NCBI RefSeq assembly: GCF_036971445.1
Contig: NC_091480.1
Location: forward strand, 29,636,001 to 29,700,000
Origin: Narcine bancroftii
Lineage: Eukaryota
Length of the DNA stretch: 64,000 nucleotides
Reading direction: 5' to 3'
Of the stretch, positions 1-64,000 are shown one piece after another (within the stretch, counting starts at the first letter, position 1; every line of letters starts with the position of its first letter). Made by a program: the position numbers and the translations under genes. The notes under the pieces were generated by a model. The model ran no database searches, was not told where the DNA came from, and saw nothing but the letters and a program-made list of their open reading frames with translations.

Positions 1-189
1 AGAAACCAACGTGTGGTTCTTGTATGAGAATAGTTTCATTCTAGGGGTATGAAATTCCTGCAATAAAATATCACGCTGAATTGACAGAAGAGTTGTTTGG
101 TTCTTTGGGGGATTATCTTCATTGGGAGTAAATAGGAAGAAATCATGGTATTGGGATTCTGTGCACTAGTGTTAATTTCTTAGGATTTC

Positions 190-410
190 ATTGCATGGGA
201 AGGGAATTGGTTTATTGGGATATTGTACAATGGGAGTGAATGGGGAGGTGCTGTGTTTATTAGGATTCTGTACCTTGGGAGTGAATGGGGAGGGGATTGT
301 TTTTTGGGGATTTTGTGCAATGGTGGTGAATGGGACGGACAGTCCATTGGGAATTTGTAGAATGGGAGTTCTTGAAGAGGGATTTTGTTTATTAGGAGTC
401 TTCACAATGA
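190..410. repeat. Degenerate ~45-bp minisatellite
   Basis: Recurring ttattgggattytgt...tgggagtgaatggggagg units; explains ORFs 172..405 and 191..607. Confidence 0.6.
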
Positions 411-1233
411 AACGAGCTCATCTCAAAAAAGGATCCAGACTGGAAACATTGACTGATGATTTCCCTCCATGGATGCTGAGTCCCTTCAGCTTCTCATTAT
501 TCACTCAAGGTTCTAGCCCTTGTGGTTCTTGTGTTTCTACAAATAAAGCCTGTCTCCAAACTGCACTGCAAAAAGACTCTTGCCCACTGGAGATGAATTA
601 CTCCTGATCAGGGAAGACTATCACTAAAGCTCAGCCTTACTTTCTCTTCTCTTCCTAAACAATTTCAAGTTCAGGTTTATTGTCATATCTCCCAAGACAA
701 GATGGTCAATCCAGACGTAACCAAGCTGTGTAATTCCAGAGGAAGAACCTGGGAGACAGCTGCTCTATGGTCTCTCTTGCCAGTAGAGCAATGTCAATAT
801 AACCTGGTATGAGTTTACATTACATGGTGAAGAAGAGAGAGCCGAAAAGGATAAAGGAGGCTTAGAGAGGCTGTTGAATAAAGTGAATGTAGGAGAGAGG
901 TCTAAACATGAGTAGGTTTGATGAATCTTATGAGGAATAAAACTATATGTAATATCTCATCGCTTTGCCTTCTCCGAGTGCTCCAAGTGTGGTCTCACCA
1001 ACATCTTGTGCAGTTGTAACATGGTGTCCCTGCTCCTGTACTCAGTGCTCTGGTCAATAAAGGGAAGAGTGCTAAGCCCCTTCTTCAACACCCAGTCCAT
1101 TTATGTCACCACCTTCGTGGAACCATATACCTGGGCCCATCAGCCTCTGTGTTCTATAATACTCTGTCCCTCTGATGGGCCTGGAGGGTCTGCCACAGAG
1201 CCAGAGGTGAAGGGGATGTAAAGATTTTCTTAC

Positions 1234-1342
1234 TTGTCATGTTTATTGGCCAATACCACAACAGCAATGATGAAGAATGTAGATATCACTCCACATACGA
1301 TCATGATAAAGGAGAGTTGGTCAGGTTCCGTTTGACACATAT
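1234..1342 (-). CDS. IL21R: IL21R-like coding exon 6 (transmembrane); gene continues beyond window start
   Basis: Acceptor tgtcctctccag, donor gtaaga; 109 nt, phase 1 to 2; DMCQTEPDQLSFIMIVCGVISTFFIIAVVVLANKHD hydrophobic segment. Confidence 0.85.
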
Positions 1343-2113
1343 CTGGAGAGGACAAAAAAGAAACAGCAGGCTTTGTACAATTTCTTGTTTCTTGTGCTTT
1401 TTCTGAGCTGAAATGGTGCCTGTAGTAGATTGTTATCATTTTCCTGGTACAATCTAACCACCTGACCAGTGAATGCGGAGAGAAGGCGGGAGCAGAGACA
1501 CAAGCACAGGCGTGAATGCGGGAGCGATGCCTACTGTTGCCAAACAGCTAATAGACGGTCAGTGCTCGGGTTCACATGTGAAGATGGATCAGGGATCGAC
1601 TTTCAAAGGCCTGGACCCAAGTGAACCAACTGGACAGTGAGGCCCGAAGGCATGGCCCAACTTGGTGACCTCTGACCTCGGTGCTAATTGGAAAAAGCTG
1701 ATTGGTAGGGAAGTGGAGGAGTCAATGCAACACAGTCCCAGGTCACAAAGGCGACACTTAGAATTGGAAGGGAACTGGGGAATAATGTGCCAAAATTAAT
1801 TATCTGTGCAGTTAAAAGTAGAACACTCCCAACCACAAAGTATCAAGGGAGCAGGTGAGGGAGTTACCTCCCTCATTCCCATGCCTTGTCCTCTAAAGAT
1901 GCCACTCCTGACTCAAGCCCCATAGTTCTACTCTTCCTTGTCTACCATCTCACATTCCCTACATGGCATACTTTCCTCTTCACATCTTATCCAACTCCTC
2001 ATCTCATCTCCTCCCCTCCACATCCACCACCCTCCTCCCTCACCTTCCTCTGCAGCCTGTTGACCACCCCCAGCCCCTCCCAACCCTTCGTTCACCTTGT
2101 AATCTGCCTGAGG

Positions 2114-3097
2114 CAGCCCTGGCATCACCAGGGGGGCAGTGCTAATTTTCTAGGTGCTGGAGCTCACCAAAAATGACAGCAAGGAGGTGCCAGAGCCGCC
2201 CCAAGAGGTGCCTGGAGCGGCCAGCACTGCGCCCCTGTGTGCCACTAAGGGGGTACAGACTACACTGGGTGACATCATCGGGGGATGACACCAAAATGAC
2301 TGTCAATAAAATTTTTGTGCAGTGTTTCAGCAGAAATGTATTATTTTTTTATAAAAATATCCCTGTAGTTAGTTATAACAACAAAAACATTTTTGTAAGC
2401 CCAGCTTACATGTATCTATATACCTACAAGGCTAAAACTCTATGCTCATTTACTTTTTGGACCTTCTAATGTCCTCCGGTCAGAGCTGTCATTATTACCC
2501 AATTACAATGATGCTTCAAATCATGTGGTTTCATCTGCACGTGCTACAAGCAAGCGCTGTTGTTTTTGTTGCTGTTAGTGTTTTTATAGTTGCTGCTTTT
2601 GTCAAATTTTCTGGTGTTTTAGTTACAATATTGTGGGAATTAGTATTTGTGAACCTAGATCAATAACATTTTTTGAGAATGAAGTAGTAATTAAAGGAAA
2701 AAGAAGGAGAAAAATCTAAAAAGCTTCCGCTCAGTTACTAATAATGTAGCCATTCAAAGTAGAAAGATTTTACAAAACAATTTTGTTGTTAGTCTTCATA
2801 TAATCTAAGAAATATTACATTTAAGCAATTTACAACTATATTTATCACATATTATTCTATATTTTTACTATTATATATACATTTAGGCTGAGCGTATGAT
2901 ATTGTAATTTAAAGGTGTAATTTTAATTTTGCTAATTGTTTATCTCACTACTATTGCCATTACATTTAGTGATTATGGGAATTACAATTTACGAGAAACA
3001 TTAGTACTAAAAACATTACTAAGGATTCTGTATGGTCTGGTCCATGGGGTGTGGAGGGTGACACCATGAGTTACCACACTGGGTGACATCAACCTTA
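2114..3097 (+). mobile_element. Non-autonomous hAT-like (Tip100-type) DNA transposon with a nested mini-MITE
   Basis: Subterminal repeat acactgggtgacatca at 2262-2277 and 3076-3091; AT-rich core; family inferred from terminal motifs. Confidence 0.5.
2129..2237. mobile_element. ~109-bp MITE, 15-bp TIR CAGGGG(G/C)GCAGTGCT
   Basis: TIRs at both ends; an inverted copy lies at ~19248-19352. Confidence 0.7.
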
Positions 3098-3181
3098 AGA
3101 GCCAGGTGGAGTTTGCAACTCTACCCTCCAACCCCACCCTTCCAGTGGTAACCACCCCTCCCATCTTGTGTGGCCTCTTAC

Positions 3182-3350
3182 CTGTTCTCCACTTCACTGG
3201 GGGGCTCCAGTCACTCCAGACTGCCTTATAATCAGAGGTCATTGCTGGGCGAGTGCGGATCTGAGCCACATGTTCGGTGTCTTGTTCTAGCTCTGAGAAG
3301 ACCAGCCGGAGGACCCTCTGGTTACTTCCCTCGTGCTTAATTTTCTGGAG
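3182..3350 (-). CDS. IL21R: IL21R-like coding exon 5 (D2b with WSDWS motif)
   Basis: Acceptor tttcaatctacag, donor gtaaga; 169 nt, phase 0 to 1; LQKIKH...AQIRTRP...YKAVWSDWSPPVKWRT contains the WSXWS motif. Confidence 0.92.
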
Positions 3351-3469
3351 CTGTAGATTGAAAAGAACAGTTCAGTGCACCACTCATCACTGCTCTGGTC
3401 TACCTCATCGTGTTTGGAATCACGCAGCTTCTTAGCAGATAACCCTGGATGTAGTCAGCCTGGTTCAGT

Positions 3470-3682
3470 GGGGAGCTCTATGGAAGGGTCAGTACTGAGT
3501 GAGCGTTGCACTGTGGGAAGGGCAGTACTGAGGCAATGCTGCACGTTCAGGTGAAAAAGTGCTGAGTGAGCGTTGCACTGTGGGAAGGGCAGTACTGAGG
3601 CAATGCTGCATGTTCAGGTGGGAAAGTGCTGAGGGAGTGTTGCACTGTGGGGGGGGGGGGGCAGTGCTGAGGAAGTGCTGTA
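3470..3682. repeat. Tandem ~30-bp satellite (gcactgtgggaagggcagtactgag...)
   Basis: About 6 degenerate units; related inverted remnant at ~9560-9640. Confidence 0.7.
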
Positions 3683-3863
3683 ATATTAAAGGGACAGATT
3701 TTTTGTTGTATATATTCAGAAACTGGACATCACATGCAAGACCAACATTTATTGGTCATTCTTCATTGCCCCTGAGAAGGTGAACTCTCTTCTCGAACCT
3801 TGCACTCTTTTGGATGAAGGTACTCCCACAGTCCTGTCAAGATGGGGCTTCCACGATTTAGAT

Positions 3864-4215
3864 CAATGGTTTTCAAACTGCCCGCCTAAACTCTGTAATC
3901 CCTATGCCATTGAGTCTCTGTGATTAGTAAGGGATTGCATAAGGTGGTATGCGAGTGAGAAGGAATGGTTGAGAATCACTGCCCTAGACCCAATCATTAA
4001 TGAAATATTTTGCTTGAGAAAAATTGGTCCATTTCCTTTGGCATTATGAAACCGTGAACCTAATATCAATTAGGTATGATTAAAACAGTGGTTTTCAACT
4101 ATTTCTTCTCGCTCACATACCACCTTAAGTAATCCCTTACTAATCACAGAGCACCTATAGCATAGGGAATGCTTAAGGTGGAATGTGAGTTTGGGGGGAA
4201 GTTTGAAAACGAGTT
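3864..4215. mobile_element. Composite hAT/Charlie-type MITE (two inverted subunits around a spacer)
   Basis: Termini CAATGGTTTTCAAACT...AGTTTGAAAAC; exact 8-bp TSD atttagat (3856-3863 / 4216-4223). Confidence 0.85.
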
Positions 4216-4529
4216 ATTTAGATCTAACAATGATGAAGGAGCAGTGAGATACATTTCCAAATCAGGACAGTATGACTCAGATGGGGACCTGCATGTGCTG
4301 GTGCTCTGCCGTATCCTTCCTACTGGGATTGTGAAGTGCTCCCAGAATGGCAAGTAATCTCCATATAATTAGTGATGGCGAACATGCTTGAAATATCTGC
4401 TGGATGGATTGTTAATCATGCTTAAACCTCCAGTGCTGATTCACCACCCATGGAATCAGACTACAGGAAGGGGATCTCTCAGCTCTCAGTCCATTCACCA
4501 TCCATTCCAGCCACAGCTCTCCTCCTAGC

Positions 4530-5693
4530 TTTCAGATTTCAGATTTATTGACAGAGGACATACATGACATCACATGCAACCTTGAGATTTCTTTTTCCTG
4601 TGGGCGCGGCAGAATTACCACTAATTGGTAGCACAGAAAATAAACTGTACACAGCATAAAACATAAACAAATAAAATAACTGTTAGCAGATAACAAATGA
4701 AAGAAACTGATAGTGCAACACAGAGAGAACTAAAAGAAAATCTATAAAGTGCACAAGTAAGAGTCCTTAAATGAGCCTCTGAGTTTGTTACTGAGGATTC
4801 TGATGGTGGAGGGGTAGCAACAGTTCCTGAACCTGGTGGTGCATGTTTTGTGGCACCTAGACCTCTTTCCTGATGACAGCAGCGAGAACAGAGCATGTGC
4901 TGGGTGGTGTGGATCTTTGATGATTGCTGTTGCTCTCCAACAGCAGTGTTCCCTGTAGATGTACTCAATAGTAGGGAGGGTTTTGCCTGCTATGTTCTGG
5001 GCTGTGTCCGCTACCTTTTTGGGGGAGGGGGGTCTTTACACTCAGAGATATTGGTGTTCCCATAGCAGACTGTGATGCAGTCAGTCAGCACACTTTCCAC
5101 CACACCTCTGCAGAAATTTACCAGGGTTTCTGTTGTCATACCAAACCTCCGCAAACTCCTGAGGAAACAGATGTGCTGATGTGCTTTCTTCACAATGCCA
5201 TTGGTGTGTTGGGTCCAAGATAGATCCTCCAAGATAGTGACTCCCAATGACTTAAATTTGCTCACCCTCTCCACTTCTGATCCCAAAATGATCACCTGGA
5301 TTGTATATTTTTCTCATGTTCCCCACACCTTGATGAAGGGCTCAACCCCAAAACGTTGGTGATGTATTTTCACCGTTGCTACATAAAGGCACTGTTTGAC
5401 CTGTTGAGTTTCTCCAGCATTTCTGTGTTTTTTCACCTGGATTGTATATGTCTGGCTTTCCTTTCCTGGTCAACAATCAGCTCCTTAGTATTGGTTACAT
5501 TGAGTCCAAGGCACCATTCAGCCTAGTTTTCAGTCTCCCTCCTGTACGCTGACTCATCCCCTTCCTTTATACAACCCACTATTGTGGTATCGTCGGCAAA
5601 TTTGTAGATGGTGTTGTTGTTGTACAGAGCCACAGAGTTGTAGGTGTAAAGTGAGTAGAGCAGGGGGCTAAGAATAATCTCCACATTCAATCC
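4530..5693 (-). mobile_element. Rex1/Babar-type LINE 3' fragment (decayed RT)
   Basis: Minus-strand KFADDTT and ...SKFKSLGVTILEDLSW...FLRSLRRFG; tail caataaa(tctgaaa)n. Confidence 0.75.
5309..5432 (+). mobile_element. Penelope-derived short insertion with hammerhead-like motif
   Basis: 17-bp TSD tcacctggattgtatat (5292-5308 / 5433-5449); cttgatgaagggctcaaccccaaaacgtt core. Confidence 0.75.
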
Positions 5694-6638
5694 ACCTTAG
5701 CTGCTCTTTTAGAGAGGGAAGAGGACGATCACATTTTGCGTGATGTGGAGTCGAGGAGTGGAATGGCAGAGCAATACCTGTATCCACCACTGGAGGGGGC
5801 TGCAGATTGACAATTTGATTAATTTTAGATTTCTACTATCATCAGTAACTTGTAATTCTATTCTGGCTTCCTGCAGCATCTGATATCTAACTGTTTAATC
5901 CCACTCTTTCCACACTGCCTCTACATTTTAATCTTTTCCAGTCTACTCAATCTCCCCATTCATTTCTGTAATATCTCACCACTCTAAACTTCTTTCACAT
6001 TTTAATTTTTCACATATTCTAAACCACTCTCAATACCAGCCAACCAGTTTAACCCCACCCTCTCCTGCATATTTAAAATCTTACCCAGTGCAATCCAACT
6101 CACTCCTCAATCTCAAACATTTATAACCAATGTAATCCCTCTCTCCCTTCATTTCCCAAATTCTTTAATATTCCACCTAATTTATTCCCTGTATTCATTC
6201 ATATCCCAAACAGGATGGTGATTCCAAGATGGAAATACATAATCCCAGAGGCAACAGTGGGGATTTTGAATTCAGTTAATTAACGGAACTGGTTAACGTA
6301 GTGGTTAGTGAAATGCTATTACAGTGCCAGCGAATGGGACTGGGGTTTAACTCCTGCGCAAAGAATGGAGGATATGGATCACATGCAAGCAGCGGGATTT
6401 CATTTAGTTTGGGTACATGGTTAGCACAGACATTGTGGGCCAAAGGGCCTGATCCTGTGCTGTACTGGTCTATATTTTCTGTGAAACTGTCCCCTTTAAG
6501 AGCACTTGCTTCTGGTGCCTTTGAGATTAGACACTTTGATAACAGGGCAAAAGGTAGTGGCACGCTTTTAGAATACAGAAGCTCCACAAAATTGAACCCT
6601 ACCATTAAGTATCAAAAAGAATGAGTTTGCAGTCCTAC

Positions 6639-6790
6639 CTCCCAATCATCTTGCATCCTCTTGTATCTCAGCTCGTACTCAAATTCCTTCACGTAATCTG
6701 TCTCATCATAGGCAATTTGCCATGTGAAGTTGTATGTCTCACAGGGAGCTTCATGGGAGATGCTGAGATTGAATGGAGCAATAAGTTTAA
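6639..6790 (-). CDS. IL21R: IL21R-like coding exon 4 (FNIII D2a: KLIAPFNLSI...YNFTW...EYELRYK...DDWE)
   Basis: Acceptor ttttctccccag, donor gtagga; 152 nt, phase 1 to 0; PFN, YNxxW and YELxY motifs as in IL21R. Confidence 0.88.
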
Positions 6791-7377
6791 CTGGGGAGAA
6801 AAATGCATCATTTAGAAATTTGAATAATGAAATTCTCCAACGCACAAGGTCTCCCTGAAGTTGCCCACACGAAGAAGCTGGTGGGAAAGTGGAGGTATAG
6901 GAGTTAAAGTTGAGTGGAGCAAGACCATCGACAAAAGCTGATGTTGGACATGCACAGACATGGGGTCAAGTTGAAAAGAACAGCAGGAAGGGCACTGAAT
7001 AGCGCTTTCCCTTCCCCAAATTACTGGAATTCAATTGTAAGATAGAACCTTAAAGCCCATTTGAACTAGAACGAGAACACAAGCTTTCCAAGTGAGAAAC
7101 TTTGATGGAAAAAGAGAGAGGAAGGGGCAGTCAGAGAAAGGGTGGGGAATAGTAATCAGTCAATATATATCAGAAGAATGAGAGAAGTAAAGGAGAGAGA
7201 AAGACAGATAGGGACAGAGGGGGAGAGAATACAAGCAGGACTGTTTGCTGGGCCAACACAAGAGGAACCTTGCTCTGTTTAGTCCACCGTGTGCCTCTCA
7301 TGCAGTTTTTAAATGGGAAAGGATTACACCTTCCCTTCTTTCCTTTGATCCTTCTGCAAAGGTGCTTTGATACTCAC

Positions 7378-7574
7378 TGTTTTGTGAAGTGTCAAAGTCA
7401 GGGCATGCTACATTGCTGGTCTCCATTCCCATGCTTCTCGTGGTGAGGCTCATACTGTAGTTTTCCATTGTGATCCCATATTCGTGGTAGAGTTGACAGC
7501 TGCACACAGCAACCCCACTGCTCGCATCAGAACACGAGGATGCATTCAGGCTACAAGACAATGCCTCATCCACA
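7378..7574 (-). CDS. IL21R: IL21R-like coding exon 3 (D1b: VDEALSCSLNASSCSDASSGVAVCSCQL...NVACPDFDTSQN)
   Basis: Acceptor ctctcttttag, donor gtgagt; 197 nt, phase 2 to 1; DEALSCSL resembles human IL21R DEATSCSL. Confidence 0.85.
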
Positions 7575-7853
7575 CTAAAAGAGAGAAAATGTCGCACATT
7601 CCGAGGACAGGCAACAAAATACCAGGGAGCCCATTCTGTCCTGTAAACCCGCTTGATTGATACCTCAAACAGCAAGGAGCGATGATGCTTTCCTAAGGGA
7701 GAATAGAATCTGGAAGATATTGGCTCCATTTCTCCATTTAGTATATCCATTGGCTGCTCTCAATCTCCAACACTCACTATGAATATATACCAGCCAACAT
7801 CGGGAGTTTTCCATCTTTCATTGTCTCAAACTCACTGAGAAGCAGATTCCTGT

Positions 7854-9305
7854 AGCCGCTTTCAGGTGCTTGGATGCAGATAATGCGCCGGCAGACACGA
7901 CTGGGGGAGTGCAGCGGGACATTCAGGTGGCCACGGAGAAGACGCCTTTATGACACCTAACAGGCTTCTTCAGGTGCATTCTCTGTCCCTTGAATTGTCA
8001 TTCAGGTGGCAGCGCTAAAACCACTGTGGGGCGGCCGGCACGGGCTGTCAGTGTGGGGACGTCCCATGCGTGGCATCTCCAGAGCTGGCCACCTGAAGGG
8101 ACAGCTGCACCAGATGTGCCTCTGAGCACACTCTGGCTCCTGTCCCTTTGGGCTGTCAGGTTTGGGATGGCTGGCTGTCAGAGCTGGGACAGCCAGCGCA
8201 GGCTATCAGCACAGGGATCTCCCACGTGGGACTTCCCCACACTGACACCACTGCCCCGCTCCCCCAAAAGCCCGACACAAGCCCCCACACCTGCCCCCCC
8301 AACAGCCCGACACGAGCCCACACACCTCCCCCCAAACAGCCCGACACGAGCCCCCACACCTGCCCCCCCAACAGCCCGAAACAAACTCCCACACCCGCTC
8401 CCCCAACAGTAGCACCCCCAACAGCCTGACACGAGCCCCACACCCGCTCCCCCAAAAGCCCGACACAATCCCCCACACCGCAGGGCGGCCAGCGTGGAGA
8501 TGCCACGCATGGGACGTCCCCACACTGACAGCCCACGCCGGCCGCCCCACAGTCCAGGGACCCACGTTGGGCCGCCAGGAGAGCTGGGTAGCAGTATGGG
8601 GACATCCCCACACTGACCGCCCCACAGTGCAGGGACTCACGCCGGGCCACTGGGAGAGCTGGTGCGGGTACCCATGATGGGCTGCCAGGAGAGCTGGATA
8701 GCGGTATGGGGACATCCCCACAGTGCCAGGCCGTTGGGAGAGCGGGGTAGTGGTATCAGTGTGGGGATGTCCCCGTGCTGACAGCCCACGCCGACTGCGC
8801 CTGACCTGACATCCCACGCAGGGGGGCAGGGGCAGCTGGGAGAGGAGCTGTCAGGCGCTTGCCGACTAACTGTCATCCCCTTAGCAGCTGCTTTCAGGTG
8901 GCTGCATTCATGTGCATGGGGTGACCTCACTACTCCGGCAATTATCCCTCCCAGAGGAGGGTTCAGAGTTTGCCTCACAGGCACCTCCTGCGCTTTCAAG
9001 TGGCCTCCCGACAGCCGCATATTGGCATAATATGCGGCTTTACAAGCAGGGAATTTAGCCACCTGAAAGTGCTTACCTGAACATGCTGGCTGAAGTAGAG
9101 CCGCGTCCGAGCGAACGCCGGCTCCTGTGGACTATGGCCGTAGTCCCACTGCTGCCTTCAGGTGCAACAGGGGATTCTCCGAGCCAGAGAATATACCTAC
9201 AGGAGGAGGGTTAGGTGAGTGCTCCTCCTGGCCGGGTTCTCCACTTTCAGGTGGCCACCGACAGCCACATTAGGAGTTGGGTATTTTGGCCACCTGAAAG
9301 CGGCT
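7854..9305. mobile_element. GC-rich non-autonomous TIR element (PIF/Harbinger-like)
   Basis: 15-bp perfect TIR AGCCGCTTTCAGGTG; many internal ttcaggtg/cacctgaa copies; 59-bp internal inverted repeat; ~33-bp tandem array at 8260-8480. TSD imperfect (tgt/tga). Confidence 0.7.
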
Positions 9306-10199
9306 TGAGAAATCTGTTCCTTTGCGATGTAACTAGTTTGGCACAAGAGCCGCAGAGAGCAGTGAGTCGATAATCAGGCTTATAAATGTTTGGTGATCCA
9401 AAAATATCGAGTGTTCAATTCATTAAAGTAGTCCCACCTTATCTTTTGGGCCCATTTGAGGAATAGACAATGCTCAGATCCTTGTCTCAACCAAGAGATG
9501 TCGCCGCATCTTTCAAGATCGATTGTTTTGTTGTTTTGATGAGGTCACAATGTTGACCAGTACTCCTACACACTGCTCCCCCCACGGTGAGGCACTCCGT
9601 CAGCACTGATCCTCCCACATTACAATGTTCCCTCAGTATAGATCATGACCTAACAATCCTTTTCGCAAAGCATTAAAGACAGACATTTTTAAAGAAGTGA
9701 AAATCTCAGTTCCGCCCGTTAGCCATTCAGCAGCTTGGAATCACATTCAGGATAACCAACCTCATTCTCCCCTCCCAGAGAGATCCAATAACCTGTAAAT
9801 CACAGCTCTTCCAATCCACACCCAACTGATCAGACATTTTTTTTAAATTTACGCAACTGTGCCACCTTGGTGAGGGCTTCTGTCTCTCCTACATTTCCTG
9901 GCAGCATGTTCCTGATCCCAAGACTGGTCCACTATTCCATATGACCACACTGATTTATGCTGGCCTCAACTTCTGTGCTAGTTTCCAATGGCTTTCAATT
10001 TCTCGATCTTTCAGATATTTATCTACGTATCTCTATCTAATAATCCACCCTTCACCATCCTTGGAGGCAGAAAATTCCATAGATTCAACACCCTTTGATA
10101 GGAGATGTTACCTCATACCTCAGTTTTAAATAACTAGCCTCTTATTTTGTGGAGATGTCTTCTTGTCAAGATGCCCCTACTAACAAAAATATCTCAACA

Positions 10200-10728
10200 A
10201 CAGACCATAGCAACAGATGTAGGAGCAGATTTAGGCCACTCAGCCCATCAAGTCTGCTCCACCATTCCGATCATGGCTGAAAATTCTTCCTCTCAACCCC
10301 ATTCGCCTGTCCCCTTCCGCCAATCTTTGACACACTTACTGATCAAGAACCTATCAACCTCCACTTTAAATCTACCCAATGACTTGGAGTCCACAGCTGT
10401 CTTGGCAATGAACACCACTACCCTCTGGATGTAGGAACTTCTCATCTCTGTTTTAAAAGGACATCCTTTTATTCTGAGGCCCGCCCTGCCCTCTGGTCCT
10501 AGACTCTCCCACTATTGGAAACATCTCCACATGCACTCCAACCAGCCCATTCAATATTTCATAGGTTTCAATGATATGACTCCTCATCCTTCTGAATTCC
10601 AGTGAGTAATGGCCCAGAAGCATTAAATGTTCCTCGTACGTTATCATTTTCATCCCCAGAATTGCAAACCTCTTTTGGTCCCTCTCCAACGCCAGCACAC
10701 CCTTCCTTTGACATGGAGCCAAAAACAT
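10200..10728 (-). mobile_element. CR1 LINE 3' fragment
   Basis: ...LLGHYSLEFRRMRSHIIETYEIL resembles the CR1 ORF2 C-terminus, followed by 3' UTR. Confidence 0.75.
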
Positions 10729-11690
10729 TTACCGTCAAAGCCCCTTAGGAATTTAAATGTTTAAATAAGGTGACCCCTTCATTCTTCAAAACACAGAAGG
10801 CCATTCAGCCCATTGAGTCTATATTGGCTCTCCACTGGAGCAACACATTCAATCCACCACTCACCCCTTCTCTGTAGCCTTGCACAATACCCTCACATTG
10901 TATTTATCCAATTCCTTTTGAAGGCCACGATGGAACCAGTTTTTGCCATGTCTGGGGTCAGTGCAGTCCAGATCCAGTGACAGTGCATCAAAAAGTTCAT
11001 CCACACTTTATTCTCTTCTCCTTTATTTCCTACCTGTGACTCCCTGTCCTTAAATTCAAACCCCCACTCTACCCCCAGTCCCACCACAGAAGCAGCCTCC
11101 CATCCATGGAAGGTATCTATGTAAGCCACAAGCTCAAGAAGGCAGCCTGCATCATAAAGTTTGCCCTTTATCCTCAACACGACCTCTTTCTGCTGCAACC
11201 TTCGGGCAGTCAGTTTGAAAACCTGCGCCTACCTCTAGATTCAACATCAGGTTTTTCTTCCCCAACGGATATCAGGCTCTTGAACCTCCTCAAGCTACCC
11301 TAACTATCAACTCCCACAGGAGCACCATTGCAGTGAACCAAGATTCACTGGTAATGAGTTGTGCAGATGGCTGGCTCCTCCCCCATCTACCCACATATAA
11401 CCTAGATTCCCGCCTAAACCCTGATCCCTCCCTACAGTGAGACCCTACTTTTTGTTCTCCCTCCAGTCATGAAAGCTTTTATTTGCGCTACAACCGTACA
11501 AGCTGTATAATTAAAAGATTATACTTTTGCTTTAGCTACAACTGTGAATATTTACTTACCTAACTTTTTGTCTTATTATCTCTTTTTCTGTCTTCTGCCA
11601 CATTACAGTAATGTGTTTTTGTGGTGGTACACCACTGGCCTACTGCAGGGGGCAACACCTGTACCTGCAGGAGTGTACCATCGGCCTACT

Positions 11691-14600
11691 ACATGGCTCA
11701 AAACAACGTGGTCGATGAGCCGATACAGTGGGGCCACCTGAACTCTCTGCTGGGTAAGGTCCCTTTCACCGTAACACAAGGAGCTACCATTCTGGCTATA
11801 GCCTGGGAACATCTGACTGCTTACTATGTAGCGCCACGGAATGTGGTGCTTGCTCGACATCATTTGCTGACTAGACGCCGGGAACCCAGGGAAAATGATG
11901 CTGCCTATGCACTGGCTCTCGACTCACTGCCAAATGAATGTGATGTCGGGGCAGTCAATGTGCAACAACACCGCAATGCCTTGAAGCTGGATGCTTTAGT
12001 CAACAGGATTGACTCCAGTTACATCCGACAGACGCTGCTAGAGACGGAGCCATTAACCTACGACCGGGCAGTCACTCTAGCCAAAACACTAAGAAGTGCC
12101 ATGTGGTCCAGTGAAATGCTAGAAAAGGAAACATCCAGGACTGCTGGAACCCCGATGGAAAGAAAAATGCTACTTCTGTGATAATAGCTGGCACTCCAGA
12201 CAAGTGCCCGGCTCGATTTGCTACCTGCAGCTATTGTGGGAAACTCGGCCATTTCGCTAAAGCATGTAAGGCAAAAAGTGCTCCCACTGATAAGAAGAGA
12301 AGAACCAAGAAAATGCGTCCTGGAGCTGCAGGAATGGAAGACAACTGTGAAAAGGGGGAATTTTCAGACGAGCCAACTGAATTGAGGAGAGGTGATAGCT
12401 CAATTGACTCCAAAGCTTGGGGGATGTTATGGACTGGAACGGTCAACTATGAAGGGGGAGGTGAATGGTGAGAATCTTGATTGTCTAATAGACTCGGGGA
12501 GTGCTGACAGCTACATCCACGAGAGAGTTGCCAGAGCCTTAAATTTGCAGAGATATCCAGCGAACCGAAAGATATCGATGGCTTGTAGTGAACTTACAAA
12601 AACTGTACGGGACAAGTGTAAAGTTTCTTTAAATTTGCTGGAATATTGCCTGGCTGAAGTGTGGCTCTTTATTATGCCAGAGCTCTGCACCCCTGTGGTA
12701 CTGGGGTTAGATATTCAATCTCAGATGAAAAGTGTAGTGTTAAATTTTGGTAGGCCACTACCTACACTTACCATCCCCTGTGCTAGTTACTGCGGTCTGT
12801 CCACATTAAAGATCAAAGCTCCCTCCTTTTTCAATTATTTATTCCCCCGAGTATCGGCCGATTGCCTCTAAGAGCCGTTCTTACAGCAAAGAGGATCAGA
12901 GTTTATCAAAGCTGAGACCCAGAGATTGCTTAAAGAGGGAGTAATTGAACCCAGTAAGTGTCTGTGGTGAGCCCAGGTGGTAGTTGTGAAAAATCACACT
13001 AAGAAACTATTGGCTATTGACTACAGCCAGACAATCAACTGTTACACTAACCTGCATGCCTACCCCCTGCCACGGATCAATTAAATAGTTAATCAGATAG
13101 CGCAATCCAAAGTGTACTCCACTATCGACCTCAAAGCAGCTTACCACCAAATCCCCATTAAAACAAAAGGAACGACCCTATACAGCCTTTGAGGCTGATG
13201 GGGGTTATACCAGTTTAAAAGGGTACCTTTTGGAGTCACTAATGGTGTGTCAGTGTTTCAGAGGGAAATGGATAAGATTATTAGGATGGATGAGTTACAG
13301 GGTACGTTTCCCTATCTGGATAATGTCACTATCTGTGGGAAAACACAGGCTGAGCACGACAACAACTTGAAGAAATTTTTAGCAACAGCTAAAGAACTCA
13401 ACCTTACATTTAACGAAGGCAAATGTGTGTTCAATGCAACAGAGCTACCCATTCTGGGCTACATTGTCCGCAAGGGCAAAATCCGCCCCGACCCAGAAAA
13501 AATCCCCCCCCCTTAAGAAGTTACCACCCCCAAAATCAGCAAAAGCCCTTAAAAGGTGTATGGGATTCTTTTCCTAATACTGCAAATGGGTTCAGGACTA
13601 CGCCACGAAGTCACGCCCTCTGTTTGACACTAAATCTTTTCCTCTCTCTCCAATGGCCTTGAAGGCTTGAGAAAATTAAAGCTGATATTGCCAAAGCTGC
13701 ACTCTCGTCCATTGACGAGGGTGTCCCATTCCAAGTGGAAACTGATGCCTCAGATTGTGCCTTGACAGGAACCCTTAATCAAAAGGGCAGACCTGTGGCA
13801 TTCTTCTCCCGCACACTACGCAGACCTGAACTTAAACATCCTGCCATTGAAAAAGAAGCCCAGGCTATTATTGAAGCTCTTCACTACTGGAGACATTTTC
13901 TAGCCGGCAGAAAATTTACTCTTGTCACTTATCAGAAATCTGTAGCCTACATGTTCAGTACTAAACACAAAAGTAAAATCAAGAACGATAAGATGGCATG
14001 CTGGCGAATAGAACTCTCAACTTATAATTATGAGATCCAGTACAGACCGGGCAGGTTAAATGATCCCTCTGACGTATTGTCACGATCTGCTGCTGGTGCT
14101 CAGCTGGAGAGGCTAAAAGAGATCCATAGCAGACTGTGCCACCCAGAAGTCACGAGATTCTTCCACTACATAAGGGCTAACAACCTTAGAAGTCGGGAAA
14201 CTGACTAAAAGCTGTCCTGTTTGCACAGAATGCAAACCGCAATACTTCAAAGCTCCAGAGGCCACTCTCATCAAGGCAACCCGACCTTAGCTTAGATTTT
14301 AAAGGTCCGTTACCTTCCAACAACAAAAATGTACATTTCCTTACTGTAATTGACGAATATTCCAGGTTTCCCGTTGCGATACCCTGCTCTGACGTTTCGT
14401 CAGCATCTGTCATTAAATCACTTGACAGAATTTTCAGCATTTTTGTTTTTCCCAATTACATTCATACCAATAGAGGCTCAGCATTCATGAGCGCTGAACT
14501 GTGGCGAGCCATGCTACAAAAAGGAATTGCCACCAGCTGTACCACAAGCTACAACCCGCAGGGCAATGGGCACCTTGAAAGGGCTAATGCTACAGTCTGG

Positions 14601-14995
14601 AAAACTGTTAATCTTGCTTTAAAAACATATGATTACCCTGTAACCCGGTGGCAGGAGGTGCTGCCTGAGGCACTACATTCTATTCGGTCTTTATTGTGTA
14701 CTGCAACAAATCAAACACCTCATGAACGTATGTTTGCCTTTCCTAGGAAATCAGGAACTGTGATGGACTGGCCAGCCTGTTTATCTGAGCCTGGAACCGT
14801 GCTGCTGAAGAGCCACACTCGGGCACGTAAAACAGACCCCGTAGTCCAACCAGTTCATCTACTGCATACTAACCCCAACTACGCTCATGTTAAATTCACA
14901 GACGGGAATACTGACACTGTACCCCTAAGAGATCTAGACTTGCCTGGTTCGCCCCTTCCTCGCACCCCTACTCAGAGTGAGCCTGAGAAGTTGGA
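11691..14995 (+). pseudogene. Decayed Gypsy gag-pol (Zn knuckle, protease, RT, RNase H, integrase) without its own LTRs
   Basis: CSYCGKLGHFAKAC; LIDSGSADSYI; FPYLDNVTICG; ETDASD...RPVAFFSR...IEKEAQA; integrase core; multiple stops and frameshifts. Confidence 0.9.
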
Positions 14996-15192
14996 GGGTG
15001 TCAATCACCCTCCGGGATACAAGTCTGCGCCGGCCTCCTGAAGCTCACTCAGAGTTATTGCAGCTACAGCTGGCCTGGCTCTGTGGAAGTCTTTGTGGAT
15101 TAAAGCCTGTTGTACAGTCTTTACCTTGTGTGTGTCTGATTCTGGCTAACAGCGCACCACAATTTAATCCACAAAATTTTCCCACGGCTGCC

Positions 15193-16980
15193 ATGGAAAA
15201 ACTCCTGAGCACAGGGAGCCTCGAAGTCGACCCACGCCACTCGGAAGCCCAGACACGCTTCGAGATCTAGCAGCACGCGGTCGAGGCAATCATCGAGGCA
15301 CACAAAGGCAGCATCCTGAACTCAGATCGGAAGAGGTTGGTCCTACTCCGGTCAAAGCTGGGTCCCCACGACTTCCAGGCAACCAAAGGCTGCTCTGCAT
15401 ACAAGAGCGCAATGGACACTCTCGAGAACTTGAACAAGCCCCACACGAATGCGGTCTGTGCAAGGTACCTCCTCACCACCCGAGCCCAGCAATCAAGGGA
15501 GACAGGCTGAGTCTTACCTGGGACACCTGTGAGAGTTGGCCCGACCATGTCTGGCTGAACCTGGGGTAGGTGCAGAGGAGGTCGAGAGGCTGATCCGAGA
15601 CGCATTCGTCCGAGTGCTACACTCGAGGCCCGTCCAGCAGAAGCTGCTGGAAGACAATATCTACGCCCTAACCAAGACAGTGGAAGTGATCCAAACCCTG
15701 GAAGCCTTCGATTCCAGGATCCCCCAGGCTCCCTCGTGGCCCTCTCACACTGCAGCTGCAGCCCCAGACCGAGCTGGGGAGTAAAGCGTCGCTGCAGTAG
15801 GTGCCCAGCCCCCCTGTAAGTACTGTGGGTCCTGGTATGGGTCAGACCGACGATTGCGCCACAACTGCCCAGCTCGGAACCAGTATTGTTCCCAATGCGG
15901 CAAGAAAGGACACTTCACTAAAGTGTGCCTCTCAAAACCAGCCTCTCCACCTGCCCTGCGGACCCCTCCATGTGTGCGTGCCGGGTGGCACGATTGTCCC
16001 TGCTACGACTTCCCGACCGCGACGGTGCAACATCAGACCCAGCGACTGTCGCAGCATGTGCCCTGAGCACCTGGACCAGCTCTCGCCCTCGCCAGCGCAG
16101 CTCGTTGAAAACTACAGCGACGTCACGTTCGGCTCACGGCGTGACGCCACTACTGCTGGCCGCGATTATGTCACTTCCCCGGCACAATGAACACGGCTGG
16201 GGAAGGAGGCCAGCCACGCAGCAGGCCCCCACATGCCACTGCCATCTTGGGCCAAGCAGCGGCCGACACGGAGGGCCCCCCGATGACATTGAGAACAGCA
16301 TGGTCAACACGGGCGGTGACCAGGCCACCCTACCGACGTTCCCCATGCCTTCGGGTGCCAACGGCTGCCACACTCTGCACCCCACGACTAACGTGAACGT
16401 GGTCAACACGGGTGATGACCAGGCTGCCCTACCGACGCTCCCCATGCCTCCGGATGCCATAAATCACTATACACAACCAGAGAGCAACGACTCCGACTCT
16501 GAGACAGTCCTGGCCACTACCACGCTGACCAGGGACATCCCTCACGACCTCGGGCACTCTATGATGGATGTGCAAGTCAATGGACAGGAAGTCGGCGACC
16601 GGACTGTCCCTCCCAGCATTGCTCACGTCCCTGGAACCGGTGCTCCTGCGTAAGCATGTATGGACACTCAAGGCCGAAGCCCTGGTCGAGCAGGTTTGCC
16701 TCCTACATGCAAACCACAACTAAGCCTACGTTAGGTTCAGCAGTGGCAGGGAGGACACCATCTCAACCAGGGACCTGGCACCAGCAGGAGCACCCACCAC
16801 ACCACGCCATTCTCCAGCCCAGGACGACACTGACCGGGCAATCATCCCCCTTCCCAGGCAGCTATGGGGCACGCAGGACCTCTTTGACCACCAGGGGCCC
16901 GCTTCAGCCTCCCCCCACCACCCATCCAATATGGTCACAGAAACCCCGGCAGCCGCCGGACCGTCTCAACCTGTAAATAT
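15193..16980 (+). pseudogene. Internally deleted Gypsy internal region (gag + start of protease joined to integrase C-terminus)
   Basis: MEKLLSTGSLEVDP gag start; CSQCGKKGHFTKVC; MMDVQVNGQEV joins at ~16595 to PVLLRKHV...TISTRDLAP. Confidence 0.8.
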
Positions 16981-17951
16981 TGTATGTGTATAGGGGGTAT
17001 GAATCCTTGTTACTGCACCCCCCCCCCGGACAATTTGAAGGAAGGGAGTGAATGTGGTGGTACACCACTGGCCTACTGTAGGGGCAACACCTGTACCTGC
17101 AGGAGTGTACTGCCAGCCTACTGCAGAGGGCAACCTCTATGCCTGCAGGATTGTAAGGAGAAAGGACAACACCTGGCCAGCTGTCAATCAGTCGGCCTGA
17201 AGGGATCAAGCCCCACCGGGTCGGGTGTCAATCACCCTCGAGGATTATAAGCCTGCGCCGGCCTCCCGAAGCTCACTTAGAGTTACTGCAGCTACAGCCA
17301 GCCTGGTTCTGTGGAAGTCTTTGTGGATTAAAGCCTGTTGTACAGTCTTTACCTTGTGTGTGTCTAATTCTGGCTAACAGCACCCCACAGTTTTACATTA
17401 TTGTAGTTGGTGTACATATCTGGGTGACTGCAGCAATAAGGATTTTGGTGCATCTGTACATTTGCAGTCCAGCCTTCTCCAAAGAAAACCGATCCAGCCT
17501 ATCCAACCTACCTTTCTAATTGTAGTAACCCATTCCAAGCACCATTCTCCATAAAGTCCTCCGCAGCCTTCCTATAATATAAAAAACAGAATTTAATGCC
17601 ATAACCCAATAGAGGTCAAGACCAATATTTTACAAAGGTTCAGCATGGGTTCTCATGCGCTTCATGTTGTTAACATAGAACAATAAAGCCCAGTGCAGGC
17701 CCTTCGGCCCTTGATGTTGTGCCAGCCCATATCTTCCTAATAAAAAATACTAAATCCTCCCTACTCCATAACTCTAGTTTTCTTTCACCCATGTGTCTGT
17801 CTAAGAGTCTCTTAAATGGCCCCAATGCCCGCATTTAAAACCAGGAATATTATATGCCTTATCAAACACCTTCTAACCTGCCCTGTCTCTTTCAATTATT
17901 TTCATCCCTGTGCTCTTTCACCCTTTTTGAGCAATAATCTTTAATCTATAT

Positions 17952-18076
17952 CAGTGGTTTTCAAACTTTTTTCTTTCCACTCACATACCATCTTAAGTAA
18001 TCCCTATTCCATAGGTGCTCTGTGATTAGAAAGGGATTACTTGTGAGTGGAAGGAAAAAAAAATTAAAAACCACTG
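17952..18076. mobile_element. Single-unit Charlie-type MITE (subunit of the 3864-4215 family)
   Basis: CAGTGGTTTTCAAACT...AAAAACCACTG; 8-bp TSD atctatat/ctctatat. Confidence 0.8.
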
Positions 18077-18245
18077 CTCTATATTGTCTCCCTTCATCCT
18101 TCCCACCACAATACATCACACTAACCTTCTTCTGACATGGAGCTACATGTGTTACTATCTACTATCCATAGCCACACTCCTGATGCAGGCGGTGCGGTCA
18201 CTGCCCTACATCTCCAGTCAGACAGGTTCAAACCTGATCTCCAGT

Positions 18246-18603
18246 AGAGGGCATATTGAAATGCATAATTGTATACCTTTAGAAAAAATTACATATAGCT
18301 TAAGAAATTGAATTGAAAACTTTTATAAAATTTGGAAACCATATATGGATTTTATGAATAAAATTCCATCCATTTTTTCCATCCTACCCAGCCCTCTCAA
18401 TTAGAAACTATAGAAAATAATCAATGAATATTATATATGTTAATAATATTAGATATGTCGATGTAGGTGGTCTTTTTCTTCTTTCTTTCTTTTGGGAGAA
18501 AAATTTTAAAAATTTGTATCATTTTGTATGACTTCCAATAATTATTGTATTATTGAATCATTTTTTAAATTGATGCAAATGATAAATAAAATTTTCCAAA
18601 AAA
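18246..18603 (+). mobile_element. L1-clade 3' fragment inserted into a V-SINE
   Basis: CIPLEKITY...KIWKPY C-terminus, A-tail, 16-bp TSD aaacctgatctccagt (18230-18245 / 18604-18619). Confidence 0.8.
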
Positions 18604-19247
18604 AAACCTGATCTCCAGTGTTTGCACGTTCTCCCTGCAGCCACCAACTCTGGGGGCTCTGGTTTTCTCCCATGTCCCAAAGATGTGTAGCTTGGTGGGT
18701 TAATTGGCCCCTGTGAATTGTCTCCAGTGGTAGGACAGTGATGCAAAAGTGAGGAAAATAAAATGCTTGGGTTTGTGTAAAAATGTATCATTCATGGTCA
18801 GCTCAGTCTCGGGTCCCATTTCTATGCAGTGTCTCGCTCGGAATCTTTGCAATACTCTCATGGTTTGTGTCAGGTTTATAAGATTATGAGGGGCATTTAT
18901 AAGGTGAACATTCAGAATCTTTTTCCCTAGGGTAAAAGCATCACACATTTGAGGTCTTGCATTTAAGGTGAGGGGCATTTAAGGTGAGGGGGAGGATGTT
19001 TAAGGAAGATGGTGGGCAACCTGGAATAACCTGCAAAGAGCAATGGTGGATGCAGATACAATAATTGCTTTTAAGAGGCTTCTAGGTAAACCCACGAATG
19101 AAAAGGGGAGGGATACTTCACAAGCACAAGTTGCAGAACTTTAGTTTGATTTGGACATCATGTTCAGGGGTGAAGGGCCTGTTCCTGTGTGTGTACATTT
19201 AGAAACTGTAGCTTGCGCCAAGTCAGACAAAAGCAATGACCCTGCCA

Positions 19248-19352
19248 TTGGGGTGCAGGGCTGCCAGAGCTCACCAGAGTGCCGCTCCGGACACTTCTTT
19301 GAGGCCATTTATGTGAGCTCCAGAACCGGAAAAAATTAGCACTGCACCCCTG
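19248..19352. mobile_element. Second copy of the ~105-bp CAGGGG MITE
   Basis: Reverse complement resembles 2129-2237. Confidence 0.65.
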
Positions 19353-20249
19353 TCCGCCACTGTTCTGCAAAGAACACTGCTGCTCACCTTTCTGTCCCAA
19401 CACGTGTTCCAAGTGTTTTGGTGGATATCCTAAATCTCCATGTATTAGATAAACTCACATAACAGTTAAACAAATCATCTAAAAATTCTTCCCATTAAAT
19501 GGCTTGTTATTTTACACAGCCCAATCAAATTTGAATATTATCCTGGCTCTTTCCTTCCAGTAACAAGCCATTTTCTCCTCCACTCCTTTGCAAGTTTATA
19601 AACCATATAAAGATTTAACTGTTTCTTGGAGCATTAACACCAGACTATCTTATGTGGTCATTTTAGTACAAGGTTCTAAGTCTCCTTATGCTATGCTGCT
19701 CGTGTCAACCCACTCACACAACACTACTCAAAATTAGTTTCCACAAAATTTCTAACCGCAAGTCTCTAAATTACGAAAAACATCGTTCACCGTGACAAAA
19801 CTAGTTTTAAAACGGAGAGCATTGTTTAAATGAGCATTTATATTCAGTCCACTGTGCATACCCGTAGATTACTGTACACGCTCATCACCAACCCTAACTT
19901 GCTTCAGCAAACATTTTCCGGCAACCAACACCCTCTCGACCTAACGTTCCTCTTCTGGTGTGGGATACTAAAACTGGGAGACTGCCAATCGATTTGTGCA
20001 CCTGTGGTATTAAGAGGCAACTGATAATCTCTCATCTTTGTGTCTGAGAATGGAGCTGCCATGGGAAATTAAATCAGCAAGACCTTCTGCTCCTGAAGCA
20101 GGGTGGCATTACGTCTGGAACCCCTACACTGTATTCCTAATAGCACTCAGAAATGTTACTCTTTGGAGAGTTCATTAAACCTTGTAAGGGAGTATGCAAG
20201 AGCATTTCAGCACTCAGAAAATGCTGTGGACCAATTTTTTTTTTAAACA

Positions 20250-20480
20250 TACAACATGGTGGAAGCTAATTCTGGCCTTTGAAACCTGTTCTGCCCCCCC
20301 CCCCCCCATTAAACTAATAAACCCACCAACGCCAACATTTTAGAAGAGTGAGAGGAAACCAGAGCACCCAGAAAATCCCACACAGGCCACGGGGAGAACC
20401 AAATTCCTTTTAGACCACAGTGGATTCGAACCCTGGTTGTTGGCGCTGCACTAGTGTTGCACTAACCACTACACTAACAG
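20250..20480 (-). mobile_element. tRNA-derived V-SINE/HE1-like SINE
   Basis: Minus-strand A/B boxes (gtggttagtgc...ggttcgaatcc) and V-domain-like core. Confidence 0.65.
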
Positions 20481-21601
20481 TCGATTAACAAGATTATGAA
20501 GTAGAACTTTGGCACTTGCCCTATTGGTTCAGGAGCAATGTTCCCTCGAATTTTAATTGTCAGTGTGTGGAACAGTCTTAGGTTGTACCCATTTTTTTTC
20601 CCGCGACCAAAGTTTGTGCGCACTGAAAGCTTGAAATTGTTTTAATATAATTTTGGCGCAGCCTATCTCTCATGGCCTCATAAAACTGTTCCAATACAAG
20701 TATGATTGCATTCTACAAAGTTACATTAAGATTTTATTCTATACTTTGAGCTGGTTTGCACGTACATGAACTGCCTTTGTGCACTGGTGAGGAACCCTGT
20801 GGGCGTGCGCACAGAAAGGGAGCCAGCCACCCAACTGAACCTTGGGGAACAGCGTGAGCAACACTGTAATGAATTCTGCTGGAGTAAATGTTAAAAATAT
20901 TAATATTTGATGAAAAGAGGATGACTCGTCTGAGAAATGTGCTTGGAAAGGTGTTTGTTTTATTATTTCACTATGAAGCTAGCTCTGATTCTTAAAGATA
21001 TAGCTAGTTAATTAGAAGATATAATTAGTAAAAGCATTTTTTTTAAATCAGTTGATCGAGGAGACTGGAATTTCCCAAGCCCACATTGTAATTATATATT
21101 TTATACTTAAATATGTGAGTGGAATATTTCATGATGTCACTTTATTAGTACCATGTCACCTTGCTGAAAGGTCTTTTATATTTGCAGTGGTGGTTTTCTG
21201 AGTGAGTTTTATTGCTCTATTTATATCACTTGCAATGCGAAGGCTCAAGCAAAGTCTCACTGCACCACCTGTCACTTTCAGTACAGAATGAACTTAACAC
21301 ATTGTTTGAGATCACAGCAAAACCACATTGACTGATCTCAACAAGCCACCTGACTACAACTTCACTGCAGCTAGGTTACTGTACTGAGCTATGCCAGCAC
21401 TGCAGCTAGTGACAATCTGTGTGACTCTGTTCTCAGTCTAGCCCACCTGGCTTCAGCCATCTTTTTTCCATTGCTGTGTGGCTCTGTTCCCCACTCCATG
21501 GTTCATTCTTTCTGCTCATTCCAGCCTCTGCTCCTCTCTGCCTGTTCAGTCCTCACTGCCCACCTATCTTCGTGCACAATCATGGTGAACAGAAGAAGTA
21601 G

Positions 21602-22626
21602 TGTGACAGATTATAGATATGTTTTGGAGAGATAAATTAGGGCAGGTTTTTTTTTAGTGTAGGTTGCATACAAATACTTTAAAACAGATCTTATTTAAAA
21701 TACTGGTGCTCTGCTCATGCTAGACAGGCCGGCTCTAAGAGCCTTTGCAAAAGCTTTGGACAGTCCCCAAGAGACTTCACTAATGGATTGTTGTTTACAA
21801 AAAGGCAACAGATGAAAAAACTCATCGGAGCCACAGGCTGTCTGGAGTGGAACTTGCTGTTCTAAGAGGGTCATGTGGTTTTGCAAGCAGAGAGAGTAAA
21901 TCAGGCTTTTCTCTGAGTGAGAGAGAGAGAGAGAGAAAGGATTCAATTCTGCAATTTTACAGTCAGCAGCAGCTGTAAGTGGAACAGGACAAGCTGGAAA
22001 GCTTGTGGACATACCCCATTTGGAAGACAGATTGTGAGTTCTTAATTCAGCCTGGTCATAGCCCTTGTGGTTCATGCAAGAGGAGAAGATTGGCTGTCTA
22101 ATGTTTCACTTGAAATAAGGGAAACAAAAAGGAACTCTGTGGTGACCCGAAAGAAAGAGGTTATCATCTGGAGAATCTGATGGGGCAAGTTTTTTCGGCA
22201 AGACACTGATGTGACTGGTTACAGAGAATCAGTTGTGGGTATCGAGTGAACAACAAATCTCTCTCTGAAAACTGACAAGAACCTTCCTGAGCGGTAACCA
22301 TTTACCTTTCAAGCACAAAAGCCAGGTGAACTTCATAAATATTAAATTCTGTGCACACTAGAAGAATTGCCTGCAACCAGTAAACTTGGAGGAATGAGAA
22401 GTGAGATTGGACTGTGAATCTAAGAACTTTTCTGAACTTACATACACATTACATACATGTGTGCATAGAATTAAAAGGGGGGTAAGTTAGGTTAGTTAAG
22501 TTAATAGTAATGTTCAAGTGTGATTCTATTTTCATGTTTAAAGATAAAAGGAACTTTTGTTTAAGTAACCACGTCTTGGTGAATATCTACTGCTTCTGGG
22601 CTTTGGGATCCTATGGGCTCATAATG
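21602..22626 (+). mobile_element. Solo LTR (~1 kb); same family at 46870-47188 and 58839-59560
   Basis: TGTGAC start and ...gggctcataa end; near-matching 4-bp flanks gtag/atag; shared sequence with the other copies. Confidence 0.7.
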
Positions 22627-22809
22627 ATAGCACCTGACTTTTCTTTATCTTCAGGAACTCAATTAATTCCATTAATTCAAGCAGTGACCCATGGACCCTT
22701 TGTCGCTATGGTTTTCTTCCTCTGGTCCTTCCTTTTTCCTAGCTCACTGGACCAAATATCTTCTTGTCCCCCAAGCCCAGCCACGTTTTTATCTAAACTT
22801 CCCTCAAGA

Positions 22810-23312
22810 AGTAAAACATGAAAGTCTGCAGACACCATGATTGAAGTAAAAACGCAATGATGGAGAAACTCAGCAGGTCAAACAGTGCATTTTATAGAGC
22901 AAAGATAAAGATACAGAACTAATGTTTTGGGCTTGAGCCATTCATCAAGATATGAGCAAAATATAACCAAGCACCTAAATAAAATTGTGGTGGGGAGAGG
23001 AGCAGGGGAAGGAGCACAGTCCAAAAGGCAGGAGATAATAGGTGGATAAGGGAGGGAGGGTACACCAGAAAACAGGGTACGGGGGTGAATGGAGAGGGAA
23101 AGGGGGGTAGAGAGCTGGAGGAAGGAAGACAAAGGGGATGGGAAGGGAGGGAGAATGGAGAGTAGGCCACCAGAAACTGGAGAAGTTGATATTAATGGAG
23201 AGTGCCCAGATGAAAAATTAAGTGTTTCTCCTCTAATTTATGCATGGTCTTGATTGGACAGATGTATCAGCATAGGACTGGGGTGAGGAATTGAAATAGT
23301 TGGCCACTAGGA
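22810..23312 (-). mobile_element. Penelope-like 3' fragment with hammerhead-like motif
   Basis: Minus-strand VANYFNSSP...KLEEKHL endonuclease tail; motif at ~22921-22949. Confidence 0.7.
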
Positions 23313-24559
23313 GAACCCAAAAATTTTCCCTCATGCCTTTTGTGGACTCAATGTGTTGAATGAACTCACCAACTGCTCCCATGACCCCATTCTCTGCCCA
23401 TCCAACTTCTCCTCCTACCTTAACTGTTTTCATTAATGTCTGTCAATTCTCAAGCACCCAGCTATTTTCAGAAATAATAATCTTAACTCCCTTTCATCAA
23501 TTACTTTTGCTAGGCACTTGATGCCATCATCTGTCAAGTGGCTGAAACTGAACCAGACTGTTTGCAACTTTAGTGGCACCTCTGACCTCAGGTATAGTTT
23601 CCAACCTCATATTTGCCTCATTGTCGAATCCACCTATTTCCATCTTCTGAATTACCCACTTCCAGCCCTGCCTCATCTCTTCTGATGGCGAATCCCTTCT
23701 CAGCTCAGCTTCTATCCCAGGTCTTAGTCTCTATAAATAGGGTCATCTAAAACTGATTCTTGTGTCCTAACAGGTACCTTTTCGGTGAGCTTGCTGATCT
23801 ACAGTGGTGTCCAGTTCAGCCAGAATAAAATTTTAAAATACTTTGGCATTGAATCTTCTCCATGTCTCACCTTTCCCTTGCTCTATAGCCTCTTCCTGGC
23901 CAAACCAGACCAAGATATCAGTACCCTTAATCTGGCTTCCTGAACATCCCTGAATTTAAGAGTTCCACCACTGGAGAGTGAGTTAGGAACTGTTAAGGCC
24001 CAAAATACTAGAGCCAAAACCCCACTCCCCTCTCAAGAACTTCTTTGAAGCCTACACCTTTGACCAAGATCCAGCATGGGACTTTAACCGGAATTAAATT
24101 CATTTCTCTCTCCAGATGCTACATTCCCTGCTGTTTCCAGCATTCTGTTTTAATTTCAAATTTCTTACATTTTCAAGCTTTGACCAAGCCTTTGGTTATC
24201 TGCTCTAATATCTCCTTGTGTAGTTCAGCAAGATTCTCCTGATTTGCTGCTGTTTAGTGCATCTTCATTAATTGCCTCCTCTTTCTTTATCTCCAAGGTC
24301 TATTACTCTTAACATTCTCCAATCATAGATCTTTTCCCAGGATCTCAAAACTGTGATTCCTACATCCTTTTACAATCAGAGATAAAACAGCAGTGATTCA
24401 ACAGCAAATGAAGTAATAGTGATTTCATAATGAGAGGAGCAGGAAGGATGTGATTTAAATGCAGATTAAACAATGTGAAAAGATTTAGCAACTACAGATA
24501 GAAATGTAGACAATGGAATAGTGCAACATTAAGTGATGTAAAAGGAGTCTGAGTACTGC

Positions 24560-25110
24560 AAGAGTGAGCAAGTGTTGCCTCAGCAAATAATGTCACAATA
24601 AAAGATGTTACAAGTAATGTTGCAATAAATTATGTCATGACAAGAGATGCTAGTGAAAGATATCACAGTAAATGTTGTCATGACAAGAGATGTTACAGCG
24701 AATGATGTCACAGTAAATGTCATGACAAGAGATGTTGCAGTGAGTGATGTCACAGTAAATGATGTCACAAAAAAGAGTTGAAGTGAGTGATGTCACAGTA
24801 AGTGATGTCACAACAAGAGTTGTTGCAGTGAGTGATGTCACAGTAAATGATGTCATGATGAGATGTTGCAAGGAGAGATGTCACAGTAAAATAGGTCATG
24901 ACAAGAGTTGTTGCAGTGAGTGATATCACAGTAAATGATGTCACAAGAAGAGATGTGGCAGTGAGTGATGTCAGAGTAAATGATGTCACAACAAGCTTTG
25001 TCGGCATAAGTGATGCAAGGAATGAATGAATGATGAGATATATCAGCAACAGTAAGGAGTAATGTCAGACCATGCAATTAAAGGTTGATGTAAGAGTGAT
25101 GTAATAGCAA
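24560..25110. repeat. 15-bp-based minisatellite (tgatgtcacagtaaa / tgttgcagtgag)
   Basis: Many degenerate tandem units; source of the repetitive ORFs at 24580-25077. Confidence 0.85.
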
Positions 25111-25215
25111 GGGATCTGATGTTTATGGTTTATTTACCATTTGAATTTGGATTTGCTCCAGGCCAAGACATATCAACAAAGATGAGACTGAATGTTTTAA
25201 TGACTCAATACTTAC

Positions 25216-25330
25216 GAAATTGCACTAAGATGATATGAAACATCAAGCTTCAGTGATGGATCAATGCTCCAGGTACATGTTATGTAATCTTTGTAATCAG
25301 TAACACAGACTAGACTGTCACAAATTGTAG
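25216..25330 (-). CDS. IL21R: IL21R-like coding exon 2 (D1a: TICDSLVCVTDYKDYITCTWSIDPSLKLDVSYHLSAIS)
   Basis: Acceptor tctctttcaag, donor gtaagt; 115 nt, phase 1 to 2; C-x4-C-x-TDY-x5-C pattern like human IL21R CPDLVCYTDYLQTVIC. Absent from the ORF track. Confidence 0.85.
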
Positions 25331-25949
25331 CTTGAAAGAGATAAACAGAAGTTATTAGTGGATTTTAATTCCCATTTCCCTTCTGAATAAATTGACGCAT
25401 ACAGCTTCCTCCCTCAGCCCCTACCACAAATACGCTGCATGACACTGCTATGCATAAGATGGTTTTGCTTCATTTGCTGCACAAAAAAAGGTGCACGTTG
25501 ACCAACAACAGATACCAACAGCCCTTGCATCTCCACTGAGTTACCGATCAACTCACACTCAGTAACCAGAGCTCACCATGCAAGTAAAGCACAAGGAGTT
25601 AAAGGATTAAAATCGTTGGAAAGTAATTAACCTGTTTGAAGAGACGTGAACTATAATGATTCACCAGTTGCTAGGCTCATATGTTAATACTGCAAAAACA
25701 TCTTTCCCATAAGTACAGAATAATTCACAATTATTACTGTTCATGTCGCTCCTGATCCCATGTATAATTCTCTCATCACTCTCAACTGTGCATGTGATTT
25801 CTTTTAGTACAACAATATCAGGCCATTCTACCCATTACACCTGAGGTGGATCACTGAAAGAGAAATTCAATTAACCCCATTCATTTTCCACCTCCCTAAA
25901 TAGCTAACCTCTGAAAATGCCTACACTGATCAGAAACTCAGCTGGACTA

Positions 25950-26485
25950 TCCACAGAAATACTGTGGCTGTAGATGCTGCAAGAGCAGATCAGATCAAAG
26001 GCGAGGTGTTCCACAGCTCCAGCTCCACTCAAAAAGCTTGAGATCACCAAGAACAAAGTAGCTACTGGATTGGCACTCCAAAAATGACCTAAATATTTGT
26101 TCCCTCTCCCATCAGTGCACAAGAGCTGCCATGTGTACCATCCACTAAATACACTGAAGCTACTCACCCAGAAATCCCTGACAAAAATCCCACACCCCTG
26201 AATTCTACCTGCAAGAAGGTCGAGGGCTGCAGGACCAAGGGAAACAAACACCCCCAGCTCGAGGATCCACTCTAAGTTGCTCACCATCCTAGCTTGGAGA
26301 TATAAAACCAGATCTTCATTGTTGATGGGTCTGAATCTTGGAACTCCCTCTCCAACAGCACTGTGGAAGTGCCTTCACGAGGAGTATGGCAGCAGTTCAA
26401 GAAGGTGGTTCAAGGGCATTTAAGGGATAGGTAATAAATGTGGATCCTGCTAGGGACACCCAGATGCATAAAAATGAATTAAATG
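25950..26485 (+). mobile_element. Old CR1/L2-type LINE 3' remnant
   Basis: Decayed ORF2 end (...WNSL...) and gggataggtaataaatg tail. Confidence 0.45.
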
Positions 26486-26699
26486 AACATTTAGGAGTTA
26501 ATTGAAGCTGGAATCTTGTTGAGGGATGCTGTTTTGTGAATTCGTGCATAGAACAACAGATAAAGGATAAAATAGCCTTGCAAATTCTGACTGTTTCATA
26601 CAGATCGGTAGCCTCAGGGAACATTATATCCACATTGCCCAGATTGTCTGTGTTATTGTTGATTGAATGAAGAGCTTAGAATGCAGTGTAAACAAGGTT

Positions 26700-27390
26700 A
26701 TTTTTATTATAAGAATATAAAAAGATAAGAAAAAAGGAGCAGGAGGAGGTTCTTGGCCTGTACTCATTGGAATTTAGAAGAATGGGTGGCAGGGAATCTC
26801 ATTGAAACATTTCAAATGTTGAAAGGTATGGACAAGAGTAGATGTAGGAAGGATGTTTCCCATGGTGGGAGAGTCCAGGATAAGAGGACACAAGGGTGTC
26901 TGCTTAGAGCAGAGATGTGTAGGAATTTCATCAGCTAGAGGGTGGTACATCTGAGGAAATTGTTGCCATGAGCCGTTGTCAGACTGTTGGGTGTACTTAT
27001 GGGAGAGGTAGACAGGTTCTTGATCAGCCAGGACAGTGGGGCTGAGTGTGAAAATGGATCAGCTCATGATTAAATGTCAAGGCAGACTCGACAAGCTGAA
27101 TAGCCTATTTTTGTTCCTATGGTCTTATCTGGCCCATTGAGCCTGTTCTGCAATTCAACAAGTTCATGGCTGATTAGGGTGTGGGCTCACTTTCACTAAC
27201 CTGCCTGTTTCCCTCGATCCTTAATTTCTCATTTAAAGAAAATCTATCTGTGTCTTCAATGCACTTGATGAGGCAGGCTCCGCTGCTACACTGGGCAAGG
27301 AATTCCACAGATTCACTGGGAACATCTGTTTTAAGTTTACTCCCCTGAAACTTGAGGCCATGTCCTTGTTGTAGTCTCACTTGCCAGCAG
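26700..27390. mobile_element. Nested CR1 3' fragments (+ copy ~26755-27130 within a - copy)
   Basis: GNLIETFQMLKG motif and CR1 3' UTRs in opposite orientations. Confidence 0.65.
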
Positions 27391-27764
27391 AAATCTCCCT
27401 GATTCTCGATTATTATAGTGAAGCTCTACCTTTTGTTTTGAAGAATTTGGGTGGACGTGACCTTGCTATTTTACAGAATGAGGAAACATTAATTTATTCA
27501 CCAAAGAGAACAAGCAGTCAGAGTCTAAATATCAGAGTGACTCAGCTTTCATTTAACACTATCCTGTGTGTTGCCTTTCAGGCCCTATCTGCATTATCAA
27601 TTTCACAGTAGTTTTTTCATTGCACACTCCCACACACACTTTTGAGATACAAGAGGTACCATGAATGCACATGACTGTCTCACAGACATCTCCTCACACC
27701 GCCCCCACCACTGATAGCAGGGCAGAATCTGAACCAACAGAACATGTCATAAGTTTGAACTTAC

Positions 27765-27834
27765 TGCATGGTGCTTGTCCACATAGAAGAAGCAGAAGAA
27801 CTGTGTGCAGTGGAAATTTCCAGAGAAGCATCAT
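27765..27834 (-). CDS. IL21R: IL21R-like cytokine receptor, coding exon 1 (signal peptide MMLLWKFPLHTVLLLLLCGQAPC)
   Basis: ATG at 27834; hydrophobic leader; acceptor ttcctccccag before 27846; donor A|gtaagt at 27764; 70 nt, ends phase 1 and joins the next exon in frame. Confidence 0.8.
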
Positions 27835-29909
27835 TGTGGAAATTTGCTGGGGAGGAAAAGAACCATGTTTAATATCAGGGTCACTTGTTTAGTTACTGAA
27901 CTAAACATGCATGCATATGATACGACACAGAAAACGTGTTGAAACAAAGTACAAAGAGGAAGTGGAGTTTGGAAAAAGAGAGGGGACAGTTGAGGGAAGA
28001 GTATTCAGGAAGGTACTGAGGAAGCACAGGCAAGGCAGTTGGGAAAGAGGAGATGATGCGAAACTGTGCTTCCACACATTAATACAATTACAGCAATTTA
28101 AGTTCATACAGTCATACTATTATCATATCCAAGGCATACGTGTTGCAAACAAAAAACTGACATGGGCTCATGAGGCTATTGTCAGAGCAGGTGACCAATA
28201 ACTTGATCCAAGAAATTGGCTTTGAAGAGCATTTTGAATGACAAAAGGGATGCAAGATTTAGGGTACAATTGCAGAGGTTAAGGCCTTGGTAGTTAAAAG
28301 TATGAATGCCCATGGGGGTATCATCTACTTTTAGAGATGCTCGAAGTGAAAGGTAAACAGAGATCTTGGAGCGCAAAAGAGACAAGGAGGATCTAGCCCA
28401 GAAGGAATTAGAAAACTATGGTGAGAAATTTAAAACTGAATCACTGCATTACTCAGGAATCCATAAAGGTTGATGGGTAATGATGGCTTTGTATTAGGGC
28501 ACTACTGAAAGGGTTTTAGATCACCTGATATCCATAGAGGCTTGTGTGAAGGTAACCAGTTCAAGTGTGGTGGAGCAGTTGTGTCCAGTGGGGCCAATGT
28601 CATGTGTGGAGCAGTGAGCTGACGGAAGTGATATTACAGAGGTAGAACCTGGTGGCCCACGTTGTCCATATAACCATATACAGCATAGAACAGGCCAGTT
28701 TGGGCCTACTAGTCCATGCTGGAACAAATCCCCACCCTCCTAGTCCCACTGACCAGCACCTGGTCCATACCCCTCCAATCCTCTCCCCTCCATGTAATTA
28801 TCCAGTCTTTCCTTAAACGTTGGTCCAACTTGTTGCAGGTTTGTGCCCCAAAGCTCAACCCTGAGGCCAAGCCTACATCTGTCACACAGCAAAACCATGA
28901 GGGAGTTGGTGTGCAGATCAAGGAGTCAATAACAAGGATGGAAAATAATAACTATGGTTTTCCCAACGTTGGAGAAAATACCTGCTCAGTAGAGAGCCAC
29001 GAACAGGCAGAAGCTTGGGTGTGGGTTGAGAGAAGCAGTGAGGAGACTGACTGGGTGTCAGTGATCTGCACATGGAAACTAATTCACCTGATCTTGGTGT
29101 CTTCACATGAAGATGTAGGCAGCAGTCTGTAAATGAGAAACAAGGATGGGGCAAAAATCATTTGGGGTTGAAAGAAGGACAGCAGATGTTTTTGGAACCA
29201 GAACTGCAGACAAAGCTAGCTGTGTGTCTCCGACAGCTCTGGATGGACAACAATGGAAAGGAAAGGGGTCCATGAGACATAGAAGAGCTGCACCCACACA
29301 TTGTGGAATGGAAATTTCATTCTAAGCTATCTCATATTCGACTTCTTTAATTATCTTGGCCAGGGTACAGGGGACAGACTGCCCTCTTCTACAACTTAAC
29401 ACTCCACTCCCCCCCCCCCAAAAAAAAATGAACAACTGCCTATGCCAGAGATGGCCACTCGCATGAACACGAGAGAGAAAACACACGATCGGGGGAGACG
29501 ATCCTGGCTGGAATGGTTCGGCTAACATCCCAACATTACTCGTGATAGAGAAGGGGGGGGGGGGGGTGATGATAATCCCGGGCACAATCCAGTGAGGAGA
29601 GCTGCTGTCCCGCCACAAAACTTCCGCGATTATGATCCTATTTTTTCACATTCCCCACTTCGGTTCATTCACACGATCAGGCCAGAAAACGCATGGATGG
29701 ACAAGTCTCCCAGGTTCCACTGACGCCAGTTCGAGTCCCGGGCACTGGCTCCCTGCCACCCACAGGACCAAAGCGGTACAGATGCCGGCGGCGGGATCAA
29801 AGGCCTATTGACAGAGAGTCGGCAGCGGCGGGCGGTCTGGAGCGTAATGTTTGTTGTGGTCAAGGCGATGGGTAGAAGCCAAGCCACATCCTCTTTGGGT
29901 TAGTCCGGC

Positions 29910-30567
29910 CCTTGCCCTCCCTCCCTCCATCCTTCCTCACCCCCTCCCTCACTCCCTTTCTCCATCCCTCCCTCCCCCTCTCACTCCTTCCCTCCCTTTC
30001 TCCATCCCTCTCACTTCTTCCCACACTCACTCTCTCTCTCTCCCCTCACTCACTCTCTCTTTCTCTCCCCTCACTCACTCCGTCCCTCCCTCCCCTCTCA
30101 CTCCTTCCCTCCCTTTCTCCATCCCTCTCACTCCTTCCCACACTCACTCTCTCTTTCTCTCCCCTCACTCACTCACTCCGTCCCTCCCTCTCCCTCTCAC
30201 TCCTTCCCTCTCTTTCTCCATCCCTCTCACTTCTTCCCACACTCACTCTCTCTCTCTCCCCTCACTCACTCTCTCTCTCTCCCCTCACTCACTCTCTCTC
30301 TCTCCCCTCACTCACTCACTCCGTCCCTCCCTCCCCCTCACTCCTTCCCTCCCTTTCTCCATCCCTCTCACTTCTTCCCACACTCACTCTCTCTCTCCCC
30401 TCACTCACTCACTCCGTCCCTCCCTCCCCTCTCACTCCTTCCCTCCCTTTCTCCATCCCTCTCACTCCTTCCCACACTCACTCTCTCTCTCCCCCCCTCA
30501 CTCACTCACTCCGCTCCACTCACCCTTTTCCTCCCTCCCTATCTCCTTCATACCCCCCCCCCCCCCC
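29910..30567. repeat. Polypyrimidine/polypurine tandem repeat
   Basis: Almost only C/T with A interruptions; higher-order unit ctcactccttccctccctttctccatcc recurs. Confidence 0.9.
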
Positions 30568-30573
30568 ACTCAC

Positions 30574-30800
30574 CTGTTCCCTGCAGCCCCACCTCACAGC
30601 CGCCGCCCCAGCTTGCCGACAGACTGGGGGCAACGCCACAGATCACGGCGCGGTTCGCCGGAGGCAGCCGTGCTTCGCCGCTCACGGTGAATGGCCATAC
30701 CATCCGGGGGACGGGACGGGACGGGACCGTCCGATCGCCGCAGGGACAGCGCTGAACTTTTCAGGTTACACGTTCCGGGCTCAAGGAAACACACACGACC
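30574..30800 (-). other. Probable non-coding exon 1 (5' UTR) of the IL21R-like gene; 5' boundary approximate
   Basis: Perfect CAG|GTGAGT donor (intron starts 30573) in CpG-rich DNA, 2.7 kb upstream of the acceptor at 27846. Confidence 0.55.
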
Positions 30801-31140
30801 TTCAGATTCAAGTGCCAAAGAGCATTGACGTCACCTTGCCGGAGATTAAGAGCAGCCAGGATGTGGTTTCGGGTGAATTTTAAAAAAATCCTCGGGTGAA
30901 GCAGGGACTTTCATCCTCGGGGCAAAGGCACCGAACGTGGGGTGTAGGAACGGCTGCGCTCGCTGCACGCTGGCTGACGAGATCTTGCCTCCTGTCAAAC
31001 CCACGGAGGCGGGGTTCGAAAGCCTGGGGTCGCGGGGGCGGGGGAAGGTTTCGCGCTCAGGTACAGTCACAACCCGCCGCTCTCCATCCTGCAACCCGGT
31101 GAGCTCCAGGAACCCTAACTCTTAGGCGCTGACACGGTGT
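30580..31140. promoter_or_regulatory. CpG island / probable promoter
   Basis: CpG-dense relative to flanks; palindromic CRE TGACGTCA 30826-30833; kB-like GGGACTTTCA 30904-30913; GC boxes near 31006 and 31034. Confidence 0.6.
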
Positions 31141-31827
31141 AATGGGGTGGGGGGGATTTGTATTTGAAATCATCACAGAACGGGCCCTTCGGCCCAACTC
31201 ATCCATGCCGACCCAGTTGGCATCCGATTTGGTCCATGTCCTTGAACCCCCTTCTCTGTCCCCAACGTCTTTATATCTGCTTCCAGAGCTTAATCTGCCA
31301 GCACCCTGACTCTCTGCTGAGTGAACAAAAAGATGCCCATCCCCACCTCAAAACCCCCAAGAGATTTGTCAGCCAAAGATGTATTTTTTGGGTGTTCTCT
31401 TTTTCCGTCAGGAGCCCAGCACTTGGTGCCTGTCCTTTACTGCCTTTGAGAAAGACAGTGCTGGTGAGGACCCATCTTGGACACTTCGAGTCCTTCTGAT
31501 CAGGGTGTTTTGCAATTGCTGTTGGGCAGGAAGAAACAGATTCCAGGCCCAGTGAGAAAGAGAAAATTGCCTTGTATTTCTAAGTAGGGATGGAGTGTGA
31601 CTGCTGCAGGGGAACCTGCAGGTGGTGGTGTGCCAAATGCCTTTAGAATCATAGAGTTATACAACATAAAAAGAGGTCCTTTGGTCTAATCTCCATGCCA
31701 GCCAAGGTGCTTTCCTATTATTCCCACTTTTCTCCATTTAGTCTATATCCCTCTAAACCATCAATCTATCCAAATGTCTGTTGAACATTTTAATTGTACC
31801 CACCTTTACCACTTTGATCCATATATC

Positions 31828-32060
31828 AGGGCGTAGAGGTTAGCGCAACATTGTTACGGTCCCAGCATCTGGGACCTTGGTTCAAATCCCATGCAGTCTC
31901 TAAGGAGTTTGCATGTGTGGGTTTTCCCCAGGGCCTCCGGTTTCCTCCCACCATGTACCTGGGATGTAGGTCAATTGTGTATAATTGGGCGGCACGGGCT
32001 CGAGGGCCAATAGTGCCTGTAACCGTGCTGTATGTCTAAATTTAATTTTTTTTAATTTAC
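31828..32060 (+). mobile_element. V-SINE/HE1-like SINE
   Basis: ggcgtagaggttagc A box, ggttcaaatccc B box, gagtttgcatgt...ctccggtttcctccca V-domain. Confidence 0.75.
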
Positions 32061-33107
32061 CTCAGCAACCATAACCATCTCTTCTTGTGCAAAACATGAT
32101 GCCAACCAATGGACAGATTTCCTGTTTTGTATTAATGAGTTTTAATTGGGTTTCTCAACAGAGTGGTGCTTGTTGGAGCTCAATCCTCCACACCAGTTCG
32201 AGTACAGGATGGATATATTCCCAGAGACCTCTTAATGTATTTCATTAAATATATAAAATATTCTTTATGGGTTTAATTGTCCAACACCATTCACAAATAG
32301 ATGTGGCAGAACGACAAGCCTTCCATCTGAACTGCTGGTTGTAGGAGTGATTAGCATGGTCTGCTGCTTTGATTTCGATCCAGCATATCTTACCATGTCC
32401 CCAGCAAAAGAACATCAGAATCAGGCCATCCTGCCCATCGACCCTGTTCTGCCATTCAATGTGATCATGGGTGATCTGACGATAGGTTCATCTTCACTAA
32501 TCTGCCTTTTCCTCAAATCCCTTAATTCCCCTACTATGTAAAAATCGATCCAACCTTGTCTTAAATATATTTACTGAGGTAGCCTCAAAGGGCAATGAAT
32601 TCTACAGGTTCACCATCCTCTGGAAAAGCAGTTCCTCCTCATCTCTGTCCTAAATCTACCACCCTGAATCTTGAGCCTAGTTCTAGCTCCCCCACCAATA
32701 GAAATAATTTACCTACCTGCCATTTTCAACCTTTTCTTTTACTGTGCCCCTCCATGTTTATGGGTCCCCTTTCCTGTGAGACAGTCAAGTTTTGGTTTCT
32801 TCCATATTTCTCTCTTACTGACCACATTAAAAAAGCATTAAAATATTTATGTTACACGGGGGTGAAAAGAAAACAAGGCTTTTATTTAAATGTGCTGTGG
32901 CCCCAGGGAGAATGGCTGAAGCAGACAGTGTTCCTGACATGCTCTTCTACATTCTTATTGATCTATGCTCAGTCCCATACCTTGATTCTGATGACCGAGG
33001 AAGGGGTGCAGTGGTCGTGTGAGGTCACAGGTCATTGCAGAATGCAGATGCAATGAGGCTGAGGGTCTTCATGGATGGCTAGCTTTGAACTGCCAGAGAA
33101 GTCCCTT

Positions 33108-33432
33108 CTTTTTCTATCTTTTTATTAAACATATTATAATTAAACAATACATGAGAATAGAATACAGAATTGAATATTAAAAACAGAAACATCAATATAT
33201 TGCAATACACATTACAACGTATAAAATTATAACATATTGAACAACATTATCCCTTAAAGTACAAATGAACTCATACAAAAATAATTTGTAAAAGGACGCC
33301 AAGTCTCTTCAATCTTAACAGAGGTATCCAAAGGGCAACTCATAATTTTTTCTAAACTTAAACATAACACAACTTGAGAGAACCATTGCATCAAAGTAGA
33401 TGAATTAGGATCTATCCATTTAAATAGAATGG
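33108..33432 (-). mobile_element. L1-clade 3' fragment
   Basis: AILFKW...QW...LSLEKI...TWRPF ORF2 C-terminus with A-rich tail. Confidence 0.7.
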
Positions 33433-34971
33433 CTCCGATTAGTCCTGAATTAGCACGCTGGAGATACCTGTGTGAAGACTGCACAATGACTACTTTAGTG
33501 GAAGACAGAAAATTTTGGAAGCATTTGGCAGGTCAGGAAGCAGTAAGAGAGAGAAACAGATTTAATGTCTTGGTCCAAGGCCCCCCTTGAACCAGAAAAC
33601 TGAGAAACCAGTTTTATGTTGCAGGAAGGGGGAAGAAGTGAGTGGACGTCTGATATAGGCCGAAGTTGTCAAGGTAATAATTACTTCAAAAACTGGTAAA
33701 TGGAGATAGAAATTAAAATTGAAACAGAAAAGTGTAGTCACATCTGTAGAGAGAGAAAAGGTGTGGTTATCTGAAATGTTAAATTTAATATTCAGTCCCA
33801 CTGGCTGCAATATACATACAGACAAGATGAGGTGCTGCGTGTCTTTAAAGCAATGCAGAGAGTTTGTTGTGGAGAATGATATTAAGAATTAAAGGACAGG
33901 GGGCTGGAAGCTCTGGATGCCTCTGCAGACTGAATGGGCATTCTTCAAAGTAGTCACCCAATCAGAATTTGTTCTCCCCATTGCAGAGGAGATCATATGT
34001 GAGTGTAGGATGCAGTGCACAAAATACTATGTAATGAATGCTGTCAGGGACAGATACATCTCATACTGTCATTGTGTGTTGGAAGCCATCAAGTCCTCTC
34101 CAACCCTCTCTAGAATGTCCTGTCAGTCCCATTCCCTATTCTAACCCCATTGTCCAATTTCCTTTTAGAATTGTTATTCATGTCCATTTCTACCACCCTC
34201 CTTGACAATGAATTTCAGGTTGTGAATATTTGTGGAGGTGGATTGGGTACTGGTTTAATGAGCTGCATAGTCCTCTGTGGACATTGTTGGAGGAAATGTA
34301 ACTGTTTATTTGTGCATATGAGGTACCCATAAATTCCAACAGTTCTGGTGAAGTGATAACTTTTGGTCTAGACACAAGGAATAACTTCTCAGTTCTGCTT
34401 CAAATAATTGAAATGTTACTTATGTGTGTACTGGATGAACAGAGAAGAGCTCAGTTAACGTATCTTGTCAACGTCGACCGTGAAATATGGAGCTCTTACT
34501 ATTAGTTTCAGCCTTTGTAGTATGCGACCAGTGCCATGGAGTGGGGCCTAAACCCTCAACTGCATCAAAGGTGAGAGAGCTACAATAAACAAGCATCATA
34601 TTAGCTCTGCACTGAGCAATGGTGCAAGTTTTGCAAACTGTGCTGACATTGATAATAGAAGCATTGCTGGAAATGATTCATTGGCAGGCCAGAACACAAC
34701 CCTGTGCCCTGCAGCAACATCTTGTGGTTCTTTATTAAGTCTCTAGATGTAGTTGCCACTGGCAAGTGCATCCAAATTTTATTACCCACCTAATGTTGCC
34801 CCTTAAGAAGATGGACGCCAACAATTTTCATCAAAAGCTGTAGTGCACCTTGAGAAGGTTCACCCACAGCATCCAATGATTCTCAGTAGAATTGACTCAT
34901 TAAGCCATTGCAGAGAGGAGTCAAAAGCCTCAGATCTTACTGTGAGGCCAGAATCACACATTGGCTAACAG

Positions 34972-35610
34972 TTACAGATGGAAGGAATTACACTGGACAA
35001 TGACGATTTTGCTTCCTGAATACTTTGGGGTGTATTTTATGGATTGTGTACTGGTGATCACGAAAATCACCTTAAAGTTTTGCTATCATGAACTGTTTTT
35101 TAGATATAATCTAGTTTGTTATTTCCTGTCATTTTTAAATCTACTGGAACACAAAGCAAGCTGCAAGCTGTTTTGGTCAGTCCAAGAATGCCTTGGCTTG
35201 CACTCTGTGCAGGTGCTATGGAAGTGCTGTCTTAGGCCTGGGCCTGCTTAGTCAGGATAGATGCAGACAGGCTATAAAAGCAGCTCACAGATACAGATGA
35301 TGTGCATTACATTGATTATAGATCGAATGTGTATTCTTCAGGCATTAGCATATTGAGTATACTTAACAATAGCATTTATTCTCTTCAGCAGAAATATCTC
35401 ATCAATGTCCCAACAGTTGCAATGCATTCTGTTACATTTGTGGCAAGTATACACCATGCTAAATTCAATAAAAGTTAATTTAATGTTTCTCCAACTTCCT
35501 ATGTGATGCAGCAGATCTGAAATTATCTTTGTGTTCAGCTTGAAATTGCTTATCATAATCCCTAATATTTTTCAGGAAGCAAACCTTTTGAAAAAAAAAT
35601 TGTCCAGTGT
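34972..35610 (+). repeat. Unit A of a ~640-bp inverted duplication (TATA-containing)
   Basis: Aligns by eye to the reverse complement of 43954-44176 + 45702-46135; TATAAAAG at 35273. Confidence 0.85.
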
Positions 35611-37039
35611 TATTTTCACTCCTCACTACAGGCTTTTGAAAATAGCCTGAACCTAAATTTACAGAGAGAATGCACTGACCCAGCATTTCTTGAGTCAACT
35701 CAATTTAGTGGAAAAAGGAATGAGAATGCAAATCTTCCTGGATTTAAATTTAATAAGGAAGAAGCTAAGAACACCAATTCCTCCCAGTAATACAGACCAG
35801 GGAATGTGTTAAATACAGTGCCATCAGTTCTACTACTAGGCTACTGTGAATGCTTGCTGTTTGCCTGTAGGGCAATGGGGAGCAGGACAGGTGATTATTT
35901 GTTGTGCATCAGGCCACTTTGTGAAGGTTTATGAATTGCACCTAGACTAATTCTGCACGTAGACAGATAAAACAGCTTTTTACCAGTTTATTATAAATGT
36001 AAGGTGCTCATAGTTGCAGAACTCTTTTGATTGTGCACAACCACAGCAATACAAAAGAAAATAAACCCACACAAGTCTCAGAATTATGATTGAAAAGTCA
36101 GATGGAAAGATGTAATCAGAGCAGGGGAATACAGGATGAGGGAAGATTGTCAAACTGAGAAACAGTTAAAATGGTTCATCATCTGTAAATAGAACAGACT
36201 CTTTATCTCATCTTGTCCTATTATCTACACATTATGGGTTCATTTTGGCTTAAGTCACCTCCCAGCATCTCAATCACTGAATATTTCTCTCAACCATCAG
36301 ACATCACACGCAATGGATGCCTCTGTAATTTTCCCCTATGTTCATACACTACTTGTTTCCTTTACTGAGAAGCAGCAACCTCTGTAAAACTACGCCCCCT
36401 TCTACTTTTGAACACTCTTGCCATTTCTCTGGCTGAGATCAACTAACTCAAGTGCACAGGGCCAATAAAACCATGACCCATGTATCTGTCAAGAACATAA
36501 CAAAGGACATTGGACAAGAGCACAAGTCATCACCTTTAACTATTCCAGTCCTGCTAATTTCCCTGTTACTAAGATCTTCTCATTGTTGACCAAAAGCTGA
36601 ATGATCTACTCATGTCAAGATCTGGTTACAGTAAATCTGAATCTGGGCATTTTACAACAAGTGGTTCAACATCTGACCTTTCAAAAAATCTTCCCTACCT
36701 AACCCCTCCAATAAGAGGGAATGTGATGAAATAGTTTCCAATTACTTACCGTAGCTAGAAAATGGAAGAATCCTTGATATAACCCATTTGCTAACTAAGC
36801 AAAAATAAATAAAAGAATGCACTTTGTGAGGAAACTGCAAAGCAAAGACAAAACAATATGTTGGTTAATTAAGGTTAACAAAGGATATAGTTGGTTAAGT
36901 GAGCTGATAAGAATGTGAAAGATAGAAAATCTGAGGTTACCAAAATTTTTATTGCATATTTTACATTGTCATATATATTCTATATATGACAAGAAACGTC
37001 CACTTTAGTGGAAAGGAAAGAAAAGCAGAATATAGTTTC

Positions 37040-37685
37040 AACAGATTGAGAGCTCAGATGCAACTGTACAGAAGGATTGGTGTGCCCGCCAGCAGAACAC
37101 ACTGAAGGTTAGCAAGCAGGTGCAGAAAGTAAGTAGGAAGGCAAAGTGCCTGTTGGTCCTAATTACCAGAAGGATAAAGTGCCAGAGTGAGGAGTGGTGC
37201 TGGTATGAGGACTATTTCAGGTTCCTTCAGGAGGTATATGATTGTATTACAGACAGTTCAGAGAAGGTTTGGTTCCTGGATAAAGGGAATAAAAGGAAGG
37301 CTGAGAAGAGTTTAGAAGTGTGTGGGATGATAATTATTAAAATGTTTGTGGTTCTGACAGGTTTGACAGGGCAGATGATGAAAGGAAATTTCCCTCCGCG
37401 AGTTAGTGCTGAATTTAATTTAGGGGATTGCCAAGCTAAGACAGAGATTAAGAGCAATTTCTTCTCTCTGAGGAGTATGAATCTTTGGAATTCTCTACCC
37501 CAGAGAATTATGGAAGTGCAGTCATTTCCAACATTGAAAACGTTAGATTTTTGAAAGACCAGGGCTCAAAGTTTATGAGGATAAAGTGGGAAAAAGGAGC
37601 TGAGGACGTGGACAGATCGTATTGATTAGTGGAGCAGGCACAAGATAAATGCCATTCATTTTTTTCCTGACAACATTATGTTCAT
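37040..37685 (+). mobile_element. Old CR1 3' fragment
   Basis: QKVSRKAKCLL...FFSLRSMNLWNSLP. Confidence 0.65.
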
Positions 37686-39414
37686 TTAAGTTCATAAGAA
37701 AGAGGACTGCTCATTATCAGTTTGAAAAAATGTACATTAAATCACACAGAACATCCAGCTCATACAATTAACTGTTTTAGCAGAATCGTTGCTGTTTAAA
37801 AATGGAATCATCGTCTTGTAGTCAATAATCATCAGACTACATCTTTCATATCAGCGGATCTAATTTTGGTCCGCCTTTTGTTCACTCTTCCTCTTGTTGG
37901 AGAGTAGTCCTTCCTGTTCTGTGTAGGGCAAGCTTCCTCTGTTTTTCAAATATATGCAGTTATTTCAGGCTAGTCTGGCAATGGTTGAGACAATAACACT
38001 CATTCAGTTGTTGAAGGCTTACTTGGTGAAGGTGATGGGCAAGGTCTGGAGGCTTGCAAATTCCAAACAGGAGGCATTCCCATCCTCAAGGTCCTGCATG
38101 CTTACTCATTTTCCTCTGGTGCAGAGGATGCCTGCTCAGTACGGAATCTCTCTATTTAGTCAACAAATAATAAATCTGGAGGGAAATGACACCACTTAAG
38201 CCAAAAAAAATCAACAGAAAAGCACCACCAGACACAACAGATATCTGTGGTCAGACAAGGAGAATTAAAATGCCGGACATGGCACAGTGTTCCAGAGAAA
38301 TGTCTGAGGTCATACAGGAGCTTCACCATGACAACACAAGTAGCCAGCACGAGTAGAGGAGTTGCGTCAGGGCCAACTTCCAGCATTGGGCAGTCAGGAG
38401 AATGAGCTACTTCCTGTGGGGGCAAAGGACCACCTAGAAGATGTACCTGAGTTGGCCAGAAAAGGACACAAGGCACTCATCCTTGAAGTAATGGTGAATC
38501 TGATCTCACCATTTTATTTCCTGTTCCCTCTAACCTTTGGTTTACCTCCAGTGCAAGATCTGACTTCATCAGCTTTGAAGATGTTTAATCTCTCAGTCTC
38601 CACAGCTCTCCAGAGCAGTCCCAAAGATTAACCACTCTCTGAGAAGAAATTCCTCCTCCTCTCCTCATTAAAATGGCTGCCTGACATCTGCAACCATGCA
38701 ATGTTCTTTTGGAGCGGTAGAGAGATATACAATTGAAACAGTCCCTTCAGCTCACCAAGTAAGTGCTGAACATTGATGCCCATTTTCCCTAATCCCGTTT
38801 CAGTTTCCCTCTGTGGGAATAAATTCCACCTGGGTTTTACTACTCATACTTGAACTAATTTACAGTGGCCAATTAACCTACCAACCTGCACTTCTTTGGG
38901 ATACTGGAAGAAATTGGAGCACCAAGAGGAAACCCATGCAGCCACGAGTAGAGCATACAAATTCTTCAAAGACAGCACTGGAGGACAGGATTGAATGTGG
39001 GTCGCTGGAGCGGTGAAGCAACATCATCATGTTACCCTTGATGTTTGCTCCCAGACTGAGTTTGACCATGTGCTCTTCAGGATTTACTGAGACCAGTTGA
39101 TGAGCCTTGTTTTGTACCCTGTTCATGGAGAGATCTCTGATTTCACAGGGGAAGAAAAAATCACTTGCTGATTCATTGTGGTTGAGACAATGATTTTAAA
39201 TTGCCCAATTTTTCACTGTAAATGTGATTGGACTTTCCTGATTCCCTAAAACATCTGATTCACGGTCTGGAGAAACTGCTTAACCTGTGATCACCTTGTG
39301 GTGGTTGAAGAAAACCTACAGGTGCCAAAATCTCTCAGTTCAGTCCTCCAACTTTCTTCAACAATTGGTACATGAGATATTTTATCTGCTTTCTTAGTCC
39401 TTTGAAACCCGGCA

Positions 39415-39750
39415 AGGTTGTTTCCCATGGTAGGGGAGTCCAGGACAAAAGGGCACAACTTTCAGATAAAAGGACATCAATTTAAAACAGAGATGTGGAG
39501 AGATTTCTTTAGCCAGAGGGTGGTGAGTCTGTGGAACTTGATGCCACAGGCGACAGTGGAAGAGAGGTGCCTTGGATGTATTTAAGCTTAAGCTGAGAAT
39601 GGCAGGTATTTGATTAGTCAGGACATCAAGGGTTACAGGGAGAATGCCAGAGAGTGGGGGCTAAGAGGGAGGATAGATCAGCTCATGATAGAATGACAGA
39701 CTCCATGCGCCGATTGACCTACTTCTGCTCGCATATCTTTTGATCTTGTG
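39415..39750 (+). mobile_element. CR1 3' fragment
   Basis: RTKGHN...FFSQRVVSLWN and CR1 3' UTR. Confidence 0.7.
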
Positions 39751-40436
39751 ACATTTAGCTGCAGTGGATATCACGATTCTAAGTCCACTCTCTCTGTCAG
39801 CCCTCTTCCCCATGCCCACAGATTGTGATTCTTTATATATTATATATATTCTTTATATATTACAATATTGAAACATTTGATCTTATCACACTTTCTCTTC
39901 CTCCAACTCTCCTAAACACACAGTCTTGTTGCTACAGGTACCCACTTCCCTTAAGGTTCCTCTTGCAACCAAGTAGTTACATTGAAATTCCAAGAAATGG
40001 AATTGATGTATATTCACTGATTCCAAGTGATAAAGCTGTTCTGCACAAGGTGCCAAATTGTCCCTTGTTCTAGCTGGTCTATTGGGACCCAATAGTGGGT
40101 CAAATGGACCCATGTTGGGGAAAGGGACTTGTCCTTACAATAGACAATAGACAATAGGAGCTGGAGTAGGCCATTTGGCCCGTCGGGCCAGCATGAGGTG
40201 TAACACAACCAGTAAAACGCAATGCTGGAGAAAGCTGTTTGTCTAGGTGACTTTCTCCGGCATTGTGTTTTTATTTCAACGACAGTGTGCAGACTTACCT
40301 GTTTTATTTCTGTAATGCAACCAGTAGCCCTAGTAATGGTTTCAGAATGAGTGAAATTTGAATGGAAACCAAGGCAAGGTGCTGGTCAAGATTCTGCAGC
40401 ATGTTTAACACATCATTCATTACAGATCACAGACTA

Positions 40437-41137
40437 CAGTAAAACCCCTAATCTATGGAGATTAGTAGATTCTGGATAAGTGTATTTTCTGGTTGCTTGA
40501 GACTTTTACAATGCCTATCCAATGCACCTGCATTAAGAATAAAGTTTTAAAAAACAAAAACTATACTGTTTCACTGAACAAACTTCATTTGCATGAATAT
40601 ATAAACTTTAAAGCGTTTTACTTTATTTTCAGTCACTTTCTTTGAAAACATTTAACCATCGCTGCATCTGCAGGTTCCTTCCCCTCCGTGGAGCTGCCCA
40701 AAAGATGAACAATAACATTATAGATAATAAAAATCCCCCAACCCCACTCCCCTGCAAAGTTTACAGCCTCTGACTGGGTCGACTCTTACTAAGTAAAGAT
40801 AAAGAAACAATTTAAGAGAGTCAGCCCAATGGCGAGAGGCATCAATCAGTTCTTCATCCTGGGCGACACCATTTTATTCAAACACAACTTTATTTAAACA
40901 GCTACTATGAGCAAAGCAGGATCAAGGCTTTCCGCTGGCTGAATATTTGCTCCCATCTTCACCAAAGGTTTATGTGTTACTTCAGAGAGCATTTATTTTT
41001 ACAATTTTAAACTGACATATTTTTACCTATAATTTTTTTTTATTAACTTTAATTTTTAAAATTTATTTTCCTCAATTTTTTTTCCAGTTGCTTGAGGCAG
41101 GTGGTTGCTTGAATTCCAGATAACAGGGGTTTTACTA
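40437..41137. mobile_element. Tc1/mariner (Tigger/pogo-like) non-autonomous element
   Basis: TIR CAGTAAAACCCCT...AGGGGTTTTACT(A), flanked by TA on both sides. Confidence 0.8.
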
Positions 41138-41751
41138 TATCCTTCTCATTCCTCAGGTTTATACCCCATGTTACTCCAGTATTCTGTGCCAAGATCAGAC
41201 ACAGGGATAACGTGTCAAAATAGAGAATTTTATTTTATATCTTGTTTGTTTATTTTCAGTAAAATCTCTCAGTTCTGCTTTGGTTGAGGCTCCTAGGGAC
41301 ACCAAGAGATTGAAACCATTGTTTTCCTCTTTTTACACCTAAACACTTTAAAACCCCCTGCATATCAGTGAGCTCCAACAGACAAGTTATTGGTTTACAT
41401 AGACCCAGTTAACCCTGTCAACCGCTCTGTTCTTGGCTCAGTTCTGGTGTTTCTCTGTCACCCTTGCAGCTTTCACAGCAACTCACCTAACACCAGATGT
41501 AGAGGCAGCACAAAGCTCAAATCCGCAAAATATTAACTCTGATACATCCGCTCATCCTGACACATTCATTATTGCAGGCAAATTCGTCACTTTTGAGACA
41601 CTCTATCATCCTGACATATTCAATCATCTCAGCTAACTCATTGGTACTTCCATATGACTCAGCCACTCCCAGTAATCCTCTATACTTATTAATTCTGACA
41701 ACCTTTCCCTATACCCCACACTATTTGACATGGTGACAGTACATCTTTCAC

Positions 41752-42854
41752 CAGGGGTGTCAAACTCAAATTCACGGAGGGCCAAAATTAAAAACTTGGA
41801 CTAAGTCGAGGGCCGAACTAAATATTTATTGAAAATTTTCAACAACATCTGCATGTTTTCTCTTCTTTCAACATATGTAATGTTAAACTTTTTCTTATTA
41901 AAATAAATGTTTAAAATAATAGTTTTGGATAAACTCTTTCATTGTCATTGGCCCATTTCCTTTGGAGCTCTGAAACCGTGCACATGACGAGTCAATGAGG
42001 GATGATTAAAGCAGTGGTCTTCAAACCTTTTCTTTCCACCCACAGACCACCTTAAGCAATCCCTTACTAATCACAGAGCACCAATGGCACAGGGACGCGA
42101 GTGGAAAGAAAAAGGTTGAGAACTGTTGTATTGTGGTAACTCCACATCTGATTAGGTTAATTTTTAGGCAAGTGGTCAGAGAAGGACCCCCCCCCACCCC
42201 AAGAAAGGCTTAAATCACAGGAACAAAATAAGCTTCCGTCTCACTGCTCCCAATCTTCCACACAGTCCTGATGTGGAATGTGGGGTCGCAGTTCCACGTT
42301 CATCCGAGTTCAGGTGCTGTCTGTGTGGAGTTTGTATGCTCTCCCCTTGTCTTGGACCAACAGGTTGGTCGCCTGAAGAAGGCACCCGAACCCCCCGTTG
42401 AAACGCCAGCGTCCGGGGTGGTGGAGGAATTAGCTGAGAAGAACGCGTTGCCTCCACCCCCCTCCCATGGTTGGAGAGGGATTAAACTGCGATCTCACGG
42501 CACCGGGCTCGTCTCCAAAAAAAGGAGCGGGAGGCAGGGTCCACCGCGCACGGAGCGAGGGGGAAGGCATCGCCAACGAGACGTTCGGTCCGGCGTCGCC
42601 GCTGAAGCGCAGACCCAGCGAGGATGGTCCCCAACTCCAGCCTCGTCTGTGTGTCCGGGAACCGGGCGGGCTGAGTGCGGCGCTCTGATCCCTGGGATTC
42701 GGGACTCTGAAACCCTCCACACCTCCGGCGTCTTCATTTTCACCTTCAGTGTGCATGCGCTATACTGGCGCGGCAGCCAGTGGGCCAACTCTAATATATA
42801 TTTAATATGATCTTGCGGGCCAAATATAATTATATCCAGAGTTTGACATGTGTG
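41752..42854. mobile_element. hAT/Charlie-type element carrying heterogeneous internal pieces
   Basis: CAGGGGTGTCAAACTC...GAGTTTGACATGTGTG; 8-bp TSD tctttcac/tcttacac. Confidence 0.8.
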
Positions 42855-43239
42855 TCTTACACTGTTGTATATTTATTTATTTAGTGCTTTACCATTATTG
42901 CACTACCTGCTATATGAGCTGACTATCCTGAATAGCACACAGAACAAAGCTTTTTACTGTATGTGAATACATGTGATAATAAACAATTCAATTCAATTCA
43001 AACTCATCTACCTCTCCATCTCCTGTTGTAAACCCTGCTCCTGACTTATTCATGACACTTGCTGACATTTTCCTCATGCCTCGATGAAGGGCTCGAGTCC
43101 GAAACGTTGGTTGTGTAGCTTTGTCTTTGCAATATAAATAACACAGTTTGACCTGAGTTTCTTCAGCATTGTGTTTTTACTTCAATCATGGTGTCTGTGT
43201 TTTACTCCTCACACCTTCTGGTTCTGTCACAACCTCAAG

Positions 43240-43940
43240 CCATGCATCAAAAACCAACTGCTGAAGGAACTCAGCAGCTCAAGCAGGAGTACAGTCAACA
43301 TTTCAGATCAAGACCCTGCATTAGGACATCTCTAGTCATTTGTGCCTCAAGCCTTGTACCCTCCCAAGTCCTTCCAAGCTCAGTGGCTAGCACTTTAATT
43401 CCAATTCCCATTTCCCCACTAACATGTCCATCTATCAACTATTTTACTGCCAAGTTGAGGCTACAGGCAAATTAGAAGAGCAACACCTCATATTCTGTCT
43501 TGACACTCTCCAACCAGAGGGCATCAACATTGACTTCTCCAATATCCAGGAACCTCACTCTTGCTTTCCATGATCCCACTGGCCTCAATTCTCCTTTTCT
43601 TTTCATTTTTCTCCTTCCCTGCCCTGTCAATCTGCCCATCACACACACATCTTCCTTCCTCTAGCTCCCTACTTCCTTTCCTTCATTTCAGGATCTGTTG
43701 TCCTCGCCTTTCTGAGTGCATCTTCCTCAGTCCCCCACTTCCTCAATAACTACAGTATTCCCATTTCTTTCCACCACCCCTGAGCCACCTTCTCCCCCAC
43801 CCCAACCTATTAACACCTATCACCCAGCTCATTCTCCTCCCCTTCCCCTCACCCTTTTATTCTGGTTCCTGTCCTCATCCTGAGGAAAAGTTTCAGCCCA
43901 AAACATTCACTATCTTTTGCCTTCCACAGATGCTGCCTGT
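43240..43940 (+). mobile_element. Penelope-like element 3' end with inverted pLTR piece at its 5' side
   Basis: HFNS...KLEEQHLIFCLDTLQPEGINIDFS endonuclease tail; hammerhead-like motif on + at ~43880 and inverted at ~43297-43325. Confidence 0.75.
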
Positions 43941-43953
43941 TTTCCAGAAACAT

Positions 43954-46135
43954 TACGCTGGACAACAAATTATTCAAAAGGTTTGCTTCCTGAAAAAAAA
44001 CTTCAAGTTGAACACAAAGATCATTTCAGATTTGCTCTATCATGTAGGAAGTTGGAAAAACATTAAATTAATTTTTATTGAATTTAACCTTAAGTGTACA
44101 CTTGCCACAAATGTATTGCAGCTTTTGCAACATTGACTAGACATTTCTGCTGGATTGAATCTTCCTGAAGACAATATCCTTGGCTTGGCTTCGTGGACGA
44201 AGATTTATGGAGGGGTAATGTCCATGTCAGCTGCAGGCTCGTTTGTGGCTGAGAAGTCCAATGCGGGACAGGCAGACATGGTTGCAGCGGTTGCAAGGGA
44301 AAATTGGTGGGTTGGGGTTGGGTGTTGGGTTTTTCCTCCTTTGTCTTTTGTCAGTGAGGTGGGCTCTGCGGTCTTCTTCAAAGGAGGTTGCTGCCCGCCG
44401 AACTGTGAGGCACCAAGATGCACGGTTTGAGGCAATATCAGCCCACTGACGGTGGTCAATGTGGCAGGCACCAAGAGATTTCTTTAGGCAGTCCTTGTAC
44501 CTTTTCTTTGATGCACCTCTGTCTCGGTGGCCAGTGGAGGGCTCATCATATAACACGATCTTGGGAAGGCGATGGTCCTCCATTCTGGAGATGTGACCTA
44601 CCCAGCGCAGTTTGACCTTCAGCAGTGTGGATTCGATGCTATCGGCCTCTGCCATCTCGAGTACTTCGATGTTGGAGATGAAGTCGCTCCAATGAATGTT
44701 GAGGATGGAGCGGAGACCACGCTGGTGGAAGCGTTCTAGGAGCCGTAGGTAATGCCGGTAGAGGACCCATGATTCGGAGCCGAACTGGAGTGTGGGTATG
44801 GCAACGGCTCTGTATTCGCTAATCTTTGTGAGGTTTTTCATTTGGTTGCTTTTCCAGACTCTTGTGTAGTCTTCCAAAGGCGCTATTTGCCTTGGCGAGT
44901 CTGTTGTCTATCTCATTGACGATCCTTGCATCCAATGAAATGGTGCAGCCGAGATAGGTAAACTGGTTGACCGTTTTGAGTTTTGTGTGTCCGATGGAGA
45001 TGTGGGGGGGCTGGTAGTCATGGTGGGGAGCTGGCTGATGGAGGGCCTCAGTTTTCTTCAGGCTGACTTCCAGGCCAAACATTTTGGCAGTTTCCCCAAA
45101 ACAGGATGTCAAGCGCTGAAGAGCTGGCTCTGAATGGGCAACTAAAGCGGCATCGTCTGCAAAGAGTAGTTCACGGACAAGTTTCTCTTGTGTCTTGGTG
45201 TGAGCTTGCAGGCGCCTCAGATTGAAGAGACTGCCATCCGTGCGGTATCGGATGAAAACAGCGTCTTCATTGTTGAGGTCTTTCATGGCTTGTTTCAGCA
45301 TCATGCTGAAGAAGATTGAAAAGAAGGTTGGTGTGAGAACGCAGCCTTGCTTCACGCCATTGTTAATGGAGAAGGGTTCAGAGAGCTCATTGCTGAATCT
45401 GACCCGACCTTGTTGGTTTTCGTGCAGTTGGATAACCATGTTGAGGAACTTTGGGGGGCATCCGAGGCGCTCCAGTATTTGCCAAAGCCCTTTCCTACTC
45501 ACGGTGTCGAAGGCTTTGGTGAGGTCAACAAAGGTGATGTAGAGTCCTTTGCAAGCAAAATCTTCGCTAGAATTCTCCTAAATATAATAATACCTAGTGT
45601 CGCCGAAAATGTTCTCCCAGAATCACAGTGCAACTTTCGCGCAAACAGAGGAACTACTGACATGGTCTTTGCCCTCAGACAGCTCCAAGAAAAGTGCAGA
45701 GTGAAGACAATAAATACTATTATTAAGTACATTCATTGTGCTATTGCCTGAAGAACATGTGCATTAACATGCATTCAATCCATATCAATGTAATGCACAG
45801 CATCTGTATCTGCAAGCTGCTTTTATAGCCTGACTGCATCTAACCTGAGTAAGCAGGCCCAGGCCTAAGACAACATTTGAATAGCACCTGCACTGAGTGC
45901 ATGCCCAGGCATGCTTGGACTGACCCAAACAGCCTTCTTTGTGGGCAATATACTAGTATACTTAAAATATAACAGGAAATCACAAAAATAGTTAATATCT
46001 GAAAAACAGTAAGTGACAGGAAAATTTTAAGGTGATTTTTCATGATCAATAGCTCAAACTCCATAAAATACACTCAGAGGTGTTTAGGAAGCAAAATCTT
46101 CGTTGTCCAATGTTATTTCTTGCTTGCCTCTGTAA
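43954..46135 (-). repeat. Unit B of the inverted duplication, interrupted by an RTE LINE
   Basis: Homology to unit A resumes on both sides of the LINE TSD. Confidence 0.85.
44177..45701 (-). mobile_element. RTE-clade LINE, 5'-truncated with a 5' inversion
   Basis: FVDLTKAFDTV...GVKQGCVL...LLFADD...YLG RT motifs; C-terminal CxxC; (GCCAA)n tail; 11-bp TSD tgaagacaata (44166-44176 / 45702-45712). Confidence 0.92.
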
Positions 46136-46869
46136 TGAATCAGTGCAAACTTTTCTATCCAGTTGACTGAGCCTGTCCATGTAACCTTTGACTTAAATTG
46201 GTGCCTCACATCTCCATGACTTGGTTCATGGGTAAAGCTCTATGTGACACAGCTAAACTTTCTGCAGAGTGAAGCGTGTAGTCATTAGCTGGTTCCCATA
46301 ACTGTTCAAAACTGCAACTCAATCCAAATGATAAAACATATTTCACAACATATACAAGGGAATGATTCATTCCCTTCTGATCCTATATAACCCACTAATA
46401 CCTCAATGTCAGTTCTAGTGTAAAAAGCACACTGTGTAAACAAAACATTCATGGCCCTTTTACGTCCCAGTGTTACCTACTGCATGTATTCAAAGCACAG
46501 CACAGTTAGAAAAAGACTCTAATTTCTTCCATGCCTTTCATGACACAAGAACATCCCAAAGTATTTTACAAGTCATTGAAGTGATTTCTTTGTGAAGGAA
46601 ACCCCACAGCCAATTCGCACACACCCAGGTCCTCATTGCCCCAATAATCTGCTGGAGGAACTCAATGGGTCAAGCAGCAGCTGAAGGTTCATTGATTAAC
46701 ATTTATTATTCCTTTTCTCTCACTGATTTGCAGATCAGGCAGGCTCCTGTATAAAATGATGATGGGGGGGGGGGCTAGGAAAGAAGGGACAGGGGAAGGA
46801 AGAAAGCAGGGGCAGGGGAGGAGCACAGACCAACAGGTCATAGGTGGACTGGTTGGAAGGCAGAAGAGC

Positions 46870-47188
46870 ACCAAGGCCTGGTGAACTTTATACATGTTAA
46901 ATTCTGTGCACAGTGTAAGAATTTCCTGCATCCAGAGAACTTGGAAGAAGGAGAAGCGAGATTGAACTGTGAGCCAAAGAACTTTTCTTAAATTTACACA
47001 CATACTAAATACACATGCACTTAGAATTAGAAAGGGATTAATTTGGGTTAGTTAAGTATAGAGATAGGTTAAAGTTTGATTCTGTTTTCATGTTTAAAGT
47101 TGATTAAAAATAACTTTAGTTTTAAAAACCATTCGGCTTGGTGAATGTCTATTGCTGCTGGGTTTGGGGGTCCTTTGGGCTCGTAACA
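46870..47188 (+). mobile_element. Partial solo LTR (21602 family)
   Basis: Matches 22315-22626; ends gggctcgtaaca. Confidence 0.75.
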
Positions 47189-48544
47189 GTGTAGATGAAG
47201 CAAGTGATTTAATACACTGCTTCAGGGCACTAATATGCAGAAGGCTCTCTGTAAGTTCTAAGGAACTTGGAGTTCTCCTGTCAACTGAGCTCTACCAAAC
47301 TAAGTCCAGGTACAGTAAACCTGGGATAACCGTCACCAGCCAGACCTGGGCAAACTAAGCAGCTGAATTATGGGGAGCAAAATCTTTCACTTCTTTAAGA
47401 ATGATGATAAGAAAACAGAGTGGAGTTGCTCGTTATGGAGAGAAAAAAAGATCGAAAAAATTGCAAACTGTAGGAGGAATGGGGGAGAGAGGTAAATAGA
47501 GCATTGCGCACTTATGAAGTCACAGGAAAATGTGAATGGGGAACAGACATGATGAGTTGGTTCCTACTGAGAGATGAGAACGTGTAGGATGAGGACCGAA
47601 GAAAGGAAGATACACATCAGCATGAGTGCAGAGGAGTAGCCAACTAGAAAGAGATAAGGGGATTGTTAGTTCTACAATGGTCGGACTTGTAGAATCAACA
47701 TAAAAATATAATTCTACTCATTCATTGGTTTTCAATAATTCTTGACCAACCACAGAGTGGGCTCCTCCTTTGATGCACAATGTGCAGCGTGGTTGAAGAA
47801 CGTGCAGTGCTCCCCTCACTGTTGCCCACACATGCATTCTGCGGACTCTGTACTTGCAGGTAGTTAGATGCAAGCTCATGCCCTCTACAAAATAAAATGT
47901 AAAAGCTCTTTGAGCAAATCCTGGGACAACCTCCCTCCAAAAGAAGGTCTGTACAAAGATAGGTGATAGTTCAGCATAATGTGACATCCTTATCAGAGCT
48001 GCAGTGCTCAGCCTTGTCAGAATGAAGTCAGCTGTGTACAGTTTTTATGGTGGGGACATTTTGGTCTGAACTGGATGGTTGGTGGGGGGAAGGGGGAAGG
48101 AGTTGGTGGGAAGAGTTGTGACTTCATCACTCATGGGCTTGACACTCCAGACCATCGAGCAGTCATCTTACCAGTCACTCCACACCAAACTGTGATGTAT
48201 TATGAAACTGAAGTGGAAATCCCGAGTGGGAGCCATTTAGGACTGAGATGAGAAGTTTCATCATTTTGTGAAGGGTGATTCTTTCGAAATCCCTACTTTA
48301 GAAGGATGTGAAGGGTCAGATCAGTTCATTCAAAACATTTCCAGACATTAAGGGGATGAAAGGAGACGGGGATTATGCTGGAAGCTGCCACTGAAGTGGA
48401 AGATCAGCCAGCATGTTGATGAGTGACAGAGCAGGCCTGAGTGGCCAGACGGCCCGATTCTGGCTCCATGGGTTTGAAGCAAGTGACCTGATGTGGGGGG
48501 GCTGCATTTCAGCCATCATCACAGCCTCACTCGGGGCTTGAGTT

Positions 48545-48800
48545 ATTTAGTTTTTAATTTTAATTATACAGCACGTGACATTCCCTTCTGGTCCGTGATA
48601 CCTGTGGCTCCCAATTACATTCCAATAATCTACCAACCCCATATGCTTTGGAGGGTGGGAGGAAACTGGCACACCCGGAAAAGACCCACACAGACACGGG
48701 GAGAACGTGCAAACTCCTTATAGAGAGTGCCATATTCAAACCCTGGTCGCTGGTGCTGTAATTGTGTTGTGCTAACTGCTACACTAACCGTGCCTCCCAT
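48545..48800 (-). mobile_element. V-SINE/HE1-like SINE
   Basis: Inverted relative of the 31828 SINE. Confidence 0.7.
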
Positions 48801-49499
48801 ATACTAGTTCAGATTCAGTGGCATCCAGCAACCATGCTGACACACTGAAGAGGTCTCCTCTGTCTTAGTATAGTAAAGGAGTGGATAAGGTCTGGCTTTT
48901 ACACACCCTGATGAAGTGATTGAGACAAAAATTTAATGAGTTTGTGTTTATTTCTCAGACAGTATGTGACTAAAGATATGTTATTATTTTCCTTGTTCTC
49001 TGTATTAGTAGATGTTTTGACCTAATTTTCTTTCTATAAGTTCCTCAATAATTGGTTCTGGTATGAGTGTGTATGCACAGCAAATTTTTCTGCATGCATT
49101 TGGAAGTCAAAAGCTCAGCTTATCTCATTGGCTGCATCTGTCCCAGTGACTGGGGTAGTTACTTTGCTAAAGCATCAAGAATTCAGCCACTGACAAGATC
49201 TGCACAAGTTCAATTGCATGCAAAGCCCCTCCAGGCTGTCTATCAAATATTCCACGGCGGCGACAACATCAGATTAATTTCTGATTCATACCACCTGCAG
49301 ACTGTCCCATCAAACGTGCTGGGACTGAATGGCATTAAGATCGATCTCTCCAGTTTCTGTTAAACCGCAGCCTTTCTTCTTCCCCCTGTGGCCTTTGCCC
49401 CAGTTCTTGTCTCCCTTTTCCCTCTGTCCACCTTTTGTTGGTCTGGACTCCTCTCCCAGCCAGTCTGCAGTCTTTTTTTTCTGATGCCTTCCTGTTCTC

Positions 49500-49545
49500 T
49501 GCTTATTCTCTGAAGAAGGCCTCAGGCCCGAAACGTCGGTAATAT
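49500..49545 (+). ncRNA. Minimal type-I hammerhead ribozyme motif in a Penelope repeat
   Basis: CTGAAGA-aggcctcaggccc-GAAAC-GTC at 49510-49537 with both core boxes and a GUC triplet; stem I partly formable. Confidence 0.55.
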
Positions 49546-49789
49546 ATCATTACCTCCCATGGACGTTGTGAGACCAGCTGAGTTCCTCCGACATTTCTGT
49601 GTGTGTTTTACTACAATCACAGCATCTGGAGACTTTCTTGTTTCACACAGATTCTACTATCCCCTTTCTGTAATGACATTGAAAAAAATAAATCACCCGA
49701 GACCTTTGAACCGCTGACCTTCCTGGCAGCAAGAGAACTGTAGAGATGCAAGACCACCATGGATCTATCCTGGAGCCTTCAATCAAGAA

Positions 49790-50321
49790 GAAGGCCCACC
49801 AGCAGCTATATTTTTATGAGGTGTTTGAAGAGATTCGCTATGTCACCGAAGACCCTTGACCATGGGGAGCATTCTGGCTGGTTGCATCATTGTTTGGAAC
49901 AGAGGTGCTAATGCTCATGTCAAGAAAAAAAACTCCAGAGGGTTGTTAGCTCACCCTGTGACATCACGGCCACCAGACTTAACTCCATGGAGGACATCTA
50001 CAAAAGGGGGTATCTTAAGAAAGCGGCCTCTATCCTTAAGGACCCCCACCACAGAGGCCATGCCCTCTTCACCCTGCTACCATCGGGGAAAAGGTGCAGG
50101 TGCCTGAAGACAAGCACTCAGCGGCACAAGGACAGTTTCTTCCCCACTGCCATCAGATTCCTGAATGATCAATGAACCAAAGACACTGGCTCACTTTGAC
50201 TTTTCGTGCACTATTTTTATTTATTTTTTGTAAGGTGGTTTATATGAATGTTTGCATTGTGACGCTGCCAAAAAAACAATGAATTTTATGACTCACTCGT
50301 GACAATAAATTCTGATTCTGA
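49790..50321 (+). mobile_element. Rex1/Babar-type LINE 3' fragment
   Basis: KKAASILKDPHH.GHALFTLLPSGKR...SFFPTAIRFLN; tail caataaattctgattctga. Confidence 0.8.
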
Positions 50322-50538
50322 AATGGAGATACTGGCTTCTTTTGTGAACAACAAAAAGCTGAAGGCACTCAGCAGGTCAGGCATGGAAAGTAGTGGACAA
50401 TCAACCTCTCAGGTCAGGACCTTTTGTGGAGAGTCTTGAGACTCAAAACATTGACTGACCACTTCTCTCTGTGGGTGCTACCTGGCTGTCTTGGGTAAAC
50501 TTATACCTCTCATTTTGTTCATTTTAGATTGGTCACAG

Positions 50539-51326
50539 TGTTTGAGCTACCGAAAGAAAATAGACACACACATCGAGAGCAGTTCAGTTTATACAAATGT
50601 TTATTACTAATTCAAAAGCTGATTTCACACTACAATATGCAAGCCCTTCCCAACTATACTTATCAACGCTTGGACTGGTCCCAACTGCCGAAGCGAGGCA
50701 ACAACTGCACACTTGTAGTAGGTTGTCAGGGCGCTGGTAGCAGCTTCTCCACCTCCCCTGACCGGGACGTTGCTCGGACTCTGGCTGTTCTTCCTTCTTG
50801 ACAAGGGGTGTTCCCACCCCTCGGAGAGTCTAAACTTCAGCAGCAGGACCACAGACTTTTATACCCCAAAAACAATTAATCATGCACCCACTCCCTCTAA
50901 CATTTGTCAGTCAAAATCAAAGCTGAGCATACTATTCTACAATTTAGAAGATTAATTATTATGGAGCAGGATGCTATGATATCCTGGTTTATCTCGTAGA
51001 TACAAGGACTCATTAAAACTTCTTGAGCAAGACAGGTTGTGACCAATACGTCAATTTCAGAGTGTCGTATTTGACAACTGCTTTCCCTGGGCCTCACGGT
51101 GGAATTCCATTTCAAAGTGTATCTTCGGATAAGTCCCCATGGCTGAGTTTAATTACATCTGCTAGTTCTGAAAGTAAGGTGACCTGCGTGTGGACCCAGT
51201 GTCGTCAGTTCCACATAAGCAAAAAGCATCTGAGTACATGGTTTTAATCCTCCATTACACTGGCTTCTCATCGTTGGAGCAGGGAAATGTTCCTTCAGCA
51301 ATCAGGGTAACTAATAATCACGAACA
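50539..51326 (-). mobile_element. 788-bp solo LTR (ERV/Gypsy-type)
   Basis: TGTT...AACA termini; exact 4-bp TSD acag; minus-strand TATAAAA (~50863) upstream of AATAAA (~50605). Confidence 0.8.
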
Positions 51327-51605
51327 ACAGAGACACCTTGTGGTAGAATGGAGGTGCGCATTGTCTAAGGACAATCTGCTCAAGGAACAGCATCAGTGGG
51401 AGAAAGACAAAGGTCACCAATTTTAGCCGATACCCTTCATCAAGTCATCAAGTGTGTAAAGTTCAGACATCAGCACAGCCTTTTGCCCAGAGTAGGGGAA
51501 CAGTTAACCAGAGGACATGGGCCTAAGGATAGAGGAACCAGAGGGGTAGCTTTTTTACAGAGGATGATGGTTGTATGAACTGGGGTGCCAGAGGCAGGTA
51601 CTATT

Positions 51606-51960
51606 AGAATCAGAATCAGAATTTATTGTCATGAACAAGTCACGAAATTCGGTGCTTTGTGGCAGCGTCACAGTGCAAACATTCATATATGAACCATCTT
51701 ACAACAATAATATATATAAAAAAACAGTAGTGCACGAAAAGTAAGGCAATGTCTTTGGATCATTGGTCATTCAGGAATCTGAGGGTGGAGGGAAAGAAGC
51801 TGCCCCTGTGCTTCGGGGTGGTCATTTGCAGGCTCCTGTACCTCCTTCCCGAGGGTAGCAGAGTGAAGAGGGCATAGCCGGAGTGGTGGGGGTCTTTGAG
51901 GATAGAGGCTGCATTTTTAAGATACTGCCTCATGTCCTCGATGGGGTGAAGTCTGGTGCC
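51606..51960 (-). mobile_element. Rex1/Babar-type LINE 3' fragment
   Basis: Inverted relative of the 49790 copy; (agaatc)n end. Confidence 0.8.
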
Positions 51961-52629
51961 CATTACAACTTCAATTGTATTACAACTATTACAATTACTA
52001 GTACAACATTTGGGCAGATACTTGGATAGAATCGGCTCAGAGGGATATGGAATACAAGCTAGTGGGACGAGTGTAGATGGGGCATTTTGGTCACCGTGTC
52101 ACATTGGGTCAAAGGGCCTGATTCCATGCTATATGACTCTATGCTGCAGCTCAAATCACTGAGTTCTGCCCGATGATTGTGTTTAGCTTCATAGTCCAGC
52201 ATCTCCTGTCATGGGAATGTTTGGGAGGTCAGACAGAGCATCAGGATTTTTTGCTCAATAAAGGGTTGACTTCTGCCCATGGATGCTGCCAGACACTGCC
52301 AGACCCGTTGGGTTCTCCAGCAGCTAATAGTTTTGTGTTTATATTTTCTTGGTGTTGATTTAAATTTCCTTTATTTTTCTCATTTGTTAATATATATTCC
52401 CATGGTGCCCAGATTGTTGAAGATATCTCTTCAAATCACCATGAACACAGCATCTTCCTCCACCATGCAGCCCTTGGATTCAACAGCTCAGTGATGATCA
52501 ATTGGGGCGCACTGCTCGCTGGACAACTTAAACACTTAACGCTAACAAATTTATATGATGACAAATAGAGGCCAAGAGAGGCACAGTTAGTGGAGCCACT
52601 GCCTTACAGCACCAGAGACCTGTGCTCAT

Positions 52630-53270
52630 ATTTCAGATTTATTGTCAGAGTACATTCATGACATCACATACAACCCTGAGATTCTTTTTCCTGCAGGTGA
52701 GGCAGAATCACCACTTATTGATGGTGCAAAAAAAACTGTACTCAACATTCAAATGTAAACAAGTAAATAAATGTCAACCAACTGACTGTGCAATACGTAG
52801 AGAAAAGAAATCAATAAAGTGCAAAAGTAAGAGTCCTTAAGTGAGTCTCAGATTGAGTTTGTCATTGAGGAGTCTGATGGTGGAGGGGAGCAGCTGTTCC
52901 TGAACCTGGGGGTGTGAGTCTTGTGGCACCTTTATTGATTTATTGATGGTAGCAGTGAGAACAGAGTGTGTGCTGGATGGTCTGAGTCCTTAATGATCAC
53001 TGCTGCTCTCCAACAGGAGTGTTCCCTGTAGATGCTCTCAATGGTGGAAAGGGTTTTGCCTGTGATGTCCTGGGCTGTGTCAACTACCTTTTGCAGGGCT
53101 TTCCGCTCATGGGTATTAAAGTCCCCATAGCAGACCATAATGCAGCCGGTCAGCACATTTTTCACCACACATCTGTAGAAATTTGCCAGGATTTCTGATT
53201 TCATACCAAACATCTGCAAACTCCTGATAAAGTAGTGGCGCTAACGTGCTTTCTTCATGATGCCACATGT
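52630..53270 (-). mobile_element. Rex1/Babar-type LINE 3' fragment
   Basis: NFYRCVV...LTGCI...IIKD...LFSLLPS; same family as 4530. Confidence 0.8.
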
Positions 53271-53374
53271 GATCAAGATTCAATTTATTATCATAGTAAT
53301 AAAACAGTGTCATATTACATGAAATGTTTTTTTTGCCTGCTGTAAGGCAGACAGATTCGCCACAGGCCATTGTC

Positions 53375-53870
53375 ACGCTGACAAGTCTATCCATGGCCTA
53401 ACGCACTGTCAAACCAAGTCTACTCATAAATTGGAGGAAGAACGCTTAATATTCCGTCTGGGCACTCTCCCACCAAATGGCATTACCATCAGATTCCCCA
53501 GCTTCCGTTAAACCCACCCCCATCCCTCTGTCTTCTTTACTCCACTCCTTACCCTCTTCCTTTCCCTCTCCATTCAGTGAGCTACCCTTCCCCTATCATT
53601 TTTCTTTTTTTTAACCCACCCTCCCATCCATATCCACCTTCGACCTCTTACCTGTTTTTGTATGCTCCTCCCCTTCCCCCTCTCCTCTCTTCCCCACCCC
53701 ATTCCCCCACCTTTTTATTCAGGCACTGCCATCTTTTTGACAAAGGGCTCAGGCCCGAAACGTTAGTGATCCTTTACATCCTTTGGATGCTAAGTAACCT
53801 GCTGAGTTTCTCCTGTATATTTGTACATTGCGTTCAACCCAGCAACTGCAGACTTCCTTGTTTAACTTTA
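53375..53870 (+). mobile_element. Penelope-like 3' fragment with hammerhead-like motif
   Basis: SIHGL...KLEEERLIFRLGTLPPNG; ttgacaaagggctcaggcccgaaacgtta at ~53737-53765. Confidence 0.8.
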
Positions 53871-54042
53871 CTACTGAGGTGTTCTTCTGCTGTTGCTTTA
53901 GAAGCAGGCAAGTCATCAAAAGCTAACTATCAAAAGCATCAAAAGTTGGGGGTCATGATCTTCCAAAATCTCCTGATACTTACACATTCACGTATACTTA
54001 CATGCTTCACACAGTAATTGCACTGAATTCTAGGGATATTCT

Positions 54043-57000
54043 AGGCATCAGGAAAAACCGGGGAAGGCAGCGTCTGTGTTATCATCAATTTGTCTTGGTG
54101 CACAGACATGACGGTCATGTCCCAGTTCTGCTCCCCTGACCTGGAGCATCTGGCGATCAAGTGCTCCCCATTCCACCTGCCGAGGGAGTTTACTGCCATC
54201 ATTCTGGTCACAGGGTACATTCCGCCCCAGGCTAATGTCAGGCTGGCACTCGAGGGACTGAGCACTGTGATTAACAGCCATGAGACGGCACATCCTGATG
54301 CCTTCCAATCATTATAGGGGACTTCAATCAGGCCAACGTGAAGAAGTCTCTAACAAACTAGCGTCAACAAGTCACATACGAGACCAGGGGAATAAACTTC
54401 CACACCATGCAAGTGATGAAAAGAATGTAAGGATAAGGAAAATAAACGTGTGGCTGAGGGGCTGGTGTACAAGGCAAGGATTTGGCTTTTTGGATTATTG
54501 GGATCTCTTTTGGGGAGGGCATGATCTTTACAAGAGGGACGAGTTGCACCTAAATCCAAAAGGTGTCAACATTTTGGCAAGTATGTTTGGTACAGCAGTG
54601 GGGCAAGGTTTAAACTAATTTGGCAGGGGTATGGGAACCAGAGTGATAGGAAAAAGGGTAGGGAAGATAAAGTAATGGCCAGGAAAAGTAAAATAGGAAA
54701 AGTAATGTTGGGAGGAGAAAGTAAAAAATCAGATGGTGCAGTGAGTTTTCGGGTCAATGATAGTCTTAAGAAAATTACAAAGAAAAATAATGGGCAGAAA
54801 AATCAAAAGAAAAGGTTACAGAAGTCACTAGATATTAAAAGGACAAAGTGCACAAGGGCACTTTATCTGAATGCCCGCAGTATTAGAAATAAGGTTAGTG
54901 AAATGAGGAGCAAATCGGTACCCATGCCTATGATTTGGTAGCCATCACAGAAACATGGCTACAAGGTATCAGGTGGTGCAAAGAGGTAGACAGGATGGTA
55001 AGGGAGGTGGAGTTGCACTCTTAATCAAAAATGAGCTCCAGGCAGTAGTGAGGAATGATATAAGATCTAAAGAGCATAATGTTGAGTCCATTTGGGTAGA
55101 GATAAAGAATAACAAAGGGAAAAAATTATTGGTGGGTGTTATCTATCGCAATAGTTTAATGGCACAGGAAATAAATAGAGAGATAAGTGAGGCATGTAAT
55201 AATGATATGGCAGTCGTTATGGGGGACTTTAACTTCCACATAGTTTGGGAAAATCAAGTTGGTCGTGGGAGTCTGGAAGAGGACTTCATAGAATGCATCC
55301 GCGATAGCTTTCTTGAGCAGCATGTTAAGGAACCCACAAGAGAAAATGCTCTCCTGGATCTAGTGTTGTGCAATGAGATAGGTAGAGTAAATGATGTAAT
55401 AGTCAGAGACCATCTGGGAAATAGCGATCATAGTATGATTGAATTTCTCATTTAGATGGAAGGGGAAATAGTTAGATCTAAAACTAGATCTTAAACAGGG
55501 GTGACTACCTTAGGATGAGGGAGGAATTGGGCAGAATGGACTGGGAGCACAGGCTAATTGATGAAACAGTTGCGGAACAGTGGAAGATTTTCAAAGAAAT
55601 ATTTTGTAATGCTCAACAAAAATATATTCCGGTCAGGAAAAAGGGCAGCAAGGGAGGGAAAAATCAACCGTGGCTAACAAAGGAAATAAAGGAGAGTATA
55701 AAATTGAAGGCGCAGGTGTACAAAGCTGCAAAGAGCAGTGGGAAACTGGAAGATTGGGAAAACTTTCTTTAAGAGACAACAAGGGGTTACAAAGCGGGTA
55801 ATAAGAAATCAGAGAAAGGATTATGAAAGTAAATTGGCACAAAATATAAAAACAGAAAGCAAAAAATTTTATAAATATATAAAACGGAAGAGGGTGGCCA
55901 GAGTTAACATAGGACCCTTGGAGGATGAGAAAGGAAAACTAGTAGCAAAAAATGAGGAAATGGCCGAGGCATTAAACAATTATTTTGTGTCAGTCTTCAC
56001 AGTGGAAGACATGTCCAGCATGCCCAAGTGCGGAGTTAAGGATGCGAATGTTGGGGAGGGCCTTGATAAAATAGTTGTTACAAAGGAAGTAGTGATGGAG
56101 AAACTAATGGGATTAAAGCCAGATAAATCACCTGGTCCTGATGATGTGCATCCAAGGGCTCTGAAGGAAATGGCAGAAGTTATAGTTGATGCATTGGTGG
56201 TCATATACCAAAATTCCTTGGATTCTGGGCAGGTCCCGGCAGACTGGAAAACAGCAAATATCATCCCACTTTTTAAGAAGGGATGTAGGCAGAAGACTGG
56301 AAATTATCGGCCAATTAGCTTGACGTCTGTAGTTGGAAAAATGCTTGAAGCCATCATTAAAGATGAAATAGTGAAACTTTTGGAACGTAAGGGTTCAATC
56401 AGGCAGATGCAGCATGGTTTTAGAAAGGGAAGATCTTGTTTGACAAACTTGTTAGGATTCTTTGAGGATATAATGGGTGCGGTGGATAGAGGGGAACAGG
56501 TTGATGTTGTATATTTGGATTTCTAGAAAGCGTTTGATAAGATGCCGCACAAGAGACTTAAAAGTAAGTTACAGGAAAGTGGAGTCCGGGGAAATATATT
56601 GGCCTGGATTGAAAATTGGTTGTCTGACAGGAGGCAGAGAGTCGGGATAAATGGGAGTTTTTCAGGTTGGCAGAGAGTGGTAAGTGGGGTGCCGCAGGGG
56701 TCAGTGTTAGGCCCACAACTGTTCATCATTTACATTGATGACTTGGAGGAGGGGACAAAATGTGGTGTAGCCAAGTTTGCGGATGACACTAAATTGAGTG
56801 GAAGAGCAAATTGTAATGAGGATGTGGAGAGTCTGCAGAGAGTATATAGTTAAGCTGGATGAGTGGGCAAAGGTCTGGCAGATGGAGTACAATGTTAATA
56901 AGTGTGAGGTTATCCATTTTGGCAAGAAAAATGAAAGAGCTGAATATTATTTAAAGGGTGAAAAACTACAGCATGCTGTTGTGCAGAGGGACTTGGGAGT

Positions 57001-58080
57001 GCTTGTGCATGAATCGCAAAAAGTTAGGTTGTAGGTGCAGCAGGTTATTAAGAAGGCGAATGGAATGTTGGCCTTCATCGCTAGAGGAATTGAATTCAGG
57101 AGTAGGGAGGTAATGTTGCAACTGTATAAGATACTGGTGAGACCGCACCTGGAGTACTGTGTCCAGTTCTGGTCTCCATATTTGAGGAAGGATATACTGG
57201 CTTTGAAGACGGTCCAGAGGAGGTTTACTAGGTTGATCCCTGGGATGAAGGGGTTGACTTATAATGAAAGATTAAATCATCTAGGATTGTATTCGCTCGA
57301 GTTCAGAAGAATGAGAGGAGATCTTATAGAAACATATAGGATTATGAAGGGTATGGATAGGATAGATGTAGGAAGGTTTTTTGAGCTGGCCGGGGAAACT
57401 AAAATGAGAGGACACAGTCTCAAGATTCAGGGGAGTAGATTTAGGACAGAGATGAGGAAAAATAGTTTTTCCAAGAGAGTAGTGAATGTTTGGAATTCTC
57501 TAACCAGGGAAGTGGTTGAGGCTGCCTCATTAAACATATTTAAAATTTGGTTAGATAAATTTTTAAATTATATAGGAATTAGGGGACATGGAGAGAAGGC
57601 AGGTAGGTGGAGTTAGGTCATAAATTAGGTCAGCCATGATCGTATTGAATGGCGGAGCAGGCTCGATGGGCCATTTTTGGCCTACTCCTGTTCCTACTTC
57701 CGATGTTCCACTTCTACACCACCATGAAGAATGCATACTGAGCCATACCACAATGGCACTTTGGCAAGTCTGATCACCTGGCTGTACTTCTACTCCCAGT
57801 AAACAAGCAGGGACCAAGGACCACAGCACCAGTAGTGAAGATGGTGAAGGTGTGGTTGAGGGAGGTGGAAGAGCGTCCGCAGGACTGCCTTGAATCGGTG
57901 GACTGGAACATACTCAAGAAGTCATCCAGAGACTTGAATGAATATGGAACAGATGTCACCAAATTCATCAATACCTGCATGGACGAGTATGTGTCCACAC
58001 ACAAATACTGGTGTTTCCCAACCAGAAGCCCTGGATGAATCAGAAGATTCACAACCTGCTGAGGCTAAGAACAAGGGCAT
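54043..58080 (+). mobile_element. Rex1/Babar-type endonuclease-region fragment split by a CR1 insertion
   Basis: FCSPDLEHLAIKC.PFHLPREF...YIPP on the left; continues after 57710 (LESVDW). Confidence 0.7.
54408..57709 (+). mobile_element. CR1 LINE: ORF1 esterase C-terminus plus near-complete but disrupted ORF2 (APE + RT)
   Basis: DLYKRDELHLN; YLNARSI, GDFN, SDH; SPGPD; VPQGSVLGP, KFADD; 3' UTR; 12-bp TSD acttc(c/t)acacca (54396-54407 / 57710-57721); several stops and frameshifts. Confidence 0.92.
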
Positions 58081-58470
58081 CTCCCACTGGAAGACTGAGA
58101 TGCCATTCATGATGCCAAAGGAGACCCACAGGAAGTGGTAGAGGCAACCATCCATCTTGAACACTATATACTGGCAATCCTCTGGGTGGATGGGTAACTG
58201 ATGATATGTCGACTTTAGATCTATGGTCGAAAAGACCCAAAACTGGGCAATTTGGTTGACCATAATCGGTGATTTGCGGAAGGGGTATGCATCCAATTGA
58301 GTGTATCTATTGATGATCTGACCATAGTCGATGACCATTCTATTCTTTTCACCATTCCACACTACCACTATCTGTGCTCTCCAAGGGCTAGTGATGGCTT
58401 CAATAACCCCTTCCTTAAGTAAGCACTGTATTTCTGCCAAGATGAAGGCCCTGTCTCTGGCATTGTACTG
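58080..58470 (-). pseudogene. Gypsy RT fragment related to the 11691 pol
   Basis: LLKEGVIE...SPWRAQIVVV...IDYGQIINRYTQLDAYP...STIDLKSTYHQ. Confidence 0.8.
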
Positions 58471-58838
58471 GGTTGGCTGTCGAATTGCTGGTTACAAACG
58501 GTGAGGGGTGAATGGGGCTCATCAAACGCCATCGTCACGCTTTAAAGATGTCATTGAAAATCAAGCTCCAACCGTACATCAGTGCAGAGCTGCAACGTTA
58601 CCATCAGTCTAAAGTTGTCATATACAGTGAACTGTGCATCGATAAAGTCACAATACAGAAACCCTGAATTTCTGCTGTTAATGACTTGGATGCCAAGGAG
58701 ACCTTCTGGTTCACCGGCAGTACTGTGAGGGAGAGGCACCGCATTGTGTCCGGATGTATACAACTCTCTGTGTTCCGCTATTGAAGAAGCAACTCATCAC
58801 GTGACCTTTTACTTTGATGTCCATCATCGTCTTGGTGA

Positions 58839-59560
58839 TGTTACGGAGTCCAGAGGACCCCCAAAACCAGCAGCAATAGATTAAAAACAAAAATAGTTTT
58901 TAATTATATTTGAACAAGAAAACAGAATTGAACTTTAACTTATTACTTAACCTACCTAGCTACTTAATCCCCCCCTCTAATACTAAGCGCAGGTGCGTGT
59001 AATGTATATTTAAGATTAGAAAAATTATTTGAATCGCAATCCAATCTCACTGGTTGCAGGCAATTCTTGTACTGTGCACAGAAATTAGCATTAACAAAAT
59101 TCACCAGTCTTTGATGCTTAACAGGCAAATGGTTACCACTCAGGAGGGTTCTTGCTGGTTTTCAGAGAAATTCCTTTTCCAGGACATTCACAACTGATTC
59201 CTTCTCATTCAGTTTTGCTGACAAAACTTTCCCCTTCAGGGTTCTTCAGATGATCCTCTTTCTTTCAGGTCACCTTTCAGACTGCCAATCTCCTCCTTTG
59301 ACCGGACAGCCTTCCAAAGTTTGCCAGCTTGTCCTTCTGGAACTGATTTCTGTCTCCTCTCTCTCTGTTTTATACCCTCCCTCTCTGAGAGCAAAACTCT
59401 TCTCCTCTGCCTGCAAAGATCACATGCTCTCCCAGGCAAGCTCCTGTCCATACTTTGTTGCCTCCTGCCAAAAGCATTCTGCAAAAGTCCTGCAAATATT
59501 CTGTGTTTTAAAATGTGTGTGTGCAAGCTGCTCTAACAATTCCTCCCAAACCAGCTCTAA
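58839..59560 (-). mobile_element. Truncated solo LTR (21602 family)
   Basis: tgttacggagtccagaggaccc start; inverse similarity to 21700-22626. Confidence 0.75.
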
Positions 59561-59599
59561 ATAGTGAGTTGGTCCGGACTGTCCTAGTTAAGGGTGATG

Positions 59600-59885
59600 G
59601 AGGCAAGAGTCGGGTCAATACACATTGCTGCAGTAGAAGATGGCGGTGCCTCTATATTAGGCAGTGATGAAACTAGCCAGAATGCTCTCCACACTACACT
59701 GAATCTTCTCAGATACCTCACAAAATATAGCCGCTGGCGAGCCTTCTTTGTGATTGCATCAACGTGGAGGCTCCAGGACAGATTCTTAGAGATGTTGACA
59801 CCCAGAAATTTGAAGTTCTTGACCCTCTCCACTACTGAGCCCTCGATGAGGACTGGGTCGTGTCCCCCAACTTCCTGCTTGTCCT
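59600..59885 (-). mobile_element. Rex1/Babar-type RT fragment
   Basis: ERVKNFKFLGVNISKNLSW...KKARQRLYF. Confidence 0.75.
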
Positions 59886-60585
59886 GAAATTCAATTCAGT
59901 CGTTGAATGTTCTCCTTTGACAAAGTATTTAATTCTGAAACAACCCTGGTCATCCAATTAATGCACAGCCTATATCAAAGTTTTCCTATTTCAAGGAAGT
60001 GGGAACACTGACTCAGCAGTATAAAATATCCAAAAAATTAAAATCAGACTGGCCATCTATGTCATAGGTTCTTTAGCTGACACGCCTGCCTTAGTGTCAT
60101 TCCCTGAATCTTGACTCAAGTTCCTTGAATAATAGAAATATCTCACCTGCTGAGTTCAACCACCTGCACCTTAAGTAAAGAGCCTGAAAGTGTGACCTCA
60201 ACCACCATTTTCATTACTGAAAGTCCCTTCTGGCTGTGTCACTGACCTATATCAATGGTGGCGACTGATGCATGGATAAATACATACATGGTATTAAAGT
60301 TACAAAGTTGAAATAGCATCATCCACAAGTAAATACAGTCAATGTACCCAACACTGTATAAAAACATCACTCAGGTATTTTTTGAGTGTAATCCTGAGAC
60401 ATGGCCATTCATCCCATTCCCTTCATCGCACTCTCCTTTTAACTCTTCAAATGTTCCTCACCTGCTCAATCATGTAGATATATATCTCTCAATTAATCTG
60501 GTCGTTTTCAATACTAACCAAAATACAACTTCTGTTTTTGCCCATTGGAACTGCGAGTTTTGTTTACTAACTAACAATGGGTTAA

Positions 60586-61212
60586 ATTTCAGATTTCAGA
60601 GTAAATACATGGCATCACATACAAACCTGAGATTCCTTTTTCCTGCAGCCACGGCAGAATTACCACTAATTGGGAGCGCAAAATTAAACTGTACACAGTG
60701 TAAAACAGGTAAACAAATTTTAAAAACTGTAAACTGATAACAAATGCAAACAAATTGACTGTGTAATACAGAGAGAACAAAAGAAAATCTATATAAAGTG
60801 CACAAGTAAGAGTCCTTAAATGAGTCCCTGATTGAGTTTGTCATTGAGGAGTCTGATGGTGGAGGGGTAGCAGGTGTTTGTGAACCTGGTGCTGTGAGTC
60901 TTGTGGCACCTGTACCTCTTTCCTGATTGCAGCAATGAGAACAGAGTGTGTACTGGATGGTGAGGATCTTTGATGATTGCTGCTGCTCTCTGACAGCAGT
61001 GTTCCCTGTAGATGTGCTCAATAGTAAGGAGGGTTTTGCCTGTGATGTCCTGGGCTGTGTGCACAATGTTTTGGAGGACTTTATGCTCAGGGGTATTGGT
61101 GTTCCCATACCAGACTGTGATGCAACTGGTCGGCACACTTTCCACCGCATCTCTGTAGAAATTTGTCAGGGTTTCTGGTGTTGTACCAAATTCCTGAGGA
61201 AGTAGAGGCATT
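60586..61212 (-). mobile_element. Rex1/Babar-type LINE 3' fragment
   Basis: Same family as 4530 and 52630; tttcagatttcag end. Confidence 0.8.
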
Positions 61213-63436
61213 GTATAAATTAAAATAATCAACGGTCTCTCCACTGTTTTCCTTCATTTCATCTCTGTCACGTTCCTGTGGTGGTAAGACAAATTCCCCC
61301 AAAGTATAACACAGATGTAACAAATGTGCTAGAACATTTTCTCTTCTTATTTTGGCTGTGTATATCTTTATATATCTTAATAATATCTTAAAATACAACA
61401 GATAATGAGGACGCCTGACTGAATCTTAGTCCAGGAATTATTCCACAGCTGTGCAGAACTTCCGGTTTGATCAGACTGGAATATTGTAGGCCATTTTACT
61501 TTGAGGAAAGATATGTTGACTTGGAGAGAATGGAACAAAGATGCATTACAATGATAATTGAATTCTAAGAAAATGAAGTAATAAGAGATAATAATCCAAG
61601 AATTTTGATATTATGGGTGATTTGTTTTTGTAAGAACATAAAAAATAGGAATAGCCCATCAACCCTGCTCCGCCATTCAACATAAAGCAGGAAGGTTCAG
61701 GATCTCACAAGTCTGTGATTCATGCAAAGTCAGCTGCATTAGTTTTTCAGTCTGGAAATGCTCTGTCCACCCAGGCCAATGTCATCTCTTCAGTGGCTGC
61801 AGGTGCAGCTTTCCAGCCCAGACAAAGGACTTTGCGGAGAAGTCTGAGGCTAAAAAAAAAAATCAGTGAACTGACACCAAGGAGCAGATTGCTGTTCACT
61901 GGGGGTACCTTGCACTTCATCAAGGACAGAAGGATGCTGCCAAGGAACAGATTGCTCTCGGTGGAAGCAAAAAGTCATTCTGAGCAAAGAGGGAGCTGAT
62001 AACTGAGACTGCACTGTGGGAGCAAACATTTGTTATGCAAGTTTTGGTCACTGGTGTTATTTGGATACACATTTTACAATCTGCTTAATACCTGGAGCCT
62101 TGATATAGAGTCACAAAGGCATGCAGGCCCTATTTGGCCCACCAAATCTGTACCAACCATCAAATAACCATTAAATCTCCCCATATTGCCTTCAACTCCT
62201 GCCAGATGCTACCACACACCACTTACAAGGGGCAATTAACCTGCCAACTGGTAGGTCTTTGGGATTTGGGAGAATCCAGATCACCTGAAGACACCTGAGA
62301 AGGAGAAGCATAGGAGACGGCCCATGGGACGGTGACCACGGCAGCGGACCAGTGAAGTGCTCTGCGGCTGAGGAACACATGGGTGGTGGGCCGTTGGCAA
62401 CATGAGGTGAGGAACCTATACTGGCTGCGGGTTGCTGGAGGCTGGATCAAGACTCGCTGAAGGGGTACCAGGTATCAGAACCGGGATGCGAGAGGGTGCT
62501 GAGGGTGCTGAAGGGTTCCTAACTGTGTCTGAGGTTCGGATCTGGAGATCGGATTTCCGTTTGTTTGGATTGGAGTCTGTGTGGCTGCAGGACTGCTGGA
62601 GGCAAATCCATGGATACTCAGTGACTCTGGGAGGGCTTCACTTTCTCTGACTGTAAGAGGTGCCCAGCAATTCCTGCTGATAGCAAATCTGTCTGCCTTA
62701 TGGCAGACTAAAGGAAATTCTGTGTGCTATTACACTATTACATAACAATAAAGGAATCCAGACACCCACATGGTCATAGAGAGAACATGCAAAGCTCTAA
62801 ATAGATGCACTAGAGGTCAGGAACGGACCCAGCTACTGCATCTGTAAGACAGCCATTCCCTTAGCTGCACCAATGTGCTGGCCCACAGATGGAAGGTGGA
62901 ATGTTCTTCTCAGGTCATAACCTTTCCTTCTTCACCCCTAGTAATGAAGTTCTGCCCTTGCCTGCACATCCCGCCCTGCAACTCATACTGCAGCCCATCA
63001 TGATGAGACACTGCAGTCGGCAGCCCACAGCAGAACAATGAAAGCTCATTGTGGTTATCCATCGCAGACCAGTGCTCCTCCATGTGACAGGGAGCAGCAT
63101 TCCAAAGCCCTACTAGCAGCCACAATAGGAGGGCTCTGCAGTAGTAAACCAAGTAAACAGAAATGAAAATTTGAAAAGGCTGTATAAAAGATCTTCAAGG
63201 CAAGTGTTTATAAAATGTATGCATTAAGTCTGTTTTTCAAAAAGTGGTCAAATGTAAAATTCCTACACACATTCCAATGGACCACAAAGTCTTTTTGAAC
63301 CTCAGAGAGTCTCAGCTTTTTCTGTTCAATGGTTAGATCCATTTTTAAAATGAGAAGGAAAATGTTGGAAGCAGCAACACAAATGGCATCTGTGGAGAGA
63401 GAAAAAAGAGTTAGCTTAAAGAATTAATGACCATTC

Positions 63437-64000
63437 TGTAGTGATAGAGTATTACCACCAGGAGGAGTTGGAGATGGAGCGTGTAGAATCTGGGAAATGT
63501 TGCATCTTGCTAATGTTGTTGCATCTTTAGTAGACTCAAGATGGATGCCTTCCCAAGAGATCTGCATGTTTGTATTCTGTTCTTAGTGCTTTTTGTTTAG
63601 TTAATAAATCTAGTTTTAAAAAGAACCTAAGTTTCTTTATTGTAATGAAAGAATCATCACATGGTACCAGGAGTGGAAGAAAGAGTCAAGTTCTGCTGTG
63701 CACAGGAGTGAAAATCCCCCAACAGTGTGCATAGTGAGTAACCATCAATATCAGCAGTGAATATATGGAGGGTTTAAAAATTCCTAATACTGTAAATTGG
63801 ACTGGAAATATCGACCACCAGTGGAGGCTGTTTAAGCAAAGGTTTATGCTTTACCTGCAAGTGATTGAAATTGATAGCTATCTGGATACACTGAAGATTG
63901 CAATGCTACTTACCATGGCAGGACCTCAAGCTCTAGAGGTTTTCAACAATTTGTTTTTGCTAAGTGTAGAGTGCGTCGAAAGAACCAAAGACTTGTTGAT
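63437..64000 (+). mobile_element. 5' end of a Gypsy (Mag-like) element: LTR 63437-63661, PBS, gag from 63765
   Basis: TGT...ACA LTR with AATAAA; PBS TGGTACCAGGAGTGG; MEGLKIP...WTGN...WRLFKQRF...AGPQALEVFN gag. Confidence 0.8.

What the first reader, a model, noticed from the sequence alone, without database searches (positions are those of the whole stretch)
11620..17389. Chimeric Gypsy: a 3.3-kb helper-like gag-pol embedded in the 5' LTR of a pol-deleted element
Seen: one unit with an exact GTTTT TSD. Its 5' LTR matches the 3' LTR over 11620-11690 and 14996-15161. The 100 bp present at 17123-17222 of the 3' LTR are replaced by 11691-14995, a more AT-rich gag-PR-RT-RH-IN with no LTRs, PPT or TSD of its own. 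The host internal region lacks exactly PR-RT-RH-IN core. Established: reverse transcription normally makes both LTRs identical, and nested insertions bring their own LTRs and TSD. Inference: template switching between co-packaged helper and non-autonomous genomes, or cDNA capture at a break, i.e. a record of a helper/parasite pair.
Basis: partly seen in the sequence, partly recalled or inferred. Interest (0 to 1): 0.75.

Follow-up and report, generated by a model that had tools for sequence, protein, structure and literature searches.

The report
Retrotransposon fragment patched into another's LTR
A broken 3.3-kb piece of one jumping-gene family sits inside the left terminal repeat of a copy from a different family, most likely a one-off repair accident rather than a helper-parasite system, and the host copy likely lacks its enzyme genes because it was copied from a spliced RNA.

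Summary
Observation confirmed: 11620-17389 is one Gypsy unit with a GTTTT target-site duplication. A 3,305-bp gag-PR-RT-RH-IN fragment replaces 100 bp of its 5' LTR. The helper/parasite reading is weak. The insert is cut at both ends, decayed, and from a distant family (gag 26-33%, integrase tail 43% identical to the host). It lies upstream of the LTR's TATA box and primer site, so it would be neither transcribed nor recopied. A 4-5-bp microhomology at the left junction fits capture at a DNA break (about 50%) or a late template switch during reverse transcription (about 30%). The apparent complementarity has another cause. The host's pol deletion is shared by another copy, and it resumes at the base where annotated transcript isoforms of the insert's family use a splice acceptor. 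The host is therefore probably (about 65%) a multi-copy non-autonomous family derived from a copia-like spliced gag RNA; a microhomology deletion is the rival. The host has a Tf1-like self-primer match in place of a tRNA primer site. Neither insert junction is confirmed by reads.

The parts
11615..11619 (+). left target-site duplication GTTTT
11620..11690 (+). 5' LTR, first part (LTR positions 1-70; start of inferred U3)
   Evidence: alignment to the 3' LTR
11686..11693 (+). left junction microhomology: 4-5 bp shared by the LTR and the donor gag (7 of 8 to 11693)
   Evidence: gag match to P0121/P0122 begins at 11687 (residue 32), LTR match ends at 11690; the fifth base is inferred from the Asp codon
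11691..14995 (+). captured fragment of Gypsy family A: 5'-truncated gag, PR, RT, RNase H, IN; no LTR, primer site, PPT or TSD; decayed
14725..14760 (+). splice acceptor in the integrase of family A (pyrimidine tract, AG at 14745-14746, exon resumes at 14747)
   Evidence: C-termini of P0121, P0124 and P0123 are the three frames starting at 14747
14996..15161 (+). 5' LTR, remainder (TATA-like site 15018-15022, self-primer match 15092-15104, ends CA)
15163..15175 (+). non-tRNA primer-binding site, perfectly complementary to 13 nt inside the LTR (self-priming inferred)
   Evidence: 0 of 2000 shuffles reach 13 nt; 10 of 10 chosen relatives show 11-17 nt
15193..15950 (+). host (family B) gag, full length from ATG, decayed
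15951..16587 (+). host Pro/Thr-rich linker with a two-copy 99-bp repeat, and the first protease codons
16585..16590 (+). host pol-deletion junction (16587/16588), shared with another copy and homologous to the family A acceptor
16588..16800 (+). host integrase C-terminal domain
17037..17052 (+). polypurine tract
17053..17389 (+). intact 3' LTR (TATAA 17246-17250, self-primer match 17320-17332, ATTAAA 17327-17332); 17123-17222 is the segment missing from the 5' LTR
17390..17394 (+). right target-site duplication GTTTT
   Evidence: a contig bridges LTR end and flank with no differences in 3 runs of one sample

Best explanation
A copy of a non-autonomous Gypsy family, likely derived from a spliced gag RNA, integrated with a 5-bp target duplication, and a break in its 5' LTR was then likely patched with a 3.3-kb internal piece of a second, contemporaneous Gypsy family, with loss of 100 bp. 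Shown: the anatomy, both-end truncation, left microhomology, two distinct families, and the shared host junction. Inferred: (1) in family A, pol is removed as an intron from the gag end to an acceptor in integrase, giving gag-only RNA; (2) family B lost pol at the homologous site and, keeping self-primer site, PPT and LTRs, was amplified in trans, most simply by its own unspliced relatives; (3) the resected LTR end annealed to family A cDNA or a chromosomal copy through 4-5 bp and was rejoined 100 bp further on; (4) the product is a dead end, because 5' U3 is not part of the genomic RNA. The confidence refers to the break-repair origin of the insert; the splice origin of the host is about 0.65.
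For: Insert truncated at both ends, without LTR, PPT or TSD, with left microhomology. This is the signature reported for LTR-element capture at breaks in mouse zygotes (PMC4516963, passages). Gag begins intact in 3 of 3 related Narcine loci found, so the junction is not the family's normal form. Uninterrupted LTRs exist elsewhere (joints 11677 to 17163 and 11680 to 17113). Similar ages: LTR pair 8.2%, insert gag 78-80% identical to relatives, about 4-5 lesions per kb in insert and host gag. Splicing: two isoforms of one locus and a third model resume at 14747 in three frames; the host junction is at the homologous base and recurs in P0126.
Against: Same orientation, same self-priming group and position in the 5' LTR are also what a late switch during reverse transcription predicts; nothing here separates the two. 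Microhomology at the right junction could not be tested. No listed contig bridges either insert junction (32 of about 217,800 pieces shown). Against splicing: no unspliced host copy was seen, so the GT donor is untested; the acceptor codon is not conserved in distant relatives (AGG in 3 of 37); and the one other pol-deleted relative among 68 loci also breaks after CAG but has no GT donor. The gag search covered only proteins of 267 residues or more, so a junction-starting form could be missed.
Confidence: 0.5

Rival explanations
1. Late template switch inside a virus-like particle. While the 5' LTR was being made (plus-strand strong-stop synthesis or final minus-strand extension), RT jumped onto a co-packaged family A genome for 3.3 kb and back, so only the 5' LTR carries the insert.
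For: Same orientation; unspliced pol retained; families coeval and abundant; left microhomology; errors in plus-strand synthesis give defective 5' LTRs and asymmetric LTRs in HIV-1 (PMC12657518, PMC9278108, passages).
Against: Needs cross-family packaging (gag 26-33% identical) and two near-nonhomologous jumps. Recombination between distant genomes is described as rare (PMC6894440, passages). The asymmetric HIV LTRs in the passages read were deletions, not multi-kb foreign inserts.
Confidence: 0.3
2. Ordinary nested insertion of a full family A element into the LTR, followed by two deletions that each removed one of its LTRs and some host LTR.
For: Family A is abundant and this copy carries many small deletions.
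Against: No LTR, PPT or TSD remnant at either junction; two independent junction-spanning deletions are needed.
Confidence: 0.1
3. Families A and B share this LTR (a true helper/parasite pair), and the locus is a tandem LTR-A-LTR-B-LTR array trimmed by two deletions, or an amplified chimera.
For: Both interiors have comparable summed contig depth and the LTR depth is higher. Trans-mobilisation without LTR homology is considered possible.
Against: The N-terminal extensions of family A gene models P0122 and P0123 give no significant match to the LTR (weak, they may be host exons). The integrase tail is 43% identical, against 62% to stingray families. An insert in 5' U3 cannot be recopied.
Confidence: 0.06
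4. Assembly chimera between two repeat families.
For: Neither insert junction is bridged by a listed contig; the best runs hold 0.42-0.44 of the sampled words.
Against: No N in the window; TSD intact; only 4-5 bp of overlap, too little for an assembler join (inference); flanks match exactly over 677 and 367 bases in the listed contigs (one difference in one run).
Confidence: 0.04

Closest known systems
[quoted passage not shown] 2015, PMC4516963; passages read)
   Same: internal fragment truncated at both ends, no LTRs or TSD, microhomology at one or both junctions
   Different: 3.3 kb against 0.3-1 kb in the passages read; the target is the LTR of a related element; natural and old
Drosophila copia spliced 2.1-kb gag RNA (10.1101/2023.05.27.542554; passages read)
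   Same: most of pol removed as an intron, giving gag-only RNA
   Different: Gypsy, not Copia, and vertebrate; for copia the authors found no genomic copy of the spliced form, whereas here the pol-less form appears to be multi-copy
Asymmetric LTRs of HIV-1 proviruses (PMC9278108, PMC12657518; passages read)
   Same: the two LTRs differ in structure; late strand-transfer errors affect the 5' LTR
   Different: deletions from same-virus templates, not a foreign multi-kb insert
Tf1-type self-priming LTR retrotransposons (mechanism recalled; search listings only)
   Same: primer-binding site complementary to a sequence inside the element's own LTR, no tRNA-type site
   Different: an animal lineage with double zinc-knuckle gag; the complement overlaps the ATTAAA signal; transcript start unknown
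Autonomous/non-autonomous LTR pairs (TRIM, SMART, Helenus; PMC10886601, passages read)
   Same: host lacks RT and integrase core and needs them in trans
   Different: host keeps its own full gag; no evidence that the insert's family is the partner

Membership tests
Ty3/Gypsy LTR retrotransposon | domain order PR-RT-RH-IN | tested here: met
   insert; host keeps the protease start, then the integrase tail
Ty3/Gypsy LTR retrotransposon | TG...CA LTRs, 4-6-bp TSD, PPT | tested here: met
   host
Ty3/Gypsy LTR retrotransposon | primer-binding site | tested here: met
   LTR-complementary site of 13 nt, 0 of 2000 shuffles; no TGG-type tRNA site by eye, no tRNA library searched
Mag-type clade (name recalled) | RT tree placement with reference elements | not tested
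   no named reference sequences available; resemblance recalled only
ordinary nested insertion | own LTRs, PPT and TSD | tested here: not met
break-repair capture | both ends truncated, no TSD | tested here: met
break-repair capture | junction microhomology | tested here: inconclusive
   left 4-5 bp; right untestable without native family A 3' sequence
break-repair capture | pre-capture allele with intact LTR at this locus | not testable with these tools
   no genome held; contigs too fragmented
helper/non-autonomous pair | host non-autonomous and multi-copy | tested here: met
   same junction in P0126 (1 of 1 hit); high depth
helper/non-autonomous pair | shared cis signals or close kinship with the helper | tested here: inconclusive
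   coding kinship low; family A LTR unknown
helper/non-autonomous pair | embedded gag-pol intact and expressible | tested here: not met
   truncated, decayed, upstream of the TATA site
copia-type spliced gag RNA | acceptor near the end of pol used in transcripts | tested here: met
   family A gene-model isoforms; these are annotations, no RNA reads seen
copia-type spliced gag RNA | GT donor in unspliced host copies | not testable with these tools
   no unspliced host copy recovered

The most novel reading that the evidence does not exclude
These self-priming ray Gypsy elements make gag RNA by splicing out pol, the spliced RNA was itself reverse-transcribed into a high-copy parasite family, and this locus is a fossil of that RNA being co-packaged with a different family's genome, with RT switching across families while building the 5' LTR.
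Probability: 0.2. Interest if true: 0.7.

Novelty: new variant of a known kind. Interest (0 to 1): 0.4.

Why it matters
The chimera itself is probably a single dead accident of a known class. The by-product matters more. If pol is an intron in these vertebrate Gypsy families, that offers an answer to how single-reading-frame Gypsy elements could make excess Gag. If the spliced RNA founded a multi-copy family, splicing is a repeatable route to non-autonomous elements, which was looked for and not found for Drosophila copia in the one paper read on it. Both points are testable on existing ray assemblies and RNA-seq.

Tried and rejected
No whole genome is held for this window, so copy-by-copy comparison was not possible. 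LTR motifs gave 0 matches in viral and metagenome contigs; an alignment query gave 26 candidates and 0 relatives in viral contigs. None of 68 related loci matches the host or its LTR at DNA level. No further copy of LTR, insert or host lies in the window, and the flanks have no usable paralogue there. A clade-wide conserved acceptor was rejected (AGG in 3 of 37 distinct sequences). Ordinary minus-strand switching was rejected by logic: it would mark both LTRs. A 4-mer TCAA near both junctions is not at the boundaries and is chance-level. Contig depth was not used as a copy number, and the joint 11594 to 17437 (side 22) is only a hint of contiguous flanks in paralogous repeats. The representative search gave 7 distant hits, none of the host family. 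Earlier-finding look-ups by sequence, place and chimera words returned nothing. Paper searches showed no listing that describes this family, a pol intron in such elements or self-priming in this group; listings only, and subscription papers and Repbase are not covered. No supplements were read.

Full report
Observation. The unit 11620-17389 is bounded by GTTTT on both sides and ends in a 337-bp TG...CA LTR preceded by a polypurine tract. The 5' LTR is split: 11620-11690 and 14996-15161 match the 3' LTR (18 substitutions in 236 sites, K2P 0.082), and the 100 bp at 17123-17222 are replaced by 3,305 bp of 46% GC against 59.5% for the host interior. The insert (family A) has a zinc knuckle, protease, RT, RNase H and integrase by Pfam; the host ORF pieces have none of these above threshold (12 stretches scanned). 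The host (family B) keeps a full gag, the first protease codons and the integrase tail.

Context. The closest proteins are gene models that their source names as Narcine bancroftii; I did not determine the origin of the window. No genome was available. Contigs from four public runs (two samples) pile up far above the unique flank: insert bins 18,000-48,000, host interior 6,000-34,000 and LTR bins 67,000-142,000 summed depth in run X1, against exact flank contigs of depth 6-8. The tool warns this is not a copy number; I take it only as showing that both families are highly repeated. A contig bridges the right LTR end and flank without differences in three runs of one sample. Joints show uninterrupted LTRs elsewhere. 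No listed piece bridges either insert junction, but only 32 of about 217,800 pieces were shown.

The junctions. Family A gag in three Narcine loci starts about 31 residues before the point where the window's match begins (11687). The LTR match runs to 11690, so 4 bases, 5 if the preceding Asp codon ends in C, belong to both sequences, and 7 of 8 match to 11693. The insert ends shortly after integrase with no purine tract, LTR or target duplication. Native family A sequence beyond that point was not obtainable, so the right junction is untested.

Position in the LTR. The TATAA lies at LTR position 194 and ATTAAA at 275. Positions 268-280 are the exact complement of the 13 bases that start one base after the 5' LTR (0 of 2000 shuffles; 10 of 10 chosen relatives show 11-17 bases, though 9 of the 10 come from one assembly and are not independent). 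This resembles Tf1 self-priming (recalled). Whichever start site is used, positions 71-170 are inferred to be U3. An insert there is outside the genomic RNA, so it cannot be expressed from this LTR or copied again, and an ordinary minus-strand switch would have put it in both LTRs.

Are the two families a pair? The host's integrase tail is 43% identical to the insert's but 62% to stingray families, and 105 of 127 polyproteins compared score higher than the insert. Gag is 26-33% identical; DNA identity in the tail is 59%. The insert's decay lowers these figures somewhat but is unlikely to explain the gap. The simplest helper for B is its own unspliced lineage, which I did not find. Trans-mobilisation by A cannot be excluded (PMC10886601, passages).

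Why the host lacks pol. P0126, another copy with three linker repeats instead of two, has the same protease-to-integrase junction, so the deletion is a family trait, or is annotated there as an intron. In family A, two isoforms of one locus (P0121, P0124) and a third model (P0123) end in the three reading frames that start at 14747, right after a pyrimidine tract and AG. Two isoforms differing by five bases at one junction require splicing (inference; these are annotations and I saw no RNA reads). The host deletion resumes at the homologous base after CAG. A gag exon of a third related family leaves for a host exon at the protease start. This parallels the spliced gag RNA of Drosophila copia, for which no genomic spliced copy was found (10.1101/2023.05.27.542554, passages). 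Against: the acceptor codon is AGG in only 3 of 37 distinct distant relatives, although the F-P-R-K-S context is present in 12 of 14 cartilaginous-fish proteins (many from one family) against P-R-K-S in 6 of 82 others matched. The single other pol-deleted locus among 68 also breaks after CAG, by a 3-base microhomology and without a GT donor. The coincidence was also noticed after the fact. I put the splice origin at about 0.65.

Mechanism of the insert. Both-end truncation, target deletion, no TSD and microhomology match capture of LTR-element sequence at breaks (PMC4516963, passages); the template could be cDNA or a chromosomal copy. A late switch by RT in a mixed particle predicts the same product, plus the same orientation, and 5'-LTR defects from plus-strand errors are known in HIV-1 (passages), but cross-family recombination is described as rare (passages). 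Similar ages fit both. My odds, which are judgement and not computed: break repair 0.5, RT switch 0.3, nesting plus two deletions 0.1, shared LTR or amplified chimera 0.06, assembly error 0.04.

Verdict. A real and odd structure, probably a one-off dead end and not a helper/parasite system. The more useful lead is the pol intron and the probably splice-derived host family. Ten paper searches were run; those on this family, on splicing and on self-priming listed no description of it, which is weak evidence of novelty because subscription journals and Repbase are not covered. An earlier scan note on gag-only splicing in a fungal Gypsy element is a lead, not support.

Noticed in passing
window 15163-15175 and 17320-17332; L003, L005-L008, L010, L013-L015, L054: The primer-binding site is complementary to the element's own LTR over 11-17 nt, overlapping the poly(A)-signal-like motif; self-priming appears general in this animal Gypsy group.
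   Followed up: partly
window 58078-58839 (- strand): Isolated protease-to-RT fragment of a third related Gypsy family, about 58% identical in RT, with no gag or integrase match beside it; possibly another truncated capture.
   Followed up: partly
proteins P0133-P0135: A Narcine zinc-finger-like host gene model includes nearly a whole Gypsy gag as an internal in-frame exon in all three listed isoforms.
   Followed up: no
L052:5325 and 5634: Young pol-deleted relative (98% identical to L007) with two deletions at 3-base microhomologies, not GT-AG.
   Followed up: yes
window 17064-17155: The LTR's U3 holds an imperfect tandem repeat of about 45 bp; the left junction falls at the start of its second unit.
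   Followed up: partly
window 8023-8801: GC-rich cluster of 34-bp tandem repeats enclosed by several inverted repeats, up to 59 bp at 97%.
   Followed up: no
window 24561-24995 and 29946-30548: Minisatellite-like arrays (15-bp-based unit; about 47-bp spacing).
   Followed up: no
window 17952-18042: Very high-copy short palindromic repeat, with relatives at 3899-4190 and 42024-42095.
   Followed up: no

Follow-up and report, generated by a model that had tools for sequence, protein, structure and literature searches.

The primer binding site (PBS) of a dead Gypsy element in the 64,000-nucleotide stretch of Narcine bancroftii DNA analysed here (the window) is complementary to a short segment, or arm, of the element's own long terminal repeat (LTR), and comparison with 27 related families points to a self-derived primer. 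Judging from this comparison and from analogy, it is moderately probable that elements of this clade prime their own reverse transcription in cis, in a Tf1-like manner, from a 13-16-nt arm of the 5' LTR. The broader idea that the primer is derived from the element in one way or another, all versions taken together, appears likely on the sequence evidence.

The window element is a dead copy interrupted within its 5' LTR

The element spans 11620-17389 and bears the 5-bp target duplication GTTTT on both sides. Its features, all on the plus strand, are listed below.

11615-11619 (+): left target-site duplication GTTTT, identical to 17390-17394
11620-11693 (+): 5' LTR, first piece, with the TG start; 67 of 73 aligned bases equal 17053-17125
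11694-14995 (+): LTR-less, 5'-truncated, broken gag-PR-RT-RH-IN piece of a related family, lying within the 5' LTR (Pfam, blastx)
14996-15161 (+): 5' LTR, second piece (U3 end, R and U5), with the CA end; 153 of 166 aligned bases equal 17223-17389
15018-15023 (+): degenerate TATA-like box of putative function (sequence; intact counterpart at 17246-17251 in the 3' LTR)
15092-15104 (+): LTR arm, candidate self-primer, exact complement of the PBS, with ATTAAA (15099-15104) as its last six bases
15105-15161 (+): rest of R and U5, with a predicted weak stem after the arm, a GU-rich tract from about 15126 and a predicted U5 stem (fold)
15162-15162 (+): one-base spacer from LTR end to PBS (sequence)
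15163-15175 (+): PBS complementary to the element's own LTR arm, without TGG (sequence, family comparison)
15176-15195 (+): helix prolonged by predicted imperfect pairing as far as the gag AUG (15193-15195); relatives do not conserve it
15193-16018 (+): gag, broken by stop codons and a frameshift (profile, blastx)
16577-16966 (+): C-terminal integrase remnant (blastx, three-frame translation)
17037-17052 (+): polypurine tract, adjoining the 3' LTR start
17053-17389 (+): 3' LTR, 337 nt, with the arm again at 17320-17332, where it has no PBS partner (sequence)
17390-17394 (+): right target-site duplication GTTTT (sequence)

The two 5' LTR pieces have no mutual overlap and match the 3' LTR at about 92% identity; the insert has taken the place of about 97 nt of LTR, corresponding to 17126-17222. 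The LTR end at 15161 aligns to the 3' LTR end at 17389, after which the duplication GTTTT follows, and in one DNA run (X2) 312 contigs diverge into unrelated flanks after 15161 versus 77 after 15162. A reading of 11620-15161 as a separate upstream element sharing the LTR was rejected, because both 5' pieces belong to a single LTR, of which they cover separate parts, and the duplication flanks 11620-17389 as a whole. The host contains many members of the family, 6,851 contigs from a single DNA run covering 451 bases. The copy in the window must be regarded as dead, because its gag is broken, only an integrase tail is left, and RT and RNase H have been deleted from the element itself. Against a profile of clade gag N-termini the window gag scored E 1.8e-18 (with X read at the stop), and its blastx matches to clade polyproteins show 30-34% identity; the integrase remnant gave blastx matches of 37-49% identity, at E about 1e-11 to 4e-14.

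The inserted 3.3-kb piece at 11694-14995 carries the Pfam domains gag-asp_proteas, RVT_1, RT_RNaseH and rve, and its blastx matches are to clade polyproteins. Its first in-frame ATG was created at the left junction, and its integrase frame continues into the LTR up to a stop at 15039-15041. Contigs with other continuations flank the 14995/14996 joint on either side, and uninterrupted continuations of both parents of the chimera are found among the contigs; the arrangement looks like the product of a template switch or of recombination between two families. The RT catalytic motif, located at 13316-13327 of the window, reads YxDN instead of YxDD in 57 of the 87 clade proteins with a detectable motif, intact single-ORF polyproteins included, and a literature search for YLDN returned nothing relevant. 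In run X1, a deep contig joins 15015 to 15102, with 15016-15101 swapped for 35 other letters and most of the arm gone; it may represent a deleted LTR variant or a related family.

Other features were seen elsewhere in the window. At about 63438-64000 there is a second Gypsy-like LTR, whose element has its TGG PBS at 63662, begins gag near 63762 and is truncated by the end of the window. LINE-type endonuclease and RT fragments (Pfam Exo_endo_phos, RVT_1) occupy 44822-45577 (-), 54934-56523 (+) and 57925-58491 (-), and tandem repeat arrays were found at 24532-25042, 29946-30548 and 8200-8800, with units of about 15, 47 and 35-55 nt.

The PBS is an exact complement of the LTR arm

An earlier, sequence-only reading of this DNA had noted that 15163-15175, beginning one base past the LTR end, is the exact 13-nt reverse complement of 15092-15104, that the arm contains the ATTAAA signal, and that TGG is absent from this PBS while the Gypsy at 63662 does begin with it. 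All of these observations were confirmed. Of 5,000 dinucleotide-shuffled versions of the 3' LTR, none contained a complement of 11 nt to the 24 nt following the LTR, 10 nt being the upper limit. Among the 40 contig variants listed, out of 98, none fell in the arm and one in the PBS (15168, in single contigs).

The same reading had proposed a hairpin that extends to the gag start and forms only at the 5' LTR, and predicted folding agrees with it. The stretch 15074-15195 has a predicted energy of -40.5 kcal/mol (z = -3.94; none of 200 shuffles as stable), and imperfect pairing beyond the PBS reaches the gag AUG in the predicted fold. By comparison, the same stretch at the 3' LTR gives z = +0.91, and the leader of the TGG-type Gypsy at 63662 gives z = +1.22. 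Predicted pair probabilities are 0.75-1.0 for 11 of the 13 arm-PBS pairs.

The element belongs to a Ty3/Gypsy clade in which no chromodomain was detected

The order of domains in 33 relatives and in the inserted piece (gag, then PR-RT-RH-IN, in a single polyprotein in the intact relatives; Pfam) is that of Ty3/Gypsy, the best PDB match being Ty3 Gag-Pol (7q5b, E 8.5e-106). Both the gag and the integrase remnant of the window match this clade. The window element has TG...CA LTRs, a polypurine tract and the 5-bp target duplication, and duplications of this length were also found in 15 of the 24 relatives examined. Polyproteins of intact relatives are 1,160-1,340 aa long. A chromodomain was detected in none of 33 polyproteins, in a scan that matched 20 Pfam families at E 0.01 and had no positive control, and because of this absence we do not file the clade under Tf1/sushi.

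An integrase search returned 703 proteins, 120 of them listed. Among the matches listed, the closest named proteins come from rays and catsharks (61-65% integrase identity), with further named matches in Trichuris suis (a nematode), Nematostella (a sea anemone), Styela (a tunicate) and a stick insect. When the window gag alone was used as a protein query, 110 candidates came up, none at E 0.001, and scans of viral contigs revealed no relatives.

Loci for comparison of leaders were found with an alignment of the 33 polyproteins: 9 in prokaryotic assemblies and 67 from the best 80 of 530 metagenome matches. To these, 14 more genome loci were added. It needs to be stressed that the leaders compared are those of these loci and not those of the named animal proteins. 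Loci in the prokaryotic assemblies are probably animal contamination. Gypsy elements of the clade sit on five contigs of bacterial GTDB MAGs (L002, L003, L005, L007 and L008) with the labels Ekhidna, Leptonemataceae, Rubritalea and Metamycoplasmataceae, probably as contaminating animal DNA.

A plus-strand gag start was found in 50 of the 90 loci, of which 18 were removed as duplicates or copies of the same family and five were set aside. The latter were L023 and L030 (same pairing, LTR solely at the other end of the contig), L068 (no clear pairing), and L086 and L089 (distant gags, L089 with a TGG PBS). The final set comprised 27 families, one representative each, which together with the window element makes 28. 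Ten loci outside the initial filter were three duplicates with the pairing, two with a TGG PBS and without it, and five without a resolvable gag start. The window gag fell out of the gag tree, and its placement is therefore drawn from blastx and the profile score alone.

Arm and PBS change together across 28 families

Complementarity between PBS and LTR is a property of the clade: it reaches at least 9 nt in 27 of the 28 families, and the search for covariation between the two arms found pairing kept, with matched changes on both sides. The longest complement of a PBS to its own LTR has a median of 14 nt in the 28 families, versus a median of 6 nt in 756 non-cognate pairs, where the few runs of at least 11 nt are all between close families. 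At PBS positions 1-13, 353 of 364 cells are Watson-Crick and one is G-U, cells from related families not being independent events. At positions 4-13 the count is 269 of 280, versus 51% for non-cognate pairs in register, and registers slid by 1-3 nt yield 22-37%. Arm sequences vary between families, and the PBS differs between them at most positions past the first three, tracking its own LTR each time. Beyond this core, pairing declines: position 14 is paired in 20 of the 28 families, positions 15-16 in 15, and later positions in 7-10. Such a decay after positions 13-16 suggests that the primer has a defined length.

Nearly all 28 families are laid out alike: the arm is followed after 23-68 nt by the LTR end with its CA, then by a single base and finally by the arm's complement. 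The arm ends in AAA in 25 families and RCC comes next in 26, while the spacer base is A in 25, G in two and T in one (the anchoring pattern assumed one base). In the divergent L056 (about 137-197) the arm ends in AAT, the spacer is T and the PBS starts with ATTT, yet 13 of 14 positions pair, which means that the register survives loss of the AAA|RCC junction. L074 keeps only 11 of 14 pairs. In L045 (about 150-253), gag is preceded by two copies of the PBS, and a further PBS and gag start come after the 3' LTR, which is a tandem arrangement.

Changes between close families were counted in 14 family pairs (nine sisters or near neighbours in the gag tree and five paired by hand): 48 were matched on both sides, four were in the arm only, two in the PBS only, and three were unmatched. 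A further case is provided by L052, which is about 99% identical to its siblings and carries one change in both LTR arms together with the matching change in the PBS; this matched change is absent at six sibling loci, two of which are the same insertion. L016 has an arm substitution in both LTRs and retains the old PBS, and L013, L015 and L057 have a common mismatch at position 14. Both situations fit an intermediate stage or a 13-nt limit, and add no support.

A 4-bp stem follows the arm directly in 19 of the 28 families, compared with 13% in shuffles, although it is weak in the window copy. In the predicted stem next to the arm 20 of 123 pairs are G-U, as opposed to one of 354 in the arm-PBS helix; here the control was derived from folding, whereas the arm-PBS registers had been picked on Watson-Crick counts.

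Self-priming from the 5' LTR arm is the favoured explanation

We favour self-priming because of the matched changes, the strictly Watson-Crick pairing and the fixed one-base offset, which is the place required for the 3' end of a primer. A hairpin serving as structure only would need independent compensation on its two sides and should tolerate G-U pairs as the stem after the arm does. The suggestion of the sequence-only reading that priming is tRNA-independent is thus well supported by comparison, in view of the widespread complementarity, the matched changes and the near absence of G-U.

In the proposed mechanism, the arm in the 5' LTR RNA would anneal to the PBS and, by analogy with Tf1, would be cut at its AAA|RCC 3' end (in the window, between 15104 and 15105), providing the primer for minus-strand DNA. 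The nuclease might be RNase H, again as in Tf1, and the first strand transfer would use the short R stretch from the cut to the poly(A) site. According to retroviral logic, plus-strand synthesis copies the primer and so rebuilds the PBS, and the same step, if it occurs here as in Tf1, would restore the PBS of these elements. We propose that arm and PBS change together, and G-U pairs are missing, because the PBS is recopied from the primer. A mutation of the arm would then appear first in both LTRs (the state of L016) and enter the PBS in a later round (the state of L052). For Tf1, self-primed reverse transcription has been shown experimentally, the first 11 nt of the RNA pairing with the PBS and being cut by RNase H, as described in PMC7175516, and its cDNA is described as carrying a reverse-transcribed copy of the PBS (PMC11042837).

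Some observations seem at odds with this model, among them the incomplete pairing of L074, the unclear pairing of L068 and the lack of a detected third duplex of the Tf1 type (see below). Strong-stop DNA would be short, as no more than 23-68 nt separate the arm from the end of the LTR. Moreover, in the window a TATA-like box 87 nt before the arm end and an initiator-like A at 15047 predict a transcript start about 45 nt upstream of the arm, and not at the arm as a Tf1-like model in cis would have it. No fixed distance from TATA or initiator to the arm was found across the 28 families, a TATA-like motif being present in three of them. Either the TATA-like box of the window is not a promoter, or the 5' end of the primer is made otherwise, for example from the 3' LTR copy of the arm.

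The primer might instead come from a 3' LTR copy

The primer could be the arm copy of the 3' LTR, from the same or a co-packaged RNA, or a short LTR transcript, rather than the capped 5' end in cis. It would be cut at the poly(A) hexamer, its 5' limit would be set later by RNase H, and the RNA would be circularised at initiation. On one hand, this version also accounts for the covariation and for the 13-16-nt limit, requires no start site at the arm, and agrees with the upstream start predicted from the TATA/initiator-like spacing, with the identity of the arm in both LTRs, and with the distance from arm to LTR end, which goes down to 23 nt. The lack of a detected third duplex of the Tf1 'pretzel' type also fits it: when the 25 nt after the PBS were paired with the LTR after the arm, cognate and non-cognate combinations gave -8.4 and -8.5 kcal/mol, respectively (mean rank 0.49, though a short duplex could escape), and the same procedure separates PBS and arm well (-13.0 cognate versus -4.5 non-cognate kcal/mol). 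On the other hand, the strongly predicted 5' hairpin would occupy the PBS first in cis, and the RNA would have to be cut upstream of its usual poly(A) site. Furthermore, we know of no precedent for a primer made from a 3' LTR copy, which counts against the idea, and we consider it rather unlikely.

A more far-reaching combination can be formulated as well. A widespread clade of animal Gypsy elements outside the chromoviruses might have acquired self-priming separately from Tf1; its primer would be an internal segment that terminates on the poly(A) hexamer and is obtained by a second cut or from the 3' LTR copy, so that formation of the 3' end and priming would take place at one site. We offer this only as a tentative speculation. 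For the following comparisons, priming in cis by the 5' LTR arm is retained as the preferred reading.

Hiding of the poly(A) signal is at most a secondary role of the helix

The sequence-only reading also suggested that the hairpin suppresses premature polyadenylation and masks the gag start, and one may ask whether the helix is purely regulatory and conceals the 5' poly(A) signal and the gag AUG while something else primes. Indeed, AATAAA or ATTAAA stands at the 3' end of the arm in 18 of the 28 families (in three it was read from the PBS or 3' LTR, the 5' arm being mutated), the predicted hairpin forms solely at the 5' LTR, and the AUG of the window copy is predicted to be paired (P 0.55). 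However, the remaining 10 families have a helix of the same quality that contains no canonical hexamer (126 of 130 cells Watson-Crick), three of them (L018, L021 and L056) having a hexamer outside the helix, and for this reason occlusion is not the conserved function. Masking of the gag start is not conserved either: the AUG, located 14-46 nt from the PBS start in the 28 families, pairs with the LTR side in only 11. A purely regulatory helix is also hard to reconcile with a 3' arm that always begins one base past the LTR end, where a primer must sit, or with a single G-U among 354 paired cells, and no other primer site is evident. This explanation is therefore improbable as a whole, and the suggested suppression of polyadenylation stands as a secondary role at most; in roughly two families out of three, hiding of the 5' poly(A) signal is plausible as a side benefit of self-priming.

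In HIV-1, which is tRNA-primed, the 5' poly(A) hexamer is held in a hairpin inside R. The clade resembles it in holding this hexamer in a helix of the 5' LTR, but the strand that pairs with it in the clade is the PBS itself, and the helix of 10 of the 28 families lacks the hexamer.

A tRNA fragment or a chance repeat does not account for the pairing

A TGG PBS was found in none of the 28 families. It is present at 63662 of the window and in L089, L083 and L084, and in these four controls the longest complement is 5 nt. ARAGORN detected no tRNA in the window or the loci, and an Rfam search of 14900-15400 gave two chance-level matches only, with no tRNA at E up to 10. Half-tRNA primers do exist in some Copia lineages, as reported in PMC6317226, and the PBS might in principle bind an internal or 5' tRNA fragment that resembles the LTR arm. 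We regard this as very improbable, considering the Rfam result and the fact that a fixed host RNA cannot explain a family-specific PBS that tracks its own LTR; the PBS is not conserved across the families. Finally, although 7 of 2,646 tiled 24-nt windows in this 64 kb, the PBS site itself being one of them, reach at least 13 nt of complement to the preceding 340 nt, the family comparison refutes a chance inverted repeat, leaving it a negligible probability, since the same register recurs in 27 of 28 families with different sequences.

The clade compared with known self-priming elements

If the preferred reading, priming by the element's own 5' LTR arm, is true, a large group of animal Gypsy elements self-primes. 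The trait would likely have arisen separately there and would involve a different RNA architecture, and independence from tRNA would be a recurrent solution. Such elements might be predicted to escape silencing by tRNA fragments directed at the PBS, and annotation tools based on a tRNA PBS would overlook or under-score them. Matched changes of arm and PBS in young copies may also serve as a purely genomic assay for the primer of an element.

No report of self-priming in this clade was found in the literature searched, in which subscription journals were thinly covered, so that prior notice is possible. Cigr-1 of Ciona intestinalis ('Gypsy-Cigr') is short, has a single ORF of about 1,200 aa and comes from marine animals. 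Judging by description only, from the polyprotein size and the marine hosts, we assume that the present clade may be the Cigr-1 clade. Families of the latter have been reported in molluscs (PMC6238403).

Self-priming has already been proposed outside Tf1/sushi. For plant Tcn1 chromoviruses and TAR (Houba/Osr-1) Copia elements it was predicted, as in our case, from LTR-PBS complementarity, with at least 10 nt starting 0-5 nt after the LTR (PMC6317226). These are other lineages in other hosts, and that account, in the parts dealing with them, mentions no overlap with a poly(A) hexamer.

The closest parallel is the Tf1/sushi group, to which the sequence-only reading had likened the element. The members compared were Tf1/Tf2 of Schizosaccharomyces pombe, Tj1, Tosmo1-3, Tcry1 and Tf1/sushi chromoviruses including pufferfish sushi-ichi. 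The group is described as having no tRNA PBS, the PBS right after the LTR-terminal CA being complementary to a short 5' LTR stretch (PMC7175516, PMC4600332, bioRxiv 10.1101/2022.12.06.519325), and self-priming has been predicted for vertebrate sushi elements (PMC4600332). As regards the mechanism the likeness holds, since both are Ty3/Gypsy elements whose PBS after the terminal CA complements a segment of the 5' LTR. As regards membership it does not: the clade lacks a detected chromodomain (0 of 33) and the third duplex of the 'pretzel' leader described for Tf1 (bioRxiv 10.1101/2022.12.06.519325). Its RT motif is often YxDN. The arm itself is also different, with 13-16 nt as compared with 11 in Tf1; it stops 23-68 nt short of the LTR end, in most families on the poly(A) hexamer and with a small stem behind it. 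Whereas the Tf1 primer is the very 5' end of the RNA, the arm in the window family would have an internal position if transcription began at the start predicted from the TATA-like box.
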